In this document: positions 1-64,000 of the stretch, piece after piece
How the letters are laid out: each line of letters opens with the position of its first letter
How positions within the stretch are numbered: position 1 is the stretch's first letter
IMG/VR virus record: IMGVR_UViG_3300021295_000001
Origin: a virus
Lineage: Duplodnaviria; Caudoviricetes
Strand: one strand, 5' to 3'
DNA: 64,000 nucleotides
Notes under the pieces: generated by a model
What the model was told of the DNA's origin: nothing
What the model saw: the letters and a program-made list of their open reading frames with translations, nothing else
Databases searched by the model: none
Program-made: the position numbers and the translations under genes

Positions 1-2
1 CC

Positions 3-119
3 GTCAAATCAGCCTGCAAGACCGCTGGCATCGACGTCGAGCCGTTCGTCGACCAACTCTGCGCCTACATAGACCAGTGCATCGCGTTCGTCAACTCGAT
101 GAACGGCAAGGGGGAATGA
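3..119 (+). CDS. 3' end of an upstream gene (partial, unknown function)
   Basis: Open frame VKSACKTAGIDVEPFVDQLCAYIDQCIAFVNSMNGKGE* with phage-typical codon usage, ending at TGA just before the next gene. Confidence 0.5.
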   Translation, partial: VKSACKTAGIDVEPFVDQLCAYIDQCIAFVNSMNGKGE

Positions 120-121
120 CG

Positions 122-316
122 ATGGCGAAGAGAAGGAAGACTTACGTCGAGGTCCTGACGTCGTTCATATCGAACATGAGGGCCGAGAAGGCCGAGGCCG
201 AGCCAGACGTCGTCGATGGCAACGAAATCGAATTGGTTTCGTCCAGCGTTTCCGAGAACGCGATAGAACTCGGTGACAGCACGCACGTAGAGGACCACGC
301 GTTGGTCCTTGGATAA
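122..316 (+). CDS. hypothetical protein
   Basis: ATG after GGGGGA SD; MAKRRKTYVEVL... Confidence 0.55.
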   Translation: MAKRRKTYVEVLTSFISNMRAEKAEAEPDVVDGNEIELVSSSVSENAIELGDSTHVEDHALVLG

Positions 317-348
317 TCAAAAAGCATTCGAAACGGAGGTAATTGGGA

Positions 349-792
349 ATGGCTTACGTAAACAAGGTAAAGAAGGGTTCCGAGGAATGGGACATCCAGG
401 ACGCCCGCATCCCCGAGGCTGAGCAGGCCGACGAGGGCAAGGTTCCTACTGTCAGTGCATCTGGTGAGTACGTTTTGGCCACCCCGTCTGGCGGAACTAA
501 GTTATACAAGCATGCTTTAGCAAAAAGCGACTTTACAGTTGGGGCTGACATAATCACCAATTCTAGTGGTTCGTTATTCGATACGGAACAGACAATAATA
601 TCTGTTAACAACGTAAAAGGCGTTGCTCAATATGGTGGTAATTACTATATTGCATTGCAAAACTATTTTAACAGAGCAGGAGACACCATTGTCGGATTTT
701 CTATAACATCCCTATTGGTGTCAAATTTAGAAACAGTTGAAACACTTTCTTTTGACAGTTCGAACGCAACTGAGACAATAACTGCCCTATAA
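349..792 (+). CDS. hypothetical protein, GC-rich N-terminal coding part and AT-rich C-terminal part
   Basis: GGAGG SD; composition switches near the GGTKLYKH motif; followed by a terminator. Confidence 0.7.
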   Translation: MAYVNKVKKGSEEWDIQDARIPEAEQADEGKVPTVSASGEYVLATPSGGTKLYKHALAKSDFTVGADIITNSSGSLFDTEQTIISVNNVKGVAQYGGNYYIALQNYFNRAGDTIVGFSITSLLVSNLETVETLSFDSSNATETITAL

Positions 793-808
793 TAATTAAA
801 TCAATTGG

Positions 809-836
809 AAAAAGCATGCAAAACGCATGCTTTTTT
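809..836 (+). terminator. intrinsic terminator (possibly bidirectional)
   Basis: AAAAAGCATGC-AAAAC-GCATGCTTTTTT. Confidence 0.8.
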
Positions 837-925
837 ATTTTGTTCATGTATAACCGTTAACCGTCGTAATTCCTCATTGAAATACCAATCAATTCATGAT
901 ACAATATCATCCGCGAGGAAAAATC

Positions 926-1123
926 ATGGATAACTCTAAACCGACAAAAATCACCTATGGATACGACCGCCAACAGAGGTCGTGGTGCATCATCGTCGTC
1001 GACGCAGAGGGCAACGAAATCGAGTCATCCTACGTCGGGGACAGAATCGGTTGCGACCACGAGATAGAATATTTCAAAGGCAAATACGGAATCGACGCCA
1101 CCAAGAAATACAAAGCGTATTGA
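926..1123 (+). CDS. small early hypothetical protein
   Basis: TTGAAA...TGATACAAT promoter and GAGG SD upstream. Confidence 0.7.
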   Translation: MDNSKPTKITYGYDRQQRSWCIIVVDAEGNEIESSYVGDRIGCDHEIEYFKGKYGIDATKKYKAY

Positions 1124-1148
1124 CATAGCGTCCCGTTTGCCGCATAAT
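1121..1148 (+). promoter_or_regulatory. sigma70/sigmaA-type promoter
   Basis: TTGACA...CATAAT upstream of the AAGGAG SD of the 1172 ORF. Confidence 0.6.
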
Positions 1149-1171
1149 GTAATCGCATAAGGAGAATCGCC

Positions 1172-1399
1172 ATGGAAAAAGTCTACGAAATCAACTTCAT
1201 CATCAGAAGGAACAACCGCGACAACAAGTTCGTTACCTACCTAACTGCCAAAAACGCGAAAGACCCCCGCAAGCAATTCGACAACGTCGACCGACTTGGA
1301 ATCCGTTCGGATTGGGAAACCGCCCATCGCTTCCACGTCGAAGTCAAGAGAATCAACGAAGTCAACCCCGCCAAGATTGGCTTCACATACGCCAGATAA
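1172..1399 (+). CDS. small early hypothetical protein
   Basis: AAGGAG SD, ATG. Confidence 0.75.
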   Translation: MEKVYEINFIIRRNNRDNKFVTYLTAKNAKDPRKQFDNVDRLGIRSDWETAHRFHVEVKRINEVNPAKIGFTYAR

Positions 1400-1411
1400 G
1401 GAGAAACAAAC

Positions 1412-1642
1412 ATGGAAAAGTTCGTCATCAACTACTTCAACGAAAGGGAAGTCGGGTACTTCGGCACCGTCGAGGGCGCGATTGAATACGCGGAGGGGTT
1501 CGCCAGGAACCTCATCCTCACATACGACGGGGAAATCTCCATCCGCGACGGCAACGGCGATGAGGTCGCGTCCCAGAAATGGAACGTCGCGGAAGACGGC
1601 TCCTCCACGCCAGAGGATTGGCGCTGGACCTGCGCTTACTGA
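1412..1642 (+). CDS. small early hypothetical protein
   Basis: AAGGAG SD, tandem operon arrangement. Confidence 0.75.
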   Translation: MEKFVINYFNEREVGYFGTVEGAIEYAEGFARNLILTYDGEISIRDGNGDEVASQKWNVAEDGSSTPEDWRWTCAY

Positions 1643-1658
1643 TAGGGGGGGAACGGAA

Positions 1659-2024
1659 ATGGAACCGAACGAAATCATGGATAGGCTGAACGCCATCACC
1701 AAGGCGGAACTCGAACTCAACTGGAACCTGGGCGAGGTTTCGAGGGCTGTCATCAACGATTCTAACAAAAACGCCAAGCACGTCGTCTTGGCCCGCGAAC
1801 TCGAGGACGAACTCAACAAGGACATAAGGGACGGGTACGTCGCCAAGGTCGGGTTCCTCGGCACCCTGACCATCTACAGAAAGGAACGGGGACCCGTCGG
1901 AGAGCACCTGGTCGAGGTCAAGAGAATCGAATCCGAGAACTCAAAAAAACTCCCTTACGGATACGTCATGGGCAGGAAGTTGCCCAAGCGCGCCTACGAG
2001 CAGACCCTCGCTTCGATGAAATAG
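1659..2024 (+). CDS. hypothetical protein
   Basis: G-rich SD then ATG (MEPNEIMDRL...); the upstream extension in the ORF track overlaps other genes. Confidence 0.7.
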   Translation: MEPNEIMDRLNAITKAELELNWNLGEVSRAVINDSNKNAKHVVLARELEDELNKDIRDGYVAKVGFLGTLTIYRKERGPVGEHLVEVKRIESENSKKLPYGYVMGRKLPKRAYEQTLASMK

Positions 2025-2036
2025 GAGGACGAAAAC

Positions 2037-2402
2037 ATGATGCTGACATATCTATTCCGCGGAATCCAAGAAGCCGAGGCTAGTGCGAGCACGCACATCG
2101 GGAACGGATGGTACGAGCCACACTACGAGGAAGTGGAACTCGAGGAATACTTCGATTACTACGTCGAGCCGAAAACGGAGGACTACGTAGCCTATATCAT
2201 GTGGCGCGTCATCCGCATCGACCCTAGGGCCGACAAGGAATACATCCGCGGTTGCGCGTCCGCAATCGAGCGTTGCATCGAGTCCGAACTGATTCATACC
2301 GACGCAATCGACCGCGACCCGCGCTTCGCCGACATGGTGAAGGACATCTACGAGGAAGACGCCTACGAAGCGTTCCGCGAGGAATACGGTTGCATCGACT
2401 GA
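2037..2402 (+). CDS. acidic hypothetical protein
   Basis: GGAGG SD; D/E/Y-rich. Confidence 0.7.
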   Translation: MMLTYLFRGIQEAEASASTHIGNGWYEPHYEEVELEEYFDYYVEPKTEDYVAYIMWRVIRIDPRADKEYIRGCASAIERCIESELIHTDAIDRDPRFADMVKDIYEEDAYEAFREEYGCID

Positions 2403-2535
2403 CGGTCGCCACACGCGAAGGCTGGGTAAGGATAAGGCAAGTCCTCCGTCATAAGGCGAATGAAATTCGTTCGTTTTCCTATTGACGAAATACGACATAC
2501 GTGTTACAATATACGCGTCAAAAGGAGAAACGGAC

Positions 2536-2709
2536 ATGGAAACCTTACTTGAAAAACAACAACGAATCATCAAGGAAATCGAGGAGCATTTCGGTAAAAG
2601 CGCCTACGAAGTCGCGAGCGATAAAAAGTTATCGAAAGACCCGTTCTTCATCGAAAAGGATAAGGAGTTCGACAGACTTCAAAACCTTATCGACACCGAG
2701 TGCTTCTAA
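2536..2709 (+). CDS. small early hypothetical protein
   Basis: TTGACG...TGTTACAAT promoter at 2482 and AAGGAG SD. Confidence 0.7.
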   Translation: METLLEKQQRIIKEIEEHFGKSAYEVASDKKLSKDPFFIEKDKEFDRLQNLIDTECF

Positions 2710-2727
2710 AGGTAAGGAGAACCAACT

Positions 2728-2871
2728 ATGAAAGACTTCGACAAAATCGGAAACGACATCGACAAGGCCATCGAACAAGCCAAGGCCGAACTCAAGGCGA
2801 GGAACCTCACCAAGAAGGTCGCAGCGAGGGCGATGGAAATCTACTGCCAACTCAGAAAGCAAGGAAAATAA
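2728..2871 (+). CDS. 47-aa hypothetical protein (not in ORF track)
   Basis: AAGGAG SD; MKDFDKIGNDIDKAIEQAKAELKARNL...; followed by a terminator. Confidence 0.65.
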   Translation: MKDFDKIGNDIDKAIEQAKAELKARNLTKKVAARAMEIYCQLRKQGK

Positions 2872-2890
2872 CCGCGAGCGAACCATGAAC

Positions 2891-2916
2891 GCCACCCAAT
2901 CGGGTGGTTTTCTTTT
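2891..2916 (+). terminator. intrinsic terminator
   Basis: GCCACC-CAATC-GGGTGGTTTTCTTTT. Confidence 0.7.
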
Positions 2917-2924
2917 GCTAAATT
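2916..2924 (+). promoter_or_regulatory. putative late promoter motif TGCTAAATT (first of about 14 copies)
   Basis: Same motif at 7828, 12139, 13180, 15048, 17071, 24781, 26031, 32766, 34671, 34890 (CGCT variant), 42117, 51776 and 54124, at gene boundaries upstream of + strand units. Confidence 0.75.
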
Positions 2925-2953
2925 ACCGTAGATAGGCGTTTGGAGAAGATTTC

Positions 2954-5410
2954 TTGGACACTGAATTCAACAAGGACACTTTGAATGGGCTCAGCGACGA
3001 AGAGCGCGAGTTGGCTTTTTCCATACTCGGCGAGTTCGCCAAGGACGGTTCATCCAAGACGTACGACGAACTGCTTTACGAGGACTATTCGGAGATACCC
3101 GTCGGCATAGAGGAGTTTTTGCACGAAAGAAGGTTCCTCGGGAACGGCCTCACGGACCAAGACGGGAGGTTCACCATATTCCCATATTGGGTGGAGACTC
3201 TCAAGGACATCTTCCCGACGAACACCACGACCAAATACAACACGGTCGTTTTCACGGGCGCCATCGGCTTGGGCAAGTCGACGATAGCCGTCATAATACT
3301 GCTCTACATGCTTTACAGGCTCCTCTGCCTTAAGGACCCATACCTTTACTATGGGATGCAACCGATAGACAAGATAAGCATCTCGCTTATGAACATAACA
3401 ATAGAGAACGCGAAGGGCGTCGCCTTGGACAAGATGAACCAACTGATACTTTCCAGCGAATGGTTCATGTCGCACGGCAAGATGGTAGGCATAGAGAACC
3501 TGATGTACAAACCAGAGAAGCACATCGAGGTGATAACCGCGTCCAGCAACAACCAAGTCATCGGTCGTTGCTTGGATGGGAACACGGTTATATTGACGGA
3601 AGACGGGGAGCACACGCTCAACGAATTGGTCGGCAAAAACATCAAGGTGGTATCCATAGACGACGAAGGCAACCGCGTGCTGAGCGATGAGTGCACGGTT
3701 TTGCCGACGGTCATGACGTCCGAGCAATTCATATTGACATTGGAAGACGAAACGGTCATAGAATGCACGCCAGAACACAGATTCATGATGGCGGACGGCG
3801 CTTATGCGGAGGCCAAGGACCTGAAGCGGGGAGACGAATTGTTCGGCGACAAAGGCATTAGGGTCAAGTCGATACTCCGCTCGTGGTCTTCCGACCCGAA
3901 GGTCATGTACGACGTGGTGGACGCGTACCCACACAACAACTTCCTAGTAAAGACAAATTCTGGGGCCGTGTGCTCGCACAACTGCGTTTTCGCGAATTTC
4001 ACCGATGAGGTCAATTTCGGCCTCACCAACGACGTGGAGAAACTGAAGAAGAAGCAGAAAACGCTAATATCGCAGATAGACGCCCGTATGCGCTCCCGTT
4101 TCCAAAGGGACAAGAACGGGGAGACGTACCTCCCAACCATAAACGTCATCGCGTCCTCGAAGAACAGCGAGCAGTCCTTCCTTGAGGATTACATAGAGAC
4201 CAAGAGGAAGAACGAGTCGAAGACCACGCTCATAGTCGACGAACCGCAGTGGGTCGTCGACAGCCGTAAGGACAGCAAGGTCAAGTTCCAGGTGGCGATA
4301 GGCAACAAGTTCCTCGCCAACGAACTCCTGCCCGTGGGGTGCCCGAAGCAACTCATAGACGAATACAAGGCCAGGGGCTACAGGATAATAGACGTCCCGA
4401 TAGGGTACAGGGAGAAGTTCGACGACGACCTCGACGGCTCGCTGAACGACATCGCTGGCATAGCGACGCAATCCTCCGTCAAATACATAAGCGGTATACG
4501 CTGGAACGAGATAAAGACGGACGCGTACAAGAACCCGTTCACCAAGGAAATCATAGAGGTCGGCACCGCCAAGGACGACTTGGCTCAATACGGCGACTTC
4601 TTCGACATGTCGCGCGTCGAGCCCAACATGCTAGGCCTCCCTATGTACGTGCACCTCGACATGTCCAAAAGCAACGACAAGACGGGCATCGCTGGCGTGT
4701 ACATAATGGGCAAGAGGCCGTCGAAGCCTGGGGTGGACTCGTCTAGGGACATGTTCTACAGGGTCGCGTTCTCGGTATCCGTCAAGGCGCCGAAGGGATA
4801 CGAAATCTCGTTCGACAAGAACAGGGAGTTCATCCGTTGGCTCAGGGCCAAGGGATTCAACGTCAAGGGCGTGTCCAGCGACACCTACCAAGCGGCGCAG
4901 ATACAACAGCAACTCACCGCCGACGGGTTCGACGTGAAGACCATATCCATGGACCGATTGGATTCCGAGACGAAGACGCAACTCCAGTACGCTTACCTCA
5001 AATCCACCATATACGAGCGCAGGATGGACGTTTACTCAGACTGCGACTTCCTCACCGACGAGGTGTTGGGGCTGGAAAGGGAAGGCGACGGGCACATAGA
5101 GCACCCCGAGCAGGGCACGCAGGGCAGTAAGGACGCGATAGACGCCGTCACTGGCGCCCTGTGGAACGCGTCGAAGCACGCCGACGAATACGCGTATGAG
5201 TACGGCGAGAACATGAAGGCGATGCTGGACGTGAACGAGGACGTGAACAAATCCGACAAGAAGCAGATTACCGTCGCGTTCGAGGACGAACTGAAGAGGG
5301 CGTACGCGGATTCCGCGCCGTGGGGCCCGAAAAAGCAGGACGACAGGAATGCGGACGAGAGACTAAGGGCCCAGCAGGAGATGTACAGCCTGATGGGAAT
5401 CATAATATGA
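2954..5410 (+). CDS. terL: terminase large subunit (contains an intein)
   Basis: Walker A GAIGLGKS, Walker B FTDE, RNase H-like nuclease motifs HLDMS...D and SKDAIDA; precedes portal. Confidence 0.92.
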   Translation: MDTEFNKDTLNGLSDEERELAFSILGEFAKDGSSKTYDELLYEDYSEIPVGIEEFLHERRFLGNGLTDQDGRFTIFPYWVETLKDIFPTNTTTKYNTVVFTGAIGLGKSTIAVIILLYMLYRLLCLKDPYLYYGMQPIDKISISLMNITIENAKGVALDKMNQLILSSEWFMSHGKMVGIENLMYKPEKHIEVITASSNNQVIGRCLDGNTVILTEDGEHTLNELVGKNIKVVSIDDEGNRVLSDECTVLPTVMTSEQFILTLEDETVIECTPEHRFMMADGAYAEAKDLKRGDELFGDKGIRVKSILRSWSSDPKVMYDVVDAYPHNNFLVKTNSGAVCSHNCVFANFTDEVNFGLTNDVEKLKKKQKTLISQIDARMRSRFQRDKNGETYLPTINVIASSKNSEQSFLEDYIETKRKNESKTTLIVDEPQWVVDSRKDSKVKFQVAIGNKFLANELLPVGCPKQLIDEYKARGYRIIDVPIGYREKFDDDLDGSLNDIAGIATQSSVKYISGIRWNEIKTDAYKNPFTKEIIEVGTAKDDLAQYGDFFDMSRVEPNMLGLPMYVHLDMSKSNDKTGIAGVYIMGKRPSKPGVDSSRDMFYRVAFSVSVKAPKGYEISFDKNREFIRWLRAKGFNVKGVSSDTYQAAQIQQQLTADGFDVKTISMDRLDSETKTQLQYAYLKSTIYERRMDVYSDCDFLTDEVLGLEREGDGHIEHPEQGTQGSKDAIDAVTGALWNASKHADEYAYEYGENMKAMLDVNEDVNKSDKKQITVAFEDELKRAYADSAPWGPKKQDDRNADERLRAQQEMYSLMGIII
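3569..3982 (+). mobile_element. 138-aa mini-intein in TerL
   Basis: N-terminal CLDGNT, block B IECTPEHRF, block F MYDVVD, C-terminal SHN followed by +1 Cys; no endonuclease domain. Confidence 0.92.
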
Positions 5411-5453
5411 CCGAACGGTGCGAAATTATATTGATGGAGAAAGGAAAAAAAGC

Positions 5454-7292
5454 ATGGCGAATGAGAAGAAGAGCAACAAACTCGTAGGCAAGAAAGCCAG
5501 GCCAGTGCCGACCGAGAAGCCAGAGATAGGCGTCGATTTGGAAGGCCAGCACATGCTGAAACTGCTCGACGCTGCCGAGAACGGTAACCTCGACACCCCA
5601 GCGTTGGAGTCGTTCAATTCAACCGCGCAATCGCGCGAATACATATACAACTTCATAGACTCGATGGCGCTCGACGACAGGGTGTCCGCCGTTTTGGACG
5701 TGTACGCCTCCGACTGCGTCGAGACCAACGACGACGGTAAGGTCGTGTGGTGCGAGAGTTCGGACCCAGACCTGGCCAAGACGGTCAACTACATACTGGA
5801 CTCCGTGAACGTCGACAAACACGCGTACGAATGGATTTACTCCCTCATCAAATACGGGGACCTATACCTCAAGATGTACAGGCGCTCCGACGTCGAGGCG
5901 GACGACGCGGGCTCCGACGGAAGGCTCAACGAGGACGTGAACGCCATGGTCCATTCGGCTGGCGACCACTACGTCCATTACGTGGAGATGGTGCCGAACC
6001 CTGGCGAGATGTTCGACCTCACGAAGATGGGCAAAACCGTCCTGTTCGTGCAGGCCCCAACGTCCATACAGAACATGATAAAGGACGTGTCCCCCACGTA
6101 CAGGATGCTCACCTACAAGATAAAGAGGTCCGACGTGAACGTTTACGGCCCGACCGACTTCGTCCACGCCAGCCTCGCCGACGCGAACACGATGCGCAGT
6201 CCCGAGGAGGTCAGCATATTCCTGAACGAGGACGACTACAAGAACGATTCCAACTCTAAGGACTACACGGTCAAGAAGGGCCAATCGTTCCTATACAACC
6301 TGTTCAAGGTCTGGAGGCAGTTGTCACTCATCGAGGACAGCCTGATAGTCAACAGGGCCACGAGGTCCAGCCTCGTTAGGATAATGCAGGTCGAGGTCGG
6401 CAACATGCCCGCGGAGCAGGTCGCCCCGTACCTCCAAAGGCTCAAGGCGAACATCGAGCAGAAGACGGCCATGTCCCTGAACAACGGAATCCAAGAGTAC
6501 AACAACCCTGGCCCGATGGAGAACACCATATTCGTCCCGACCCACGGCGGTCAGGGCGTCATATCGTCCCAGGACATGGGCGGGGAATACGACCCGAAGC
6601 AACTGACGGACCTGGATTACTTCGTCAACAAGTTCTACGGGGACGTCGGAATCCCGAAGCAGTTCTTCTCGTTCACCGACGACGGCGCTGGGTTCAACGG
6701 CGGTTCGTCGCTGGCCATCATATCGTCGAGGTACGGCAAGAACGTCAAGAAATACCAGAACACGTTCTGCCAGTTGATGACGGACATGGTCAACCTGTTC
6801 CTCATAGACAAGGGGCAGGGAGGTAGCATCGGCAAGTTCACCATCAAGATGCAACCGCCCCTCACCCAAGAGGAGATAGACAGGCGCGAGAACATGCGCA
6901 ACAGGATGGGCGTCGTGAACGACGTGATGAGCCAAGTCGGGCAGGTCGTGGAAGACGACGTGGTCAAACTCAAGGTCATGAAGACGCTTCTGTCCCAGAC
7001 CCTCACGGACAACGAGGTCGTGTCCATCCTCGACGAATACATCGAGGCCAAGGAGGCCGAGGCGAACAAGGCGTCCGAGGGCGACGACGGGGAACCGAGC
7101 GAAGGCAAGGGTGAGGCGCCGAAGACCGAGATTAACATAGAGAGGGAGCGCCCGTCGATGGCGACCCCTCCGACCCCGCCATCCGCCCCAGCGGAGGAAC
7201 CGAGCGAACCGACGTTCGGGAACGAGCCAGAGGAGGACAGTTACCTCCCTTCGCCCGACGAACTCGGCGTCTCGATGCTCGGCGAGATATAA
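5454..7292 (+). CDS. portal protein (T4 gp20-like)
   Basis: Position after terL; QLSLIEDSLIVNRATRS / VEVGNMP / LTDLDYFVNKFY-GIPK motifs typical of gp20 portals. Confidence 0.9.
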   Translation: MANEKKSNKLVGKKARPVPTEKPEIGVDLEGQHMLKLLDAAENGNLDTPALESFNSTAQSREYIYNFIDSMALDDRVSAVLDVYASDCVETNDDGKVVWCESSDPDLAKTVNYILDSVNVDKHAYEWIYSLIKYGDLYLKMYRRSDVEADDAGSDGRLNEDVNAMVHSAGDHYVHYVEMVPNPGEMFDLTKMGKTVLFVQAPTSIQNMIKDVSPTYRMLTYKIKRSDVNVYGPTDFVHASLADANTMRSPEEVSIFLNEDDYKNDSNSKDYTVKKGQSFLYNLFKVWRQLSLIEDSLIVNRATRSSLVRIMQVEVGNMPAEQVAPYLQRLKANIEQKTAMSLNNGIQEYNNPGPMENTIFVPTHGGQGVISSQDMGGEYDPKQLTDLDYFVNKFYGDVGIPKQFFSFTDDGAGFNGGSSLAIISSRYGKNVKKYQNTFCQLMTDMVNLFLIDKGQGGSIGKFTIKMQPPLTQEEIDRRENMRNRMGVVNDVMSQVGQVVEDDVVKLKVMKTLLSQTLTDNEVVSILDEYIEAKEAEANKASEGDDGEPSEGKGEAPKTEINIERERPSMATPPTPPSAPAEEPSEPTFGNEPEEDSYLPSPDELGVSMLGEI

Positions 7293-7323
7293 GACTACTG
7301 ACACCATTGGGAGATTCCTATAA

Positions 7324-7803
7324 ATGCTTACAAACAACGATTTGATTCTACTGCTCACGGAATTGCAGGACGACGGCGACGCCGAGGCGTTGCCCCTCAT
7401 AAGGGAGGCCGTCGGGAAACAGACAGTTTCCCTCAAGGCCCTCAAACACGTGAACGAACGGCGCCAACTAGACGTCGTGTCGTTCTACGAGCACCTGCGC
7501 AAGAACCACAACGAGAAGCGCAGTCCGCTCTACAAGAACATCGTGTCGGAAACGGACGACGCCAACGAGATATTGACCACGCTCCACGCGTTCCTCCTGC
7601 AGGCGTTCCTCTTCGGGAGGAAGGTGTCCGAGGAGACGAGGATTCAGTTCTTCAAGCACGTGAGGGCCGAGGAGGTGTCCGACGTCCTGAAACGCTACTA
7701 CGACGGATTCGACGTCACGTCGGCCATGAGGATGCTCAGGCTGATACGCGCCGACCTCATGGCGTTCGAATACGTGAACGGAAGAAGGGAATTGGGCGAA
7801 TGA
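7324..7803 (+). CDS. hypothetical head-module protein
   Basis: 159-aa helical ORF between portal and protease. Confidence 0.7.
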   Translation: MLTNNDLILLLTELQDDGDAEALPLIREAVGKQTVSLKALKHVNERRQLDVVSFYEHLRKNHNEKRSPLYKNIVSETDDANEILTTLHAFLLQAFLFGRKVSEETRIQFFKHVRAEEVSDVLKRYYDGFDVTSAMRMLRLIRADLMAFEYVNGRRELGE

Positions 7804-7888
7804 AACCGCTTTTCCGCCACGCGCCAATGCTAAATTCGGTGAGACGCGCGCACGGCGTCGTTCTTTCGTGCAAAAAAGAGGTTAGGAA

Positions 7889-9421
7889 ATGACGAACGAG
7901 ACCATAATGGAGACTCTGAAGGTACAGCCCCTTTCCGAGGAGGAAAAGCAGGCCCGCCACATCCTGAAAAGGCTGACTGGGCCCATCGCGTCCTGCAAGG
8001 AAGGCACGAGGAACGGCAGGAAGTACAACCGCGAACTCTGGGAGAAGGCGCTCAACGACGACATCTTCAAGGAGAAGATTGACACGAAGAGCCTGTTCCT
8101 GGAACTCGGCCACCCCGACAGGGACGAGACCGACATGAACTGCGCCTGCGCGTGCATCCCCGAGATGCCCAAGATAATCGACGGCGACCTATACGCGGTG
8201 GTCGACGTACTGGACACCCCAGTCGGAAGGTTGCTAAACACCCTAATCGACTACGGGTTCCAGCCTGGCATCAGTTCCCGTGGCACGGGTGACGTCATAG
8301 AGGGTTACGACGGCGAGTCCGAAGTCGACCCCGAGACGTTCTTCCTGGAAACGTGGGACATAGTCCAGACACCCGCCCTCAAGAAGGCCAGGCTGGCCGT
8401 CACCGAGGGTCTGGAAAAGGAGAAGGCCGACCTCAACGTCGCGTTGAGGGAAAGCCTCAAATCGTCCTCGGAGGAGGACAAGAAGATGATGACGGAGGCG
8501 CTCAGGAACGTGGGCATCGACGTCGTCGAAGAAGAGAAGGTATCAGACGCCGTCGAGGCGGAGGATATAAAGGAAAGCGAATCCGAAGGGTCCGAAAAGG
8601 AAAGCAAGGAAGCCGTGGATGACGGGACCGACGCGTTGATTAAGGGACTCCAGGAGGCGCTCAAGGCCAAAGCGGAATTGGAGGCGACCGTCAAATCGCT
8701 TCGGGAGAGCCTTGCAGTCAGCGATGCTAAGGTGGGCAAACTCGAGGAGGAGAACGGAAGGTGCAAGGGCACAATCGTGCGACTCACCAAACTGTCCGAG
8801 GGTTCCAAGGAATCGGCCAAGAGGATAGCCTCACTAGAGGAGGAACTGAAACGCAAGACCGAGAGCATCAACATGCTCACGAAGGTGACCGCCGAAAGCA
8901 AGGCAAGGATGGACGACGAGAACCGTTCCCTGCGCGAATCCGCGAAACGCGGGTCCGACGAACTCGGGAGACTGAGGAGGGAACTCAAGGAATCCAAAGA
9001 GGCCAACGAGCAGAAGGTACGCTCACTGGAGGAATCGGCGCGCAAGGCTGGCGCCAGGTCCGCGAAGGAAATAGCCGAATTGAAATCACGCCTGGACAAA
9101 TCTTCCAAACTCGCTGAGGGTTACAGGAAGATGGCGAACGACACCATGTCGAGCCTAATCTCGACCAAAGCCGTCCAGTTGGGCGTGTCCGAGAACGACA
9201 TCAGGTCGCGCCTCGGCGAATCCTACACGTTGCAGGACGTGGAGGACGTGTGCGAGTCCCTAAGCGAGTACTCGCTCAACCTCAGCAGGTTGCCTTTCCG
9301 CCTGGACGGGAACGCCACCGTAAGAATCAAGGAATCCAAGATGCCGACCGCCAAGCCGACCCCGTCGTATTACGACGACGACATCGACGAGCACTCGTTG
9401 CGCATCGCGGGCCTCGATTGA
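7889..9421 (+). CDS. prohead protease (T4 gp21-like) fused to a coiled-coil scaffold
   Basis: NGRKY, ELGHP, GISSRGTG and WDIVQTPA motifs; long E/K-rich coiled coil. Confidence 0.9.
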   Translation: MTNETIMETLKVQPLSEEEKQARHILKRLTGPIASCKEGTRNGRKYNRELWEKALNDDIFKEKIDTKSLFLELGHPDRDETDMNCACACIPEMPKIIDGDLYAVVDVLDTPVGRLLNTLIDYGFQPGISSRGTGDVIEGYDGESEVDPETFFLETWDIVQTPALKKARLAVTEGLEKEKADLNVALRESLKSSSEEDKKMMTEALRNVGIDVVEEEKVSDAVEAEDIKESESEGSEKESKEAVDDGTDALIKGLQEALKAKAELEATVKSLRESLAVSDAKVGKLEEENGRCKGTIVRLTKLSEGSKESAKRIASLEEELKRKTESINMLTKVTAESKARMDDENRSLRESAKRGSDELGRLRRELKESKEANEQKVRSLEESARKAGARSAKEIAELKSRLDKSSKLAEGYRKMANDTMSSLISTKAVQLGVSENDIRSRLGESYTLQDVEDVCESLSEYSLNLSRLPFRLDGNATVRIKESKMPTAKPTPSYYDDDIDEHSLRIAGLD

Positions 9422-9470
9422 CCCTTCAGGAAAAACATTTCACATCACACATATCAACAGGAGAAAAAAC

Positions 9471-9773
9471 GTGAAACTAAACGCCAAACAACTCACGGAA
9501 GCCTACGCCAAGCGCCTAAGCCTCACCGAGGCGGCTTACGCCAAGGCCCACAACGGCGCCACCCTTCCCGAGAACCTAAAGAACGCCACCGCTCAGTTAA
9601 TCTCCAACGCGAACACCCTCTTCAGGGAGTCCTTCGCCAACTCGACTGGAACCCAGTTGGGTGACATGGGCACCTTCAAGAAGTTCACCTTGGACATCAC
9701 CCAGGTCGCGCTCCCCAACCTCATCGCCCCCGAACTCGTCATCGTCCGTCCGATGGCCTCCCGCACTGGATTT
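9471..9773 (+). CDS. major capsid protein, exon 1
   Basis: AGGAG SD; ...LPNLIAPELVIVRPMASRTGF matches the gp23-type VQPM..PTG segment. Confidence 0.88.
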
Positions 9774-11017
9774 TAACCGAATAGAATCCCTTTTGTAGCA
9801 ATACAATAGCAAACAACCTCGTTAATTGCTGGAAAACCCGATATGGACAATCAGCAGCCAAGCCCCGTGTATCAGTAAGCGGGGAAGGTTCAACGACTAT
9901 CGAAAGCGTAATCGGCGAGAAAAACGCCGATGAGGAAGCGAGTAGAGTAGGGCTTCGGTCCGAAAGACGAGGCAACCGAATGAGGACAAACCAAGTTCGG
10001 CTGATAATATAGTCTGAGCACCATGGTAACATGGTGAGCCTGACATTACTGGTAAATGACACAATGCCACGTGGCGAGCCATAACTCGCATCCGCACATG
10101 CGTGGCGAATACATAGAACGCTTTATGGAGAGTTAAGATGAAGAGAAAACTGAAGTACTTGGATTCAAGTTGCATCGACGACATCGTGAACATGTATGAG
10201 GTCGAGCGAAAGACCCTGAGAGATTGCGGAAGGAAATACGGGCTGTCCCGACCTTCCGTGAAAAGGCTCCTCGAAGAAAACGGGACCCACATCAGGACCA
10301 ACAGCGAGTCACACAGAAAACATATCACTGACGCCGAAATCGCGGAAACCGTGGAATGGTACGAATCGGGCCACACGCTGGACGAATGCTCCGAGAAAAC
10401 GGGGCTCAAGCGAAGCACCACGTATAATATACTGAAGAACCACACGAAAACGCGAAATACTTCCGAATACACGAAGGGCAAGAGGAGGGATGAGGCCACG
10501 AGGGCCAAAATCTCCAAGTCCAAAATGGGACACCCAGTGTCGGAGAAAGTGAGGCAACGCATGAGGGACTACAACAGAAACCTCGACAAAAAGACCATCC
10601 AGATAAAACTCACGAAGGCATGGTTGACCAAGAAACTCCACGGAACGTGCAACACCTCGAAACCTGAGGAGGAACTGTACCAAAGGTTGCTAAAGGAAAA
10701 CGTCAACAAGACGATACTGAGGCAATACAAGGACAGCGAAAGATACCCGTTCTACTGCGACTTCTACATAGTGGAAGACGACAAATTCATCGAACTCAAC
10801 GCGCATTGGTCGCACGGCGGAAAGCCCTACGACGAAAACGACGAGGAGTGCCAAAAGAAACTGGCGCTGTGGCGAGAGAAGGCCAAGACCTCGGCGTTCT
10901 ACGCGCAAGCCATAAAGGTGTGGACCGAAACGGACGTGCTCAAAGCAAAGACGGCCAAGGAACACAACCTCAACTACGAAGTCATTTACTAAGAATGCTT
11001 ACGAATAACAAAACCTG
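9774..11017 (+). mobile_element. group I intron (1244 nt) in the major capsid gene
   Basis: P1: exon GGATTT pairs with AGAATCC giving the U-G splice pair; core elements AATTGCTGGAAA, AATCAGCAGCCAAG, GTTCAACGACTA, ATATAGTCT; terminal G at 11017; splicing restores the frame TGF/IQYIQF. Confidence 0.9.
10138..10992 (+). CDS. intron-encoded homing endonuclease (HTH/NUMOD3-like repeats plus Vsr-like PD-(D/E)XK domain)
   Basis: DEATRAKISKSKMG basic repeat; SKPE...YPFYCDFY...FIELNAHWSHG. Confidence 0.8.
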   Translation: MKRKLKYLDSSCIDDIVNMYEVERKTLRDCGRKYGLSRPSVKRLLEENGTHIRTNSESHRKHITDAEIAETVEWYESGHTLDECSEKTGLKRSTTYNILKNHTKTRNTSEYTKGKRRDEATRAKISKSKMGHPVSEKVRQRMRDYNRNLDKKTIQIKLTKAWLTKKLHGTCNTSKPEEELYQRLLKENVNKTILRQYKDSERYPFYCDFYIVEDDKFIELNAHWSHGGKPYDENDEECQKKLALWREKAKTSAFYAQAIKVWTETDVLKAKTAKEHNLNYEVIY

Positions 11018-12082
11018 ATTCAGTACATCCAGTTCGTCGCTGGCTCCAACAAGGGCGGAATCCAACGCGGTGCCGTCTTCAACGACCCCTTCCACCTCGG
11101 CCCCATGACCGATGACAGGGTCGACTACACCGCCCAAGCCATCGCCGAGAACGTCGAACTCGACGCCCAAGGCAAGGCCACCCTCGCCTGGGCTCCCATC
11201 AGCGAGTCCTTCACCCCCGTCGTCGTCGGCCAGCCCTCCGCGGTCGTCACCGTCGTCGACGCCGCCACTGGCGAAATCTCCGTCGCTGGCGCCTCTGGCA
11301 CCGCCATCAAGGTCAAGTACCTCTATGACCAGGCCATCATCCCCGCCAACGACATCCCGACCCTCAACATGAGGGTAGAGGGCATCGCCCTCGAGGCCAA
11401 GCCCCGTCGCATCGCCATCTACTTCGACCAGATGGCCGCCTTCCAAGCGAAGACCGAGATGGGCATCGACCTCGGCGACGTCCTCGCCAAGCAGGCCGTC
11501 TCCGAACTCTCCTACGAAATCGACACCGAAATCGTGAAGTTGCTCGCCGAATCCGCCCCGACCGACGTCACCCTCCAGTTCAACAAGAGGATTCCCGTCG
11601 GCATCTCCATGGAACAGCACTACGAGGCCTTCGCCGAGACCATCGAGCGCGCTTCCCAAATCATCTACGACAGGACCCAGCGCTACCACGCCAACTACAT
11701 GGTCTGCGCGTCCAACGTCAAGCCCCTCCTCGCCCTCGTGAGGGGTTGGAAGGCCACTGGCGAAGCGACCCGCAACGGCCCGTACCTCGCTGGCACCCTC
11801 AACGGCCTCAAGGTCTTCGTCTCCCCCGCCATCGAGCCCAACAAGTGGTTCGTGGGCTTCAACGGCGACGACCTCATGACCTCGGCGGCCATCTACGCCC
11901 CCTATATGCTCATCGCCCCGACCGCGCTCCTCAACTTCGCGGATGGTGGCAACAGCCAGGGCTTTATGACCCTTTACGACCTAAAACTCCTCAACGACAA
12001 ACTCCTCGTCGCTGGTGAAATCATCAACGCCAAGGACGTCGAAGCGGTCCAGGTCGTCCCGACCGAAGACGTCGGCGAATAA
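11018..12082 (+). CDS. major capsid protein, exon 2 (spliced product about 455 aa, T4 gp23-like)
   Basis: IALEAKPRRI, LSYEIDTEI, AGTLNGLKVF, AAIYAPY motifs; strongly biased codon usage. Confidence 0.9.
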   Translation: MQYIQFVAGSNKGGIQRGAVFNDPFHLGPMTDDRVDYTAQAIAENVELDAQGKATLAWAPISESFTPVVVGQPSAVVTVVDAATGEISVAGASGTAIKVKYLYDQAIIPANDIPTLNMRVEGIALEAKPRRIAIYFDQMAAFQAKTEMGIDLGDVLAKQAVSELSYEIDTEIVKLLAESAPTDVTLQFNKRIPVGISMEQHYEAFAETIERASQIIYDRTQRYHANYMVCASNVKPLLALVRGWKATGEATRNGPYLAGTLNGLKVFVSPAIEPNKWFVGFNGDDLMTSAAIYAPYMLIAPTALLNFADGGNSQGFMTLYDLKLLNDKLLVAGEIINAKDVEAVQVVPTEDVGE

Positions 12083-12109
12083 CCTCGGTTATCCGTACAA
12101 AGTCAAGTC

Positions 12110-12135
12110 AAGGACCTCGAAAGAGGTCCTTTTCT
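12110..12135 (+). terminator. intrinsic terminator after the capsid gene
   Basis: AAGGACCTC-GAAA-GAGGTCCTTTT. Confidence 0.85.
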
Positions 12136-13204
12136 TTTTGCTAAATTAACTGTATAATATCATGTGGTGCGTAGCACTATAAGCGGAGGTTATCGGTATG
12201 TCGAGCAAGGGTCTTCATTGGTTCAACGACGGGAAATCCGAGGTTTGCGTGGCGGAGTGCCCAGACGGATGGCGCAAAGGACGTCTCCCAGCGTCCGACG
12301 AGGCGAGGCGGAGGATGTCCGAATCCTGTTGGACGAAGCGCGCGTCGAAGGAGGAACTGTCGGCCAGGAACGCCAGGATTTCCGAAACCAAGTCCGCGAA
12401 GACGGAGGAGGAGAGGGCCGAATACGCCAGAAGGGTATCCGAGGGCAGGAAGGGCAAAGGGCTCGGCGTGGAGCCTTGGAACAAGGGCATGACTGGGTTG
12501 GTCGCCCACAACAAAGGCGTCCCGATGTCCGAGGGGCAGAAACTTAAACTCCGCGAGGCATACGCGTCCCTGTCCGATGAGGAGAAGCGGGAACGCGCCC
12601 TGAAGGTATCCGTGGCGAACAAGGGCAGGAGCGTCTGGAACAAAGGCCTGAGGTGCCCCCTGCCACGCGACGTGGCCGTGGCGAGGAAGGCGAAGGAGCA
12701 CGAGACCAAGAAGAGGAACGGCTCCTACACGCGCTCGTTGATGGAGGACATGTGCTACTCGTTGATGTCCGATTATTTCGGATGGGACGTGGAGAGGCAG
12801 TATTCCGACGAACGCTATCCGTATGACTGCGACTTCCACACGGCGGACGACCTGTTCATCGAGATTAACGGGAATTGGACGCACAACGACCACCCATACG
12901 GAACGCGCGAGGACGACGATGAGACGCTGGCCGAATGGAAATCGAGGACCGATTCCGATTATTACGCGAACGCGGTGTACACTTGGTCCGATTTGGACGT
13001 GAGGAAATTCGAGAAGGCGATGGAAAACGGGCTGAAATACGTGGTCATATACCCGTCGAACACCTTGGATTTCAACCTCTCGATAAACGATGAGGAGTTC
13101 TCCGACCTCGTGACGGCGCTCTACAACTGTTGCAACTTCAATGGAGCGAGAAAGCGATGAACCACATCGCTTTTCTTTTTGCTAAATTAACTGTATAATA
13201 TCAT
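12129..13204 (+). repeat. 35-bp direct repeat (12129-12163 and 13170-13204) flanking an endonuclease gene
   Basis: CTTTTCTTTTTGCTAAATTAACTGTATAATATCAT present twice. Confidence 0.9.
12198..13160 (+). CDS. free-standing homing endonuclease (NUMOD-like repeats plus Vsr-like domain)
   Basis: WFNDG, PWNKG repeats; RQYSDERYPYDCDF...FIEINGNWTH, homologous to the intron ORF. Confidence 0.8.
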   Translation: MSSKGLHWFNDGKSEVCVAECPDGWRKGRLPASDEARRRMSESCWTKRASKEELSARNARISETKSAKTEEERAEYARRVSEGRKGKGLGVEPWNKGMTGLVAHNKGVPMSEGQKLKLREAYASLSDEEKRERALKVSVANKGRSVWNKGLRCPLPRDVAVARKAKEHETKKRNGSYTRSLMEDMCYSLMSDYFGWDVERQYSDERYPYDCDFHTADDLFIEINGNWTHNDHPYGTREDDDETLAEWKSRTDSDYYANAVYTWSDLDVRKFEKAMENGLKYVVIYPSNTLDFNLSINDEEFSDLVTALYNCCNFNGARKR

Positions 13205-13228
13205 TGGGACTTATTGGGAGATGAAACC

Positions 13229-14821
13229 ATGGACGTTGTGAATAAGGTCGGTCAGAAGGCGCGCGAGAAGGCGAACGCCGATTTGCTCGAGGCGATGTCG
13301 GGGCGCAGGGACGAGTTGTTCTCGTTCTACGATTCGCATTCGTACAAGGAGACGCTGGACGAGTTCGGCATACCGAGTTACAAGAGGCTCAGCGCGATAC
13401 TGAAGGCTCTTGGGTACGATTTCTCGCGGAAGAAGGGGAACAGCGTGCTCAAGGGGAAGCCGTCCCCGCGTAGCCACGAGAGTTACGTCGCTGGAGGCAG
13501 GAAGAGTTCCGAGACGCAAAGGGACGCGTGGGCGGGGAAAACGGACGAAGAGAAGGGGGAATGGTCCAAGAAGATGGCCGATTCCCATTCGTCCGAGGAG
13601 TACAAAGCGAGGAAATCGAAGGCGCAGAAGGAATGGTACGCATCGCTTTCCGACGATGACAAGAAGGAATACGCCCGCGTGCGTGGCGAAGGCTCCAAGG
13701 CTTGGTGGGATTCACTGACCGAGGACGAGAAGGCGGAGCAGGTGGCGAAGCACATGGAGGCTGGCGCTGGGTGGAACCACGAGAGGATAAGGCAAACCCT
13801 GCGCGATAGATACGGGGTTTCCAACGTGTCGCAAGTACCTTCCGTGAGCGCCAAGGCCGTCGAGGGGATGAGGAAGACGTGCCTTGAGAAATACGGGGTT
13901 GAGTGGAATTGCCAACTCGAGCAATGCAAGACGGCCATTGGGGCCAAATCGTCGAACACGAAGCCGAACGTGGAGTTCGCCACGCTTTTGGATTCCATGG
14001 GTATTGCGTACGAAAGGGAATTCAACCTCGGGAAATACATATACGACTTCAAGGTGGGCGACACGTTGGTCGAAATCAACCCGACCCCGACCCACAATTC
14101 CACGTGGAACCCCTTCGGAGGGGAACCGCTCGACAAACTCTACCACAAGGACAAACTGGCCAACGCCGAGAAGAACGGCTACAGGTGCGTCATGGTGTGG
14201 GACTGGGACGTGCCAGAGAAGGTGGCGTGGTCCCTGAAGGACGCCGAGGTCGTGTACGCCAGGAAATGCGAGGTCAGGGAAATCGGTATGGCGGAATGCT
14301 CCGAGTTCGTCAACAGGCACCATTTCCAGAACGACGCCCGTTGCTCCGTGCGACTGGGCCTGTTCCACGAAGGCGAGTTGGTAAGCGTGATGACGTTCGG
14401 GAAGCCGAGGTACAACGGGAACCACGAGTGGGAACTGATTAGGTACTGTTCGTCCAAGAAGGTAATCGGAGGGGCGAGCAAACTGTTCAGGCGCTTCGTG
14501 GCCGACCACGCGCCGAGGAGCATAGTAAGTTATTGCGACAGGTCCAAGTTCAAGGGTGACCTATACCCGAAACTCGGGTTCGCGCTGACGAAGAGGGGTA
14601 AGCCGTCGAAGCATTGGCACAGCATAAGGACTGGGGAGCACTACACGGACAACCTGCTCAGGCAACAGGGGTTCTCGAGGCTCGTGCACAGGACGGACGC
14701 GTCCAACGAGGATTTGGCGACGTCCGACAACGCGACCCTCATGCGCGAGGAGGGGTTCGCCGAGGTATGGGACTGCGGTCAGGACGTGTACGTTTGGGAA
14801 AACGGCACAAGCGACCGTTGA
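13229..14821 (+). CDS. putative Hef-like free-standing endonuclease (KYGV repeats, PD-(D/E)XK domain, C-terminal GNAT-like domain)
   Basis: TCLEKYGVE repeats; YDF...LVEIN; VYARKCEVREI...GGASKLF...SYCD. Confidence 0.7.
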   Translation: MDVVNKVGQKAREKANADLLEAMSGRRDELFSFYDSHSYKETLDEFGIPSYKRLSAILKALGYDFSRKKGNSVLKGKPSPRSHESYVAGGRKSSETQRDAWAGKTDEEKGEWSKKMADSHSSEEYKARKSKAQKEWYASLSDDDKKEYARVRGEGSKAWWDSLTEDEKAEQVAKHMEAGAGWNHERIRQTLRDRYGVSNVSQVPSVSAKAVEGMRKTCLEKYGVEWNCQLEQCKTAIGAKSSNTKPNVEFATLLDSMGIAYEREFNLGKYIYDFKVGDTLVEINPTPTHNSTWNPFGGEPLDKLYHKDKLANAEKNGYRCVMVWDWDVPEKVAWSLKDAEVVYARKCEVREIGMAECSEFVNRHHFQNDARCSVRLGLFHEGELVSVMTFGKPRYNGNHEWELIRYCSSKKVIGGASKLFRRFVADHAPRSIVSYCDRSKFKGDLYPKLGFALTKRGKPSKHWHSIRTGEHYTDNLLRQQGFSRLVHRTDASNEDLATSDNATLMREEGFAEVWDCGQDVYVWENGTSDR

Positions 14822-14852
14822 CATCGGGCCGAATCCGTGATAGCATATGGGC

Positions 14853-15053
14853 ATGGGAAAGAGGAAATCCAAAAAGGCGAATGTGCGGAAAACGCACGGT
14901 GGGAAGGTAATCGTGAGCGTGGACGTCTCTGGCGTGAAGGTCAGGGACGAGGTCCATTTGGCCATGATTGCCAAGACGAGGCCACACGTCGTCGCGGACA
15001 AACGCAGGAAGAAGTCCAAACACCCGAAGAGGGACATGGACGGTCTCTGCTAA
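14853..15053 (+). CDS. small basic protein
   Basis: TTGACA...TGATAGCAT promoter at 14818; K/R-rich. Confidence 0.6.
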   Translation: MGKRKSKKANVRKTHGGKVIVSVDVSGVKVRDEVHLAMIAKTRPHVVADKRRKKSKHPKRDMDGLC

Positions 15054-15061
15054 ATTGTCTG

Positions 15062-15820
15062 ATGGACAACGCTTTTTCAGGCGCTGGCAAGCGCAATACA
15101 AGAATGCACGTTAAACCCAAAGGGGTGAAGGACATGAAGGAATCTAAACGCAAGGGCAAGGTCATTTTCTTCGGCAAGGGCCAAGAGCGTGACGGGGTCA
15201 GGGAAGAGGTAATCGACGAGGCTGGCAAGAAACTGCCGTATGGCGTTCTGGCGTGGGGCCTCAACGAAATCATCTCTGGCATGAACGACGAGGAAGCCTA
15301 CTACGGCTCATGGCTTTACGTGTGGCCAGACGGCGCCACCCGCGAGGACGCCAACGACTCGTTCGGCACAAAGGAGGAATACCAGGAACTCGAGGACCTG
15401 TTCAAGAAGGTGTACAAGGCCTACCACAGGTCTGGGCTGTACAACGTGAGCGACAAGACGTTGGAACGCGCCCACGAATGGGATAGGAAACTCGGTCTGA
15501 CGCCAATCGCCGACGTCGGTAGGAAGGGCTCCGTCCAATCCAAGTTCGAGGACGGTACCGAGGAGAAAATCGGCGAGGTCCTCAAAGGCGTTGGGATAGG
15601 CGAAGAAGAATACGAAATCGAGGAGGAGCACGACGCTGGCGACGCCGAGCACCCATACAAGACCGTCTATTTCTTCGAAGACGAAGTAGCCAAGAAGGCG
15701 CTTAAGGCGCTCAGGGCATCCAACGCGTTCGTCACCGTCAAGGGTTACGAGGAGCCGTTCCCCGACGACGTGCACAGCGCCATCGAGATTCTGGTCAGCG
15801 CATACGATTACGGGAGGTGA
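15062..15820 (+). CDS. hypothetical protein (start uncertain, 15062 or 15134)
   Basis: Follows TGCTAAATT at 15048; typical codon usage. Confidence 0.65.
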   Translation: MDNAFSGAGKRNTRMHVKPKGVKDMKESKRKGKVIFFGKGQERDGVREEVIDEAGKKLPYGVLAWGLNEIISGMNDEEAYYGSWLYVWPDGATREDANDSFGTKEEYQELEDLFKKVYKAYHRSGLYNVSDKTLERAHEWDRKLGLTPIADVGRKGSVQSKFEDGTEEKIGEVLKGVGIGEEEYEIEEEHDAGDAEHPYKTVYFFEDEVAKKALKALRASNAFVTVKGYEEPFPDDVHSAIEILVSAYDYGR

Positions 15821-15826
15821 CGCGAC

Positions 15827-16357
15827 ATGGAAAGCGGATTCACCGTATACTACGATTTCGAATACAATGGATTCGAGGACAAGTTCTGGGACTACGAGGT
15901 GCCGATGGCAATCCTCGTGTCTGGCATTCGGGAATACTTCTCAAGGTACAACGTCGAACTCGACGGCACAGATTCCGCCATATGGAACTCCCTGCACGAC
16001 GTCGACGGCGCGCTGGACGAGATATTCGAGACCATGACCGAATGGTACGAGGACAAGTGCGAGAAACTCGCCTTCGAGAAATTCAAGGAGTACGCCGAAA
16101 GCGAACTCGAGTGGAAGGCCGAGCGCGAGGGTTTCGATGAGGACCTCGACGACGAGGAAGAGTCAGAGCGCGTAATCAAGACGAAGGTATTCGCAGATTA
16201 CGTTGAACGCCTGAAAGCAAACCATCCAGAGATGGGGCCATCCGAACTTTGGGCCTTGGCTCAGGAAAAGAACGACATCTACGAACCCGTGTTCTCCCGC
16301 GAGGAGATAGAGGAACACAAGCGCGCCGTGTTCGACGCGTTTGCGGAAGGCGAATAG
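15827..16357 (+). CDS. highly acidic hypothetical protein
   Basis: GGAGG SD; D/E-rich. Confidence 0.75.
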   Translation: MESGFTVYYDFEYNGFEDKFWDYEVPMAILVSGIREYFSRYNVELDGTDSAIWNSLHDVDGALDEIFETMTEWYEDKCEKLAFEKFKEYAESELEWKAEREGFDEDLDDEEESERVIKTKVFADYVERLKANHPEMGPSELWALAQEKNDIYEPVFSREEIEEHKRAVFDAFAEGE

Positions 16358-16358
16358 G

Positions 16359-16550
16359 ATGGACGGCCTCGAGATAGGCTCCGTCGTTATCATCTCCGAC
16401 CCAGACACCGTTTGGGACGGGAAGACTGGGGTCCTGAAGGGAATCGACGAATCGGCTGGCATCGCGCTGGTGTACGTCGACTTCCTGCCAGATAAGGGCA
16501 AGAAGGTCCTGCAATACTTCGAAACCGAAAAACTGGCGCCCGCCGAATGA
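16359..16550 (+). CDS. small KOW/SH3-like protein
   Basis: LEIGSVVII...WDGKTGVLKGID...VYVDF resembles a KOW motif. Confidence 0.55.
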   Translation: MDGLEIGSVVIISDPDTVWDGKTGVLKGIDESAGIALVYVDFLPDKGKKVLQYFETEKLAPAE

Positions 16551-16565
16551 GGCGCCTTTTTCTTT
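16535..16565 (+). terminator. intrinsic terminator
   Basis: GGCGCC...GGCGCCTTTTTCTTT. Confidence 0.55.
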
Positions 16566-16822
16566 ACGCGCATATTTACGCGCATACGCGCACGTGCGAT
16601 GTTCGAAGCGTTTTTGAATTGAAAACGAATCAAAAAACGAATGCTTATTCGAGCGCACTTATATTCATCATTCGTATATATAATACAGCGATGGAAAACG
16701 CAACCCCGCGGATTTCGTATAAAATCATCAGAAAGGGAAATCGTTTGAATAATTCCCCAAACCATATGGATAATCCCCTAAAACGCCTTGCATTTTGGGG
16801 GAATGTCGTTTACAATATGGCC

Positions 16823-17056
16823 ATGGGAAACGAAATGAAAACGTACGCACTGCCACTCGATGCGTCCGTCGTGATAGACTGTGGTGATTTCCACTATGAC
16901 TTCGTTTTGGGGGATAAGTCCGAAAAGCCTTGGTTCACCAAAGCGTCGACTCCGCGACGCGCCTACGTCAATTTCAAGAAGAGGATTGCGGAAATGGAGC
17001 GCACGTCCGTGTCGCGCGTGGACTTCGCCGTAACCGACATGGTCGAATGCGTGTGA
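16823..17056 (+). CDS. small hypothetical protein
   Basis: TTGCAT...TACAAT promoter directly upstream. Confidence 0.55.
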   Translation: MGNEMKTYALPLDASVVIDCGDFHYDFVLGDKSEKPWFTKASTPRRAYVNFKKRIAEMERTSVSRVDFAVTDMVECV

Positions 17057-17086
17057 AATACCCCGTCCGTTGCTAAATTCCATGAT

Positions 17087-20000
17087 ATGGTTGACGAAAA
17101 GGATTTTTTGGCGTTCACGGAAGACGACGTAGTCGATTACGCCGAGGTTTATGATTTGGATGAGGGGTTCGGCAAAGGCCCTTCTATTTTGATGCCCGAC
17201 GGAACCGTGTACGACCTGTCCCGCGCGTTCGAAACGCATTTCGGCTTCTTCGAGGTCGTGTTCCAGGGATTGCACGATTCCATATTGGACGAATACCCTG
17301 GCGACACTGACGTCGAGTACGAAGGCTATCTGTCCTACGACCAAGAGAAGATAATGTACCGCGCCGAGGCCGAATTGGGAATCATCACCCTGAACGTCGG
17401 CCTCACGTACAAGGAGCCGAGGGCCAAGGTCGTAATCCTCAGCAAACCGACGGAAGCGCAATACGGCGCGCTCACCGATTTCCTCGATTACGTTCAGCAA
17501 AAAGGCAAGAAGTCCGTCCTTTTCTTCATGGGCGACAAAATAGATTACGTCGAGTACCAGTTCGGAGAGGACCAAGGCACCGACGAAATCATCGACAAGG
17601 TCAGGAGGTATTTCGCCACTGGCAAGATAGTCGAGGCTCAATCGGCCGACGGCATGGCGTACGACGACGTCATCAAGGCCATCGAGGGGTCTGGCTTGTT
17701 CCCGATAACCGCGGACGCGGACGAGACTGGCTTCATCCTCCCAGACGGCAGGTTCCTGAACACGGCCGACAACGAATACGGGATGCCTTGGCACATGGCG
17801 GTCGAGGATTTCCTCGGCGACAAGGGATTGGCGAACGAGAAAGCCCGCGAAAGGTCCTCCGAAAACGACTCTGGCGACGGCTCCCCCACAATCGAGGCGT
17901 TCGGCGCCATAAGGGTAAGCGACGGCGAGGAATACATATGCCTACCGCCAGTGAGGCCGACCGAGCAGGCGTTCTCCGCCCTCGAGGGATGGTTGGCGAA
18001 GATGCACGACGAGCATAGCCTGCAGAGGGTGTACGCGTGCAATTACGAAGGCAATCAGGACGCGTTCTACGACATCGTCCCTGGTGAAGAGAAGGAAATA
18101 GTCGGCAAATTGCGCAGATATTACTCTTCGAACAGATTGATTGAATCCCCCAAAACCCTTAATTTGACAGAATATTTCGAAGAAGAGGACGGCCCGTGTT
18201 TCGTGACGAACGAGGCAAAGGAATTGGCTGATTATCTTAAACGCAAGATAAACGAAGGTCACGGTTCTTACAGGATAGTGCATTTCTACGACCAAGACGT
18301 ATACGCTGTAGCGTCTAGTTACTCCATGGTGCACTACTGGCTTGATTACAACACCAGAAAACAGATGTACGTCGACGGCAACGAGTTCGGCGCTAGGTTA
18401 ATGGCCTATCCGATAGGGGCCAGCGACGACGACAACGTGGACTATTATGACTGCGAGAACAAGGTGTATGAATTCGGCGATTGTGGCATAAAGGTGGCCG
18501 TGATAGGCGACTTCCCCGAGGATTTCGAGAAGACAACGCTATGCAAAGCACTGGGTCCGATAACTAGAAAATACGAATTCGAGAAGGACGACAGCGACAA
18601 ATACGAGAGTATGCGCCTTCCTCACGCAACAGACTTGGGCAAGCCCAAGGAATCGCATGACAAGCAAAACGAACTGACCGAGGCCAAGGATGACGAACTT
18701 AAATTCAAGGATTGGTTGGACTCCGCATACGAAGCCGTCGGATATCAGTGGAGCGACCCGATGTTGGACATTTCCTATGAAATGAGGAGCGCCGATTCTT
18801 GCTTTGATGAGTTCCAAGATTACAGGCGCAGAAACAAAGGCAGGCAAACCGATTACTATTATTGGATGGGTCAAGAACCGAGTATGTTCTTCTCCTTTCT
18901 GGCAAGAAGCATAAGAAAAAAATCGAGCAAAGCCAATGTGAAAAAGGAAGCGGAGGCTGGGGCCGAGTCCGTATACGACGGGAAATTTTGGCGTGTGTAC
19001 AAAATAAACACGTACGAGGCGTCGTGCCATTATGGCAAAGGCACCACGTGGTGCATATCGGAATACGATGACGATTATTGGGACGAATATGCTGAAAAAG
19101 GCATCACATTTTATTTCCTTCTCCCTAAAGACGGGAAAAAATACATGAAGTATGCCATAGGAATCGACCGCAACGGGCATGTTCAGATGATATTCGACCA
19201 AGAGGATTGCAATGTTGAAGGAGTGCCGAACGTACCAGACATACCCGAATTGAGAGAAGTTAGAGATGCCATGGGCTTGGATTTCCATGTGTATTTCAAC
19301 ATGGACGAAGAATTCAGCACATATGACAACTTCAGGGACGCATGGTACGCTGGCGTGAACTGGCCCGAGATGCTATGGTTCCTTTCCGAGGACGAGGAAG
19401 AAATAAAGCGCATAATGCATGACGACCTACGTATGGACGATGTGGAGGTTGTCGAATCCCTAACCGAGGCCAAAGCGGACGTCGATAAGTTCAAGGCTTG
19501 GCTCGCCGACGGGATAAGGGGAAGCAATTTCTCCGAGCCTAATGCCGATGAGGTGGCCAAAGGGTACGCCGATTTCTTCGTGGCAAACAAAAACAGACTC
19601 AAATCCCCGCAGAACGATTTCTATTATTGGATGAAGAAACCGTTCGGGGAATTCGTGTCCTTCATAAGCGACCTCAAGAGAAAGGACGACGAAAAGTCAT
19701 TGTCCAAGTCAAAGGAGGACGAAGGCTCAAAACTCGTGTACGAGGATGAGGATTGGTTTGTGTACGAGATAACCAATTACGAGGCCTCGAAGAAATATGG
19801 CGCCAATACAAAATGGTGCATTTCTGGCTCCAAGCGATGGAACAACGGGGAGAACGGAAGGAAGTTTTTCGACGAATACGCCAGCAAAGGCATCAGGTTT
19901 TTCTTCTTCATCGACAGGAAGGGTGGCAGGAAGTACGCGTTCACCGCTTATCCAGAGGCGTTGGGGGACGACGCCTACGAGATTTACAATGACATGGACG

Positions 20001-22414
20001 TTAGGGTTCCGTTCATCCCTAACGCCCCAGCCGTCGACGAATTGTTGGCCATGTACGGCAAAGACAACGCTTTCTACGGTTCCGTGCAGGACGTGAGGCT
20101 GGAACTGAAATTGGCCCTTGCGGAAGGCAATTACAGCCCAAGCACCCTAAAATGGATTGTCGACGATTATCAATTGAATTACGGAGGAGAGGAAGAGTTC
20201 CTCATCGCCACCGACAAATACCAATTGGTAAACGAATTGGATTGGCTTATACCCGATGAGTATTTGGAGTGGGAGCGTTCCTATGAAGAGGCTGAGGCTT
20301 CCCACAAAGACGACGGCGATGACTCAAATTCCTACTCGGCGTACTGGGACGGCGATTTCTGTCAGATAAGCAACTGGGACGAAATCCCTGGTTGGAGAAA
20401 CGGAAAGGAATACGTAACGGACCCCGCGCATTGGAAGGACGGCATGTACCTATTGTCCCCAACTGGGTACGATGGATTGGAACTTACGATTGAGCCCACG
20501 GACGTCAAGGACGCGGTCATGGTGATATCGTCGTATTACGGACCTGATTTTTTGGCCGACGTTTCACTTGACCTGATGGATGCCGTGAGAAGCGGGGAGT
20601 ATGACGCCAAAAAAGTTGCCGAGGACCTAGGAATGTCCAAGGAAGCGACGGATGCGCTCATAAAATACTCAAAAGAAAAGCACGAGGGTTTGGAACTCAC
20701 CGAAGCAAAGGCGGACCAAGACGCCTTCGTCGACAAATTCGGTCAGGACCTTTTCGACCTGTTCCAGAAATCCAAGGACAGGCTAAAGAACGCCAAGGTC
20801 TCAACCGACATGACTTGGCACGTTAAGAACACGGACCCCAAGGACATGAGGCAGATGCTATACAACCTACGCTCCAAGTCTGTGAAGACTGACGGGGAAG
20901 GCAAGGCGGACCTCACCAAGATACCAGGGAAATACAAATACCTTGGCTCAAAGGGCGGTTATGACGTATACGAGCCTTTGGACGTGGATGCATCCATGGC
21001 GCTCGGCGTGGGCTCTGGTTGGTGCACCACTGGAAGGTACGGGCACGCTGGGGACCTCAATTTCAAACCGTCGCGCGAAGACGCCGAGGAGCATTGGGAC
21101 GAGTATGAGGAAAAGGGGATAAGTTTATTCTACTTCCTGCGAGACGGCGTGGCGAAATACGCGATTGCACTTCACCCAATTACGTATGAAATAAACCAAT
21201 GGATAGGGAAAGATTATCTTCGCAAAACCAACGTCGAGGTATTCAATCAGAATGACGAACAAGATTATGATGCCCTGAAATACCTGCCTTTGGACATCCT
21301 CGACGACGACATCGTTTTCGATGTGGACGAGCACGAGGATGGCTTGGCTTTGTCCGAGGATGGAAGGACCGTGCTACAGGCTAACGAAAACGTCGTCTCC
21401 GTGACCATCCCCGAGGGCGTCACCTCCATCGACGACTATGCCTTCTCTCATTGCTCCTATCTGACATCGGTAGTCATCCCTTCTTCCGTCGCATCTATTG
21501 GTGAGTCGGCATTCCTAGGTTGCTCATCCCTCGCCTCGATTGTCATTCCCTCATCCGTCACTTCCATCGGCGAAGAAGCCTTCGCGGACTGTTCATCTCT
21601 CATCTTGATTACCATCCCCTCATCGGTAACCTCCATCGGGGATTACGCCTTCGAAGGATGCCTCTCCCTTAAATCTGTGACCATCGGAAACAGGTCTTGC
21701 GAAATAGGGGAAAGTGCATTCCCCCAAAAAACGAAGATAATATACGCTGAAACAGAGTCGCTAAAGGAATCTCACGAAACGGTGTGCTACGTCCTTCCCG
21801 ACGGAAGCACCATGCACGGAACCGACCATTTCCTAATGGATTTGGAAATCGGCGACGTGGACGACGAAATGCAAAGCGAGACCGCCAAGTCGTTCGTGAG
21901 GGTGAGGCTCAATTCGTACATCAACTCCCTCACGTTCCCATCGCATGGAATCACCGACGCGCAGGAGGCCAAGGTGAGGGAACTCCTCAATGGGGCGGAC
22001 TTGGAAGGTAAGACAATAGAGGCAAACACATACGATGGCAAATGGTATCCGAGGATGAAGGCCACTGACGAAGTGGCCGACCAAGTCCTGAACTCATACA
22101 AGAGGCATCTGCTAGGCATAAGCGAATCCAGTCGGTCGGTTGACACAGCCAACCAAGGTGGTATAATAGTGTTACGCGAGGGAAACCACATGCAACACAC
22201 CAAAAGGGAATTACGCAAGATGATAGACTGCCTCAATGAGGCGGAACTCAACGAGAGGATTGACGAACTCAAGGCCAAGGTCCTGAGGATGGTCGAATCC
22301 GACAATTCGGACTATTCCGACGACGCGTTCATGCTCAATTACGCTAGGATGGTCCGCGCCAGGGACTACAGGCCCGAAACGCTAAAGGACGGGAGTTGGA
22401 TGTATGGAGAATGA
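17087..22414 (+). CDS. 1775-aa modular (polyvalent-like) protein: 3 LPDG modules, 3 WC(I/T) modules, BspA-type LRRs
   Basis: Internal repeats visible in the translation; modules delimited by IVEA, LIES/LTEY, LTEAK x3, LKES, ISES. Confidence 0.85.
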   Translation: MVDEKDFLAFTEDDVVDYAEVYDLDEGFGKGPSILMPDGTVYDLSRAFETHFGFFEVVFQGLHDSILDEYPGDTDVEYEGYLSYDQEKIMYRAEAELGIITLNVGLTYKEPRAKVVILSKPTEAQYGALTDFLDYVQQKGKKSVLFFMGDKIDYVEYQFGEDQGTDEIIDKVRRYFATGKIVEAQSADGMAYDDVIKAIEGSGLFPITADADETGFILPDGRFLNTADNEYGMPWHMAVEDFLGDKGLANEKARERSSENDSGDGSPTIEAFGAIRVSDGEEYICLPPVRPTEQAFSALEGWLAKMHDEHSLQRVYACNYEGNQDAFYDIVPGEEKEIVGKLRRYYSSNRLIESPKTLNLTEYFEEEDGPCFVTNEAKELADYLKRKINEGHGSYRIVHFYDQDVYAVASSYSMVHYWLDYNTRKQMYVDGNEFGARLMAYPIGASDDDNVDYYDCENKVYEFGDCGIKVAVIGDFPEDFEKTTLCKALGPITRKYEFEKDDSDKYESMRLPHATDLGKPKESHDKQNELTEAKDDELKFKDWLDSAYEAVGYQWSDPMLDISYEMRSADSCFDEFQDYRRRNKGRQTDYYYWMGQEPSMFFSFLARSIRKKSSKANVKKEAEAGAESVYDGKFWRVYKINTYEASCHYGKGTTWCISEYDDDYWDEYAEKGITFYFLLPKDGKKYMKYAIGIDRNGHVQMIFDQEDCNVEGVPNVPDIPELREVRDAMGLDFHVYFNMDEEFSTYDNFRDAWYAGVNWPEMLWFLSEDEEEIKRIMHDDLRMDDVEVVESLTEAKADVDKFKAWLADGIRGSNFSEPNADEVAKGYADFFVANKNRLKSPQNDFYYWMKKPFGEFVSFISDLKRKDDEKSLSKSKEDEGSKLVYEDEDWFVYEITNYEASKKYGANTKWCISGSKRWNNGENGRKFFDEYASKGIRFFFFIDRKGGRKYAFTAYPEALGDDAYEIYNDMDVRVPFIPNAPAVDELLAMYGKDNAFYGSVQDVRLELKLALAEGNYSPSTLKWIVDDYQLNYGGEEEFLIATDKYQLVNELDWLIPDEYLEWERSYEEAEASHKDDGDDSNSYSAYWDGDFCQISNWDEIPGWRNGKEYVTDPAHWKDGMYLLSPTGYDGLELTIEPTDVKDAVMVISSYYGPDFLADVSLDLMDAVRSGEYDAKKVAEDLGMSKEATDALIKYSKEKHEGLELTEAKADQDAFVDKFGQDLFDLFQKSKDRLKNAKVSTDMTWHVKNTDPKDMRQMLYNLRSKSVKTDGEGKADLTKIPGKYKYLGSKGGYDVYEPLDVDASMALGVGSGWCTTGRYGHAGDLNFKPSREDAEEHWDEYEEKGISLFYFLRDGVAKYAIALHPITYEINQWIGKDYLRKTNVEVFNQNDEQDYDALKYLPLDILDDDIVFDVDEHEDGLALSEDGRTVLQANENVVSVTIPEGVTSIDDYAFSHCSYLTSVVIPSSVASIGESAFLGCSSLASIVIPSSVTSIGEEAFADCSSLILITIPSSVTSIGDYAFEGCLSLKSVTIGNRSCEIGESAFPQKTKIIYAETESLKESHETVCYVLPDGSTMHGTDHFLMDLEIGDVDDEMQSETAKSFVRVRLNSYINSLTFPSHGITDAQEAKVRELLNGADLEGKTIEANTYDGKWYPRMKATDEVADQVLNSYKRHLLGISESSRSVDTANQGGIIVLREGNHMQHTKRELRKMIDCLNEAELNERIDELKAKVLRMVESDNSDYSDDAFMLNYARMVRARDYRPETLKDGSWMYGE
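21392..21724 (+). repeat. BspA/LRR_5 leucine-rich repeats (23-aa unit, 4-5 copies)
   Basis: IPSSVTSIGxxAFxxCSSL repeats. Confidence 0.9.
22140..22167 (+). promoter_or_regulatory. consensus sigma70 promoter inside the 3' end of the giant ORF
   Basis: TTGACA-16 nt-(TGG)TATAAT followed by GAGGG SD and in-frame ATG at 22190. Confidence 0.7.
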
Positions 22415-24407
22415 GATGAATAACCCCTTCCCGAAGGAATGGCAATTGTGGAAGATAGTCGTGCCCAACGAGCATAAGGACGACCCAGAGGACCCGAAGC
22501 GCAGGCCAGTCATACTGACCGAGACGTGGGTCGACGAAGGGGAGGACGACGAGAACCTCGACGAATACTACCCCAGTTTCGCCGTCGGGACCACGCAGGT
22601 CGAGCGCTACCAATACGAGCCAGACACGTTCGTTTTCGACGCCCCCGAGCAGTTGGAGGCGTACAAACTTTCCAAACCCACCATATTCAGATTCGGGAAG
22701 TCCGAGGGAAAATTCACCGAGGACCTCACTCTCAAGGATTTCATCGAGAAGGGTGAATACGTCGCCGACATCACGCCAGAGGACAAGGCCCGCATAAAGA
22801 GGTCCCTTAACAACAAGGTGGGACGCTCCACCCTTTTGCACGACGGGCTCCTGAAGGAATCCGCCGTCACCGACGATTCCATCGACTACCTTAGGGATTG
22901 GTTGCAATTGGGCAAGGAACCCCACATGAAGGGATTCGACGCCGACGCCAAGAAGGCGTTCATCGTGTTCCCGACAGGGGTGGACGTCGAGGACCTAAAG
23001 TCCAAAAGCGGAATCGGAACTTGGCTCGACGAGCACGGTTTCGATTGGAAGGCCGAGAAGACCGACTACACCTACAAAACGGTCGGGTCCTTCAACACGA
23101 GGACCATGAGCAAATCTGGCGCTGGTCGCGACAGGACGCTCAAGGACAGGGTCAGGCTCGACGTATCTTGGGGCGACGACGGCCTCAACGAGGACATCGA
23201 GGTCCACGACGAACTCAATCCGAAACTCTTCGACGGGGACGAACTCAAACCAGAGGTCAAGGAAGCCGTCAGGAACATCGCCGACGCGTTCATGGAAGGG
23301 TTGGCCGAGGATGGCATAAAGTTCAACCTCAAGGACATCGTCCTCATCGGCTCCAACGTGAACTACAACTACAACAAGGACAGCGATTTGGACATCCACC
23401 TAATCGCCGATTCGTCTGGATTGGAATGCCCAGACGAACTGTACCCGCTCCTATATTCCGCCTACCGTAGCATCTTCAACAAGAACTACGAGATAACCAT
23501 CAAGGGAATCCCCGCCGAGATTTACGTGGAGATGGACGAACCGCAGGGAAGGTCCAACGGCGTATACTCAATCAACGACGGTTGGGTCAAGAAGCCCGAG
23601 CGCAGGGAAATCCCCGAAATAGACATGGAGGCATTCGAAAAACTCTTCTCCGAGTGGGAGGACAGGTACTTCGAGGTCAAGAAGGAGGCCGAGGAGGAAC
23701 TCGCTTCGCGCGAGCATCCGCTCGACGAGTCCTTGATAACCGAGGGAACAACGTCGGCCGACGTCTACGACTTCGTGGAGGACGTATACGACCTGCGTAA
23801 GGAATCCATCGCCAAGGACGGCGAGTTCGGATTGGGCAACCTCGTTTTCAAGCAGATGCGCGCCCTCGGTTACCTCGACGAACTGAAGGAACTTATAAGG
23901 CAACTTAAGTCGAAGGAACTGTCGCTAGAGAACCTAAGCGAATCGGCCGAGGGGAAATCCGAAGTCGAGGAACTGTTCTGGAACATCAGGGACGAGGACG
24001 ACAAGGTAGCGGTCGCAATCCTCGACAAGCACAACGGGAAGAACATAATGTACGACGCGAAGAAGGACAAGATAGTGCCCGTTCCCAAATCCAAAACCAA
24101 GAACCGCTTCGCCGTCACAAGGGAGCAACTGAGGGACGGCGTGTTGGCCTCAGAGGAGGAGATGCGCTCGTTCATGAAGGAAGTCGGAGGCGACGAAATC
24201 GTGTTCTACGCCGACAGGGACAACCTTTGGGGCGGTGAGTACAGCGTCATAACCAAAGACGAGGAAAAGGCCCGCAAAGCCTGCGCGAAATACAATCAGG
24301 ACGGATACGCCGTCTTCAATTCGAAGGGCGATTACGAGATGTCCCGCGACAGAAACGGCGAGAGAATCAGGGAGAAACCAGTTGACAAAGCCTCCGAACC
24401 CGAGTAA
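22404..24407 (+). CDS. multidomain protein with a Pol-beta-superfamily nucleotidyltransferase domain and a possible PemK-like N-terminus
   Basis: LIGSNVNYNY..DSDLDIH (GS...DxD) motif; KRRPVIL in the N-terminus; LKES, LNED, ESLITEG, LSES linkers. Confidence 0.75.
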   Translation: MENEMNNPFPKEWQLWKIVVPNEHKDDPEDPKRRPVILTETWVDEGEDDENLDEYYPSFAVGTTQVERYQYEPDTFVFDAPEQLEAYKLSKPTIFRFGKSEGKFTEDLTLKDFIEKGEYVADITPEDKARIKRSLNNKVGRSTLLHDGLLKESAVTDDSIDYLRDWLQLGKEPHMKGFDADAKKAFIVFPTGVDVEDLKSKSGIGTWLDEHGFDWKAEKTDYTYKTVGSFNTRTMSKSGAGRDRTLKDRVRLDVSWGDDGLNEDIEVHDELNPKLFDGDELKPEVKEAVRNIADAFMEGLAEDGIKFNLKDIVLIGSNVNYNYNKDSDLDIHLIADSSGLECPDELYPLLYSAYRSIFNKNYEITIKGIPAEIYVEMDEPQGRSNGVYSINDGWVKKPERREIPEIDMEAFEKLFSEWEDRYFEVKKEAEEELASREHPLDESLITEGTTSADVYDFVEDVYDLRKESIAKDGEFGLGNLVFKQMRALGYLDELKELIRQLKSKELSLENLSESAEGKSEVEELFWNIRDEDDKVAVAILDKHNGKNIMYDAKKDKIVPVPKSKTKNRFAVTREQLRDGVLASEEEMRSFMKEVGGDEIVFYADRDNLWGGEYSVITKDEEKARKACAKYNQDGYAVFNSKGDYEMSRDRNGERIREKPVDKASEPE

Positions 24408-24433
24408 TATATAAGGGCATGGAGGAAAAACCA

Positions 24434-24748
24434 ATGGCAAAAGAAGAATTCGACGCAATCAACAACTCGCAATACAAGGAAGCAATCGCCAAGTACTTCG
24501 ATTACTCGTTCGACTTCGCCTTCCTGGACATCGTCGCCAGAATCATCGACAGGGTCGAGGACTTCTCAGACACCGAGGAAATCTACGAGGCGATGGACTC
24601 CGCGCTAATCTACACCGAGGACCAGTGGAGGGTCATGATGCATTATCAAACCCCGAGCGAGGCCGACTTCGGGACCGCCTGCGAATACCTTCTGTCTGAC
24701 GTGGAGGCCATCTGCGAGCACATCGCGGAAGCCTCCGACGAGGCCTGA
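24434..24748 (+). CDS. small acidic protein, possible Ocr-like DNA mimic
   Basis: TTGACA promoter at 24382, GGAGG SD; about a quarter of residues D/E; IYEAMDSALIYTEDQWRVM pattern. Confidence 0.6.
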   Translation: MAKEEFDAINNSQYKEAIAKYFDYSFDFAFLDIVARIIDRVEDFSDTEEIYEAMDSALIYTEDQWRVMMHYQTPSEADFGTACEYLLSDVEAICEHIAEASDEA

Positions 24749-24794
24749 TTCACGAAACCGCAAAAACGCGCGAATCGTAATGCTAAATTATAAG

Positions 24795-26025
24795 CCCCGC
24801 CCAAAAGGCGTGAAAACGGCGCCCCGCACCCAGTGTTCGGGAACGCAGTATAATAAGGGTGTCCGACGCGGATTCGTCCGCCTCGGGTCCGATTCGGATT
24901 CGTCCGATTCGGGACTGACGATGACCCAACGTCGTTAACCAGGGTCGTGACGGCGGAACCCCATCAACGGGGTCCGCACGTCGAACTGAGCGGTGCATCG
25001 CTCGAAGCGGGTCGGCCCGCGAACAAACTTGCACACCCCATCGGGAGGGTCGACTCCTTCCGTATGAACGCGGGGATATGACGGGACCCCGTAGGCGCGG
25101 TCAAAACCGCGGTTCCCAGACGGCTTCGTCTGGGAGGGGAAGGAAAACCCCGAAAACCAAAGCGCCGAGCGATAACCACGTTAGAGCCGTGGGCTCTCCG
25201 CATCCAGATACGGTACGGGGAGCGCTGGTTGTAGCGCGTCTCGGCACTCACGACCGCCACGTCGTTAAACTGCCAACGGTGGCTTCGGGTTCGATTCCCG
25301 AACCGTCCTGATAGACAATATCTGGGCGGTGAAGTATGGGCAGGTTGCCACAGTCCACCGTTAAACGTCTTGGAGGCGAGACGTTAAATCCCTTCCCGAG
25401 CAGCAAGGCACTCGTTAAAAGAGTCTTTCAGTACAGCGTGGGCAGGAGTTAGTCCCGTTCCTTATAACCGTGGAACGCACGAAAGAGGTCGCCAACATCG
25501 GCGACCGCAAGTAATGGTCGGCAATGATTCGCCGATGGGCAAAACACCCTTAATGTGCCCTCACCCTTTAACGGAACATGGATAGGCTCGGGAGGACCCG
25601 CGCGGGGCCATTGAAGGACCTTCTGGTTGAAAGGCGGACGGACCGCGCAATTAAGGTGGGTTTTCGGGAGAATAGGAACCAGCGAGAACATCCCGACGTC
25701 CTAATGTGTCAGACCAACGCGGTGCACCGCTAACCTGACCGCATTGGGACGTTAAACATCCTAACGCGACGCCCAGCAATGGGCTATGCCAAGGGACCGC
25801 ATCGCGGTGGGTATGGCCACGACGCACCGACGGACCCCGTATTCGGGGACCGACTCGGCAGTCATAATGTGTGGCCCTTGGCCCACCCAATGGCGCACGC
25901 GGTTCGGCGAGTCGCGATTCTGGGAAACGTGCGCCACAACGGTTGCTCCCCCGTGGCAGTCAACCGACAGACGGGTCCACAAAAACCCTTCGAAGGTAAG
26001 CGCCCAAAAGGCGCTTTTCCTTTTG
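24795..26025 (+). ncRNA. candidate giant structured non-coding RNA (about 1.2 kb)
   Basis: No phage-like ORF; TGCTAAATT at 24781 and terminator at 25998-26025; dense hairpins, UUCG loops, a T-arm, 5 copies of CGTTAAA. Confidence 0.7.
25998..26025 (+). terminator. intrinsic terminator
   Basis: AAGCGCC-CAAAA-GGCGCTTTTCCTTTT. Confidence 0.75.
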
Positions 26026-26070
26026 TTTGGTGCTAAATTCACTGATATTGCCCTAGGGTTATTGTTCAGC

Positions 26071-26781
26071 ATGGATTTGAAGGATTACATCTCAAACATA
26101 AAACTCGAATTGACTGGCGGTTTGCTTGAGTTGGAGATTGACGACGAAGTGATAGCGAAGGTCGTCAACCAATCGCTCAGGGAGGTCCAAAGGTACATAG
26201 ACGAATCCAGGTTCATAGAGGTACCTTTCGCCAGTTGCATCGACATCGCTGGGTTCAAATGCTCGGCGATAAAGAAGGTGTACAGGGTAAGCCCCATAGG
26301 GGGCGCGGTGTCTGGCTCGTCCAGCGCCATAGACCCGATGTACGCGCAGACGTGGGCCCTGTACGGGATAAACAACGCGACGTACAACATAACGCAATTC
26401 GCCTACAACTACGCGTCGTACAACACCGTCCTCCAAATAAGGAACTCCCTGTCGACAGACCTGGCGTTCAGGATGGACAAGCAGGGTGAGAAACTGTACG
26501 TCAACGTATCTGGCAACTACCCCGAGAGAATCGTGATTGAGTACATCCCCATATTCGAGGACGTTTCCGAGGTCAAGGACGCCTATTGGATTGACATACT
26601 CCAGAGGCTGTCCCTCGCCATGACGAAGAGGATTCTGGGCAGGGTCAGGACCAGGTTCACCCAATCCAACGCCCTTTGGCAACAGGACGGCGAGACCATG
26701 CTCGAGGAGGGCAACAGGGAACTGTCCGAGATAAGGGAGATACTGAGGACCAATTCCTCGTTGTTCTACCCGATAGATTGA
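26071..26781 (+). CDS. neck/head-tail adaptor protein (T4 gp13-like)
   Basis: IKLELTG...ELEIDD; WIDILQRLSLAMTKRILGRVR..F...DGETMLEEG pattern; position. Confidence 0.75.
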   Translation: MDLKDYISNIKLELTGGLLELEIDDEVIAKVVNQSLREVQRYIDESRFIEVPFASCIDIAGFKCSAIKKVYRVSPIGGAVSGSSSAIDPMYAQTWALYGINNATYNITQFAYNYASYNTVLQIRNSLSTDLAFRMDKQGEKLYVNVSGNYPERIVIEYIPIFEDVSEVKDAYWIDILQRLSLAMTKRILGRVRTRFTQSNALWQQDGETMLEEGNRELSEIREILRTNSSLFYPID

Positions 26782-26820
26782 CGCGATATAATAATAAATA
26801 ATAATAAAAGGAGTCGCAAA

Positions 26821-29466
26821 ATGGCCGAAAAAAGCAGACTGGAGATGTTAGCCTCCAAACTAAACAGGAAACGCGAGGAACTAAACCGCGCTGGTTTTCA
26901 CGTCGAAGGGACAAGCGACATGGACGTCACGTCGAATTTCAACGACGTGATGCCGTTCGTGGCGGTTTACGAGAGCACGGTGATGTCGGAGTTCCCAGAA
27001 CTCGGCTCCATCGACGAGGCCCTATGCGGACACGACCTCTTCACCGAAATGACCGAGAACGGCCTTGATGACAAGACCGCGATAGAATTCATCACGGAGA
27101 CGATTGGGAAGGCGCTTGGGTCGGACGAAGACGACGAAGAACACGTTGGCGAATCCTCGCTGACGGAGGGTGCTTCCAACTTCCACGGGGACGGTGGCGC
27201 CGAATGGTTGCCTTTATTGGTCTTCATGTCTGACGAAGAGGTATGGGACAAAATCAAATACTATGCCGAGCAGGAATACGTCGGCCACGAGGATGAGCAG
27301 GATTGGGACGAGTTCCTCCAGGAATTCGCCGACGAGCACTACGACGAATACTCGCAAGGCGTCTGCGTCTTGGACGACGACGAGATTAAGGCCCTCGAGG
27401 AGAAGATTGACGAGTTCAACTACGAAATTCACAGGCAAGGCGAGTCCATCACTGGTACCGAGGAATACGACGACGGCGACATACTGAAGAACTCCGAGAC
27501 CGAGATTAAGGGCGGTTATTACGAGGGCTATCAGATTTTCACCGAGTTCCAGTACAAGGACGACGAGAACCTATCCGAGGAACTCAGGAAGCCGTTCCAG
27601 GATTTCTACGCGGAAATCAAAAAGGAATTCGGTTTGACCGAACTTTCCGTCGCCTACAAGGCGTCCAACGGGGAGACTGGCTACAGAATCGTCGAGGAGG
27701 CCCGCGACGAAGCCAAGCGCAACCACAGACTCGGAGAATGCGACAAAGTCAAGGAATCCGTGAGTTGGTCCTATTTCGACAAATTCGACCCCATATTCGA
27801 CCAATACCTTCCCGATTACGGGGAGGGCGACGACATGGCCACCCAAGCGGTGACCGCCGTGTGCAAACTCGTTTACAAGTGGTACAACGACGGCGACGTT
27901 TTCGACAACGTCATGCAGAGGTCCATCGTCGGGTTCGGCAACGACCTGGCGTCATACGCGAACTGGCTTTACCACAACGTCCCCGAGACCAGGAAAATCC
28001 TCACGGGAATCAAAAAGGTTAGGAAGGACGGGGATTACGAGGACCTACTCCAAAAATTGGCCGACGCCGTTTTGGACGCCGAAAAACTCGATGGCCTCAG
28101 CCAAAGGAAAAAGGAAGGCTCCGTGTACGAAGGCGACTTCCCGTTCTCATACGAGTTCCGTAGCGAAAGCGAATACGACGAATCTCTTCACGAAGACGAT
28201 GACGAAATCGAGGAAGACGATGAACCTTGGGTTGGATATAAGATTTCCACACCAGATTTTCCAGATTCGGAAGATGTGTATTTCGACGATTTAGAAGAAG
28301 CGAAAAAGGCATTTGATAAACTCATCGACGAAGGAACAAAGCAAGTAAGACTGTATGCAGTTCAGGAGGCGGAATTTTCATATGGCGAGGACATCGAGGA
28401 ATTGTTGTTCTCTTATGACGACGATGACGAAGACGAATCCATCAAGGAGTCCAGTAAGGACTACTACGAATACCCCGCTGGCTCTGGTTGCCACGTAAGG
28501 GAGACCGAATCCAAATTCGTCGCCATAGGCAAAAACGGGGAGACAATCGGCGAATCCGACACCAAGGCTGGAGCCGAGGCCCTAATCGACGCCCAATGCA
28601 AGGAATGCGTTAATGAGGACACCGTGAAGCAGGGTGGCCACTGGGTCAACAAAGGCAAGGAAGGCACCCACGGAAAGTTCAGGACCAAGAAGCAGGCCGA
28701 CGCCCAGCGCAAGGCCATGTTCGCCAACGGATACAAGGAATCCACTGACCTTGGGGAAGGTGTTAAATACCACGATTTCTTGGACGATAAGGAAAAGATG
28801 AGGGATTTCAAAAAACTATCAAAGAGTGATTTCCTTAAATCGTATTCCTATCTGACGGAACTTGAATACGACCTTACCGCTAAAGCGCTTAAAGACAAAA
28901 ATAAAGCCAACGAATCCGCCGACTTGGGAGAATCCAAGAATAGCGATAACCCGTATCTTAAGAACACCCGCATCAAACTCGGCAAAGGCGAGCACGTCAA
29001 CAAAAACGCTGGCGACCCAGTCAAGAACATGCAGGCCTTCAACCACGCCATGGGCGAAGGAATCGACGCCGAAGCCGAACCAGAAGGCGAGTGCGACCAC
29101 GATTGCGAGGCTTCCATGCTCTCCAACGAGTTCAGCAAAAACGTCAAGGACGAATGGGACGCCATCGAGGGATACAACATCCTCAAAACGGAGATAGAGG
29201 CGTCGAGCCTCACCGACGAGGAGAAGGCCAAACTGGTCGCCATCGTCGACGACATCCGCGGTGAGGAATACAGGCACGTTGGCCAATTGGAGACCGCCGT
29301 CAAGACGGTCGCCCCGCAGGCCGACGACATAGAGAAGGGCAAGGAGGAGGCCGACGGGCAGGAAGCGTCCGCCGAGCATCACGAAGAGCCCGAGGAACAC
29401 GCTGAGGAAATCGCCTCCGAAGAGGAGGAGACCATCGTGGAGCCCAAGGAGGGAGAAGGCGAATAG
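26821..29466 (+). CDS. 881-aa acidic modular protein with a C-terminal ferritin-like helix pair
   Basis: AAGGAG SD; many ES.L.E linkers; DEWDAIEGY...DIRGEEYRHVGQL. Confidence 0.8.
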   Translation: MAEKSRLEMLASKLNRKREELNRAGFHVEGTSDMDVTSNFNDVMPFVAVYESTVMSEFPELGSIDEALCGHDLFTEMTENGLDDKTAIEFITETIGKALGSDEDDEEHVGESSLTEGASNFHGDGGAEWLPLLVFMSDEEVWDKIKYYAEQEYVGHEDEQDWDEFLQEFADEHYDEYSQGVCVLDDDEIKALEEKIDEFNYEIHRQGESITGTEEYDDGDILKNSETEIKGGYYEGYQIFTEFQYKDDENLSEELRKPFQDFYAEIKKEFGLTELSVAYKASNGETGYRIVEEARDEAKRNHRLGECDKVKESVSWSYFDKFDPIFDQYLPDYGEGDDMATQAVTAVCKLVYKWYNDGDVFDNVMQRSIVGFGNDLASYANWLYHNVPETRKILTGIKKVRKDGDYEDLLQKLADAVLDAEKLDGLSQRKKEGSVYEGDFPFSYEFRSESEYDESLHEDDDEIEEDDEPWVGYKISTPDFPDSEDVYFDDLEEAKKAFDKLIDEGTKQVRLYAVQEAEFSYGEDIEELLFSYDDDDEDESIKESSKDYYEYPAGSGCHVRETESKFVAIGKNGETIGESDTKAGAEALIDAQCKECVNEDTVKQGGHWVNKGKEGTHGKFRTKKQADAQRKAMFANGYKESTDLGEGVKYHDFLDDKEKMRDFKKLSKSDFLKSYSYLTELEYDLTAKALKDKNKANESADLGESKNSDNPYLKNTRIKLGKGEHVNKNAGDPVKNMQAFNHAMGEGIDAEAEPEGECDHDCEASMLSNEFSKNVKDEWDAIEGYNILKTEIEASSLTDEEKAKLVAIVDDIRGEEYRHVGQLETAVKTVAPQADDIEKGKEEADGQEASAEHHEEPEEHAEEIASEEEETIVEPKEGEGE

Positions 29467-29504
29467 CCTTCCTTTCCGCTTATAACCAAGGAGGAACGAC
29501 ATCA

Positions 29505-31184
29505 ATGTTCGGAATCAAATACGCGTTCATGCCACTCGTTCAATACGAGGACGAAGAGGAGGCCTACATAAGGTCTTTGCGCGAGGCCAAGGAAACCACG
29601 TTCGACATATCCGAGGATGGAATGTTCGACAGGGGCAACGCCTATTTCTACGCGAGGACTGGTAGCAAGGTCGATTTGGACGGCAAGGAATACACCGTCA
29701 CGACCGACGAGGAAGGCAACCACAGGATTGGCTATTCCGACACGATATACCTTAAGGACGCCGACGGCAACGTAACGACCGTGTCCAAGGCCGAGTTCAT
29801 CGAGAAGGCCACGCTCCTGAAAGAGGAGGCCAAGCCCGAGGAATACGGCGTTTGGCAGAACGTCGAGGCATCGAAGTACAAGAGCGGTGACCTCGCCGTT
29901 GGCTTCGTCGCCAAAGGCATGTCCAAGGAGGAAGCCGAGGCCAAAGCCAAGGAACTCTCCGACAAATACTGCAAATTCGGCGCTTGCACCTACGAGGTCA
30001 GGAAGGTCGACGAGTCGTTGGCCGAATCAGCCATCGTCGAGGAGCCCATCAAGTTGCTCGAACCCAAGTTCGATTCCAGGAAATCCTTCTACAAGAAAGC
30101 CAAGGTCGACGAAAGGGAAGACGGCACGAAGATACTTTGGTCGTACAACACCCCAGTCTGCAAGATAAAGGACGGGAAGGCCACGTTGCTCAAGAGGGGT
30201 TACCTCGGATGGTTCTCCTCCCCCACCACGCTCCGCCACGTGAAGGACTTCCTCCAGCAGAACGGATTCAAGATAGGTTCGAAATCGGAACTCGCCAAGA
30301 TGTACGAAACCGAACGCTACGACGAGTCGCTAATCACCGAGGCGGACGCCATGAAGGCCAACCTAGACGACGAGAAGGAGGTCGGGGAAGCCAAGGAAAT
30401 CCTGACCAAGGAACACGACGAGGAAGTGGAGCAGATAGTGGACGTCGACGCCAACACCGTCGCGGAACTCAAGGACTCCTACGTCGGTAACGTCATATTG
30501 CAATGCCCCGTGTGCAGGACGTTGCTCTACAAGAAGCCAGACGCCATCGAGAAAGCCGAGGATTCCGACATATACAACGTCGGCGAGGCCTGCCTGCATT
30601 GCGGTAGCGAGGACGGATACGGCTTGGTTGGCCAGGTCGCCGAACTGTCCGTGAAACCAGAAGTGGAGGACGACTCCACCACTGGCAAGGAAACAGATTC
30701 CCCCGACGTCGAGCCCGACAAGGAGGGCACCGAGTCCGAGGACGAGGTAGGCGTTGAGGTCGAGGAGACCGAGAAGGTCGGGGAACCCGTGGTAGAGGAA
30801 TCGCTCGCCAAGCCCGCAGAGGCCGACGAATTCGACGACGCGTCGTTCAACGCGCTGGTCACCGATTTCCTTACCGAGACTTACAACAACGTCACGGGAT
30901 TCACCGCCAACGAGGTGACGAAGGAAGGCTCGGACATAACCGTGTCTGGCTCAATCGCCTACGCGAGCGGTAAGGAACGCTCGACCGAGTTCAAACTGAA
31001 GGAGTCCGTCGAAGGCGGTTCAATCTCCTGGGAGGGTTCGAACCCGACGTTCGCTGGCGGTTCGTTCAGATTCGACGTCGTCAGCGAGGGGAACGTGGCG
31101 AAGGCCAAGGCCCTGTCCTACGAGATTGAGGCCAAGTCCGTCAACGAGTCCTACAAGGTCAAGGGGCGCATATCCCGCGCCTAA
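29505..31184 (+). CDS. 559-aa modular protein with a zinc-ribbon (CPVC/CLHC)
   Basis: AGGAGG SD; LREA, ESLAES, ESLITEA, LKES linkers. Confidence 0.8.
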   Translation: MFGIKYAFMPLVQYEDEEEAYIRSLREAKETTFDISEDGMFDRGNAYFYARTGSKVDLDGKEYTVTTDEEGNHRIGYSDTIYLKDADGNVTTVSKAEFIEKATLLKEEAKPEEYGVWQNVEASKYKSGDLAVGFVAKGMSKEEAEAKAKELSDKYCKFGACTYEVRKVDESLAESAIVEEPIKLLEPKFDSRKSFYKKAKVDEREDGTKILWSYNTPVCKIKDGKATLLKRGYLGWFSSPTTLRHVKDFLQQNGFKIGSKSELAKMYETERYDESLITEADAMKANLDDEKEVGEAKEILTKEHDEEVEQIVDVDANTVAELKDSYVGNVILQCPVCRTLLYKKPDAIEKAEDSDIYNVGEACLHCGSEDGYGLVGQVAELSVKPEVEDDSTTGKETDSPDVEPDKEGTESEDEVGVEVEETEKVGEPVVEESLAKPAEADEFDDASFNALVTDFLTETYNNVTGFTANEVTKEGSDITVSGSIAYASGKERSTEFKLKESVEGGSISWEGSNPTFAGGSFRFDVVSEGNVAKAKALSYEIEAKSVNESYKVKGRISRA

Positions 31185-31199
31185 CGAAAGGAGGGACCC

Positions 31200-31697
31200 A
31201 TGGAGGCAAACGACACGGGGTTCCTTCTGAATCCCAACAACATAAAACTGCACAGGATTTGGTTCAAGCAGATGTGCGACGCCATAGGCATAAAGGTCCT
31301 TCACAGGGCGCCCAGGGCGGACAAGCATTACAACGGAAGCGGTGAACTCGATTCGTTCTACTTCGAGCCAGAGGTGGTCGGTTGCATCTTCGACGAGCAC
31401 CCGACGATATGGACGTGCAGGAAACTCGGATGGAACTCCGAATTGCAGGAGGATGCGTCCATAATACACATCCCCTACGACACCAAGGGAATCCAAGTTG
31501 GCTCGCTGTTCATCGTCCCAAGTGGCATAGACCACTCCGTCGGAAGGCTTTTCAGGGTGGTGCGCATGAGCACCATATCCGTTTACCCAGCGTCCATAGC
31601 CTGCGAGATTGCGCCCATGTGGCAATCCGATTTCGAGAAATCGCAACTCGACCACAAATACTCCGACTTCAGCCTGTTGGCAGACGAGGAGGAATAA
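31200..31697 (+). CDS. putative head-closure/neck protein
   Basis: Position between head and tail genes; beta-rich, RKLGW motif. Confidence 0.55.
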   Translation: MEANDTGFLLNPNNIKLHRIWFKQMCDAIGIKVLHRAPRADKHYNGSGELDSFYFEPEVVGCIFDEHPTIWTCRKLGWNSELQEDASIIHIPYDTKGIQVGSLFIVPSGIDHSVGRLFRVVRMSTISVYPASIACEIAPMWQSDFEKSQLDHKYSDFSLLADEEE

Positions 31698-31700
31698 CCC

Positions 31701-32093
31701 ATGGTGACCTACGTAAGCAGGGATTTCCCGCAGGAGTTCCTGCACCGTTGGTTGCCAGCGTTCGTCGCCAAAAGGATGCGTTCCAACTCCAACTCCGTGA
31801 GGGCCAAGGCGATGGACAAGGCGCTGAGGAACAAATACGGGGTTTCGCTCGACGACGTCATAATGGCTCTGTCGTCGACCGACATGGCCCAGGACGACGG
31901 GGCAAAGGAGAGGATAACCGTGCCCGCGGAGGCGACGCTGAACGGGCATTCGCTCAGCGAGATAGTCAGGTTCGTGGACGACGGGGACCTAAGCGTGTTC
32001 GGCACTGGCCTGTACACCGACGCGTTGAGATTCGTCCATGACAACGCCATGGACATATACAGGCTGTACATCGTAAGCGGAGGAGGATACTGA
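31701..32093 (+). CDS. hypothetical protein
   Basis: GAGGA SD; coupled to the next gene. Confidence 0.7.
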   Translation: MVTYVSRDFPQEFLHRWLPAFVAKRMRSNSNSVRAKAMDKALRNKYGVSLDDVIMALSSTDMAQDDGAKERITVPAEATLNGHSLSEIVRFVDDGDLSVFGTGLYTDALRFVHDNAMDIYRLYIVSGGGY

Positions 32094-32761
32094 TGGCCGT
32101 TAGGTTCTACGACGACGCGCTCGCGTCCAAGATACAGAACTGGATTAAGGACGACTCGATAAAGGTCCTTAAGCCAGACGAGACTTCGAGGCTCTTCCGC
32201 ATGAAGGCCGACGAGGGCATGGACAAGCCCATAGCGTTGCCCATCATCTCCCTATCCAGGGGCACCGACATCGAGATTCTCAACGTCGGGAAGAAGCCAT
32301 TGAGTTACGACGGCCTCAGGTTGCGTTGCTACGACAAGCGCGGAAACGAGGTAACCCCCTCGTCGTCCGCTTACAAACTGAACGCGATACCGATTAGCAT
32401 ATCGTACAACCTCGACATATACACGAGGGACCTGGAGGAGTGCGACGAGTACATGAGGAACTTCGTGTTCAACTTCGTCAACTACCCGAAACTCACGATA
32501 ACAATACCCTACAACGACGTGGACATCCACCACGATTCGACGGTGAGGCTTGAGCCAGTCGTGACGGACAACAGCGACATCCCAGAGAGGCTGTTCCCGT
32601 CCCAGTTCACGAGGTACACGCTTAGGCTCGTCGTCGACGACGCATACCTGTTCAGCGTGCCCGCGAAGCCGTTCGTGGCCATCTCCGAGGTGGGCCTCCG
32701 CGTAAAGGACTCGCCCGACGTCGATTCCACGTGGTCGGACGAAATGCCGATAGGGGCTTAG
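32093..32761 (+). CDS. putative tail terminator/sheath stabiliser (gp15-like)
   Basis: LPIISLSR...AIPISISYNLDIYTR pattern, directly upstream of sheath. Confidence 0.65.
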   Translation: MAVRFYDDALASKIQNWIKDDSIKVLKPDETSRLFRMKADEGMDKPIALPIISLSRGTDIEILNVGKKPLSYDGLRLRCYDKRGNEVTPSSSAYKLNAIPISISYNLDIYTRDLEECDEYMRNFVFNFVNYPKLTITIPYNDVDIHHDSTVRLEPVVTDNSDIPERLFPSQFTRYTLRLVVDDAYLFSVPAKPFVAISEVGLRVKDSPDVDSTWSDEMPIGA

Positions 32762-32804
32762 CGTTTGCTAAATTATATGATTTACCAGCATTAGGAGACA
32801 CAAA

Positions 32805-33989
32805 ATGCCGAAAACCGTAATAAAAGAGATAGACAACACTGGCGTGCGCATAGAAGACGGCGCCGACACTGTTTATATCATCGCCGAGAAGGCCAGTGGC
32901 GCCAGCATGGCCAAGCCAGTTTTGTGCACCCGCCTTTCCAAATTGACAAGCAAGGAAAGCGAATTAGCCTCGACGGGGCTTGGATACAAATTGGCCAAGT
33001 CGCTTTTGACCAGGGGCATCCACGTTCTCTATCAGGAGTTCGCCAGCGATGGCGAGAGTGGCATAACGTTCTTGGAAGAGGGCGCTGACCTAACCAAAGC
33101 CATCGAGGACCAGAACCTGTACGACATCAGGTTCATCGTGTCTGGCGTTCCCCTCACCGACGCCCAACAGTTGAGGATTCTTGAAATCGCGTCCGTCAGG
33201 GGCGATTGCGTCGCGTTGCTGGACCACCCCGAGGATTGCGAATCGGAAAAACAGGTCGAGGAATACTTCTCTTCGCTCGTCGGCACCGCCGTGCCGCCCG
33301 ACTCTGCCATAAACTGGTCAAACGCCGTGGCCGTAACCCCGTGGTATTCCGACTCCGAGATAGGGGACAGCGTACCCGCTTCGTTCGGCTACCTAATCGC
33401 TTATGCCGAAAGCGTCAGGCTGAACCCGTCGTGGTTCGCCGTCGCTGGCGCGTTCAGGGGCGTCATCCCCACATTGGTTGGCGTGAACGTGAATTACACC
33501 TCGGCCGAAGTCGAGGCCTTGCAATGCGTGCCATTCGGTGGCTCCTCAAGCGCCGAGCCTACCCTATCGTTCGCCATCAACCCGATTTCCTACGTCCGCC
33601 CAGTCGGCTACGTAATCAACGGCAACAGGACCTTGCTCGTCAACGAAGGCGCCACCAGCGAAGACGTGGTTCTCAAGGCCACCTCGTTCCTCAACATAAG
33701 GAACCTCGTTTCGGCGTTGCACAAGAGGATGTTCGAAGCAGCCAACAGATACCGTTTCGAGCAGAACGACGACCTGCTTTGGGTCAACTTCACCTCGGAG
33801 ATAATCCCGCTTTTGGAACAGATGAAATCCGACAGGGGACTCAACAACTACACCATCACGAGGCTCGCCACCGACAAGAAGGCCCAGGTTCGCGGAAGGG
33901 TGACCATATCGCCCATCGAGGCCGTCGAGGACTTCGATTTGGAAATCGAGTTGTCCGATTCAACGGACGAGCCCGTCGTGATTGCCTAA
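32805..33989 (+). CDS. tail sheath protein
   Basis: WFAVAG..RG, INPI, NIRNLV, FEQND..W, PIEAVE motifs. Confidence 0.9.
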   Translation: MPKTVIKEIDNTGVRIEDGADTVYIIAEKASGASMAKPVLCTRLSKLTSKESELASTGLGYKLAKSLLTRGIHVLYQEFASDGESGITFLEEGADLTKAIEDQNLYDIRFIVSGVPLTDAQQLRILEIASVRGDCVALLDHPEDCESEKQVEEYFSSLVGTAVPPDSAINWSNAVAVTPWYSDSEIGDSVPASFGYLIAYAESVRLNPSWFAVAGAFRGVIPTLVGVNVNYTSAEVEALQCVPFGGSSSAEPTLSFAINPISYVRPVGYVINGNRTLLVNEGATSEDVVLKATSFLNIRNLVSALHKRMFEAANRYRFEQNDDLLWVNFTSEIIPLLEQMKSDRGLNNYTITRLATDKKAQVRGRVTISPIEAVEDFDLEIELSDSTDEPVVIA

Positions 33990-34007
33990 TTGGAGGAACA
34001 GAAACAG

Positions 34008-34601
34008 ATGAAACACAGCGCATGGCATTTGGCCGATAATCCCAAACTATACGAACCCGCTAGGAACAACAACTTCGAGTTCGTGGTCACGGGAATCGAC
34101 ACCCTGTTGAAGGCTGGCTTGGACGACGCCGTCGCCCACAGCGCCAACTCCTTCATAAAGAACGCGCAGGAAACGATACGCCTATCCGTCGTATCCTCCT
34201 CGGTCCCCCATTTCTCTTTGGGCAAAATAGAGGTCAAGCGTGGCAACGACACCATCAAGTTCGCTGGCACCCCCACGTTCTCCGATTTGCCTTTGGTCCT
34301 GAACGACTACATGGGCGCCAAGACCAAGGACGCCCTCCTCGCGTGGCAGGCATTGGCCTACAACGTCAGGAACGGCTACATCAACAAGGCCACCGTCTAC
34401 AAGAAGGACTGCAGGTTGCTCGAGTATTCCCCCGACTATCAGGAGGTCCTGAGGGAGTGGGTAATCGAGGGCGCTTGGGTTCAGGAAGTGTCCGAAGACC
34501 CCTTCTCCAACGAGAACGAGGGAAAGCGCACCGTGAACGTGACTGTCGTTTACGACAGGGCTTACCCGACTGACGCCAACATCGTCAAGGAAGACGAGTA
34601 A
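34008..34601 (+). CDS. tail tube protein (gp19-like)
   Basis: Follows sheath; KFAGTPTF, YKKD..L, GAW...V.YD. Confidence 0.85.
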   Translation: MKHSAWHLADNPKLYEPARNNNFEFVVTGIDTLLKAGLDDAVAHSANSFIKNAQETIRLSVVSSSVPHFSLGKIEVKRGNDTIKFAGTPTFSDLPLVLNDYMGAKTKDALLAWQALAYNVRNGYINKATVYKKDCRLLEYSPDYQEVLREWVIEGAWVQEVSEDPFSNENEGKRTVNVTVVYDRAYPTDANIVKEDE

Positions 34602-34610
34602 AAGACAATC

Positions 34611-34635
34611 TCCGAGGCCGTGCCTCGGTTTTTGT
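34611..34635 (+). terminator. intrinsic terminator
   Basis: CCGAGGC-CGT-GCCTCGGTTTTT. Confidence 0.75.
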
Positions 34636-34682
34636 TTGCCCAAATGCTTTTTATAATTTTATAAAAATCGTGCTAAATTCAG

Positions 34683-34895
34683 GTGAAAGTTCAAAGGGGA
34701 TTTTCCGTGAAGATAAAGGTTACAGAGAAAGAATCGAACGCAAAGCCCAAAGTCGTGGCGTTGGCGATGCCAGAAAGACTGCGCGCCTCCATAAAGAAGG
34801 AGGCGTACGAGAACGACATCTCGTTCTCGGCCATGGTGAGAAGGATATTGGAGGAGCATTACTCCAAACAGTCCGAAGCGCAGGAAGGGCGCTAA
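34683..34895 (+). CDS. ribbon-helix-helix (Arc/CopG-like) DNA-binding protein
   Basis: VALAMPERLRASIKKEA....ISFSAMVRRILEE. Confidence 0.7.
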   Translation: MKVQRGFSVKIKVTEKESNAKPKVVALAMPERLRASIKKEAYENDISFSAMVRRILEEHYSKQSEAQEGR

Positions 34896-34911
34896 ATTCA
34901 GGGAGCATATC

Positions 34912-35667
34912 ATGATTGGAACTAGCATTCAGGAAACATTCGTATTGCCTTCGCATGGCAAGGTTTACGGCGAGGAATTCGACCCGCACGTGACGTTGCG
35001 TAGCATGACGACGCTCGAGGAGATGAGGCGCCTGTCCCACGGCGATTCGGAATACAGGATTATGTCCGACATAATCGACGCGTGCATAACGAGCAAACTC
35101 CCGATTTCGTCCTACGACATGTGTTTGGGCGACTATCAGTTCCTGCTTCACAAACTGAGGGCCGTGACCTATGGCAAGGAATACAAGATGGCCTACCAGT
35201 GCCCGAATTGCGGTGAGGTGGTCAGCACCACCGTGGACCTCGACGACCTGGACGTGGTGGAATACGACGAGGAGGCGTTGGGGAGCATGTCCCTTACCTT
35301 GCCCGTCACCGAGAAGAAGATTACGCTCAGCATGCAGACGCCCAGGATGTTGGACGAAATAAAGGAAAAGGCCAAGGCGCTAAAGAAGAAAACGAAGGAC
35401 CAAGCCGTGAACTACGAGATTCTGTTCGCGACGATGTCGTTCATATCGACCGTCGAAGGCAAGACGATGGACGAGCCCCATTTGGAACAATTCGTGAGGG
35501 ACCTCCCCATGAAGGACGTGTACGCCATAATACAGAAGGGCGACGAACTTAACAGAAAGGTAGGGTTGGACACCTCGATAATCGCAATCTGCCCAGAGTG
35601 CGGTTACGAGAGTGTCACGCAGTTTCGCATCCAACCAGAGTTTTTTGGACCCAGTGTCGTTGTCTGA
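34912..35667 (+). CDS. baseplate hub/tail assembly chaperone (T4 gp26-like)
   Basis: LPSHG.VY, two CPxC motifs, terminal EFFGP; upstream of tape measure. Confidence 0.8.
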   Translation: MIGTSIQETFVLPSHGKVYGEEFDPHVTLRSMTTLEEMRRLSHGDSEYRIMSDIIDACITSKLPISSYDMCLGDYQFLLHKLRAVTYGKEYKMAYQCPNCGEVVSTTVDLDDLDVVEYDEEALGSMSLTLPVTEKKITLSMQTPRMLDEIKEKAKALKKKTKDQAVNYEILFATMSFISTVEGKTMDEPHLEQFVRDLPMKDVYAIIQKGDELNRKVGLDTSIIAICPECGYESVTQFRIQPEFFGPSVVV

Positions 35668-35875
35668 CGGCACGCCGTATGGCCCAAGCAGGTACAAGGA
35701 GATAGTGTTGGAGTGCTATCGCATAAGCGGTAGGATAAACACCTCGTACACCGACGTCATGCAGATAACGCCGTTGGAGAGGAAATACATACTCAGCATG
35801 CTGGACCTGGAGGACAAGAAACGGGAAGAGGAACTCACCAAGATAAAGCAAAGCGCTTCTAGCAAGAAGAGATAA
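35642..35875 (+). CDS. probable frameshift extension of the tail assembly chaperone
   Basis: Overlapping +1/-2 frame with no clear SD, entered at GAG TTT TTT GGA. Confidence 0.55.
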   Translation, partial: FLDPVSLSDGTPYGPSRYKEIVLECYRISGRINTSYTDVMQITPLERKYILSMLDLEDKKREEELTKIKQSASSKKR

Positions 35876-35890
35876 CGAAAGGAGGCCGTC

Positions 35891-37891
35891 ATGGCGGGAG
35901 AAAAATACGATTACACGATACCGAAGAACCAGATAATCGACATCAACTACGACCAGCGCACGTTGAACGAGTTTTTCAAAATGCTCCACGACGGCTACAA
36001 AAAACTAACAGAAGAGCGCAAGAAGAACGAAAAACTAATCGCCGAGGAAAACAAAAAACGAGCCAAAGAGGAAGCGAAACTCAGGCTCGCCGAGCAAAAC
36101 AAGAACTTCAAAGCAGTCCGCGAACAGGAAAGGAAACTCGCGCAAGAGAGGTACAAGGAGAACAAGGAGTACCTAAAGGAGTACGAGAAACTGACCAGGT
36201 CAGGCAAAGAACTGACGCCTGAGCAAAAAGAAGACCTTAAGACTAGGAAAGAGGAAATCCAACTCGCGAAAAGTGGAAAACTCAGTAAAGTTGCATCCGT
36301 CTCGAAATCGTTGTTAAATACCGTTGTTTCCGCATTGGGCAAACTGTCGTCTGGCATAGACAGCGCCATGAAAACATACGTCGGTTACCAAACTGGCATA
36401 AACGCCAGGTTGCAAGGTAGCATTCCTGGCGTGAACAACTATTTCAGGATGCTCGAGACGAACATACAAAGCAGGGTCGGCATCACGAGTTTGTTCAAAA
36501 CCGAGACCATGATGAACAATCTGCAGAAATTGGTTCAGGCGGGCGTCGCCACGGATTTGGAACAACGCGCGTTCCTCAACACACTCAAAGACGACATCGC
36601 GACGACGTTCAATGCAGCCAACGGAACCCTTTTGCGCTTGATTAGGTTACAGAGCCAAGACTCAACGGCGATGCGTTTGGGCATGGAGGCCTATTTGACC
36701 AAATTCCTCAACGAAACCGTAAAGAACACCGAGTACCTTTCCAAGACGTTCGACGACGTCGAATCGGCCTTGGTCGAGGCGCAGGCCGTCCTCAACAGCG
36801 CTGGGGCGTCGGCAGAAATGGAATACGTCGTGCAGAAATGGTTGGGCGTCCTGACTGGCAGGGGCCTTTCCGAACAGGCTGCCTCCAACATAGCGACCGC
36901 ATTGGGGCAATTGGGTAGCGCCGACATAAACGCCCTCTCTGGCTCCGACATGAATTACCTTTTGCAAATGGCCGTTTCACGCGCTGGCAAATCGTATACC
37001 GACATCATGCAACAAGGATTGACCGCAGGTACGGCGAACGACGTCATGCGCGCTATGGTGGAATACATGTCCGAGGTAGGTGGCATGTCCAACGTACAGC
37101 GTTCCGCCTTGGCCAACGTCATGGGCGTGAGCGTATCCGACCTCATTTCGGCGTCCAACATATCAGCGAGCGAACTGTCCAAAGTAACGTCGGACATGCT
37201 TTCGTATTCCGCGATGTTCTCCGAACTAGAGACGCAGATGGGGACCTTATACGAAAGGATTCCCGAAACGGCCAGGTTAAGTACATACTTCGAGAACCTG
37301 CAGTTCAAGATGGGCTCCCAGATGGCAAGCGACCCAGTGATGGCTGCCACTTGGTATCTGGCAAACATGGTTGAGCACGCGACTGGTGGCATAAACATCC
37401 CAGTCGTCGGAGGAACCGTCACTGGCGCGATAAAGGCTGGCATAATCGGTGCCGACGCCTTTAACCTCGTGGGACCCATACTGGCTGGAATCGGGAACAT
37501 GCAGGACCCGACCGCGATACTGTCCCAATTGGGCATTTCCGCACCAGTGGCAGAATCACGTGGCACGGGTTTGAGGAGCAGGGCACGCGGTTACAGCACG
37601 TCGGAAACATCCTATATAGGCTCTTCTGATTCGGATGTTCTTTACCAAGAAACGATGGCCAGGGTGCACAAAGAAGCGACGCAGATTCAGGCCATGGTGG
37701 ACGAGGAGGACCCGTCGAAAGCCATAAACTCATATCTGTCCGAAACGTTGGAAGGGCACATGATAGGCATAGAGGAAAAACTCGCGACGGTTATAGAGAG
37801 GATGGACGAAGGCACGTTCAGGGTAAGGGACGACGCCTTGAACTCGTCCGTCAGCAGATTGGCCGAAACGGTGAACGACATCGGGTTCTGA
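35891..37891 (+). CDS. tape measure-like protein
   Basis: GGAGG SD; helical A/S/G/L-rich; position after chaperone. Confidence 0.7.
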   Translation: MAGEKYDYTIPKNQIIDINYDQRTLNEFFKMLHDGYKKLTEERKKNEKLIAEENKKRAKEEAKLRLAEQNKNFKAVREQERKLAQERYKENKEYLKEYEKLTRSGKELTPEQKEDLKTRKEEIQLAKSGKLSKVASVSKSLLNTVVSALGKLSSGIDSAMKTYVGYQTGINARLQGSIPGVNNYFRMLETNIQSRVGITSLFKTETMMNNLQKLVQAGVATDLEQRAFLNTLKDDIATTFNAANGTLLRLIRLQSQDSTAMRLGMEAYLTKFLNETVKNTEYLSKTFDDVESALVEAQAVLNSAGASAEMEYVVQKWLGVLTGRGLSEQAASNIATALGQLGSADINALSGSDMNYLLQMAVSRAGKSYTDIMQQGLTAGTANDVMRAMVEYMSEVGGMSNVQRSALANVMGVSVSDLISASNISASELSKVTSDMLSYSAMFSELETQMGTLYERIPETARLSTYFENLQFKMGSQMASDPVMAATWYLANMVEHATGGINIPVVGGTVTGAIKAGIIGADAFNLVGPILAGIGNMQDPTAILSQLGISAPVAESRGTGLRSRARGYSTSETSYIGSSDSDVLYQETMARVHKEATQIQAMVDEEDPSKAINSYLSETLEGHMIGIEEKLATVIERMDEGTFRVRDDALNSSVSRLAETVNDIGF

Positions 37892-37901
37892 CGGAGGTAA
37901 G

Positions 37902-39158
37902 ATGATGATTCGTCTAAACGACGACGGGGTTGCCGTCGGATACATCAAAAGCATATTGCACGGATTCGAATTGCCTTCGTGCAAAGTCATAAAAGACGGG
38001 GATTCCCCGTCTTTGGGTATTGGCGAGCCGTTCATAAAGGGTGGTTTCATATATGTCAACGAGGAAGGCGGACCCAGGCGCGTCCGCCCCTATAAATGGG
38101 GTGACCGCGTGCACGGCATAACCAAGAACATGCGCCTCGACGGAATGACATACGACTACCACACGCATGAATATCTTGGCGAATACCTCAGGTTTTTGCG
38201 CGATTATCGCGGAATCGACCTGATGGGAATGTACAATTGCTTTGATTATTTCAGCCCGTCTGGGGTGGAATTCGAGGCAGATGGCACGAAATTCTCATCC
38301 TACGATGACACGCACGTCCTTTACTGCTTCCCCGCAAAATTCGGGGAGAAATACAACATATTCGTCGATTGGCTCGGTGAGATAGATTACTGTTTCGCCT
38401 ATTATTCGAGCGGAAGCGTCGTCACGCCGTTGTCTGGGACCAAAGGTGTATTGCACGGCTCTACTTTCGAAAGCCCCTCGTATGTGTTCGCCCCAGCGTG
38501 GGAGCCGACGACAACGACGAACCCAGACACCGAGGAGGAGGAAACAACCCCAGCGCACCCGCAATACGATTGGACCAAAGCCAACGAATTGAAGATGTTC
38601 GTCTCGATACCAAAGGCCCACAAATCGAGCGTGGTGGTGCTTGAGGGCGTGTACCACGCGCTCAAGGCAATCGTCAGGGATTATGCCGAGGTTTTAGGCG
38701 ATGCCTTGTTCGAATACATACCGCTTATCGAAGCAAGAAGGTCGGGCAAGGACCACCGCATCCAATATATTTGGGGCGACCTGACTGGCAACTACGATTA
38801 CAATTGCAAACACCAATTGACGATTGCGGATTACGACGACAAGAACCTATTGGCCGACAGGCTGTTGGAGTATCTGTCCAACCAAGCCATAACTGGCGCG
38901 GACCCCGTGGTGCATAACGTCAAGAGATTGCAGAAGACGCTGAAGGAAACGGATGGCGCTGGTTACGAAGGGCCAGTGGATGGCATTTGGAACGACGACA
39001 TGCGAAAAGCGATGTACAGGTACGTGTGCAATGGCAGTGCGGACGGGGAATCGCTCCTGATAGACGAAAAATACGACGTTATTTCGTTCTGCGACAAGGA
39101 CATGGAGAGGAAACTCGGATACCTCAAGCGCATCGACGAATACGAAGGGGGTAACTGA
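37902..39158 (+). CDS. tail/baseplate protein with possible C-terminal peptidoglycan-binding motif
   Basis: VKRLQKTL...GPVDGIW. Confidence 0.55.
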   Translation: MMIRLNDDGVAVGYIKSILHGFELPSCKVIKDGDSPSLGIGEPFIKGGFIYVNEEGGPRRVRPYKWGDRVHGITKNMRLDGMTYDYHTHEYLGEYLRFLRDYRGIDLMGMYNCFDYFSPSGVEFEADGTKFSSYDDTHVLYCFPAKFGEKYNIFVDWLGEIDYCFAYYSSGSVVTPLSGTKGVLHGSTFESPSYVFAPAWEPTTTTNPDTEEEETTPAHPQYDWTKANELKMFVSIPKAHKSSVVVLEGVYHALKAIVRDYAEVLGDALFEYIPLIEARRSGKDHRIQYIWGDLTGNYDYNCKHQLTIADYDDKNLLADRLLEYLSNQAITGADPVVHNVKRLQKTLKETDGAGYEGPVDGIWNDDMRKAMYRYVCNGSADGESLLIDEKYDVISFCDKDMERKLGYLKRIDEYEGGN

Positions 39159-39160
39159 CC

Positions 39161-39730
39161 ATGTCAAAGGAAGTGGACATAAACAGGCAGAATTACATAT
39201 ACCTTTTCCACACGGACGAGTTTCTGTATTTGCCAGAATACCCAGACGAGATTTCCGACAAGATGACGTCGACCTTCGCGCAGACCAACGCGTTGGCGAG
39301 GACGGCGCCTGTGTTCACCTATTCGAATTCGGGGCCCAGAACCGTGAACATCAGGGTCCATCTGCACAGGGACCTAATAGAATTCTCCAATTCTGGCTCC
39401 CGCATGAAAACGGAGGACGGCGAGGATTTGGTCGACGCGCTGATAAAGAAGATACAGGCGATAGCGTTGCCTACGTACAACGCGGAGATGAAGAAGATGA
39501 CCCCTCCGTCCATAGCCGTTAGAATCGGCAACGAACTGTTCGTCAGGGGCGTCGTGCAAGGCGGTGTGTCAATCACGTACGAGAAGCCAATAATCAAAGG
39601 GAACAAATACGCGCAGGCCACGATAGCGTTCGACGTTTACGAGACGGACCCATACGACGCGGTCAGCGTTTCGAAGGCGGGGTCGTTCAGGGGCCTTACG
39701 AGCACGTTCAAGGACGGCAGGTTCGTTTGA
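39161..39730 (+). CDS. baseplate tube-initiator-like protein
   Basis: ARTAPVFTYSNSGPRTV...ALPTY...PP.I.VRIG. Confidence 0.65.
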   Translation: MSKEVDINRQNYIYLFHTDEFLYLPEYPDEISDKMTSTFAQTNALARTAPVFTYSNSGPRTVNIRVHLHRDLIEFSNSGSRMKTEDGEDLVDALIKKIQAIALPTYNAEMKKMTPPSIAVRIGNELFVRGVVQGGVSITYEKPIIKGNKYAQATIAFDVYETDPYDAVSVSKAGSFRGLTSTFKDGRFV

Positions 39731-39743
39731 TGGAGGAACATGA

Positions 39744-40067
39744 ATGGACGATTTGAAGGATAGGTCATACAGAAACTACGATTACGTTTCCAGATACGCC
39801 CCGTTCCCCTATTATTACAACAAAAGGGACGGAAAGTACGTCTACGGGATGACGTCTCAACTCAAAGTCGAAGGCGTTCCTTTCGTGGCGCACAAAGTGA
39901 TGCAGGAAGACACATTGGATTCGATTTCCCTTAAGTACTACGGTCGCCCAGACCTTTATTGGATTATAGCGGATTTCAACAGAATCCAGGACCCTTTGGC
40001 GCCTCTTTTCGGGAATCACGAAGTAATAAACGTGCCGAATTTGGGAAACGTTGAGTTCGAGGGGTGA
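39744..40067 (+). CDS. LysM-like baseplate wedge protein (gp53-like)
   Basis: DTLDSISLKYYGRPDLYWIIADFN. Confidence 0.85.
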   Translation: MDDLKDRSYRNYDYVSRYAPFPYYYNKRDGKYVYGMTSQLKVEGVPFVAHKVMQEDTLDSISLKYYGRPDLYWIIADFNRIQDPLAPLFGNHEVINVPNLGNVEFEG

Positions 40068-40071
40068 CGGA

Positions 40072-41367
40072 ATGGATAAGCAAAACAACCTCAACCTGCT
40101 ATCCGTAACGTCAAGGGTCGAGGCGCCGTTCATAAAGGTCACGATAGGGAACTACGTTTTCGGCGTGTTCCAAAAGGTCGGGAACGTAATCAGGGACAAC
40201 AAGGTACTGTCCGAGGTGACTTACCCGAACTACATAAAGGGCCTCGATATAGAGAAGATAAACGGCGTGGTCAACAAATACACGTTGCACATAGACTACG
40301 CCATCACGGAGAACGACGACCCGAACTTCTTCGAGAAGGTTTTCTCGAGCATCGCGAAGTCAAGGAAGATAGTGTTCGAATACGGGGATATGAGCACCCC
40401 ATCTTTCTGCTATAAGAAGGAGGAGGCTTTGTTCCTCCGAGCCGACAGTTCGGTCAACGCGTCGTCGGCCGTCACATCGTACAAGGTTTACGCCGTAAGC
40501 AACGCGAACGCGGTTTCGGTCGGCAAATACAACTTCCCAGCCAGAAAGGCGAAGCCGAGCACCGTCATACGCGATTTGCTTTACAGGCCAGACAGGAACT
40601 ACGGGTTGTTGGAGGTGTTCCCTGGCATGTCCAACGAGACGCTCGTGTACGTCAGGAACCTCATATTCTCCAACGACATGTCGGTAAACCTTGAAATGAA
40701 GACCAACATTTCCGTGTTGGATTACATAACTTATTTGGTCAATCAGATGGTGCCGACCCCATCGAGCGGGTTGCTCAACGACTCGAAGTTCGCGCTCGTC
40801 GTCGTGGACGACACGTCTGGCGAGTTCGGCGGAACGTATTTCAAGGTCCAAAACGCGAATTTGGTCGACGAGGACAACTACGCCTACTCGGTCGACATCG
40901 GCTATCCCTCAAAGAACACCGTAGTGGACTTCAAGGTATCCGAGGACGACACATACGCGATATACTACGAATTCTCGGAGAAACTGAACGATTCTAAGTA
41001 CGTGGCCAGGATAAACGATGACGGCACCATGGACGAGGTTTTGGGCCCAGTCATAGGCACCAGTTCCGCCCACAGGGTAACGCTTGGCACGGAGAAGACC
41101 TGGTGGACCAACATGACCAAGTTCCCCGTGAAGGCTACTTTGAGGATTAGGGGCTTGCTCAGGCCAGCGTTGCTGATGGCGAACGTCAGGATTAACGTGT
41201 ATTTCTGGGGTAAGAAACACGTGTGGAGCGGTCTGTACGTCGTGACTGGCGAAAGGGATTCCGTGAACGAAAGCGGTTTCACCACGGACCTCAGCCTGCT
41301 CAGGGTCGACGGGACAAACTACATGACTGGCTATGACGATTCGGTCGGATTGGGGGCTAGGAAATGA
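40072..41367 (+). CDS. baseplate hub protein (gp27/GpD-like)
   Basis: C-terminal ATLRIRG...SGLYVVT..D.V...GFTT.L.L.R. Confidence 0.7.
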   Translation: MDKQNNLNLLSVTSRVEAPFIKVTIGNYVFGVFQKVGNVIRDNKVLSEVTYPNYIKGLDIEKINGVVNKYTLHIDYAITENDDPNFFEKVFSSIAKSRKIVFEYGDMSTPSFCYKKEEALFLRADSSVNASSAVTSYKVYAVSNANAVSVGKYNFPARKAKPSTVIRDLLYRPDRNYGLLEVFPGMSNETLVYVRNLIFSNDMSVNLEMKTNISVLDYITYLVNQMVPTPSSGLLNDSKFALVVVDDTSGEFGGTYFKVQNANLVDEDNYAYSVDIGYPSKNTVVDFKVSEDDTYAIYYEFSEKLNDSKYVARINDDGTMDEVLGPVIGTSSAHRVTLGTEKTWWTNMTKFPVKATLRIRGLLRPALLMANVRINVYFWGKKHVWSGLYVVTGERDSVNESGFTTDLSLLRVDGTNYMTGYDDSVGLGARK

Positions 41368-42059
41368 TTACGAAAGCCATAATCGAGGGGATGGGAGTAG
41401 GGACCAACAGGTTCTATGTGAGAATCCCCTATTTCGAATCCGCTGGCGAGGTTGAGCACGCCGTTTACGAAGCCACGTATTGCTATACGCCAGGAACGGT
41501 CGACACATTGAACGTGGGCGACGTCGTATTCGTCGGATTCGAGGACCACTTCTCGGCGAAGCCAGTGATACTCGGCAAACTTTTCACGTTCGGCGATTAC
41601 AAAGGAAACTCAGGCGCGACCTCGGTCTCGTCAATCGACGTGTCCACTAAAGCCACGCTACCGAAAGACACCACGATTGGGGGCATAACGGCCGACGGAA
41701 TCGACGCCCTTTTCAGACGGGTCGGGCTCTTGGAGACGGAGCCGAAAATTAAAAAGGCCACGTTCGTCATGGATTCGGAGTCGGAAAGAACGCTATCCGC
41801 GCAACTCACAGAGTTCATAAAAAATTTGGTGGGGAGCGAAGTGGATAGGATAGTCGGGATAACGGCCTGTTTATTCAGCGCCAGGAATTCACGAACATGT
41901 TATTCGATATCCTTCAAATACCATTACGTGCCAGCGCCTCACCTAAGTTACGACGGCGAGTATTTCTATTGCGAGAACGACGACGGCGCAGGTGCATGGT
42001 GTTCCGTAGAGGGGTCGCCTCTGGAGGGATACACGTTCGTCGTGTCGTATATAGGATAA
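41364..42059 (+). CDS. baseplate spike protein (OB-fold N-terminus)
   Basis: VRIP...VGDVVFVGFED...PVILG. Confidence 0.75.
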   Translation: MITKAIIEGMGVGTNRFYVRIPYFESAGEVEHAVYEATYCYTPGTVDTLNVGDVVFVGFEDHFSAKPVILGKLFTFGDYKGNSGATSVSSIDVSTKATLPKDTTIGGITADGIDALFRRVGLLETEPKIKKATFVMDSESERTLSAQLTEFIKNLVGSEVDRIVGITACLFSARNSRTCYSISFKYHYVPAPHLSYDGEYFYCENDDGAGAWCSVEGSPLEGYTFVVSYIG

Positions 42060-42149
42060 CGAGAAACGGGTCCGATTATTCGCTATAAATTTATAAAAGT
42101 CAAACATGGCGCGTTTTGCTAAATTCATTGATTGCAAAGGAGGAGCATC

Positions 42150-42521
42150 TTGAACTCCATAAAGTATCCAGACATGTTCAATTCGTCCTCCACCAACGTG
42201 GCCCAAGGATTGGAGGCATCCAAGCAGGACCTCGTTTTGTTGCTGTCTTCCGAGAAGGGCGAATTGTTGGGCGACCCTTATTTCGGGGTCAAGGTCAAGA
42301 GATACTACTACGACCAAAACGATATAATAACAAGAGACCTCATAGCGGATGAGATTTGGAGCCAACTGAGGGTGTTCGCACCGCAGTTGACCGTCCTGAG
42401 GGGCGACGTTAAGGTTTGGGGCGAAGGCAAGACGCTGTACGCCTCGGTAAAAGCGATAAACAACGTGGATTACACCACGAACATGTATCAGGTTAAACTG
42501 CTGGAAGGCGACGAAAGGTGA
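42150..42521 (+). CDS. baseplate wedge protein (gp25-like)
   Basis: LLSSEKGELLGDPYFG; AGGAG SD with TTG start. Confidence 0.85.
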   Translation: MNSIKYPDMFNSSSTNVAQGLEASKQDLVLLLSSEKGELLGDPYFGVKVKRYYYDQNDIITRDLIADEIWSQLRVFAPQLTVLRGDVKVWGEGKTLYASVKAINNVDYTTNMYQVKLLEGDER

Positions 42522-42525
42522 CTCG

Positions 42526-45500
42526 ATGATTAACGACAACGACATCAGAATAAGCAACAAGTCCTACGTCAACAAGGATTTCGCTTCTATATACCCAGAA
42601 CTTTTGGATTTGGTCAAGGACCTTACGTCCAAATGGGACCCAGAAACGTCCAATGAGAGCGACCCAGGCATCGTGCTCCTGAAGTTGATGGCGTTTTTGG
42701 GCGACAAGGTAAACTACAACATCGACAAGAACACGTTGGAATGCTTCATGCCATCGGCCACGCAGGAATCCTCGATGAGGAACCTATGCGATACGCTGGG
42801 CTACGAAATGGGGTATTACAACGCGTCCCAAGCGTCGCTGACCTTCACGTACACTGGCGATGAGCCCGAGTTCAGGTTGCCACCGCTTTCCACGGTCGTT
42901 TCGACGGACGACGATTCGGTGTCATACGTTTTGATTGAAGGCCAGACATTGCAGAAGGGCCAACCAGTTTCGGATTGCGACGCCTTGCAGGGCGAATTGG
43001 CGCAATTGCGCATATTGGACAGCACCAACACCGTCGTCACGATGGACAACATAGACGACAGAAACAGGCTGTATTTCTCGGAACGCATGGTCGCCCAAAA
43101 CGGCGTGTTCGTCACCAACAGGGACGGGGATGGCAGTTTTTGGAAGCGCGTAAGCAACCTAAACGTCGTCGCCCCGAACAGCAGGGTATTCAAATTCGGT
43201 TACGATTCCGAGAGAAGGTTGCCTTACATTGAGTTCCCCCAGGATTTGGCCAACGTGATAGGCTCTGGCCTCGAGGTTTCGTACATAAGGACGGACGGTG
43301 AGAACGGCGGAGTCAACGCCAGGTCGCTGACGAAGGTAAGTTCGGCACCCTCTGGTTTCGCGGGCTCCGTGATAAACTATCAGGCGTCTTATGGAGGCGC
43401 CGACCCCGAGACGGTCGATGACGCGTACAACGGTTTCAAGCGCACGGTCGGCACATTCAACACCCTCGTTTCATGCAGGGACTATTCCAATTACATAAAG
43501 GGGATGCTCGACGGCAACGGGAACCACAAGGTATCCAACGCCCAAGTGTCCGACAGACGGGACGACATCAATTACGGAACGCGCGTGTTGACGTTCACGG
43601 AAAACGGGATGGCGTCGGTAAACGTGGACTCGAACAGTATCACCGCCTTCGATTTGTGCCTCTACCCGCTGAACCCTTACAAAACGACTGGGTTGAAGGA
43701 ATTCTCCAACTCATTCAAATCCTTGACATTCGGTAGCATACCGACCACCATAACCGAGGACCTCGAATTCGATGACGCCAAGACCATTTCCCACGACTAC
43801 AAGGTTTTGGACAAGGACAACGACATTTACCTGATAAAGAACTACGCTTCACTGAACGCTAAGATAGCGACGATAAAAAAGGTGAACGCCACTGAGCAGG
43901 CGGAGGTATTGAACAACGTGCTCAAGGCATTGGCCAACGTGTTCAACGCGAGCAAACTCGATTACGGAAGCGAGATACCGTTCGAAAAATTGGTCAGCGT
44001 CATGGAGAACGCCGACCCGAGAATAAGTTACGTGACGTTGGACGAGCCGAAACTCACGACGAAGTTCATGAACGGCAACAATGTCGAAACGCCACTCATA
44101 GACCCCCTGAACGCTTCCGCCGACAAGCCAGAATCTTATCTTCGTTGCCTGGCGAGCAATATCCTCGCTGGCAGGGTGGAACCTTTCGAATACGAAAACG
44201 AATTCAGAACCGAATTGGGCCAGCAAAACGGTTCGATAATCAAAAAAGCCTGCAAAATAACCACGCTTTCCAATATAACCATCCCTTCTGGCGAATCAAA
44301 CAAGGTAGAATTGGCCGATAACGAAGTCGTCATTTTCGCCACGCCCGATTTAGTCGATGAGATTTCATACACATACGGCGTCATGTTCGAATTGACGTTG
44401 AACGAGGTTAACGGCGTGGCACGCGAATACTCCGCCAACGAGGTATTGGAGTTGCAGAATGGCGAGTCCTTGGTGATAAATTACAAAAACGCCGACGGCA
44501 ACGAATACACAAGGACGTATTCGGGCGGAACGATAATAAGGCCGTCATTCAATTCCTCTGACGTGGACAGAATGATACAGCGCGGGGATTATCACGTCCT
44601 CGGCTCGAAGGACAGCATCTCGATACTGACTCCGAACTCATACACATTAGAGAAGACGACGCATTGCTATTGGATAAGGAACAACGAAACTAACAACCTA
44701 TTCCCCGAAGGCGCCGTCGACGGGCAGTTCGAGACAATGCTTTCCGAAGGCGAGTACTTCTTCTACGCGAACGACGATTTCACGAGCCTAATCACCCTCG
44801 GTAGCGGAACCGTCATCAAAACGACGCTCAACAACGACTGGTCGCTTGGCGCGAACTCAAAGACGAGCGTATCGAACATAGTGGAGCACGGCCTATCCGA
44901 TTTGAGGTCCTCTTTCGTTGACGTAAGGTTCTCGAGCGAAGACCCAATGGGCATATCCGAGATGTCCGTGCTGACTCTGACCAGCGGAGATTCCGTGTGG
45001 GTCGAAGAAGGAAGCGCGTTGTCTTTGGTCCAAGATGGGAAAAACAAACTCAAGCAATTGCCAGACGATTGCAAAATAGGTTTCAAGTTCGAGGGGGAAT
45101 CCTATCCCTCTGGAACGATAAGTGGTGCACCCATCGCGGGGTTGCACTCCTTCGCATTGGCTAGGCTCGACCTGTCATGCGGACCCAGCACCGCGCAGAA
45201 ATTGTCCAGCGGGCAATCGGTTACCATAACCTACATAGACCCCGAGAACGGGAACGGCACCTCCGACGCGACGCTGTCTGGCGGAACTTCCTTCATGTGC
45301 AACACGGAACTCCAGCACGCGGGTGGCTCCGTAAACCTCATTGCCACGAACCTGGCCACGGACGAACCTTATTACCCGATATCGTTCTATTCCTATGTCG
45401 TGTCGGATGGAAGGGACTTTTCGAAAGAGAGGAACCTGCGTGGCCTCGGGGAGAGAACATACAAAGAGGACAGCGTCACCGACGACACGTATGCCCTACC

Positions 45501-46008
45501 CAATTTGGACTTGGACGCAAGCAGCAAAGAACCAGCGTTGCTCATGATATTCTGGGCCCCGAAGGTAGCGGACACAGAGTTGCCGATTCATGTCACTGGA
45601 ACCGATGCCAAGGTTGGCAAACTCGAGGATTTCGCGGACGCCAACGATGGCTACGACTGCGACCCTGGAATGACCGTCCTCAATTTGGAGAACGCAGAAA
45701 GCATCTCGTTCACCCCCAAGGCGGGCAAGATTACGCTTGGATACCTCCGTTATTACTCTGGAGTCAACAGCCGACTCGGCATATCGCAAGCGCAATTCAA
45801 CGATTCACTTTTCGGAATGATAAAGGGGATTTCCAACGGAACGTTCCAATGGTCATTCGACGTGGCCAACGACGACGCCATAGAGGTAAGCGACCTTTCC
45901 GACCCGTTGGCGTTCTTCGACCCCAATAACATGGCCAGCAAGTTCACACTCGAGGAAATAGACTTCTCCGAGTCCGACATCAGCATATTGAGGAGTTCCA
46001 AGGCATGA
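42526..46008 (+). CDS. baseplate wedge protein (gp6/J-like)
   Basis: YVNKDF..I, ESDPGIVLL, YIRTDGENG, GGADPET, LVSCRDY. Confidence 0.85.
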   Translation: MINDNDIRISNKSYVNKDFASIYPELLDLVKDLTSKWDPETSNESDPGIVLLKLMAFLGDKVNYNIDKNTLECFMPSATQESSMRNLCDTLGYEMGYYNASQASLTFTYTGDEPEFRLPPLSTVVSTDDDSVSYVLIEGQTLQKGQPVSDCDALQGELAQLRILDSTNTVVTMDNIDDRNRLYFSERMVAQNGVFVTNRDGDGSFWKRVSNLNVVAPNSRVFKFGYDSERRLPYIEFPQDLANVIGSGLEVSYIRTDGENGGVNARSLTKVSSAPSGFAGSVINYQASYGGADPETVDDAYNGFKRTVGTFNTLVSCRDYSNYIKGMLDGNGNHKVSNAQVSDRRDDINYGTRVLTFTENGMASVNVDSNSITAFDLCLYPLNPYKTTGLKEFSNSFKSLTFGSIPTTITEDLEFDDAKTISHDYKVLDKDNDIYLIKNYASLNAKIATIKKVNATEQAEVLNNVLKALANVFNASKLDYGSEIPFEKLVSVMENADPRISYVTLDEPKLTTKFMNGNNVETPLIDPLNASADKPESYLRCLASNILAGRVEPFEYENEFRTELGQQNGSIIKKACKITTLSNITIPSGESNKVELADNEVVIFATPDLVDEISYTYGVMFELTLNEVNGVAREYSANEVLELQNGESLVINYKNADGNEYTRTYSGGTIIRPSFNSSDVDRMIQRGDYHVLGSKDSISILTPNSYTLEKTTHCYWIRNNETNNLFPEGAVDGQFETMLSEGEYFFYANDDFTSLITLGSGTVIKTTLNNDWSLGANSKTSVSNIVEHGLSDLRSSFVDVRFSSEDPMGISEMSVLTLTSGDSVWVEEGSALSLVQDGKNKLKQLPDDCKIGFKFEGESYPSGTISGAPIAGLHSFALARLDLSCGPSTAQKLSSGQSVTITYIDPENGNGTSDATLSGGTSFMCNTELQHAGGSVNLIATNLATDEPYYPISFYSYVVSDGRDFSKERNLRGLGERTYKEDSVTDDTYALPNLDLDASSKEPALLMIFWAPKVADTELPIHVTGTDAKVGKLEDFADANDGYDCDPGMTVLNLENAESISFTPKAGKITLGYLRYYSGVNSRLGISQAQFNDSLFGMIKGISNGTFQWSFDVANDDAIEVSDLSDPLAFFDPNNMASKFTLEEIDFSESDISILRSSKA

Positions 46009-46685
46009 TTGACATCTATCAATCAACACCGAAAGCGTATTACAACGGCTCCAGGGACTTCCAGGCGCTCGCCAGGGTTTTGGAGATGCTTTCCAATTTC
46101 GGGAAGGTCGGCGCGGAATTGATTTCGAACACCGTGTTCGGCGGGATTGACCCGACGATGCTGACCTTGCTCTCCAGAACGTTGGGATTCGAATCGAATC
46201 ACCATTACAACGAATCCGAGTTCAAAGCGCTATGCTCGTCTTTCGTCGACATAATGAGGTGGAAGGGGTCGCGCAAGGCTTTGGAGAAATCCGTGGAGAT
46301 GTTCATGATGGCCAACCAATTGCCTGGCGAATACGACATATACCCGATATCGACCCCCTCGGGCTTAGACAGAACCACATGGGAAGTCAGGTTGCCCGCC
46401 GAGGCGCGCAACGTAACGTTGCTGAACGACGTGCTGAGTTACGTGTTGCCCGCTGGGGTTTCCTACCGTTTCGTGTTTTATGAGAAGACGACCAAGCCAG
46501 AGAGCGTGTTGGTATCCGTGGGGCAAAGGAACGGCAACGAGGATGGGCCGACTGCAAATTTCGGCCAAGTCGCCAAAAAGGGAGTCAACGACGAAAGGCC
46601 GACGCTGGAGCAACCGATTCCAAAGGAATACGGCATAACGTTCCTCGGCTCGGTCGCTGGCAAGGATTCAAGTTCGGAGGAGTGA
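46005..46685 (+). CDS. baseplate protein (gp7/tail I-like)
   Basis: LSRTLGF...IMRWKGS...VLPAG. Confidence 0.7.
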   Translation: MIDIYQSTPKAYYNGSRDFQALARVLEMLSNFGKVGAELISNTVFGGIDPTMLTLLSRTLGFESNHHYNESEFKALCSSFVDIMRWKGSRKALEKSVEMFMMANQLPGEYDIYPISTPSGLDRTTWEVRLPAEARNVTLLNDVLSYVLPAGVSYRFVFYEKTTKPESVLVSVGQRNGNEDGPTANFGQVAKKGVNDERPTLEQPIPKEYGITFLGSVAGKDSSSEE

Positions 46686-46686
46686 C

Positions 46687-47199
46687 ATGGGAAAAAGAAA
46701 ATCGAAACCGAAGAGCGAGACCATATCGTATAATGGTTTCGTGACTTGTTCGGTCACAAAAGGAAACAAGGCCTCAAGAAGGTCGTATGGGAAAAACAAC
46801 GGAACGTCCGACCTTTTCCAATTCATAACAGAATGCTTCAGCCGAACATACGACGCGTACGATTCCCCTTGGTACATCAGGGCATTCGACAGCGAGGGGT
46901 CCGTCGACGTGGAGCATGAGGTGACAACGGCCTCGTTCCCAGTCAGGGGAACCCCAGTCGTCGGCTCATTGCTCGATGGCGTCGGGAAATACGTCGAACT
47001 GACGTTCCTCATACCTGGGACCTCCGTGGTGGACGGCTCCTCCCTCAAAACGGTGGCGTTGTACAGCACCAAAAACAAAGACAACAAGTCATCATACATG
47101 GCGTTCGCTGGCCTGAATCCCGTCATAGACTCATTGGAGTCTGGCGAGAACGTGCTGGTGGTATGGAGATTGGAATTCAACAACGCCCAGAACGGGTAA
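46687..47199 (+). CDS. hypothetical tail protein
   Basis: GGAG SD; between baseplate and fibre genes. Confidence 0.65.
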   Translation: MGKRKSKPKSETISYNGFVTCSVTKGNKASRRSYGKNNGTSDLFQFITECFSRTYDAYDSPWYIRAFDSEGSVDVEHEVTTASFPVRGTPVVGSLLDGVGKYVELTFLIPGTSVVDGSSLKTVALYSTKNKDNKSSYMAFAGLNPVIDSLESGENVLVVWRLEFNNAQNG

Positions 47200-47221
47200 T
47201 TCGCAATAGGAGGATTGGACA

Positions 47222-48862
47222 ATGGCCAATTACATAAACAGCGACAGCATAAAGGTGTTCCCCTCGGCATACAGGTCCGAGGCAACGGACAAGACTTCTT
47301 CCCTCACGACCGAGGCCAATCTTACTAGGTTGGCCGTTTCCTGTTCCGACGAAGCGTCCTTCGCCAAATTCGACGGCGACAAGGTCATCCTTTGCATAGG
47401 CGGTTACACGTTCAGGACGACTTTCCAGGCATTGGTCGGCGCCGTCGCTCAGGGAGCCACCGACATATGGGCGTCGATAAGGGTCGACTCCGCAGACCCA
47501 GAGTTCCCCGCGTTGGCCAACTACGACGACGGCGGGATGACCTTGGACGAGGGCAACTTATTCAAAGGGTTGTACATAAGCGACGACGAGCCCGTTTCTG
47601 GGTACACGCACAAATTGCACGTCCTCCAAGAGGAATTGGGCGTTTGGGTAATACCCACGGAAGGCAAGGCGTTCATCAAAACGTCGTCCGTCAGCAACGT
47701 CATAACCGAAGGCTCTGGGGCCGAGGCGCACGACGTAGAGTATTCGATAAACGACAAGTTCGTCACCGCGGAGGCCACCATAGGGAATTTGTCCGTAGGC
47801 GATGCGGACATCGGCACAATAGGGGCCAACCAAATATACGCCTTCCATCCCTCCAACGGACTAATCGTCAACGGAATGACGACGATTGACAACGGCAACG
47901 GCAACGTGTCGTTGGACACCGATGGCTCCATTTCGTTCCAGAACTCTGGGTTTGTAATCACGAAATATAGCGATAACGTGATTACGCAATTCAATAATGA
48001 AGTGGAATTCAACTCCCCTTACATCAATTTCACCGACGAGGTCAAGGAGTTCACTTTGAGTGGTGATGGCGGTGCATCATTGGAGAGGGACCCGTTGCTT
48101 TTGAAGTTCGGTTACAGACTGATTGGGGCCCCTGGTGCGCAATTGCGTACGCGTGGAACCATATTCAGAGGCATATTGGGAGCGGAGAACAAAGCCAACG
48201 ATTACATAGTGTCGAACATAGAAGGCGACGTAAATGGCAAGTTATACGCATTGAACTTGGTGCAGAGCCAAACCGCGAATCGCGTCCTTCTTTCCGATTC
48301 CGCAGACCCCTACATAAAATGGTCGTCTGGGAACGTAGGTTCCAGCACAAAACCGCTCTGCATTTCAGGCGGAGTTCTTTCGGAATGTACACAATACGCT
48401 GGCGGTACCAACCTTAAGGTAAACGGTACATCAAGAAGCGGGGAACAGTTTGATATATATGCGCCAACAAGCGCTGGAACGAATGGATACGTGGTTGTGA
48501 GCCGAGGGTCTGGTCAACCTTTGGACTACACGGATGCCTTGAGCGTGGCGTCCGTTTCCGCCAGGGGCCAGATTGAGGCCAACACGTTCAACTCCACTTC
48601 CGACCGAAGGCTCAAGGACAACATAGAGGACTATGCGCCAAGCAAATCAATCCTCGACCTTCCGCTGAGGCAGTTCGACATGAAGTCGGATGGGAGCCAT
48701 CACATAGGTTGCATCGCCCAGGAACTGAGGGAAATAGCCCCCGAATTGGTTCACGAAGGGGCCGACGGCTATCTTTCCATTGAGGAATCGAAGTTGGTTT
48801 ACCTCCTCATCGACGAGGTGAAAAAACTAAAGGAAGAGGTCAAGTCCCTGAAAGGTGAGTGA
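47222..48862 (+). CDS. tail fibre/spike with C-terminal S74 intramolecular chaperone
   Basis: TSDRRLKDNI...IGCIAQEL..IAPELV plus coiled-coil end. Confidence 0.85.
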   Translation: MANYINSDSIKVFPSAYRSEATDKTSSLTTEANLTRLAVSCSDEASFAKFDGDKVILCIGGYTFRTTFQALVGAVAQGATDIWASIRVDSADPEFPALANYDDGGMTLDEGNLFKGLYISDDEPVSGYTHKLHVLQEELGVWVIPTEGKAFIKTSSVSNVITEGSGAEAHDVEYSINDKFVTAEATIGNLSVGDADIGTIGANQIYAFHPSNGLIVNGMTTIDNGNGNVSLDTDGSISFQNSGFVITKYSDNVITQFNNEVEFNSPYINFTDEVKEFTLSGDGGASLERDPLLLKFGYRLIGAPGAQLRTRGTIFRGILGAENKANDYIVSNIEGDVNGKLYALNLVQSQTANRVLLSDSADPYIKWSSGNVGSSTKPLCISGGVLSECTQYAGGTNLKVNGTSRSGEQFDIYAPTSAGTNGYVVVSRGSGQPLDYTDALSVASVSARGQIEANTFNSTSDRRLKDNIEDYAPSKSILDLPLRQFDMKSDGSHHIGCIAQELREIAPELVHEGADGYLSIEESKLVYLLIDEVKKLKEEVKSLKGE

Positions 48863-48864
48863 CT

Positions 48865-49755
48865 ATGGGTAATTACTACGTAAAACATGGCACCTCGCGA
48901 TTCGATGTAAATCCGATTGCCAACACGTACTCTGGTGGAAACGCCAACGCCCCTCGCGCAGAGCGGGCTATCGTGTCTTGGCAGGACGGTTACCTTGAAT
49001 ACCTCTTCACTGGTAGGAGAACCGTTGATGACAAAACTTTGCTAGTAATGGCGGATGGGGCCCCCAACCATTGGACAGAGCACGACACAGCGCTTCAGGT
49101 CCCTTACAGTGCAAATGAAAACCCATTGTTCACCTCTGGGTGCAGATATACGGACCATTACGTTTCGACGATTACTGGCATACGCTCCCGCGTACGTTCA
49201 GTTTCAGGCGTGGTTCACCTAGATATAACCGATGTTCTTGTGCGTGGAAACAAGGTGAAGTACACTAACTTCTTTTCGATTGTTGTCAGGTTGGCGAGAA
49301 CGACAGGCGGTGGTTCTTATTCGGAATACTACGATTCTGGTAACGACAGATGGGTTTCGGACCAAGACACTTGGCGCGCTTTCTCCTCGTTCAATCATGA
49401 CTATATACTGGATGACAACCAGCACATAACAGGCCACACACTAAGTCTTGACAATGCCTCCTTCGTCGATTTCGTCCCCGAAGTTGGGAGGACCTACAAA
49501 ATAGACGTTTACATAACGTTGAAGGAGCAGGACGAGGATGGTTTAGACACAATAGGAACGTCGGTGTGCGAATTCGCGTTTTTGAAGGTTTCAAAAACGT
49601 ACTACATATCGCAACGTTCATCCAATTCCACGTATCCGTTCTCAAACAAATGGAAGGGAACACCTCCGTACAAAGGTGCCAACAGCCATTATTTCATGAC
49701 GAATGATTTCTACGATAACGTCCACACCATACTGCCGATGTTCCAATTGATATGA
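48865..49755 (+). CDS. hypothetical protein, possible receptor-binding partner
   Basis: T/S/Y-rich, beta-like, atypical codon usage, coupled to fibre gene. Confidence 0.6.
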   Translation: MGNYYVKHGTSRFDVNPIANTYSGGNANAPRAERAIVSWQDGYLEYLFTGRRTVDDKTLLVMADGAPNHWTEHDTALQVPYSANENPLFTSGCRYTDHYVSTITGIRSRVRSVSGVVHLDITDVLVRGNKVKYTNFFSIVVRLARTTGGGSYSEYYDSGNDRWVSDQDTWRAFSSFNHDYILDDNQHITGHTLSLDNASFVDFVPEVGRTYKIDVYITLKEQDEDGLDTIGTSVCEFAFLKVSKTYYISQRSSNSTYPFSNKWKGTPPYKGANSHYFMTNDFYDNVHTILPMFQLI

Positions 49756-49776
49756 CGGGCGCGGTATAATAACCGC

Positions 49777-50073
49777 ATGGAAAACATCATAACTTGCCCC
49801 CATTGCGGGGCCCAATACCTGCCAGAGGAGATACTTGTCTCGGACGACGTCCTGCGCAAAGGCGTCCACGCGACAAAGGACTCCCATGGCAGGATTATTT
49901 TCGTCGACGGAGACGTCGAGTGCGTGCCAGAGATGTACATATGCGACTTTTGCGACGAACCGTTCGCCGTGGAGGTGTCCCTATCGACGAAAGCCAAGCG
50001 GATAGACGGGTTCAATGAGGAGTGCTCCGTATCAATCCGTCGTATGGAAGAAAAAGAAGATAAGCATGATTAG
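49777..50073 (+). CDS. zinc-ribbon protein
   Basis: CPHC and CDFC. Confidence 0.7.
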   Translation: MENIITCPHCGAQYLPEEILVSDDVLRKGVHATKDSHGRIIFVDGDVECVPEMYICDFCDEPFAVEVSLSTKAKRIDGFNEECSVSIRRMEEKEDKHD

Positions 50074-51769
50074 GGTCGAGGAGAGGAGGAAGAGAAACCT
50101 AGGCGGAATCACCTCCCTCTTCGTCTATGGCGACCTCGACGACGATGCCATGAAGACGCTCGGCGCCTTCGGGACGTATGCATATGACAAGAAGACGGGC
50201 GAGGTGGAGATGCCAATAACGGCGCTTTCCTACGTCTTGGACAACATGACATGCTTCGACGACGTGTCGTTGTCCGTCATGGACGAACCAAGCGAATCGG
50301 CCAACAATTTCGACCCAGACGCATCCTCATACAAAACGAAGCCGTTCGATTACCAGTTGGAGGGCATCTCGTTCGGCCTTTCGCACGACAGGTTCCTCCT
50401 CTTGGACGCCCCTGGGCTCGGCAAGAGCCTGCAGGTCATATGCCTGGCGGAGGAATTGCGAAGGAGGGAAGGGATAAAACACTGCCTAATCATCTGCGGT
50501 ATCGCGTCCCTCAAGACGAACTGGGAACGCGAGATAGCCAAGCACAGCGACCTCGGATGCAGGGTCATAGGCAAAAAGGTTTCCAGGAACGGGACGGTCA
50601 GTTGGGCCCCGTCACCGAAGCGCGTGGCCGAATTGAAGTCCCCCATAGACGAGTTCTTCGTGATAATAAACGTCGAGATGCTGAGGAACGACGACGTGAT
50701 AAAGGCGTTGTCATCTGGCGCGAACGAATACGGGATGATTGCCGTTGATGAAATACATAGGGCCAAGGGATGGGCTTCAGACCAGGGGGAGAACCTCCTA
50801 AAACTGTCGGCCCCTCACATGGTCGCCATGACTGGCACGCTCATAACGAGCAACCCATTGGACGCCTACGTCCCGCTGGCTTGGATTGGCGTTGAGCCGA
50901 AGCGTAGCGTCACGAAGTTCAAGAACACGTTCTGCGTCATGGACGAGAGGACGCGTGGCAGAATATTGGCGTACAAGAACCTGGACGTGCTCCAAAACGA
51001 GGTCGAGTCGTGCTCCATAAGGAGGACGAAGGACATGCTGAACCTGCCAGACAGGACGTTCATAGACGAGCATCTGGACATGCCACCGAAGCAAGCGTCC
51101 CTTTACGAAGGACTCCTGAACGCCATAAGGGAGGACGGGTCGGACGAGGCGATAAGGGCCGTGTGCGACAAGGTCGAACTGAGCACGAACGGCATACTGT
51201 CCCTCATAGTGAGGCTGAAGCAGGCCACCACGTGCCCGTCCGTCCTAACGTCGCAGGACGTGGGCTCCATAAAATTGGACAGGGCCGAGGAACTGGTGAG
51301 GGAAATCGTGGGAAACGGTGAGAAGGTCGTCGTGTTCAGCACGTTCAAGGAACCGATTAGGTGCCTTTCTGACAGGCTGTCGGACCTGAATCCGTTGGTC
51401 GGCACTGGCGATACGCCAGACGGCGACGTGTCGTTCAACATAGACGAATTCCAACGGAACCCCAACAGGAAGGTGTTCCTCGGAACGGTGTCGAAAATGG
51501 GCACGGGCGTTACGCTTACCAGCGCGTCCTACATGGTGTTCGTCGACCAACCGTGGACGGCGTCTGACTATTATCAGGCGTGCGACAGGATACACAGGAT
51601 AGGGGCCAAACGGCCCGTGTTCGTTTACAACCTGCTGTGCGACGGGACCATCGACGACAGGATTTCGGAGGTCATAAACGAGAAGCAGGCCATGTCCGAC
51701 TACATAGTCGACGGGTCGTCCGATACCGAGGTCTTGGCCACTCTGGAAGGCTACGTGAGAGGGTTGTGA
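50066..51769 (+). CDS. SNF2-family helicase
   Basis: DAPGLGKS, DEIH, MTGT, GTGVTLT, QACDRIHRIG. Confidence 0.92.
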   Translation: MIRVEERRKRNLGGITSLFVYGDLDDDAMKTLGAFGTYAYDKKTGEVEMPITALSYVLDNMTCFDDVSLSVMDEPSESANNFDPDASSYKTKPFDYQLEGISFGLSHDRFLLLDAPGLGKSLQVICLAEELRRREGIKHCLIICGIASLKTNWEREIAKHSDLGCRVIGKKVSRNGTVSWAPSPKRVAELKSPIDEFFVIINVEMLRNDDVIKALSSGANEYGMIAVDEIHRAKGWASDQGENLLKLSAPHMVAMTGTLITSNPLDAYVPLAWIGVEPKRSVTKFKNTFCVMDERTRGRILAYKNLDVLQNEVESCSIRRTKDMLNLPDRTFIDEHLDMPPKQASLYEGLLNAIREDGSDEAIRAVCDKVELSTNGILSLIVRLKQATTCPSVLTSQDVGSIKLDRAEELVREIVGNGEKVVVFSTFKEPIRCLSDRLSDLNPLVGTGDTPDGDVSFNIDEFQRNPNRKVFLGTVSKMGTGVTLTSASYMVFVDQPWTASDYYQACDRIHRIGAKRPVFVYNLLCDGTIDDRISEVINEKQAMSDYIVDGSSDTEVLATLEGYVRGL

Positions 51770-51812
51770 CGCCCTTGCTAAATTCATTGCTATTAGGAGA
51801 AGGAGAAATTCA

Positions 51813-51962
51813 ATGGGCAAAATAGAAGACGATGCCTACGCTTTGATTTCGTCTCTTGACGAAGACGAAATCATGGCCCTTTCCAAGGCCTTGGAGAAGG
51901 TCGAGGAGCAAGAGGAAAACGAGAAGATTAAGGCCAAAAACGCCAAGAGGAGCAAGAAATGA
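51813..51962 (+). CDS. 49-aa hypothetical protein (not in ORF track)
   Basis: AGGAGAAGGAG SD; ATGA overlap with next gene. Confidence 0.6.
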   Translation: MGKIEDDAYALISSLDEDEIMALSKALEKVEEQEENEKIKAKNAKRSKK

Positions 51963-52165
51963 AAGTTATTTTGTACCACCAGGAATCATGCGGTATGTGC
52001 AAAGCCGTGGAGATGATGCTCAAGAAGAAGGGCATCGAATACGAATCATGCACCGACGTCGACGAAATGATTGGCAAGGGAATTAGTGGGACGCCCGCGT
52101 TGGAAGTCGACGGGAAACTGTACATCAAAGGCGAGTGCAGGGATTGGCTTGCCAAACAAAAATAA
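51959..52165 (+). CDS. glutaredoxin/NrdH-like protein
   Basis: CGMC, KGIEY, TPALEVDG. Confidence 0.85.
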   Translation: MKVILYHQESCGMCKAVEMMLKKKGIEYESCTDVDEMIGKGISGTPALEVDGKLYIKGECRDWLAKQK

Positions 52166-52190
52166 ATCAAATAAATCATCAGGTAGCAAA

Positions 52191-54104
52191 ATGGACGAGA
52201 AGACTTTAACCAAAAAACTTAAATTCATAGACGAGTACAACAAGGCGTCTAATGCATCGACTGGAAGTCAGTACGATTCCAACGCCAACGTCACCTCAAA
52301 GAACCTGGCGACGCAAGAGTGCGAACTCGGAAAAAAGGACTTCATAGACCTGAACAGGGCGTTGGTCAAGCGCTATCTTTACAAAATGTACGGAGAATCC
52401 ATCGTCGAATCGTTCGACTCGGATTTGAAGAACCACATAATCTACTCCCACGACGAATCGTCCCTTAAGCCGTATTGCGTCGCTGCCTCGTTGTATCCGT
52501 TCCTCCTAGATGGCCTGTCTGGCCTCGGCGGGTCCGCTTCGGCGCCGAAACACGCGAACAGTTACATCGGGAGCCTCGTCAACCTCGTGTTCCTGCTTTC
52601 ATCGCAGTTCGCGGGAGCCGTCGCGATACCCGAGTTCCTGACGTACTTCGACCACTTCCTTAGGTTGGACTATGGGCAGGATTACACGAACCATCTGGAC
52701 GACATCGTTGAGAAGGTGGGTGGCCATGAGTTCACGCTGAGGCATAAGATTGAGGACTGGTTCCAACAGTTCGTGTACTCGGTAAACCAGCCCGCTGGCG
52801 CCAGGAACTACCAATCGCCGTTCATCAACATCTCCTATTTCGACAAAGGCTATTTCGAAAGCATATTCAAGGGTTTCTTCTTCCCCGATTTGGACGAGCC
52901 GTGTTGGGAAACGACAAAGGAACTTCAGAAGATGTTCATGAAATGGTTCAACAAGGAGCGTGAGAAAACGACCATAACCTTCCCCGTCGAATCGTTCAAC
53001 CTCTTGGTTGACAAAGACACTGGGAAATACGTTGACGAGGAGTCCGCCGATTTCTGCGCGGAAATGCACGCGGAAGGCCATTCCTTCTTCATTTACCAAA
53101 GCGATAGCGCCGATTCGCTATCGTCGTGTTGCAGGTTGCGAAACGGAATTGACGAGAACGTGTTCAGCACCTCGATGGGCGCTGGTGGCATCATGACTGG
53201 CTCCAAGAAGGTGATAACGCTCAACCTCAACAGGATAACGCAGGATTGGTTCAATCGCGAAGCGGTCGGCTCCGATGGCGGAAAAACGTTGCCCGAATAC
53301 ATAACGGCCATCGTGAACAGGGTGCACAAATACCTCAATGCGTGGAACATGAAACTCCACGACGATTTGGCCAATGGCATGTTGCCAGCGTATTCCGCTG
53401 GGTTCATCGACTTGGACAAACAGTTCCTTACGGTCGGTGTCAACGGGTTCGTTGAGGCAGCCGAGTTCCTGAGGTCCCTCGGTGAGGACGCGCCATCCCA
53501 ATATAGGGGCATTGACGTAAAGCCAGAAAACGCGCAGTACAGGCAGTTGGCCAAAGACATCCTCGGGACCATAGAATCGGTCAACAGGGAGCACAAGACG
53601 CAAACCACGAAATATAACCTGGAATTCGTGCCTGGTGAGAACGCATCCGCCAAGTTGTACCAATGGGACAAGAAGGACGGATACGTCGTGCCCCAAGGCA
53701 GGAATCTGTACAACTCCTACTTCTACGTGGTTGAGGACACGACGATAGACCCAATCAAGAAGTTCTACTACCAAGGGGAGGGATTCGCGAGCGTATGCAG
53801 CGGAGGCGTCGCGCTCCACAATAACCTTTCCGAGTTCCTTTCCAAAAAGCAGTATAGGTTGTTGATGGACGTGGCCGTCAAGGCTGGGTGCAACTACTGG
53901 ACGTATAATATACCTGCGACGATTTGCAACGATTGCGGATGCAGGGACAAACGGTATCTGCACGAGTGCCCCAAGTGTGGCTCCAAGAACCTGGATTACG
54001 AAACCAGGATAATAGGATACCTCCGCAGGGTGAGCAACTTCTCGGAAGCGAGGCAACTCGAAGCGTCCCGTAGATACTATGGAAAAGTAGAGGAAAAAGT
54101 CTGA
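52191..54104 (+). CDS. nrdD: anaerobic (class III) ribonucleotide reductase
   Basis: IYSHD, PYC, SSCCRL, CNDC/CPKC zinc site, TRIIGYL glycyl-radical motif. Confidence 0.95.
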   Translation: MDEKTLTKKLKFIDEYNKASNASTGSQYDSNANVTSKNLATQECELGKKDFIDLNRALVKRYLYKMYGESIVESFDSDLKNHIIYSHDESSLKPYCVAASLYPFLLDGLSGLGGSASAPKHANSYIGSLVNLVFLLSSQFAGAVAIPEFLTYFDHFLRLDYGQDYTNHLDDIVEKVGGHEFTLRHKIEDWFQQFVYSVNQPAGARNYQSPFINISYFDKGYFESIFKGFFFPDLDEPCWETTKELQKMFMKWFNKEREKTTITFPVESFNLLVDKDTGKYVDEESADFCAEMHAEGHSFFIYQSDSADSLSSCCRLRNGIDENVFSTSMGAGGIMTGSKKVITLNLNRITQDWFNREAVGSDGGKTLPEYITAIVNRVHKYLNAWNMKLHDDLANGMLPAYSAGFIDLDKQFLTVGVNGFVEAAEFLRSLGEDAPSQYRGIDVKPENAQYRQLAKDILGTIESVNREHKTQTTKYNLEFVPGENASAKLYQWDKKDGYVVPQGRNLYNSYFYVVEDTTIDPIKKFYYQGEGFASVCSGGVALHNNLSEFLSKKQYRLLMDVAVKAGCNYWTYNIPATICNDCGCRDKRYLHECPKCGSKNLDYETRIIGYLRRVSNFSEARQLEASRRYYGKVEEKV

Positions 54105-54138
54105 TAGTTGTTGTGATTTTATATGCTAAATTAAATGC

Positions 54139-54945
54139 ATGAATATAAAAGAAAAATTACTGGCCACGAACGTTATACTAGATAATGAGTATTTATCAAA
54201 GTATATAGAGTTGGTGAAAACTAATTTAAATACAAAACAAGCGAGGTTTAAAACCCAGAGTCATCACATTATACCTAGATGCTATTTTAAGATATTAGGT
54301 ATTCCTTGTGATAATTCTTCAGAAAACACAATACATCTTTTATACAAAGACCACGTGCTTGCTCACTACTATTTATGCTTGTGTAGTAAAGATGCCGAAT
54401 TTAAATATAATAATATCTGTGCATTAAAGTATTGTTTAAATCATAGAGACTATAAGAAACAAGATTTCTATATTGAGGAGAGACATGTACTTGAACAACT
54501 GGATGGTCTTCAAAAATTATATGAGGAATCTAAAACTCTAGGTGCTTTAAAGTCATCATTGAAGCAAAGAGGTCAAAGTAGAAAAAATAAAGGTACTAAG
54601 CATATACATAAAGATGGGGTTTATAAAATGGTTCAACCAACTGAACTGGATAAATACTTATCTGAAGGTTGGGTGTTAGGTGGAAGACCGTTATCAGATA
54701 AGCATAAAGAAGCACTATTAAATTCAAATGTAGGTTCTCACAAATCTGAAGAATGTAAAAACAAATTACATAATAAGTTATTTGGAATAAAAATTTCCCA
54801 AGAAAGAAAAGATAAAATTAGTCTCGAAAGTAAAGATAGAGTTTGGATAAATAATGGTGTTACAAATAAATTCGTTAAACAAGATACACTTCAAGAATAT
54901 ATAGAGAAAGGATATGTGTATGGAAGACTTAAACTTAAGAAATAA
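54139..54945 (+). CDS. AT-rich HNH-type homing endonuclease with NUMOD-like repeats
   Basis: HHIIPR...N...L..KDHVLAHYYL; HKSEECKNK, WINNG. Confidence 0.8.
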   Translation: MNIKEKLLATNVILDNEYLSKYIELVKTNLNTKQARFKTQSHHIIPRCYFKILGIPCDNSSENTIHLLYKDHVLAHYYLCLCSKDAEFKYNNICALKYCLNHRDYKKQDFYIEERHVLEQLDGLQKLYEESKTLGALKSSLKQRGQSRKNKGTKHIHKDGVYKMVQPTELDKYLSEGWVLGGRPLSDKHKEALLNSNVGSHKSEECKNKLHNKLFGIKISQERKDKISLESKDRVWINNGVTNKFVKQDTLQEYIEKGYVYGRLKLKK

Positions 54946-55513
54946 AGAAGAAGAAAATGAATCCCTTGGTAAACCACTTAAGTACTACGATGTAGCAGTT
55001 ACATTTGCAGAATTTCCAGAAGAAATTACACTATGTGTAAATATTACAGGGTGTGTCTGTCACTGTTCCCAGTGCTCTGAGCCTTGGTTGAGACCTTATG
55101 TCGGTACATTATTAACAAATGAAGAAATAGATAAACTAATTGCCGAACATCCAGGAATTACCGTGTTTGGTTTAATGGGTGGGGATAGTGACCATGATGA
55201 CGTAGTCAGGATTGCTAACTATGTTCATGAAAAACACCATCTTAAAGTAGGCATGTATAGTGGCAGAGAATTTCTTAATATGAAATTGCTTGAGTGTTTA
55301 GACCTCTATAAGATTGGCAGATGGATTATGCCTAAAGGACCCGCTAGTGAATGGCATCAAACCAATAATGGCGTTCTTCAATTCCCGTGGTCCAATCAAT
55401 TGCTATTTGAGAAGGTGGGCAACTTATGGCTCAACACCACATATAAGTTCAGGAAAGAGAAAATCGGAAATCCAGAAAGATACATAGTCAGCCCCGAAGA
55501 CAACAACGAATGA
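54920..55513 (+). CDS. nrdG: anaerobic RNR activating radical-SAM enzyme
   Basis: CVCHCSQC (CxxxCxxC), FAEFPEEITL, MGGD, YKIG. Confidence 0.9.
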   Translation: MEDLNLRNKEEENESLGKPLKYYDVAVTFAEFPEEITLCVNITGCVCHCSQCSEPWLRPYVGTLLTNEEIDKLIAEHPGITVFGLMGGDSDHDDVVRIANYVHEKHHLKVGMYSGREFLNMKLLECLDLYKIGRWIMPKGPASEWHQTNNGVLQFPWSNQLLFEKVGNLWLNTTYKFRKEKIGNPERYIVSPEDNNE

Positions 55514-55538
55514 CGACCCTCGCGGTCGTTTTCGTTAT

Positions 55539-55567
55539 TTGACACGGACCTCCATCTCTGGTATAAT
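55539..55567 (+). promoter_or_regulatory. consensus sigma70 promoter
   Basis: TTGACA-17 nt-(TGG)TATAAT, preceded by hairpin ACGACC-CTCGC-GGTCGTTTT. Confidence 0.8.
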
Positions 55568-55587
55568 ATAGGGGTAGGAGGCATTTG

Positions 55588-55878
55588 ATGATGGCCGAAG
55601 ACAAGAAGACAAAGCGCATGTACTACGCCGTGTTCTACGACAAGGACGGTTCCGTGCACATGTGGCCGAACGAAAGCAAGGAAAGGTGCCTTGAGGTACT
55701 TTACGAGACTCTCAAGTGCAAGCGCAACCACGACAGGTGCGCCAGGACCACCGTCATCACGAGGGAGGTCCCAAACGACTTCGATTACTACGTGTTCGGC
55801 AAACCCGAGTCGTTGAACGTGCTCAAGAAATTCGACAAGGACATCAAGGCTGGCAAAGCCAAATTCGAGTGGGAGTGA
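55588..55878 (+). CDS. hypothetical protein
   Basis: AGGAGG SD. Confidence 0.7.
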   Translation: MMAEDKKTKRMYYAVFYDKDGSVHMWPNESKERCLEVLYETLKCKRNHDRCARTTVITREVPNDFDYYVFGKPESLNVLKKFDKDIKAGKAKFEWE

Positions 55879-55881
55879 ATT

Positions 55882-56220
55882 ATGACAATCAGAGTAAACA
55901 GAGACGATTGGAGGAACGAGGCGTTCCGCAACGCCACCCTTCTTTTGGCGGAGTCGTTCGGCACGGACGTCGAGATTGAGGTTCCGAAAAAGGAGCACTT
56001 GCCTTATCAGGTGCAGATTTGGCTGGGCGACGATGTCGCCGAGACAGCGGAGTTCACGCGTAAGGCCGACGCGCTTAAGTGGTCGAAGGAACGACTTTCC
56101 GACCCCAAGAACGCGGGTGGCGTGGCCGACGTAAAGAAGTACAACAAGGTTGGCGACGATTTCGATTGGCAGTTCTACGTCCTTTCGGAAGGTCGCCTCG
56201 AGGAAACTTACGATTTCTGA
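55882..56220 (+). CDS. hypothetical protein
   Basis: GGAG SD, operon spacing. Confidence 0.7.
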   Translation: MTIRVNRDDWRNEAFRNATLLLAESFGTDVEIEVPKKEHLPYQVQIWLGDDVAETAEFTRKADALKWSKERLSDPKNAGGVADVKKYNKVGDDFDWQFYVLSEGRLEETYDF

Positions 56221-56230
56221 GGGCGACGGC

Positions 56231-56485
56231 ATGCATAAGTACATCATTTCTCTGATGCTGAGGCCTTCGGAGGAGAAGATAATCCTCACGGGTGCGTTCA
56301 AGAACGATTTCGACTTGGAGGATTACGTGAACGGATTCATCAAGTCCCATGGCGTGGGTTCGTACGTTGGATACGAGTACTGCAAGTTGGAGGATTGCAA
56401 TTTCGACAAGAACGACATGTGCCCAATCGCGTTCCCGAATTGGATTGGGGCGCTCACGATAAAATACGTAAAATCGCAAAAATAG
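56231..56485 (+). CDS. hypothetical protein
   Basis: GAGGG SD; MHKYIISL... Confidence 0.6.
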   Translation: MHKYIISLMLRPSEEKIILTGAFKNDFDLEDYVNGFIKSHGVGSYVGYEYCKLEDCNFDKNDMCPIAFPNWIGALTIKYVKSQK

Positions 56486-56563
56486 TTCGGTTTTGCAACG
56501 GACTGGACATCATCGCATCAAACGGGACGAATTTCCCGTCGATGTATAATAACGAATGTGAGC

Positions 56564-56767
56564 ATGGAAAAAGGCAAGAAGAAAAAATACGGAAACTGGC
56601 TCATCGGCAAGCACGTCGTCGTTTTCGGAAACGGATTCTCGACCAGGGCCGAGGTCGTAAGCCATCTGCGTGGCCCCATGTTCTCGATAATGTCCGCCGA
56701 TGCAGGCAACGGGATAAACCTCATGCTGTTGAATACGGACGAGGATACGTTCGTCGTGGAGGATTGA
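56564..56767 (+). CDS. small hypothetical protein
   Basis: TATAAT upstream; operon with the next ORF. Confidence 0.55.
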   Translation: MEKGKKKKYGNWLIGKHVVVFGNGFSTRAEVVSHLRGPMFSIMSADAGNGINLMLLNTDEDTFVVED

Positions 56768-56768
56768 C

Positions 56769-57449
56769 ATGGACGGAAATGGTCGCGATTACGAGTGCTT
56801 CGCCTTCGAGCGAAGCCTTTCGACTTACACGAGCGGTTGCTCAACCGTCAGGAAAAAGGTGCTTCGCTCCGACTTCGAGGGGTTCGAGGTGAATTTTCTC
56901 TACGGTTTGTACAGGAAGATGCTCGCCCTCAACGACGATTTGTTCGCGCCGACGTTCAAAGCCGTGTTCCTGTTCGACGAATCGCTGTCCCAATACATAA
57001 GCAAAGACGAGGACGGCGAGTGGTTCGAATTCTCCGAAGAGGAGATAACGAGGACGTTCGAGGATTGCCTGCGCGTCGCGGACGAAAAAGGATACGACAA
57101 GGACGCGATGTTCTCGTTGTGGAATTATCTGGTCGGCGTTTTCGGGGACGTCAACGGGAAGACGTTGTACGAATGGCATGGGTTCGAAAGGGATATGACC
57201 GACGACGAACTGGAATTTTGCAGAAAGAAATTCCCGAATTCGGAGTGGAAGAGGGGCGACAAAGCCATCGTGTATCGCGGGTTCCTTTTCCCCATAGAGG
57301 GTAAATACGGGTGGGCTCTCGCGTTGTCAGACGACGAAGCGAACGCCGTGGAATTCGATTTGGTATGGGATTGGTGGTATCCGATAGACAGGCACATATT
57401 CCTCGTTTTGGGTCCGTCCCATCGCGAGTCGTTGGCAAAGGAGGCCTGA
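56769..57449 (+). CDS. hypothetical protein
   Basis: GGAGG SD. Confidence 0.7.
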   Translation: MDGNGRDYECFAFERSLSTYTSGCSTVRKKVLRSDFEGFEVNFLYGLYRKMLALNDDLFAPTFKAVFLFDESLSQYISKDEDGEWFEFSEEEITRTFEDCLRVADEKGYDKDAMFSLWNYLVGVFGDVNGKTLYEWHGFERDMTDDELEFCRKKFPNSEWKRGDKAIVYRGFLFPIEGKYGWALALSDDEANAVEFDLVWDWWYPIDRHIFLVLGPSHRESLAKEA

Positions 57450-57452
57450 TTC

Positions 57453-57797
57453 ATGGAATTCAATGGGATATTCGGGTTGGGGCCAAGCGTCGACATATGC
57501 AAGATATACCTAGGCATAGTGGCTGGGCTCAGGAAGATTTACACTGGCGAAGTAGAATTGAGTTTCGACGACTTGGACATTTTCTTTGATTCGGACGAAC
57601 TGGATGCGGTGATGGCTTCCGTGCCGATTTACGCGAAGTTGTCTGGCCATTGGTTCGTCCACAGTAACGCCAAGCGCTCCCCAGGTCCTACATACAACGG
57701 TGATTTCACGGTGACGATTTGCCCTGAGGACACGGTGGATTCCGTGGTGGGCGCCGTCCTGTCGGATGACAGGTTGGAATCCCGTAAAGGTGATTGA
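57453..57797 (+). CDS. hypothetical protein
   Basis: GGAGG SD; followed by GGCC-GAAA-GGCCTTTTT terminator. Confidence 0.7.
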   Translation: MEFNGIFGLGPSVDICKIYLGIVAGLRKIYTGEVELSFDDLDIFFDSDELDAVMASVPIYAKLSGHWFVHSNAKRSPGPTYNGDFTVTICPEDTVDSVVGAVLSDDRLESRKGD

Positions 57798-57882
57798 ATT
57801 GGCCGAAAGGCCTTTTTGATTTCAATGTGGTTGACTTATAAATCAACTGGGTATATAATTTTGGCAACGGAGGTTTTAGAAT

Positions 57883-58755
57883 ATGTTCGATAGCAAAAAC
57901 GAAGAGGCGATGGCGATGTACAACCAGTTCGTGGCGTCAGCGAGCCAAATCAAGGGATTCGTCGTCGGCCAAAAGGAGGACGTCCCTTACGACATCACGG
58001 AATTGGCAAACGCCTACAGGAGCGCATGCGAGAGGTGCGACGAGGTGGCGAAGAACCAGATGCTGTCCGCCCTCATGGTGAGGTATTGGCATTTGATTCC
58101 GTACCTTTACGAAAAAAGCAAAGGCAGTGGCATCACGTTGGTCGATTCCGCCATGTGGGTGTACGATGGCATCGAGAAAGCGGTTCGATACGGGGCGTGG
58201 CTGGACCCCAACAAGCACGTGTCCAAGGAAAAGAAGGGGGCCGAGAAGTGCATCAATCAGGCAATCACGTCCGTCAGGGCGTCGTGGTATGAGCATTCCA
58301 ACCGCCAAATCAGGTCCAAGGACAACCAATTGCTTTCGCTCGACACGTCCGCGTATCAGGACGATTCTGGGAAAAGCATCCCGCTCGTAGACGATTTGCC
58401 GAAGGACGATTTCGGCCTCAGGTCCAGCGTCGCAACCACCATCCTCATGGACAGCCTTCTGAGCCAAAGGAAAGTCACGGACGCCTTGTTGGTCGACATG
58501 CTGATGAACGGTAGCGCGTTCCCGACGAGGGGCGGACTGCGCTTCTCCGAAACGTTGCTCGCGTCAGATTTGAAGTCGCTCGATTCCTCATACGCCGAGT
58601 CCTTCTGCGAAAAGTACGGTTTCGGGGACGACGGCATGGTGCGCGGAATCGTCTCCAAATTGCATGGCATGGGCCAAAACGATTTGCTGTCTCTAATCAG
58701 GTCCAAACTGGGCGAATTGCGTGCGTCGAGGGCCGTTTACGAATATGCCCACTGA
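57883..58755 (+). CDS. putative phage RNA polymerase sigma-factor-like protein
   Basis: Region-2-like ALMVRYWHLI...GIEKAV; LSLD...LVDDL; own TTGACT...TATAAT promoter. Confidence 0.45.
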   Translation: MFDSKNEEAMAMYNQFVASASQIKGFVVGQKEDVPYDITELANAYRSACERCDEVAKNQMLSALMVRYWHLIPYLYEKSKGSGITLVDSAMWVYDGIEKAVRYGAWLDPNKHVSKEKKGAEKCINQAITSVRASWYEHSNRQIRSKDNQLLSLDTSAYQDDSGKSIPLVDDLPKDDFGLRSSVATTILMDSLLSQRKVTDALLVDMLMNGSAFPTRGGLRFSETLLASDLKSLDSSYAESFCEKYGFGDDGMVRGIVSKLHGMGQNDLLSLIRSKLGELRASRAVYEYAH

Positions 58756-59437
58756 TTTCAAACGTGCGTCGTTCGACGTGAAGGCCTCCATGAGGATTGG
58801 CCTTGAGAACGCCGTGTTCTGCTATTGGCTACTCGGGTTGGTCGGCTCTGGCGATTGCGATGGCGAAGGCCTCTTCGACATAGACAGGGAGGCCACGAGG
58901 GAAGGCACGTCGTTGGGGGCCGATTCGCAATTGTCGTGCCAGGCTTCCCTGAGGAAATACGGCGTCGTCCGATATTCCGACGAAAACCCAGACAGGATAA
59001 GTTTCGATTTGGAAAAATACCTGTGGATAATCAGGAGCGACGACGAGGAGTTCAACAAGGAATTCCGCGTTTCCCCACGGAGCAAATCCGATGCGAGGAA
59101 AGCCAAGAAGGCCTGCGTGTCGAAGGCGCTCAAATCCTACATATCCGCCGAAGACCCAGACGTCAAACGCGAGTTGGAGCACTGGGTGGACGCCTTGGTC
59201 GATTCTGGTAAGATGACGAAGGAAACGGTCATCAGATTCCAGGAAACGCTCAATGGGTACGCCAAGGGTAGCAGGAAGGTAGCGTTGGACGTGATAGGCA
59301 TGGCCGTGGCGAGCAAATACTCAAATTGCGTGTGGGCCATCGAGTCCTACGAGCGCGAGAAAATGCAGATTAAGCCGAAATCTACGCCAACGATTAAGGT
59401 CGCCACGAAGGGCGGATTGAGCGAAAAGCGGTATTGA
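58745..59437 (+). CDS. putative replication initiator/winged-helix protein
   Basis: IGLENAVF..WL...F...R......L....Q.....L..YG.V pattern; next to DnaC/DnaB. Confidence 0.45.
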   Translation: MPTDFKRASFDVKASMRIGLENAVFCYWLLGLVGSGDCDGEGLFDIDREATREGTSLGADSQLSCQASLRKYGVVRYSDENPDRISFDLEKYLWIIRSDDEEFNKEFRVSPRSKSDARKAKKACVSKALKSYISAEDPDVKRELEHWVDALVDSGKMTKETVIRFQETLNGYAKGSRKVALDVIGMAVASKYSNCVWAIESYEREKMQIKPKSTPTIKVATKGGLSEKRY

Positions 59438-59486
59438 CCGACGCCCATCACGCTGGTATAATCTTTCTTGGATAGGAGGAAACGAC

Positions 59487-59972
59487 ATGTACAGAAACGA
59501 AGACAGAAGGGCGCTGTTCCATAGGGACGTGTTCTTCCCCAAAGGAACCGACGAGAAGGTCAGGAAGGCCCAAGAGGCTTTCGACGGGTACGTCGTGTCC
59601 CGTCACCTGAGCGACCACATCGGCAACAGGGAGGACAGGAGCCACGATTACAAGAGCGAGGCCATCTACGATTGCATAGACTCCCTGAGGACCACGCGTT
59701 ACGACGCGTTCGAGGTCGAATACGGGAAGGGGTTCTACGAATTCGGGACCGACGATTGGGTCGTTACCAAATACTGCGTGAGAATCCCGTATTCGCAAAA
59801 CCAGGACATCGTCGTCGTTGTCATGCCGAAATGGAATAAATTCACCCGCTCCTACGAAAAGAACGGCAACTTCATCAAGACGGCTTGGCTCAACCACATG
59901 AACGATGACCACAAGACCCTGGACTTCAGCAAATACAAAGACAAGGACTTCTGGGAAGGTTGCGGTTGGTGA
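59487..59972 (+). CDS. hypothetical protein with its own sigma70 promoter
   Basis: TTGACC...TGGTATAAT at 59434, AGGAGG SD. Confidence 0.7.
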   Translation: MYRNEDRRALFHRDVFFPKGTDEKVRKAQEAFDGYVVSRHLSDHIGNREDRSHDYKSEAIYDCIDSLRTTRYDAFEVEYGKGFYEFGTDDWVVTKYCVRIPYSQNQDIVVVVMPKWNKFTRSYEKNGNFIKTAWLNHMNDDHKTLDFSKYKDKDFWEGCGW

Positions 59973-60011
59973 TGGGTTCTCCCATCACCTTTGCGCCGTA
60001 TAATAAACGCG

Positions 60012-60698
60012 ATGATTGAAGAGAACGAGAACTGCTGGTTGCTCAACGAATGCAACCACATAGACTGCGATTGCTTCTGCCTTCGCAAGTACAAAACTGG
60101 GGCGCTGTACGACTATGCCTACATATCGGATAGGCAAAGGAGGAGGATTCCCCTCGTTTTGGACGCCGATGAGGCTGACAAGGATTCCTTCGAATACCTG
60201 TCGTCCATCGAATCGAACATAACCAATTTCGTGAAGTCTGGTGGCAATCTGTACATCCACTCGACGAACACTGGCAACGGAAAGACGTCGTGGGCATTGA
60301 GATTGGCCCAAGCGTACGTCAACCGAATTTGGGCGAAGAGCGACCTGTCATGCAGGGTCCTGTTCGTGCACGTTCCCAGGCTCCTGCTCGAATTGAAGAA
60401 CAACATATCGGGGCACAGCGCTTACGCGGAGTACATCAAGGAAAACGCCCCGACGGCCGATTTGGTCATTTGGGACGAGGTCGGTACGAAGGGCCTGACC
60501 CAATTCGAACACGAGAACATACTCAACTTCATAAACACGAGGCTCGACACTGGGAAGGCCAACGTGTACACGTCCAACCTAACCGACGAGGAATTGCACT
60601 TGGCTTTGGGGGACAGGCTTTATTCCAGGATAGCGCTCAGTTCCGACGACGTCGAATTGACTGGCGCCGACAAACGCGCCCTGAAACTTGGGCAATGA
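60012..60698 (+). CDS. DnaC/IstB-like AAA+ helicase loader
   Basis: TGNGKT, DLVIWDE, YTSNL, GDRLYSR. Confidence 0.88.
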   Translation: MIEENENCWLLNECNHIDCDCFCLRKYKTGALYDYAYISDRQRRRIPLVLDADEADKDSFEYLSSIESNITNFVKSGGNLYIHSTNTGNGKTSWALRLAQAYVNRIWAKSDLSCRVLFVHVPRLLLELKNNISGHSAYAEYIKENAPTADLVIWDEVGTKGLTQFEHENILNFINTRLDTGKANVYTSNLTDEELHLALGDRLYSRIALSSDDVELTGADKRALKLGQ

Positions 60699-60710
60699 GG
60701 AGGGACGTTC

Positions 60711-61979
60711 ATGATTCAACTTCAGTTTCTTAACTACGTCCTTCGCAACGGGGACGCTTCCATAATAACTAAGAACAACCTGAACGAGGAGTATTTCTCC
60801 GACTACAGGAACGAATACAGGTTCATCATGGACCACGTCTCGAAATACGGGAACGTCTGCGACTTGGAGACGTTCGTGGCGAAGTTCCCTAGGTTCGAGA
60901 TAATCGAGGTGACGGAAAACCCGAAGTACCTCCTGTCCGCTTTGTCCGACGATTACAACACGCGGAAGTTGGCGGAAACGTTCAACAAGGTCAAGACGCT
61001 CCTGTTGCAGAACAAGGTGGAAGACGCCATGAACGTGTACCGAAACGCCTCCCACTACCTCGACAACGGTTCGTCAATCGGGTGTGTCGACATCACGAAG
61101 GACGTCAGCCGTTACGACAGATACGTCGAGAAAACCAGGGATTTCGGAAAATACTTCGTCACCACTGGGTTCCCCGAATTGGACGCCGTGGTCGGCGGAT
61201 TCGACAGGCAGGAGGAACTGGCCACGATTGTGGCCAGGACCAACAACGGCAAATCGTGGATTATGCTGAAGTGCGCCACGGCAGCCTATATGCAGGGGCT
61301 CAACGTGGGCATCTACTCTGGCGAAATGAGCGAGGACAAGGTCGGGTACCGTTTCGATACGCTCATGGGCCACATAAGCAACGGCGGTTTGGTCCATGGC
61401 CAGGAAGCCATAATGAACCAATACAAATCCTACATCGACAACCTACCCTCTATGGGGAAGGGGTCAATCAAGGTGATGACGCCGAACATGATTGCTGGCA
61501 CGGCCGACGTGAACGCGCTCCGCTCGTTCATCGAGAAGGAGAACCTCGACATCCTCTTCGTCGACCAGTTGTCCCTATTGGAGGACTGCAGGCGCGGAAG
61601 GACGCCACCCGAGAAGGCATCCAACATCTCGAAGGACCTGAAAATCCTGCAAACCATGAAGAAAATCCCAATCATAAGCGTGTGCCAGCAGAACAGGACC
61701 ACGACGGAGAGCGGTGACGTGTCAACCACGCAAATAGCGCAGTCCGACCGAATCGGGCAGGACAGCACGACCGTAATCTTCCTCGAGAAGAAGGACGACA
61801 TCATGAAACTGACGCTCGTCAAAGCGAGGGATATGTCGAACGGGAACGTCCTCAACTACAAGGTGGACCTCAACAAAGGCATATTCAAATACATCCCAGT
61901 TTCCGACGACGGCGTTTCGTCCCAGGAATCCTCGGCCAGCCTTGAGGACCGCTATGGCTCTGGGGAGGAGTGCTTCTGA
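60711..61979 (+). CDS. DnaB-like replicative helicase
   Basis: TGFPELD, ARTNNGKS, SGEM, FVDQL, QQNR, IGQDS. Confidence 0.92.
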   Translation: MIQLQFLNYVLRNGDASIITKNNLNEEYFSDYRNEYRFIMDHVSKYGNVCDLETFVAKFPRFEIIEVTENPKYLLSALSDDYNTRKLAETFNKVKTLLLQNKVEDAMNVYRNASHYLDNGSSIGCVDITKDVSRYDRYVEKTRDFGKYFVTTGFPELDAVVGGFDRQEELATIVARTNNGKSWIMLKCATAAYMQGLNVGIYSGEMSEDKVGYRFDTLMGHISNGGLVHGQEAIMNQYKSYIDNLPSMGKGSIKVMTPNMIAGTADVNALRSFIEKENLDILFVDQLSLLEDCRRGRTPPEKASNISKDLKILQTMKKIPIISVCQQNRTTTESGDVSTTQIAQSDRIGQDSTTVIFLEKKDDIMKLTLVKARDMSNGNVLNYKVDLNKGIFKYIPVSDDGVSSQESSASLEDRYGSGEECF

Positions 61980-62950
61980 TGGACTTGGTGATAGAGAACC
62001 ATCTCATAGACGCGCCAATCGACAAGATTCTGACGGCCATAAAAAAGGAATTGGTCAACGGCAAATTGTCGGCTTTCGAAAGGAAAGGCGACAACTACTC
62101 CGTCACCTGCCCCCACCATAAGGGAGGGATGGAATCGCATCCCTCCTGCCAGATATACTGTGGCGATTCCCCCGACGTGGAATACGGTCACATGTACTGC
62201 TTCACTTGCGGTGAGCAGGGGCCTCTGTACCATTTCGTCGGGCTGTGCTTCGACCAAGACGACGAATTCGGCAAGGAGTGGTTGCTGGACAGGTTCGGTT
62301 CCATCCTATCAGACAGGGAACTCAACCTAACCGAGATAGAATTGCCCAAGAGCAGAACGAAGGACTTGGTGGACGGCACTGTCCTCGAGGGGATGCAGAA
62401 ATGGCATCCCTATCTGCAAAAGAGGCGCCTATCCCGCGACGTGTGCGAGAGATTCGGCGTGAGGTACGACCCCAAAAGCGAATGCATCGTGTTCCCAGTG
62501 TGGGACGAGGACGGGGACTTGGTCATGATGACCAGGAGAAGCGTCAACTCGAAGATGTTCCTGATAGACGCCGACAAGGAGAAGCCGATATACCTTTACA
62601 ACGAGGCGATAAAGGCAAACAAAGCGCCGACGATGGTCGTGGAATCGCAGATAAACGCGTTGACGGCTTGGGGTTGGGGAATACCGACGGTGGCGCTGTT
62701 CGGCACTGGGACGTCACACCAATACGAACTGTTGAACAAAGGGCCTTTGCGTTCATACCTCCTATGCCTGGACGGTGATGACGCTGGCAGGAAGGGAATC
62801 AGGAGGTTTCTGAAGAACATAAGGAAGGACGTGTTCGTCGACGTGGTGGTGATGCCCGACGGCAAAGACGTCAACGACATGACGTACGACGAATTCTCCT
62901 CGTTGGAGGTCATCGACGCCGACGAATGGATTAGGAGGTTCGGGAAATGA
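61979..62950 (+). CDS. DNA primase (zinc finger plus TOPRIM)
   Basis: CPHH...CFTC; VVES; CLDGDDAG; KDVND. Confidence 0.92.
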   Translation: MDLVIENHLIDAPIDKILTAIKKELVNGKLSAFERKGDNYSVTCPHHKGGMESHPSCQIYCGDSPDVEYGHMYCFTCGEQGPLYHFVGLCFDQDDEFGKEWLLDRFGSILSDRELNLTEIELPKSRTKDLVDGTVLEGMQKWHPYLQKRRLSRDVCERFGVRYDPKSECIVFPVWDEDGDLVMMTRRSVNSKMFLIDADKEKPIYLYNEAIKANKAPTMVVESQINALTAWGWGIPTVALFGTGTSHQYELLNKGPLRSYLLCLDGDDAGRKGIRRFLKNIRKDVFVDVVVMPDGKDVNDMTYDEFSSLEVIDADEWIRRFGK

Positions 62951-63402
62951 ACAACAACAAATTCGAATACATACGCGGGATATCGGATTCGCGCCCTGGA
63001 TTCGACCTTCCGACGAGGGCCACGAAAAGCAGTTGCGGTTACGATTTCCACACGCCAGTGGAATTCACCGTGGAACCGCACTCGACCACGACCATAAGGA
63101 TGGGAGTGAAGTGCAGGATTAACGAAGGCGAGTTCCTGTTCGTGGCGCCACGCAGTAGCATGGGGTTCCACGGAAGGCACATCGTGCTGACCAACACGGT
63201 CGGGCTGATAGACCCCGATTACTACAGCAACCCGAACAACGACGGCGAGATATGCGCCAGGTTCGCAAACTTGGGCGACGAACCGATAACGTTCAAGAAA
63301 AACGATAGGGTTATGCAGGGGGTTTTCCTGAAATTCGACACGACGTCGGACGATTGCGCGACAAACGAACGCGTCGGCGGACTGGGCTCCACTGGCGATT
63401 AA
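62947..63402 (+). CDS. dut: trimeric dUTPase
   Basis: GYDF, PRSS, GLIDPDY, MQG, RVGGLGSTG. Confidence 0.95.
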   Translation: MNNNKFEYIRGISDSRPGFDLPTRATKSSCGYDFHTPVEFTVEPHSTTTIRMGVKCRINEGEFLFVAPRSSMGFHGRHIVLTNTVGLIDPDYYSNPNNDGEICARFANLGDEPITFKKNDRVMQGVFLKFDTTSDDCATNERVGGLGSTGD

Positions 63403-63453
63403 ACTAACACGGTATAATAAGGACGGCAACAAAACCGAAAGGAAACAAAAAAC

Positions 63454-64000
63454 ATGGCTGAATACTCTTACTCGACTTACTTGGCTCAAAACAAGTTCGG
63501 AGCCAAAAAACAAAACCGCGACAGGAAGGTCGGATACTTCTACCTGTCGGACTACGACGATTCCGCTATCGTCAGATTCAACTACTCGTCACCAGAGGAG
63601 TTCAATATGATTGATGTCCATAAGTTCAAAGGCGAATATGGATATAGGAACGTGGCGTGCTTGCGCACACCGAAGGAACCCCTCGACAAATGCCCGTTCT
63701 GCAAGCACGGGGAACAGCGCAATTCCAAGTTCTTCGTCAAACTCATTGAGTACGTGAAGGACGAACAAGGTAACATCGTCGCGACGCCCAAGATTTGGGA
63801 GAGGCCGTCGGTATTTGCGGACACCATCGCCTCATATCTTCGCGATTACGGAGACCTAAGGGACGTCGTGTTCAAAATCGTCCGTTTAAGTTATAAGGGA
63901 GAAAAGAGGGTCAATTACGACATCAGGTTCATGAATCCCAAGATGTATGGGGAGGAGAACGGGTTCGTTAAGGACTTCTCTGGATTCGATGGCTTGGAAC
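63454..64000 (+). CDS. single-stranded DNA-binding protein (gp32-like), partial
   Basis: Open to window end; IVRF...VH...CLR....CPFC...KIWER. Confidence 0.7.
   Translation, partial: MAEYSYSTYLAQNKFGAKKQNRDRKVGYFYLSDYDDSAIVRFNYSSPEEFNMIDVHKFKGEYGYRNVACLRTPKEPLDKCPFCKHGEQRNSKFFVKLIEYVKDEQGNIVATPKIWERPSVFADTIASYLRDYGDLRDVVFKIVRLSYKGEKRVNYDIRFMNPKMYGEENGFVKDFSGFDGLE

Follow-up and report, generated by a model that had tools for sequence, protein, structure and literature searches.

Four large open reading frames (ORFs) on the head side of an uncultured phage genome encode modular polyproteins, and the linkers between their modules share a short motif with the substrates of the phage's own prohead protease, a conclusion that is well supported in silico. 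The window, meaning the whole analysed stretch of 64,000 nucleotides, is from a distant T4-like myovirus. With a probability of roughly 55%, judged from sequence, the four polyproteins, termed A to D, would be prohead-protease substrates that are cut into roughly 20 folded pieces staying in the head. The original prediction had read them as cargo polyproteins; what stands of it is the modular polyprotein with a protease-type motif in its linkers, as indicated by motif enrichment, domain boundaries and related genomes. Cleavage, packaging, head retention, injection and a function in the host are steps that we infer, and an effector or anti-defence magazine is a role that these proteins might play. 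The four large acidic ORFs had been placed at 17087, 22404, 26821 and 29505, and were found there:

17087-22414, + strand: polyprotein A, ORF of 1775 aa
22404-24407, + strand: polyprotein B, ORF of 667 aa
26821-29466, + strand: polyprotein C, ORF of 881 aa
29505-31184, + strand: polyprotein D, ORF of 559 aa

The gene annotation of the window assigns these ORFs to a myovirus with a T4-type portal and an S77 protease, with a Gp23-type capsid gene on one side of A-D and the sheath and tube genes on the other. All four are acidic, with net charges of -48 to -152, and most of their predicted pieces have a pI of 4.2-5.4. The Pfam threshold was passed in A-D by LRR_5 only, while the NTase match was weak; ArdC-N, methylases, ARTs, helicases and named LPD domains were not detected by Pfam. 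Among about 20 modules, those that can be named are an NTase, a BspA-type leucine-rich repeat (LRR), a PemK/MazF-like lead and a homologue of a small SPO1-like gene of the terminal-repeat region; none of them is a known anti-defence protein. A capsid-targeting N-terminal leader common to A-D was looked for and not found: A, B and C have no leader in common, and D has a 27-residue leader ending SLRE|A (the bar marks the predicted cut). No carrier of these ORFs was found by tblastn among cultured phages, and the ORF-free stretch at 24.7-25.8 kb gave no Rfam match.

The presumed enzyme for cutting the linkers is encoded by the ORF at 7889, which lies just ahead of the capsid gene:

7889..9421, + strand: prohead protease (S77, T4 gp21 type) with a scaffold-like coiled-coil tail; Pfam Peptidase_S77 1.9e-12, phrog_207
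9471..9776, + strand: capsid (Gp23-type) exon 1, with two candidate maturation sites
nt 9492-9500, + strand: candidate site QLTE|A in the capsid N-terminus
nt 9522-9530, + strand: candidate site SLTE|A in the capsid N-terminus

PF03420 covers residues 40-148 of the 7889 ORF, and alignment to T4 gp21 (PDB 5JBL) places GH and SSRG at corresponding positions, so that the catalytic His and Ser motifs of the S77 protease are kept. Cleavage at L/I-x-E is the general rule of T4 gp21. The same motif had been noted in the capsid N-terminus (LTEA twice) and in the protease-scaffold protein (LRES, IKES, LQEA), and all of these were located. In the protease-scaffold protein, [LI]xE[SAG] occurs 11 times against 2.4 expected, and in capsid exon 1 twice against 0.2; the second capsid site, [LV][TA]E|[SA] at residues 17-20, is kept in the window and three relatives. 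In T4, gp21 (S77) cuts after Glu, for example at LIE near its own N-terminus, and the internal proteins are targeted and processed by it in the same manner (PMC9026906). It is very improbable that a different protease, of host or phage, cuts the linkers, possibly after delivery, and that the likeness to gp21 sites is coincidental: the phage's own capsid and scaffold sites match the motif, and A-D have neither an embedded peptidase domain nor HExxH; nothing in favour of such a protease was found. No peptidase family was found in A-D by Pfam even at E up to 1, and a motif search for HExxH or HxxEH found none; self-processing by an embedded metallopeptidase was rejected on these grounds.

The twelve peptides from which the motif was originally read are all present in their ORFs. 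They are ELTEAK at A529 and A1203, ESLTEAK at A790 and ESLKES at A1557; ESLITEG at B442; ESSLTEG at C111, ESLHED at C454, ESIKES at C539, ESTDLGEG at C640 and ESADLGES at C698; and ESLAES at D170 and ESLITEA at D274. Expected counts were obtained by shuffling within each protein and are therefore corrected for composition. By this measure [LI]xE[SAG] occurs 31 times in A-D against 10.2 expected (z 6.4, about 3-fold), whereas the 44 other proteins of the window have 24 against 26.7, a ratio of 0.9. With D also allowed at the last position, [LI]xE[SAGD], 38 are observed against 15.7, and an extended ES..L..E pattern, defined after the data were seen, is found 10 times against 0.76. Three of the instances are not independent because they lie on paralogous copies of one domain. 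Furthermore, [LI]xE is followed by S, A or G in 31-60% of cases, where composition predicts 17-23%. In eleven related contigs the motif numbers 157 on the head side against 61.9 expected (z 12.6), and 52 on the tail side against 44.4. High Glu content, which had been named as one possible refutation, is thus insufficient, and a composition artefact was rejected by the within-protein shuffles and the unenriched 44 controls. A repeat or recombination signal at the DNA level was also rejected: the codons differ at every site, which indicates that the peptide, and not the DNA, is under selection. The 'ES' was rejected as an obligatory part of the site because the clade as a whole shows no enrichment for it; these two residues of the window frequently form P1-P1' of another site in tandem, for example VVE|SLTE|A.

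Placement of the motif at domain boundaries, as had been proposed, holds: sites lie at homology breakpoints, at paralogue edges or in low-confidence linkers. Exceptions are copies inside the LRR of A and several inside folded parts of D. Among 35 clusters of homology boundaries, 21 have a site within 8 aa, against 9.7 +/- 2.5 at random placement; boundaries without a nearby site include A 973-986 and D 378-398. Polyprotein A gives the clearest series of repeated domains:

A modules, + strand: residues 1-183, 184-353, 354-532, 533-794, 795-1206, 1207-1561 (LRR inside), 1562-1680 and 1681-1775, from paralogy and homology breakpoints
A candidate cuts (P3-P1) by motif, first four, + strand: nt 17627-17635, 18137-18145, 18674-18682, 19460-19468
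A candidate cuts (P3-P1) by motif, last three, + strand: nt 20696-20704, 21761-21769, 22118-22126
21383..21736, + strand: BspA-type leucine-rich repeat region within A 1207-1561; Pfam LRR_5 9.6e-35

Three paralogous 'C' domains in A each start with E(S)LTE|AK, and three 'A' domains each end with [LI]xE|[AS]. All 7 copies of the 'C' domain that were compared keep the P1 Glu despite an identity of just 22-49%; a word-based search for homologues of this domain gave no match. Comparison with relatives puts homology breakpoints of A at 183, 530, 1204-1207 and 1541-1563. The LRR region has sequence matches to LRR proteins in the PDB, and inside its repeats lie three sites, two of them IGE|S (at 1473 and 1542) and one with V in the P3 position; these LRR-internal sites are probably not linkers.

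Polyprotein B contains the NTase:

B modules, + strand: residues 1-152 (PemK/MazF-like lead), 153-447 (NTase core from 261), 448-513 (NTase C-terminal helical piece) and 514-667
B candidate cuts by motif, + strand: nt 22851-22859, 23736-23744, 23934-23942

Residues 264-508 match phrog_36119, and stand-alone NTases were matched by tblastn, while a PDB sequence search gave no match to B. The PemK/MazF-like lead in residues 1-152 is suggested by ESM Atlas features only. ESLITE|G lies in a 20-aa linker that is inserted relative to stand-alone NTases, and at this linker the closest relative joins a different module. One candidate site would divide the NTase into two pieces.

Exchange of modules is most evident among the relatives. 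The pattern recurs in eleven related contigs, and in relatives the same modules appear in other combinations with the motif at the joins. One ORF of the closest relative links the NTase core of B to the C-domain and LRR of A, exactly at B447/A1204; at several junctions of this relative the motif is lost or has V at P3. The cargo zone varies from about 6 kb to about 22 kb, module content differs widely, and three modules (NTase, phrog_4264 and YLP) occur elsewhere as stand-alone proteins. The description of these ORFs as strings of unrelated or repeated small domains is borne out by the paralogues, the swapped modules and the stand-alone homologues.

Polyprotein C carries a widespread module, named YLP:

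C modules, + strand: residues 1-116, 117-312, 313-458, 459-543, 544-646, 647-704 and 705-881
C candidate cuts by motif, first three, + strand: nt 27160-27168, 27748-27756, 28186-28194
C candidate cuts by motif, last three, + strand: nt 28441-28449, 28750-28758, 28924-28932
27757..28194, + strand: YLP module of about 140 aa (C 313-458), signature YLPxxGEG...YNDGDV, flanked by VKE|S and LHE|D

C had no match by tblastn against cultured phages, in PHROGs or by PDB sequence search. Comparison with the closest relative shows conservation over the first 291 aa and over residues 725-860, and a different middle that keeps ESLKE at two joints. The YLP module gave 1584 matches in 1.8 billion cluster representatives, and neither Pfam nor PHROG has an entry for this family of over 1500 clusters. 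Hundreds of stand-alone YLP proteins of 140-160 aa begin at the residue after the predicted cut, and leaderless stand-alone forms lack the motif. Of 55 embedded copies, 62% have L/I/M/V at W-6, 67% have E at W-4 and 67% have S/G at W-3. In P0013 and P0071, which represent another phage lineage, the module lies directly behind an S77 protease domain with 2 or 3 LxE|S sites between, and in L030 and L041 the YLP-bearing ORFs adjoin protease, portal and capsid genes. The module may be a very common delivered factor, or an adaptor that anchors cargo to the prohead core.

These same domains bear on whether A-D are cleaved at all. They might be uncleaved multidomain proteins whose motif is a domain-borne linker or helix-capping signature, with whole chains acting or being packaged, as is the case for many polyvalent proteins and for the virion RNA polymerase of N4. 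Three strict motifs do sit on paralogous domain copies, cleavage would divide the NTase, and a short K-x-[LI]-x-E-S start is retained by a number of stand-alone YLP proteins, so part of the motif could belong to the YLP domain. Yet unrelated domains are preceded or followed by the motif, leaderless stand-alone forms are without it, the sites in this phage's capsid and scaffold match it, and the enrichment is confined to the head side of the genome, which together make uncleaved chains unlikely.

Polyprotein D combines two N-terminal modules with a conserved core:

D parts, + strand: leader 1-27, module 28-174, module 175-279 and conserved core 280-559 (Zn ribbon and C-terminal beta domain)
D candidate cuts by motif, + strand: nt 29577-29585, 30018-30026, 30333-30341
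30027..30341, + strand: D module 175-279, phrog_4264 1.3e-25, homologue of a stand-alone SPO1-like (Herelleviridae) protein of about 93 aa

The AlphaFold model of D has low-pLDDT segments at 1-35, 174-196 and 260-288 between folded blocks, and all three sites fall inside them. When viral and PDB libraries were searched with this model by Foldseek, only an uncharacterised homologue and weak beta-barrel matches came up. The structural check proposed for the domain boundaries is thus favourable for D; the model of C, built from a two-sequence alignment (pLDDT 37), was too poor for it and was used for coil placement only. Short D orthologues lack the two N-terminal modules and begin M-x-x-Y-L-T-E|A-F, and several D orthologues are without the Glu. 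The phrog_4264 module has tblastn matches to small ORFs in 138 phage records, and in Bacillus phages Grass and P59 the match lies within the annotated terminal-repeat region. In L010, L017 and L018 the module takes other positions, always preceded by [LV]xE|[SAG]. In other phages the small stand-alone genes lie away from the head genes or in the terminal-repeat region.

The D core is kept in all relatives, just upstream of the neck and tail genes, and Streptococcus phage vB_SagM-GXN1 has an acidic Zn-ribbon ORF after a neck gene, alike by position and composition only. BspA-type LRR domains, present in A, are typically found on cell surfaces. All this would suit an external or neck-associated place for some or all of the ORFs, notably D or the LRR part of A, displayed for adhesion. 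Such a placement is improbable: NTase and PemK-like modules make little sense outside the cell, the capsid and scaffold cleavage motif is not expected on outside proteins, and a gp21-type protease acts within the prohead, as established for T4 (PMC9026906).

The conserved core of D and the conserved termini of polyprotein C also suggest structural roles, and the acidic composition is scaffold-like; moreover, the YLP module fused to the protease occupies the usual place of the scaffold tail. A-D could accordingly be parts of the prohead core or scaffold, cut and then expelled or discarded, with modules for assembly or head-size control. The scaffold tail of the 7889 ORF has the profile of a degraded scaffold, being a coiled coil with sites roughly every 25 aa, dense enough to give small peptides. 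When this profile was tested on A-D, folded modules, stand-alone homologues and sites 100-400 aa apart, at domain edges, were found instead. Such sparse sites fit the predicted release of folded pieces and not degradation, and would leave pieces of 7-47 kDa, too big for the capsid pores. The enzyme-like folds (NTase, PemK-like lead), the homologues of small phage genes that elsewhere lie in the terminal-repeat region or at a distance from the head genes, and a variation in module content too wide for assembly parts likewise render discarded core parts quite unlikely.

In the favoured mechanism of prohead cleavage, A-D would be expressed late and built into the prohead core, where the S77 (gp21-type) protease would cut after Glu in [L/I/V]-x-E|[S/A/G], in flexible linkers between folded modules. 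The predicted products are about 20 pieces of 7-47 kDa and one 27-residue leader peptide of 3 kDa. Since the folded pieces exceed the capsid-pore size, they would be retained in the head and reach the host together with the DNA. The linker would have two roles, one in processing and one as the joint for gain, loss and swapping of modules between relatives. Acidic pieces beside packed DNA, unlike the basic T4 internal proteins, are awkward for this reading.

Several known systems resemble A-D in part. T4 IPI, IPII, IPIII and Alt are built into the prohead core, trimmed by gp21 and ejected with the DNA, and form a diverse, fast-changing repertoire (PMC9026906, PMC3012670). The S77 family, Glu at P1, a hydrophobic P3 and a varied, fast-changing repertoire are shared with the proposed cargo. 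However, each T4 internal protein is a single domain, separately encoded and with an N-terminal leader of 7-10 residues, whereas A-D hold up to eight modules per chain with sites between, have no common leader and are acidic instead of basic. In giant phages (substrates of phiKZ gp175 and SPN3US gp245), many head-internal proteins are processed after Glu at x-X-E, with redundant multiple sites, and a large protein mass is delivered to the host (PMC10052503, PMC9026906). Their protease is of another family, with A/S at P3, and nearly all cuts remove N-terminal propeptides that are then degraded, whereas the sites of A-D separate folded, product-like modules; no sequence homology of giant-phage ejection proteins to A-D was found.

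Polyvalent proteins hold many unrelated domains in a single chain, whose gene lies with packaging and head genes; they show extensive mosaicism, and it is proposed that they are packed, injected and processed either by zincin-like metallopeptidases embedded in the chain or by assemblin-like peptidases at its C-terminus (Iyer et al. 2017, PMC5512222). A-D fall within the range of two to fifteen distinct domains per polypeptide that defines such proteins, and are likewise encoded with head and packaging genes. They differ in having no peptidase domain and no HExxH, and the typical domains (ArdC-N, methylases, ARTs) were not detected; the description of polyvalent proteins, for its part, does not include in-trans processing by the prohead protease at a defined linker motif. 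RNA-virus polyproteins (picornavirus P1-P3, 3C protease) also join functional units in one chain with short consensus sites for their own protease, an analogy in logic only, with no homology and another protease class; cutting of A-D, unlike theirs, would happen inside the assembling capsid.

The analysis brings to light in YLP a very large unannotated protein family. It also offers a rule for finding virion-delivered proteins in metagenomes, namely an S77 protease together with head-side ORFs that have LxE|[SAG] linkers between modules, and a natural template by which a single gene could supply a T4-like capsid with several foreign proteins. Tentatively, and as a possibility more than an expectation, an uncultured T4-like clade and at least one lineage with S77-fused cargo may use the protease site as a plug-in linker: small genes that are stand-alone in other phages would be copied into head polyproteins behind an LxE|S joint, and their products would be made late, separated in the prohead and handed ready-made to the next host. 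Should cleavage and delivery prove real, a changeable set of about 20 pre-made proteins would enter the cell before gene expression, which would partly account for the ability of uncultured phages to deal with host defences during the first minutes of infection.

Four large ORFs, A to D, which the original prediction had read as effector polyproteins cut in the prohead, are genuine and acidic:

17087-22414, + strand, ORF A, 1775 aa
22404-24407, + strand, ORF B, 667 aa
26821-29466, + strand, ORF C, 881 aa
29505-31184, + strand, ORF D, 559 aa

All of the linker peptides listed for them by that prediction are present. T4 gp21-type proteases follow a general L/I-x-E cleavage rule, and relative to shuffles within each protein, [LI]xE[SAGD] occurs 38 times in A–D against 15.7 expected, while an extended ES..L..E pattern occurs 10 times against 0.76. 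The composition-corrected comparison proposed with the prediction, in which [LI]xE[SAG] was counted against shuffles in A–D and in other window proteins, placed the enrichment in A–D, the protease-scaffold protein and capsid exon 1, and not in the other 44 proteins.

Occurrence of [LI]xE[SAG] in window proteins
A–D: 31 observed, 10.2 expected, z 6.4
Protease-scaffold: 11 observed, 2.4 expected
Capsid exon 1: 2 observed, 0.2 expected
Other 44 window proteins: 24 observed, 26.7 expected

The excess lies mostly in the residue following Glu, with S/A/G after [LI]xE in 31-60% of cases against 17-23% by composition. In eleven related contigs, head-side ORFs carry 157 sites against 61.9 expected (z 12.6) and tail-side ORFs 52 against 44.4. 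Since codons vary from site to site among the motif copies, selection on the peptide rather than on a DNA repeat is indicated.

The window's genes are all on the + strand and include a T4 Gp20-type portal, with neck, sheath, tube and baseplate genes after the capsid. The nearest cultured portals, from Streptococcus phage vB_SagM-GXN1, Bacillus phage SP-15 and a Listeria phage, are only ~30% identical, and related uncultured genomes measure 130-150 kb. The terminase and capsid genes are arranged as follows:

2954-5410, + strand, large terminase with Hint-like insert, 818 aa
9471-9776, + strand, Gp23-type capsid exon 1, gene split by a group I intron
9764-10036, group I intron in the capsid gene (Rfam RF00028, 83 bits)
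10138-10992, HTH/endonuclease-like ORF within the capsid intron
11105-12082, + strand, Gp23-type capsid exon 2

The terminase insert (residues 212-362) scores 32.6 bits with Pfam Intein_splicing, just below the 35.8 cut-off, and weakly with PT-HINT; from these matches it is likely an intein. The capsid gene is unsplit in the relatives G002 and G005 (442-449 aa). A free-standing HNH-type homing endonuclease also lies among the head genes at 13214-14821 (phrog_3339 and phrog_559, E 1e-50 or better), and together with the capsid intron and the intein-like insert it suggests that selfish elements have invaded heavily. About 1 kb (24749-25785) separating a 109-aa ORF from the neck/adaptor gene is without a long + strand ORF, contains only short minus-strand ORFs and matched nothing in Rfam, with E values up to 1 allowed. 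A gap of like size is found in G001, the closest relative (contig L001, 8645-9935), and G002 has none, the two flanking genes being 109 nt apart. Under table 11, two further related contigs, L003 and L004, show hardly any long ORFs although a neck-protein homologue is encoded, and may, judging from this, use another genetic code or be of poor sequence quality.

The ORF at 7889-9421 (+ strand) encodes an S77 (T4 gp21-type) protease, its S77 domain at 7889-8490, with a coiled-coil tail fused to it. An alignment with T4 gp21 shows its GH and SSRG motifs at the corresponding positions, and the tail has one site per ~25 residues, a density like that of T4 gp22. The two LTEA copies noticed in the capsid N-terminus are there as QLTE/A and SLTE/A (the slash marks the predicted cut after Glu), and at residues 17-20 the second site is kept as [LV][TA]E/[SA] both in the window and in three relatives. 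T4 gp21 itself cuts after Glu inside the prohead, for example at LIE close to its own N-terminus, and in T4 an Asp instead of Glu before the cut prevents processing (PMC9026906).

ORF A contains three paralogous 'C' domains, each starting at E(S)LTE/AK, and the Glu before the cut is invariant over seven 'C'-domain copies from three genomes at an identity of only 22-49%; [LI]xE/[AS] closes each of its three 'A' domains, at residues 183, 353 and 1680. In B, LKE/S (152) and LSE/S (513) lie at homology end-points. In the AlphaFold model of D (13-sequence alignment, mean pLDDT 65), the blocks 40-170, 197-259, 319-383 and 445-559 are folded. Low-confidence stretches (1-35, 174-196, 260-288 and 384-438) separate them, and the sites at 27, 174 and 279 lie in the first three of these. 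All five listed sites of C are in predicted coil, weak evidence from a poor model (pLDDT 37). Of 35 clusters of homology end-points, 21 have a site at most 8 residues away, against 9.7 ± 2.5 under random placement, and the strict motif lies within 12 residues of an end-point in 18 of 93 cases against 6.9 expected, the end-points not being mutually independent. Some motif copies fall inside folded repeats, some module boundaries are without any nearby site, and several orthologous joints in G001 have Val two residues before the Glu or no motif any more.

Exchange of modules is seen between relatives. In G001, the NTase core of B (261-447) and the C-domain and LRR of A (1204-1545) share a single ORF, fused precisely where both window proteins have the motif. 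The NTase of G001 is split over two ORFs (L001 2988-5942 and 6249-7991): one polyprotein has the core and the other the C-terminal helical piece, an arrangement that prompts one to ask if the two parts come together again once processed. A 20-residue linker with ESLITE/G is an insertion relative to stand-alone NTases and to the contiguous NTase of G002, and cleavage at this predicted site would cut the NTase in two. The G001 version of C keeps the first 291 and last ~140 residues around a different middle, and ESLKE is still at two joints. The D core (Zn ribbon and C-terminal domain) is conserved in all relatives, preceded by two extra N-terminal modules in the window and G001 and carrying different inserts after the Zn ribbon in other relatives; the capsid-to-neck zone varies in length between about 6 kb and about 22 kb. 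In vB_SagM-GXN1 (L029 31346-32176), the neck gene is followed, in the position of the D core, by a very acidic ORF of 276 aa that bears a CPGCG Zn-ribbon motif, an equivalence by position and composition only, BLAST having found no similarity between the two.

Several modules also occur as independent proteins. SPO1-like phages have ~93-aa proteins (phrog_4264) that match D 175-279; in Bacillus phages Grass and P59 the match is within the annotated terminal-repeat region. The D module also sits at other positions in three compared loci (L010, L017, L018), preceded each time by [LV]xE/[SAG]. The NTase is found as a 234-aa stand-alone protein. The YLP module (C 313-458) gave 1584 matches among 1.8 billion cluster representatives, hundreds of them stand-alone proteins of 140-160 aa with 50-60% identity, which have no Pfam family and no name. 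These start M-(S/A/V)-V-D-W, at the residue right after the predicted cut VKE/SVSW in C. The 55 embedded copies from different clusters carry [LIMV]-x-E-[SG]-V-x-W before the conserved Trp (L/I/M/V at W-6 in 62%, E at W-4 in 67%, S/G at W-3 in 67%). Most stand-alone copies in viral contigs do not adjoin recognisable head genes and, from this placement, are probably ordinary genes in those phages.

A link to the prohead core comes from P0013 (1134 aa) and P0071 (919 aa), metagenomic proteins in which an initial S77 domain is followed by two or three LxE/S sites and then by cargo with YLP. The module sets behind the protease differ, and the two count as one independent fusion because they are close relatives. 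YLP also occurs in L030, in an 817-aa acidic ORF immediately before the protease and capsid genes, and in L041, in a 370-aa ORF between portal and protease. Downstream of the L030 capsid, three small ORFs (12607-14340, 168-212 aa) have [LI]xE[SAG] sites at residues 9-31, resembling the short leaders of T4 internal proteins. The predicted pieces of A–D are mostly acidic (pI 4.2-5.4), and a capsid-targeting leader common to A–D was not found.

Pfam recognised only a BspA-type LRR in A–D, plus weak NTase matches. For B 1-152, a PemK/MazF-like fold is suggested by ESM Atlas features, which for the 'C' domain of A point to viral hypothetical proteins of 240-280 aa, each being a lead only; fold searches with the D model were uninformative. 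Since module functions are largely unassigned, 'effector or anti-defence' is an inferred label. Inside ORF A, a perfect sigma-70 consensus promoter (22140-22167; TTGACA, 16 nt spacer, TG-extended TATAAT, 12/12 matches) lies just after an ISE/S site and precedes the last A module and ORF B, for which it could provide separate, possibly early, expression.

Among known systems, the proposed mechanism is closest to that of T4 internal proteins and Alt, which share its protease family and type of site (PMC9026906, PMC3012670); giant-phage ejection proteins are also alike in mechanism (PMC10052503), and polyvalent proteins in architecture (PMC5512222). Full-text literature searches returned no description of several-module chains with prohead-protease linkers as exchange joints. 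The observation behind the original prediction was confirmed. In conclusion, A–D as polyproteins with protease-site linkers are well supported in silico, though unproven, and differ from the three known systems in that each chain has several folded modules with predicted sites for a trans-acting prohead protease between them, the linkers being exchange joints.

Follow-up and report, generated by a model that had tools for sequence, protein, structure and literature searches.

The 64,000-nucleotide stretch of DNA analysed here (the window) comes from an uncultured tailed phage of about 150 kb, whose open reading frame (ORF) at 17087-22414 (+) encodes a protein of 1775 aa. This protein is a series of swappable modules joined by short Leu/Ile-x-Glu linkers, with at least ten modules from at least five families gathered in a single phage ORF. 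It is probably a head-packaged cargo polyprotein of the polyvalent class, which the prohead protease of the phage would cut at the [LI]-x-E linkers; loading into the capsid and cutting are suggested because the linkers resemble the cutting sites of the phage's own head protease. The protein would be made late, from a head-gene block of terminase, portal, prohead protease, capsid and adaptor genes, and the T4-type protease would most likely cut after the linker Glu, inside the prohead, releasing the A units, module B and three units composed of a C and its partner. Such released units would be the equivalents of stand-alone proteins, each a C followed by a variable tail, that are encoded by tandem genes in other phages. 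The pieces would exit the capsid together with the DNA, be injected and may exert a biochemical activity.

Module anatomy and domain families

The modules follow one another in the order A, A, B, C with a short tail, C with D, C with an LRR, A and a C-terminal helix (Table 1). A sequence-only reading of the same DNA had given the span as 17087-22130; its start holds, while position 22130 falls in an ISES linker, 284 nt or 94 codons before the stop.

Table 1. Modules of the 1775-aa protein and the prohead protease gene of the window
Feature	Position	Strand	Details
T4-type prohead protease (S77), long C-terminal tail	7889..9421	+	Pfam Peptidase_S77, E 1.9e-12; predicted processing enzyme
Module A1	17087..17635	+	aa 1-183; ends at I-V-E linker
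Module A2	17636..18145	+	aa 184-353; ends L-I-E; second site L-T-E at aa 360-362
Module B	18173..18673	+	aa 363-529; no Pfam, PHROG or NCBIfam match
Module C1	18674..19459	+	core aa 530-728 and 63-aa tail aa 729-791
Module C2 core	19460..20068	+	aa 792-994; AlphaFold2 model, PHROG 28193
Module D	20069..20695	+	aa 995-1203; recurrent C-terminal partner of C cores
Module C3	20696..21376	+	core aa 1204-1377 and recurrent connector aa 1378-1430
BspA-type LRR	21383..21736	+	aa 1433-1550; Pfam LRR_5
Module A3	21770..22126	+	aa 1562-1680; probable diverged, shortened A; flanked by L-K-E and I-S-E
C-terminal helical module, 77 aa	22181..22414 (including stop codon)	+	aa 1699-1775; similarity to L012 orthologue

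The sole Pfam match in the protein is the BspA-type LRR (LRR_5, PF13306; 119.7 bits against a gathering cutoff of 27.7, E 9.6e-35), and NCBIfam returned only partial LRR matches; modules A, B, C and D matched no entry of either database. When HMMs of A and C were run on every six-frame ORF in the window, the matches were confined to the 17087-22414 ORF. Megablast with 10 kb of the window gave no match, an IMG/VR locus search with the whole protein or with the A alignment returned nothing, and a homologue search with the whole protein was dominated by LRR proteins and was uninformative.

Module C occurs three times, as the sequence-only reading had proposed, and each copy opens at LTEAK, a string found exactly three times in the ORF (aa 530, 792 and 1204; nt 18674, 19460 and 20696). 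The Trp-Cys pair likewise occurs exactly three times (aa 655, 910 and 1312). The similarity among the copies is far above chance, with segment BLAST giving 37% identity over 202 aa for C1-C2 (E 1e-28), 28% for C2-C3 (E 2e-9) and 27% for C1-C3 (E 2e-7), and the three LTEAK starts belong to an L-x-E-[ASG]-K motif with which C begins family-wide and which also fits a T4-type protease site, a feature that the sequence-only reading had not noted. A profile of the three cores, searched against 1.84 billion representatives (clusters at 50% identity), retrieved 4,641 of them with a threshold of E<=1e-3, of which 890 pass 1e-10 and 108 pass 1e-30, and many of these proteins hold two to five C copies. 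Residues W119 and C120 (C2 numbering) are invariant in 180/180 C copies, G114 is kept in 178, and D53, Y140, K158, E3 and D180 are nearly invariant. The PHROGs collection places the C2 stretch in two families without annotated function (phrog_28193, E 1.2e-17), and tblastn of the C1-C2 stretch against GenBank phages found a sole match, in Salicola phage SCTP-2 (7e-4).

The AlphaFold2 model of C2, computed from a 65-row alignment, is a compact alpha/beta domain (pLDDT 91.5), comprising four helices in its N-terminal part (residues 1-88), followed by an alpha/beta core (residues 89-185) with G905, W910 and C911 of the full-length protein, in which a conserved loop leads into a short helix that the Cys opens. 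The model had no match in the PDB, and a PDB sequence search with the C profile gave chance matches only; in BFVD, the best Foldseek matches were uncharacterised phage proteins, down to 8e-11. The A1 model is also a compact alpha/beta domain (pLDDT 74.7), without a significant PDB match. A fibre or other continuous structural protein, the alternative that the sequence-only reading had set against its modules, is rejected on the basis of these two globular models.

For module A, which had also been described as occurring three times, the evidence is graded. A1 and A2 resemble each other weakly by BLAST (E 8e-5), and both are clear matches (102 and 78.5 bits) to an A-family HMM that was built from other proteins, with the 1775-aa protein left out. 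A3 scores 10.7 bits against this HMM (conditional E 2e-5), in an alignment that spans the PDG, His and PTxxQ motifs, and an iterated search seeded with A3 retrieves A1, A2 and the same A copies in other proteins; A3 is therefore probably a strongly diverged, shortened copy of A. Within the family, two residues are invariant (G39 and H51) and four nearly so (N103, Q125, G179 and E183), and A is present one to four times in about 30 of the long C-bearing proteins examined. Stand-alone A proteins of 77-333 aa were not found, an Atlas search with A gave no usable match, and in tblastn the N-terminal 529 aa matched no GenBank phage.

Each C is followed by a different C-terminal tail, in agreement with the earlier description: the 63-aa tail after C1, the 209-aa module D after C2, and a connector of about 50 aa with the LRR after C3. 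The C1 tail is conserved only in the orthologue of a sister phage, L012 (described below). In an iterated search, at least 40 other proteins had D directly behind a C core, a recurrence that the sequence-only reading had missed; the C3 connector (aa 1378-1430) is recurrent in 17 proteins, and C is paired with LRR_5 in 17 of 65 short C-family members. Module B has one relative, in the L012 orthologue, with weak similarity (27.7% identity, E 2.5e-6), and an iterated search found no B family beyond it. Of the earlier idea of paralogous effectors with different specificities, the paralogy of the domains and the different partner of each C stand. We propose that C, with its invariant Trp-Cys, serves as a conserved N-terminal domain to which variable partners (D, LRR) are joined, and that these partners would give each unit its specificity.

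Head genes, module exchange and linkers

In the window, a large terminase gene (with a probable intein), a T4-like portal, the S77 prohead protease, a Gp23-like capsid protein and a homing endonuclease are followed by three small ORFs, the 1775-aa ORF, more modular ORFs, a head-tail adaptor and a sheath. The 1775-aa gene thus lies between the capsid and adaptor genes, with terminase, portal and protease upstream. In IMG/VR, 176 stretches encode C relatives, and 118 C-bearing ORFs in 77 loci were kept. The C domain lies within the first 60 residues in 94 of the 114 single-C ORFs of these loci, whose median length is 430 aa and whose tails are variable. Tandem arrays are common, with two or more C genes in 26/77 loci and three or more in ten. 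A homologue of terminase, portal, protease, capsid or sheath flanks the C gene in 24/77 loci (with a gap of <=150 bp in nine), a count obtained with the window's own proteins as probes, by which related phages are covered best.

For one member of the family, presence in virions is on record. EST35_0205 of Pseudomonas phage PA5oct (QCG76086.1, 482 aa) is annotated as "structural protein, ESI-MS/MS"; it is clearly a C-family member, as it matches the C HMM with 36.7 bits (E 6e-13, local search of nine PA5oct proteins), contains GKGTRWC and is matched by the C2 model in Foldseek (BFVD, 1.8e-5). Like the units discussed here, it carries C near its N-terminus; it differs in being a single-unit protein of a jumbo phage, without A, D or LRR.

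Module number and order were also compared across related phages. The sister phage L012 (IMGVR_UViG_3300028886_000052, 149 kb) shares its gene order with the window, and its orthologue (L012:5144-11536) has a different module set, in the order A, GNAT, DUF5662, ART-PolyVal, C1 with tail, C2 with D, and C-terminal helix. Identity between the two proteins is 51% over aa 1-183, 44.5% over aa 530-1207 and 50% over aa 1695-1774. The unit of C3 and LRR (aa 1204-1545) is instead 45% identical to a unit in the next gene of L012, where it is fused to a homologue of window ORF 22404-24407. Other relatives show the orders A-A-A-...-C-...-C, A-A-A-...-C and C-...-A-A-A-C; together with L012, these orders indicate that modules are re-assorted even between adjacent genes.

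The junctions of this re-assortment coincide with the linkers: all four homology-block junctions with L012 (aa 183, 530, 1204 and 1695), which are defined independently of our module borders, lie on [LI]-x-E sites. The 1775-aa protein has 25 such sites, 11 of which lie within 7 aa of its 11 internal borders against about 2.3 expected, a comparison to be read with the borders being partly set by where homology begins and [LI]xE being a short motif. The candidate linker sites, named by the position of their Glu, include IVE183, LIE353, LTE362, LTE532, LTE794, LTE1206, LKE1561, ISE1680 and LRE1698. A copies elsewhere end in G-x-h-x-E in 43/43 cases, often followed by S-L-x-E, and an h-x-E-[ASG]-[KRN] start, for which the background is 0.002 per residue, is present in 118 of 180 C copies. 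The same class of motif is found in neighbouring gene products. The C-terminal approximately 325 aa of the S77 protease ORF contain 11 [LI]-x-E-[SAG] sites, as expected of a scaffold-like tail that is degraded; I-S-E|S is present in the capsid protein (aa 32-34), and DES-L-x-E linkers occur in the modular ORFs nearby. Proteases of the T4 type cleave after Glu in such motifs (PMC5694885).

Comparison with known systems and alternative readings

Polyvalent proteins have been defined as polypeptides of phages or conjugative elements with 2-15 distinct domains, among which ART-PolyVal, MPTase/SprT-like, GNAT and ParB are hallmarks, the phage versions being found among the late or virion genes of the portal-terminase system (Iyer, Burroughs, Anand, de Souza, Aravind, 2017; PMC5512222). 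The 1775-aa protein is likewise one long multidomain polypeptide encoded beside portal-terminase head genes, and its modules are shared with hallmark-bearing relatives: among 26 long C-bearing relatives, ART-PolyVal is present in 14, LRR_5 in seven and a SprT-like domain in four. Its placement with the polyvalent proteins, which follows from the 14 relatives with ART-PolyVal, is supported at the level of domain composition. For polyvalent proteins, processing by embedded peptidases has been proposed (PMC5512222), whereas the linkers of the 1775-aa protein match the prohead protease motif instead. It further differs from them in having no catalogued enzymatic domain (Pfam search) and no LPD domain.

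The internal proteins of T4 and Alt carry capsid-targeting sequences that are cut by gp21 at L/I-x-E, the cleavage motif of T4 itself. The phage studied here resembles this system in encoding an S77 protease of the T4 type and in having hydrophobic-x-Glu sites followed by small residues, and the motif of stand-alone C proteins, 3-25 aa from the N-terminus, resembles a short propeptide. The T4 cargo differs in consisting of separate small proteins with one N-terminal cut, whereas the 1775-aa protein consists of fused units with a candidate site at each border. The ejection or inner-body proteins of phiKZ, 201phi2-1 and SPN3US are paralogous, head-internal and processed after Glu by a T4-type protease (PMC5694885); their genes are clustered and several sites are possible per protein, as here, but their motif is A/S/G-x-E, their propeptides are long and they are not fused into multi-unit chains. 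No sequence similarity of A or C to these inner-body proteins was found.

A rival explanation is that the whole chain is packaged and delivered intact, as an uncleaved polyvalent protein in which the L-x-E motifs are helix caps and recombination-tolerant domain ends. Some polyvalent-type proteins, among them N4 vRNAP, ArdC and TraC1, are moved unprocessed (PMC5512222), and in the C2 model LTE opens helix 1, the L-x-E-[AS]-K-x-D start of C forming its N-cap. Given this position and the conservation of K5 and D7 in addition to E3, the C start motif could be structural rather than a cleavage site; stand-alone members, moreover, retain it beside the start codon, where it is not obviously needed by a cut site. 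Intact delivery nevertheless seems unlikely to us, since it leaves aside the concentration of the same motif class in the scaffold-like tail of the protease, the closing of every A module as well as the opening of the C modules by this motif, its presence at all four block junctions with L012, and the tandem stand-alone C genes of other phages that mirror the fused units. A role at the virion surface can also be considered, in which the LRR and other modules would not be injected but exposed on capsid or tail, where they would adhere to host cells or to gut or rumen surfaces: LRR_5 is typical of bacterial surface adhesins, the best partial NCBIfam matches are adhesin HupY/LrrG and Gli349, and Bacillus phage SPG24 has a BspA-LRR protein with the annotation "minor head protein". 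This reading is very improbable, as the LRR accounts for just 118 of the 1775 residues, searches of the protein with Pfam and PHROG showed no signal, Ig-like, fibre or capsid-binding domain, the gene sits between capsid and adaptor genes and away from tail-fibre genes, and relatives join the same modules to enzymes with an intracellular action (ART-PolyVal, GNAT and SprT-like).

A further proposal, which would fit a cleaved as well as an uncleaved chain, is that C works as a cysteine-dependent enzyme and is a distant relative of PcfJ, with its host target set by the partner domain. It takes up the suggestion of the sequence-only reading that the Trp-Cys may be catalytic and remotely PcfJ-like. 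The invariance of Trp-Cys, the near-invariance of G114 and the position of the Cys at the beginning of a short helix behind a conserved loop are in its favour, as are twelve "PcfJ-like" viral models at BFVD ranks 23-46, which are weak matches (E 5e-4 to 0.2, TM 0.22-0.35), and one Atlas cluster that is 33% PcfJ. The order G-x4-[HW]-C-[VI]-x-[SG] ... Y ... G ... hydrophobic strand is common to C and PcfJ (PF14284; pCF10), both having a strand, a helix, G-x4-aromatic/His-Cys, a helix and two hydrophobic strands; PcfJ differs in its H-C in place of W-C, and the N-terminal helical part of C is unlike it. A search for a solved structure of PcfJ found none. Pfam PcfJ, however, has no match at E<=1 in the 1775-aa protein and none at E<=0.1 in 65 short C-family members, and among the 26 long relatives one has a match (1.7e-4), counted anywhere in the chain. 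A reference set was assembled from pCF10 PcfJ (Pfam PcfJ 1.1e-43, aa 287-433) and ten phage homologues. In hhalign, the 180 C copies scored 12.8 (cores only) to 13.6 against these 11 PcfJ domains, with a probability below 0.5% (0.17% at 13.6), the reversed control scoring 9.2; W.VY.I..YEAS.KYG..TKWCISG of C was paired with Y.ii.P...li.EG..L.HCV.S of PcfJ, as expected. Homology to PcfJ is thus unsupported by hhalign, in which the score of the cores (12.8) is on a par with that of the reversed control (9.2), and with Pfam also silent what points to PcfJ is the weak structure matches and the motif order. In addition, the 180 C copies share no His or other residue that would be an obvious catalytic partner for the Cys, the C2 model matches no enzyme fold in the PDB, PcfJ itself has no known function, and the literature that names PcfJ together with phages is sparse. 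We therefore hold the enzyme reading as tentative and rather doubtful.

Significance for phage proteins with probable delivery from the head

A more far-reaching and speculative reading, which we consider unlikely, sees C as a general capsid-loading handle, a folded Trp-Cys domain that would dock any fused partner (LRR, D or enzymes) into the proheads of many unrelated tailed phages, with the L-x-E linkers allowing the head protease to free the units from one another, whether these are encoded by tandem genes or within a single polyprotein. If it were true, C would do widely among phages, and as a whole domain, what the capsid-targeting sequence does in T4, and phages would possess a natural plug-and-play loading of proteins into their heads. 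Modules A and C represent two sizeable phage domain families new to Pfam and NCBIfam, and for C there are now several footholds, namely a high-confidence fold model without a PDB match, the invariant Trp-Cys, a consistent head-gene context and one member whose annotation records its detection in virions by mass spectrometry. The comparison with L012, in which whole units move between adjacent genes exactly at protease-type linkers, offers a concrete, testable rule by which phages would put together and reshuffle the proteins they deliver from the head, and this is of relevance for the search for anti-defence and host-takeover effectors as well as for the engineering of protein cargo into phage capsids.

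Head genes of the window

The intein-bearing ORF matches a large-terminase PHROG weakly (4e-6), and its intein-free homologues in related IMG/VR phages, of about 680 aa, adjoin the portal gene. In the window, too, the portal gene lies directly downstream of this ORF. With its 11 [LI]-x-E-[SAG] sites, the tail of the prohead protease resembles a scaffold fused to the enzyme or an extension that degrades itself. Near the short Gp23-like capsid ORF, inside the head block, lies a homing or HNH endonuclease. Elsewhere, at 54001-56000, the G+C content is 0.385, versus about 0.52 in the rest of the window.

Features of the window (nucleotide positions) and of the metagenome protein P0121 (residues)
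Feature	Position	Strand	Length	Remarks
Intein-bearing ORF	2954-5410	+	818 aa	Intein_splicing 8e-8, PT-HINT
Prohead protease	7889-9421	+	510 aa	S77 domain in about the first 200 residues
Gp23-like capsid ORF	11105-12082	+	only 325 aa	covers profile positions 128-349 of 376
Homing or HNH endonuclease	13214-14821	+		Mom-like part; PHROG 3339, 2.5e-54
Large ORF near 1775-aa gene	22404-24407	+		DES-L-x-E linkers
Large ORF near 1775-aa gene	26821-29466	+		DES-L-x-E linkers
Large ORF near 1775-aa gene	29505-31184	+		DES-L-x-E linkers
P0121 (ENA)	22-194, 912-1093		1194 aa	A modules

Modular proteins and their linkers

The same DES-L-x-E linkers occur in the three large ORFs neighbouring the 1775-aa gene, and sister phages show these ORFs, too, with their parts re-assorted; at one sister-phage locus (L012), pieces of the ORF starting at 22404 are split between two ORFs. 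P0121 is another polyprotein with A modules, with linkers of the NES-L-x-E type, two GNAT-like stretches, both weak, and two occurrences of a 'GNHR' motif that, judged by eye, resembles ParB-type nuclease motifs.

C-family genes elsewhere and the surroundings of PcfJ

Four IMG/VR loci (L036, L043, L052 and L072) each hold three or four tandem C-family genes, encoding proteins of 300-620 aa with an N-terminal C module and tails that all differ. The C-family member EST35_0205 of phage PA5oct (L091:8474-9922) stands within a row of like-sized genes (about 480-530 aa). Many of these bear the annotation of a structural protein detected by MS; the others in this row gave no match to the C HMM. On pCF10 (L001:15874-17984), the gene overlapping pcfJ is annotated in RefSeq as 'Cas9 inhibitor AcrIIA9 family', which hints that PcfJ is sited in an anti-defence neighbourhood.

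What the first reader, a model, noticed from the sequence alone, without database searches (positions are those of the whole stretch)
24781..26025. Candidate ~1.2 kb highly structured non-coding RNA in the head module
Seen: this is the only long stretch of the window without a phage-like ORF. It begins right after a TGCTAAATT motif (24781) and ends at a terminator directly before the next TGCTAAATT (26031), so it looks like a transcription unit of its own. It is packed with hairpins: GCGGA-TTCG-TCCGC, TCGGA-TTCG-TCCGA, GAGCG..CGCTC, CCCAGACG..CGTCTGGG, GTCGCC..GGCGAC, TCGGC..GCCGA, CCCCG-TATT-CGGGG. Long-range complements exist (TAAGGGTGT 24854 with loop sequence ACACCCTTA 25544; ATTAAGG 25650 with CCTTAAT 25548). 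Known: giant ornate phage-associated RNAs (GOLLD, ROOL) exist and are typically shorter than this. Inference: a late-expressed large RNA, either a divergent member of those classes or a new class, possibly virion-associated or acting as a decoy or scaffold.
Basis: partly seen in the sequence, partly recalled or inferred. Interest (0 to 1): 0.9.

Follow-up and report, generated by a model that had tools for sequence, protein, structure and literature searches.

The report
New abundant phage non-coding RNA
A virus of cattle-gut bacteria carries, between its head and neck genes, a stand-alone gene for a roughly 1.2-kb folded RNA that makes no protein, matches no catalogued RNA family and piles up far above the neighbouring messages in gut RNA samples; its job is unknown.

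Summary
Observation confirmed. Window 24781-26025 is the only long ORF-free stretch, G+C-richer than its flanks. It is bounded by the phage's own promoter-like motif TGCTAAATT (13 copies in the window, all + strand, 0.27 expected) and a + strand terminator.

No Rfam 15 family matches it or its homologues, so it is not GOLLD, ROOL, pRNA or an intron.

RNA-labelled runs of two studies assemble parts of it at 12-225 times the depth of the flanking genes, while a DNA run is flat. A third, thin library assembles almost only 24810-25977.

Two other phage lineages carry a homologous RNA at the same site, upstream of the T4 gp13-like neck gene. A ~300-nt core (25399-25700) holds invariant runs although synonymous sites in gp13 are near saturation. 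Six helices, one of them a loop-loop contact, show compensatory changes.

The 5' ~430 nt is specific to this phage apart from one motif shared with a different ~400-nt RNA found at the same site in other relatives. Most relatives have no insert. I read it as an optional, modular cassette.

Limits: three lineages only, helices chosen post hoc, strand and ends not shown by reads, function unknown. First-stage notes flagged the homologue in a related genome.

The parts
24781..24789 (+). Promoter-like motif TGCTAAATT (reads as an extended -10, TGnTAAATT) in front of the RNA
   Evidence: 13 copies in the window, all + strand, 0.27 expected. The same motif lies 15-60 nt before the starts of neck, sheath and other genes, and about 40-50 nt before gp13 in most relatives.
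24797..24812 (+). 5'-proximal hairpin holding CGCCCAAAAGGCG, the same 13-mer as in the terminator
   Evidence: The only internal repeat of the region: 24798-24810 equals 26001-26013; sequence.
24796..25230 (+). 5' domain, specific to this phage: hairpin-rich, with no alignable homologue
   Evidence: Absent from L006 and L014, which carry a 111-113-aa ORF there instead. Covered by RNA contigs 24810-25977 in X5 and 25009-25520 at depth 15647 in X4. Its fold is untested.
25019..25091 (+). Segment resembling the 'type B' RNA of other relatives: GCGAACAAAC, then hairpin CGGGG-AUAUGACGGGA-CCCCG (25071-25091)
   Evidence: GGATATN2-3GGGACC occurs once in the window (0.02 expected). Among 64 loci it occurs only in the type B RNAs L057 and L013. 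The stems differ in a compensated way: CGGGG/CCCCG, CGCGG/CCGCG, CACGG/CCGTG. The type B profile gives no significant nhmmer hit here.
25231..25997 (+). Module A, homologous to the ORF-free RNAs of L006/L051 (about 800 nt) and L014 (about 620 nt)
   Evidence: nhmmer 2.7e-21 to L006; alignments A1, A3, A4; L015/L016 are a 96.5% variant of 25410-26070.
25399..25700 (+). Conserved core of module A: invariant blocks 25417-25452 and 25539-25566 plus the 25612-25682 block
   Evidence: An invariant run of 27 of 28 nt and a further run of 12 nt across three lineages, whose gp13 third-codon identity is only 0.44-0.52. Highest RNA depth: 25414-25679 at 13700-25000 in X6.
25456..25477 (+). Hairpin P1: stem CGUUCC/GGAACG, conserved loop UUAUAACCGU
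   Evidence: The stem is ACGCAC/GUGCGU in L006 and CGCAUCG/CGAUGCG in L014, with the same loop. 5 of 6 pairs changed on both sides.
25440..25560 (+). Helix Hd: GGGCA (25440-25444) with UGCCC (25556-25560), enclosing P1 and the insert
   Evidence: L014 has GAGCA/UGCUC, a compensated change. L006 has one mismatch that its 98% variant L051 lacks.
25487..25535 (+). Two extra hairpins found only in this phage, inserted between P1 and block 2
   Evidence: Absent in L006, L051 and L014. The L015 variant changes C25519 to U, keeping the pair as U-G.
25617..25682 (+). Helices Hc (25617-25621/25658-25662), Ha (25623-25628/25677-25682) and Hb (25634-25637/25643-25646)
   Evidence: Ha is CUGGUU/AACCAG against CCGAUU/AAUCGG. 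Hb is GCGG/CCGC against GCAG/CUGC. Hc's closing pair is G-U, A-U or U-A. All cells pair.
25468..25641 (+). Loop-loop contact: CCGU in the P1 loop (25468-25471) with ACGG in the Hb loop (25638-25641)
   Evidence: L006 and L051 have CUGU with ACAG, a compensated change. Whether the contact forms within one molecule or between molecules is unknown.
25998..26025 (+). Intrinsic terminator: AAGCGCC-CAAAA-GGCGCUU followed by a U-run
   Evidence: A terminator sits at the same place in L006 and L014.
26031..26781 (+). Next transcription unit: TGCTAAATT (26031-26039), then the T4 gp13-like neck protein gene (26071-26781)
   Evidence: PF26809 Phage_T4_gp13 on the homologues; phrog_211 head-tail adaptor.

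Best explanation
Window 24781-26025 is a free-standing gene for a non-coding RNA of about 1.23 kb, in an uncultured myovirus of the ruminant gut. It is read on the + strand from a copy of the phage's TGCTAAATT promoter motif (start near 24796, inferred) to an intrinsic terminator at 25998-26025. The RNA has two parts. The 5' domain (about 24796-25230) is specific to this phage. Module A (about 25231-25997) is shared with two other phage lineages. Its ~300-nt core (25399-25700) folds into at least five helices plus a four-base loop-loop contact. The RNA, or a stable piece centred on the core, builds up far above the neighbouring mRNAs. It belongs to no described RNA family. It is an optional cassette at a hotspot just upstream of the neck gene, where relatives carry this RNA, an unrelated ~400-nt RNA, other non-coding inserts, or nothing.

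What is shown: the absence of coding capacity, the boundaries, presence and excess in RNA libraries, nucleotide-level conservation, and compensatory changes.

What is inferred: the strand, the exact ends, late timing and processing.

For function I commit, at about 25-30% odds, to a stable trans-acting RNA that works as a scaffold or decoy during late infection. It would bind a host or phage protein, or assemble with itself. The conserved single-stranded blocks, the loop-loop contact and the repeated 'short hairpin + UUAAAC' elements would be the contact surfaces. I do not think it regulates the neck gene in cis.
For: Non-coding unit. There is no ORF above 105 aa and no Pfam hit for any small ORF. 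Length differences between lineages are not multiples of three. A promoter motif opens it and a terminator closes it.

RNA evidence. The DNA run X3 is flat at depth 24-29 across 22500-28500. In RNA run X4 the flanks stand at 432 and 627, while unitigs 25009-25520 and 25491-25606 stand at 15647 and 24564. In X6 the flanks stand at 1119 and 111, while 25414-25679 stands at 13700-25000. In the thin library X5 the only sizeable contig is 24810-25977 (all). X4, X5 and X6 are listed under three different study codes.

Selection on the sequence. An invariant run of 27 of 28 nt and a further run of 12 nt are kept across three lineages whose gp13 third-codon identity is only 0.44-0.52.

Structure. 26 pairs in 6 helices are 99.2% paired. 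7 pairs changed on both sides, against 0-1 when partners are slid by 1-3 columns. On the model-aligned set, 6 of 11 pairs are compensated.

Strand. Invariant U-G and G-U pairs in Hc, and the orientation of motif and terminator, favour the + strand.

New family. No Rfam match at E up to 10 for the window or at E up to 1 for the homologues. No match in 50,697 phage records.

Optional cassette. Most of about 40 relatives have only 50-130 nt before gp13.
Against: Module A is known from only three lineages plus two near-identical variants. The 5' domain has no homologue at all, so its fold is untested.

I picked the helices from these same sequences, which inflates the counts. RNAalifold on the plain MAFFT core alignment scores no better than column shuffles (z = 0.1).

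Logan contigs give one depth per contig. They show neither strand nor true ends, and RNA libraries can hold DNA (caveats).

The upstream gene has no obvious terminator, so read-through could contribute to the transcript.

The RNA is missing from most relatives, so it is not essential. Nothing tested here bears on its function.
Confidence: 0.8

Rival explanations
1. The functional RNA is not the whole 1.2 kb. It is one or more shorter stable RNAs, about 270-650 nt and centred on 25009-25680. They would be cut from a longer precursor, or the region would hold two separate RNAs (a B-like 5' RNA and module A) made together.
For: The highest-depth unitigs cover only 25009-25606 (X4) and 25414-25679 (X6). 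Adapter-tagged ends lie at 25038, 25443 and 25679, with a start at 25491. Conservation peaks at 25399-25700. Relatives carry A or B alone.
Against: X5 assembles 24810-25977 as one contig. No terminator separates the two parts. Unitig breaks and adapter ends can be assembly or library artefacts.
Confidence: 0.35
2. The region is transcribed but functionless: the decayed remnant of a gene or mobile element, or filler DNA acquired by recombination at a hotspot.
For: It is optional among relatives. It is G+C-richer than the genome. The 5' domain has no homologue. The window also carries other selfish elements, a group I intron and an intein-like domain.
Against: Invariant runs of up to 27 of 28 nt stand beside saturated synonymous sites. 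Compensated helices are present. The RNA is in strong excess over its flanks. No protein similarity was found in any frame.
Confidence: 0.06
3. It is a cis-acting leader or attenuator that controls the neck gene gp13 or the operon downstream.
For: It lies directly upstream of gp13.
Against: A terminator and a second full promoter motif separate it from gp13. Relatives without the RNA have the same promoter-gp13 arrangement. In X6 the depth falls from more than 13000 to 111 at the boundary.
Confidence: 0.04
4. It is a highly diverged member of a known large RNA class: ROOL, GOLLD, phi29-type pRNA, or a group I or II intron.
For: Rumen origin, phage context, size and ornate hairpin content resemble ROOL and GOLLD. 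A four-base covarying loop-loop contact and the position in the head/neck module recall pRNA.
Against: No covariance-model hit at E up to 10 in the region, nor at E up to 1 in the homologues. No tRNA gene in the window. The position is intergenic, so no exons flank it. It is optional, unlike pRNA.
Confidence: 0.03
5. It is a DNA-level element, such as a replication origin, packaging site or recombination site, whose hairpins act in DNA.
For: Dense inverted repeats; position within the head module.
Against: The excess is specific to RNA libraries and the DNA run is flat. Conserved G-U pairs would be A-C mismatches on the other strand. A promoter and a terminator frame it.
Confidence: 0.02

Closest known systems
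ROOL RNA (Rfam RF03087; Weinberg et al. 2017, PMC5737381; cryo-EM in 10.1101/2024.12.08.627333)
   Same: Large, hairpin-rich non-coding RNA of unknown function. Found in rumen metagenomes and in phages or prophages. A free-standing gene.
   Different: No covariance-model match. No neighbouring tRNA. About twice the length and modular. Different conserved motifs. Self-assembly not tested.
GOLLD RNA (Rfam family searched with all others; same papers)
   Same: Very large (about 800 nt) phage- or prophage-borne structured RNA that accumulates during infection; function unknown. The accumulation during infection is from my recollection of the original description, not re-read here.
   Different: No model match. 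No tRNA association. Different host range and G+C content.
phi29-family packaging RNA (pRNA; Rfam Phage_pRNA)
   Same: Phage-encoded non-coding RNA tied to head assembly. A four-base loop-loop pairing that covaries between phages. The pRNA properties are from established knowledge, not tested here.
   Different: pRNA is 120-174 nt, essential, and expressed early from the genome end. Here there is no model match, the RNA is about 1.2 kb, and it is missing from most relatives.
Candidate structured RNAs of viruses (Fremin et al. 2023, PMC10690425)
   Same: Comparative prediction of new structured RNAs in IMG/VR phage contigs, some of them upstream of structural genes.
   Different: Those candidates average 67 nt and need at least 3 distinct regions. 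IMG/VR holds only one lineage of this RNA, so it was probably out of reach. I did not check their tables.

Membership tests
ROOL (RF03087) | Match to the family covariance model at or above the gathering score | tested here: not met
   No hit at the gathering score in the whole window. No hit at E up to 10 in 24500-26300. No hit in the homologues.
ROOL / GOLLD | Frequent position next to tRNA genes in phages or prophages | tested here: not met
   ARAGORN finds no tRNA in the 64-kb window. A different insert at the same site in relative L001 does carry a tRNA.
GOLLD | Match to the family covariance model | tested here: not met
   all 4227 Rfam families were searched and none hit the region.
ROOL / GOLLD | Homo-oligomeric RNA-only cage, as seen by cryo-EM | not testable with these tools
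   Needs in vitro transcription followed by SEC-MALS or cryo-EM.
phi29-type pRNA | Match to the Rfam model; essential and present in all relatives | tested here: not met
   No hit. Most relatives lack any insert before gp13.
Group I / group II introns | Model match, and interruption of a gene with flanking exons | tested here: not met
   The only intron hit in the window is at 9764-10036. The region is intergenic, between complete ORFs.
Structured non-coding RNA gene (generic) | No coding capacity | tested here: met
   Indels between lineages are not in multiples of three.
Structured non-coding RNA gene (generic) | Transcript present | tested here: met
   RNA-library contigs cover 24810-25977, and unitigs stand at 12-225 times the depth of the flanks, while the DNA run is flat. 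Strand and ends are not shown.
Structured non-coding RNA gene (generic) | Covariation that supports helices | tested here: met
   7 of 26 pairs compensated and 6 of 11, against 0-1 in the slid controls. The weaknesses are three lineages only, post hoc choice of helices, and an RNAalifold z of 0.1 on the MAFFT alignment.
'Type B' RNA of relatives (L057, L050+L013) | Sequence-profile match of the window's 5' domain | tested here: inconclusive
   No nhmmer hit. One 15-nt loop motif with a compensated stem is shared and is otherwise unique.

The most novel reading that the evidence does not exclude
The RNA is the founding member of a family of exchangeable, highly expressed late phage RNAs that sit at the head-neck junction of the genome. 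They would act physically in virion assembly or in host take-over: for example as self-assembling RNA particles joined through the covarying loop-loop contact, or as decoys that soak up a host defence or RNA-binding protein through the repeated hairpin-UUAAAC elements. Different RNA modules (A, B and the AT-rich inserts of other relatives) would be swapped between phages as counter-defence cassettes.
Probability: 0.2. Interest if true: 0.85.

Novelty: new member of a known kind. Interest (0 to 1): 0.62.

Why it matters
Large, intricately folded non-coding RNAs are rare, and the few known from phages (GOLLD, ROOL) still have no known function. This one adds a family with no likeness to any of them. 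It also brings features that make it experimentally approachable. Public metatranscriptomes already show it in great excess over the neighbouring genes. Its ~300-nt conserved core is well defined. It has a covarying loop-loop contact that could join molecules. Natural 'with' and 'without' phage relatives exist for comparison. The finding that one genomic site, just upstream of the neck gene, holds different unrelated RNAs in different relatives suggests that RNA cassettes are exchanged there much as protein accessory genes are. That would widen the known repertoire of phage accessory functions.

Tried and rejected
- **Rfam.** Gathering and E-value modes on the window and the homologues gave nothing. 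The only rows were a chance lncRNA row at E = 5 and a sub-threshold cow-rumen-4 row at E = 0.95, in the leader of L014's small ORF.
- **Cultured phages.** blastn of the region and of type B against 50,697 phage records found no match.
- **IMG/VR patterns.** Scans with four conserved-block patterns found only the one known contig, plus two chance hits inside terminase-like coding sequence.
- **Bacterial and archaeal genomes.** The pattern scan gave four hits, all local 20-30-nt chance matches.
- **Profiles against other relatives.** nhmmer profiles of A and B, a fuzzy motif search and covariance model R1, run against all loci, found no copy in the AT-rich relatives or elsewhere.
- **False leads.**
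  - The L054/L055 gap of 2.5 kb after a homologue of the small ORF is a tRNA array.
  - The L009 'gap' is coding sequence read with TGA as tryptophan.
- **Small ORF.** The 111-113-aa ORF that precedes the RNA in L006 and L014 has no copy in the window. Elsewhere it occurs without any RNA.
- **Microvariants.** L015 against the window gave 19 substitutions. Scored against the single-sequence MFE fold they are not decisive.
- **Long-range complements.** Complements of 10-13 bp inside the window mostly link look-alike hairpins and have no conserved counterpart.

Full report
**What is there.** The window is a phage genome segment with every long ORF on the + strand. It encodes a T4 gp21-like prohead protease, a tail sheath and a T4 gp13-like neck protein. 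The closest cultured relatives of the neck protein are large Firmicutes myoviruses, at only 26-30% identity.

The related contigs come from cattle, sheep and other animal gut or rumen metagenomes. No whole genome is held for the window.

Between a 109-aa ORF (24419-24748) and the neck gene (26071-26781) lie 1.3 kb with no ORF above 105 aa on either strand. This is the only long coding gap in the window. Its G+C is 0.59-0.64 against roughly 0.50-0.56 around it. None of the short ORFs has a Pfam match at E up to 1.

**Boundaries.** TGCTAAATT occurs 13 times in the window, always on the + strand, against 0.27 expected. It lies 15-60 nt before the starts of the neck, sheath and other genes. In relatives TGCTAAA lies about 40-50 nt before gp13.

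The motif reads as an extended -10 element (TGnTAAATT). That reading is my inference. One copy (24781) has no ORF behind it and opens the gap. A + strand terminator (25998-26016 plus a T-run) closes it, five bases before the next copy at 26031.

The same 13-mer, CGCCCAAAAGGCG, forms a small hairpin just after the first motif and also forms the terminator loop.

**Not a known family.** cmscan of the whole window at gathering scores finds only a group I intron at 9764-10036. With permissive filters and E up to 10, the region gives one chance row, a human lncRNA model at E = 5. The homologues give nothing either. ARAGORN finds no tRNA or tmRNA. blastn against 50,697 phage records finds nothing.

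**It is made as RNA, in excess.** Fifteen RNA-labelled public runs hold the stretch. I laid one DNA run and three RNA runs of different studies on 22500-28500.

| Run | Flanks | Inside the region |
|---|---|---|
| X3 (DNA) | 24-29, flat throughout | 24-29 |
| X4 (RNA) | 432 and 627 | 25009-25520 at 15647; 25491-25606 at 24564 |
| X6 (RNA) | 1119 (left) and 111 (right) | 25414-25606 at 13709; 25577-25679 at 20000-25000 |
| X5 (RNA, thin library) | one 252-nt scrap at depth 2.2 | single contig 24810-25977 at depth 14.3 |

The unitigs are identical to the window over their full length and include window-specific sequence. The excess is therefore not a sum over related phages. The tenfold difference between the two flanks in X6 also argues that the library holds RNA rather than contaminating DNA.

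Adapter-tagged ends lie at 25038, 25443 and 25679, with a start at 25491. A snap-back at 25606 is seen in two runs. Together these suggest abundant short fragments or processing. Contigs show neither the strand nor the true ends, and they give one depth per contig. I take the excess as moderately strong evidence, and the X5 contig as support for a primary transcript spanning nearly the whole predicted unit.

**Homologues and the hotspot.** About 40 relatives were recovered through the neck protein and a neighbouring protein. Most have only 50-130 nt before gp13. Larger ORF-free inserts occur in a minority:

- **Module A.** L006/L017/L051/L052 carry about 800 nt and L014 about 620 nt. In both lineages the insert follows a 111-113-aa coiled-coil-like ORF with a sigma-70-like promoter.
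- **Near-identical variant.** L015/L016 are a 96.5% variant of window 25410-26070.
- **Type B.** L057/L056 and L050+L013 carry an unrelated RNA of about 400 nt. For it, RNAalifold on two lineages at 59% identity gives z = -7 against column shuffles.
- **AT-rich inserts.** L001/L027 (2.37 kb, with a tRNA) and L020/L021 (1.4 kb) are related to each other but not to the window.

The site before the neck gene is thus a hotspot that holds different non-coding cassettes.

**Conservation and fold of module A.** The window aligns with L006/L051 and L014 over about 770 nt. The core is at 25399-25700.

The three lineages differ at about half of the third codon positions in gp13 (identity 0.44-0.52). Even so, the core keeps an invariant run of 27 of 28 nt (25425-25452) and a further run of 12 nt (25539-25550), inside two conserved blocks, 25417-25452 and 25539-25566. 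Between the blocks, lengths differ by amounts that are not multiples of three, and the window has two extra hairpins (25487-25535).

The variable positions pair up as follows:

- **P1** (25456-25477) has three entirely different stems under the same loop UUAUAACYGU.
- **Ha** is CUGGUU/AACCAG against CCGAUU/AAUCGG.
- **Hb** is GCGG/CCGC against GCAG/CUGC.
- **Hc** closes with G-U, A-U or U-A.
- **Hd** is GGGCA/UGCCC against GAGCA/UGCUC.
- **Loop-loop contact.** The P1 loop CCGU matches the Hb loop ACGG, and both change together to CUGU and ACAG.

Counted formally, 26 pairs are 99.2% paired, with 7 changed on both sides against 0-1 when partners are slid by 1-3 columns. On an alignment made with covariance model R1, 6 of 11 pairs are compensated. 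Invariant U-G and G-U pairs favour the + strand.

Four caveats apply. There are only three lineages. I chose the helices from these same sequences. RNAalifold on the raw MAFFT alignment does not beat column shuffles (z = 0.1), partly because stems are out of register there.

A recurring element is a short hairpin whose 3' arm ends in CGU, followed by UAAAC. It occurs at 24933, 25263 and 25382 in the window, less clearly at 25359, 25413 and 25750. It sits at two positionally equivalent places in L006 and L014. Six of the window's eight CGTTAAA copies fall inside the region.

**The 5' domain.** Positions 24796-25230 have no alignable relative, so the fold is untested. One segment (25019-25091) shares two features with type B RNAs: GCGAACAAAC, and a hairpin with loop GGAUAU..GGGACC over a compensated stem. 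The loop motif is unique in the window (0.02 expected). Among all loci it occurs only in type B RNAs. The type B profile itself gives no significant hit. The window's RNA may therefore be a mosaic of a B-like piece and module A. I rate this as likely but unproven.

**Rivals.**
- A cis leader for gp13 is unlikely. A terminator and a second promoter intervene, and relatives without the RNA keep the same promoter-gene layout.
- A decayed gene is unlikely, given the invariant blocks, the compensated helices and the RNA excess.
- A DNA-level element does not explain an excess seen only in RNA libraries.
- Known classes fail the model test.
- The open question is whether the working molecule is the full 1.2 kb or a stable core of about 270-650 nt.

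**Function.** Nothing here tests it. The promoter motif is shared with virion genes, which suggests late expression (inferred). The great excess over mRNAs, the conserved unpaired blocks, a loop-loop contact and repeated hairpin elements fit a stable trans-acting RNA that binds a partner or itself. Its absence from most relatives fits an accessory role, perhaps host- or defence-specific. I put about 25-30% on scaffold or decoy and leave the rest open.

**Novelty.** This is a new family within the known but small kind of large, ornate phage RNAs. First-stage notes of this scan flagged the same stretch again, and the homologous 750-780-nt RNA in a related genome. One complement named there, GUGCUCCCU with AGGGAGCGC, is present in L006. 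Other notes report unrelated new RNAs in rumen phages. I did not test those.

Noticed in passing
window 9764-10036 (with ORFs 9471-9776 and 10138-10992): Group I intron (Rfam RF00028, 83 bits, full-length model) just downstream of the prohead protease gene. It begins at the end of a 101-aa ORF and is followed by a 284-aa ORF with helix-turn-helix domains. It probably splits a head gene and carries a homing-endonuclease-like gene.
   Followed up: partly
window 2954-5410: An 818-aa ORF with an intein-like Hint domain at residues 212-362 (Pfam Intein_splicing, 8e-08, below the curated cut-off). This would be a second selfish element in the same phage.
   Followed up: no
window, 13 sites (2916, 7828, 12139, 13180, 15048, 17071, 24781, 26031, 32766, 34671, 42117, 51776, 54124): TGCTAAATT is a strongly over-represented motif found only on the + strand (13 seen, 0.27 expected). 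At some sites it starts only 15-16 nt before the start codon, which would imply leaderless or nearly leaderless mRNAs if it is a -10 element.
   Followed up: partly
L057:383-790, L056:1494-1648, L050:2892-3103 joined to L013:1-275: An unrelated structured RNA of about 400 nt ('type B') at the same site in other relatives. Two lineages at 59% identity give 63 predicted pairs, 17 of them compensated, and an alifold z of -7. It has no Rfam, phage-record or IMG/VR match.
   Followed up: partly
L001:9832-12200 (= L027) and L020:1665-3067 (= L021): AT-rich ORF-free inserts of 2.37 and 1.4 kb at the same site before gp13. They have TTGTATAAT promoters, a tRNA at L001 12008-12073, and conserved blocks shared between the two (alifold z -3.5). 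They are probably further non-coding RNAs unrelated to the window's.
   Followed up: partly
L009:1359-4300 (= L046): A relative whose apparent 2.4-kb ORF-free gap is really coding sequence full of in-frame TGA, within a repeated tt-TGA-ac.gatgg pattern. This phage lineage appears to read TGA as tryptophan.
   Followed up: no
L054:4760-6970 (= L055): An array of many tandem tRNA-like genes after a homologue of the small ORF that precedes the RNA in L006 and L014. I read them by eye; no tRNA scan was run.
   Followed up: no
window 25284-25302: UUCGGG-UUCGAUU-CCCGAA looks like a tRNA T-arm with a T-loop. It lies inside the RNA, but ARAGORN calls no tRNA there.
   Followed up: no
L014:1939-1990: Sub-threshold match (26 bits, E 0.95) to the Rfam motif cow-rumen-4, in the leader of the 111-aa ORF that precedes the RNA. 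It is not significant.
   Followed up: no
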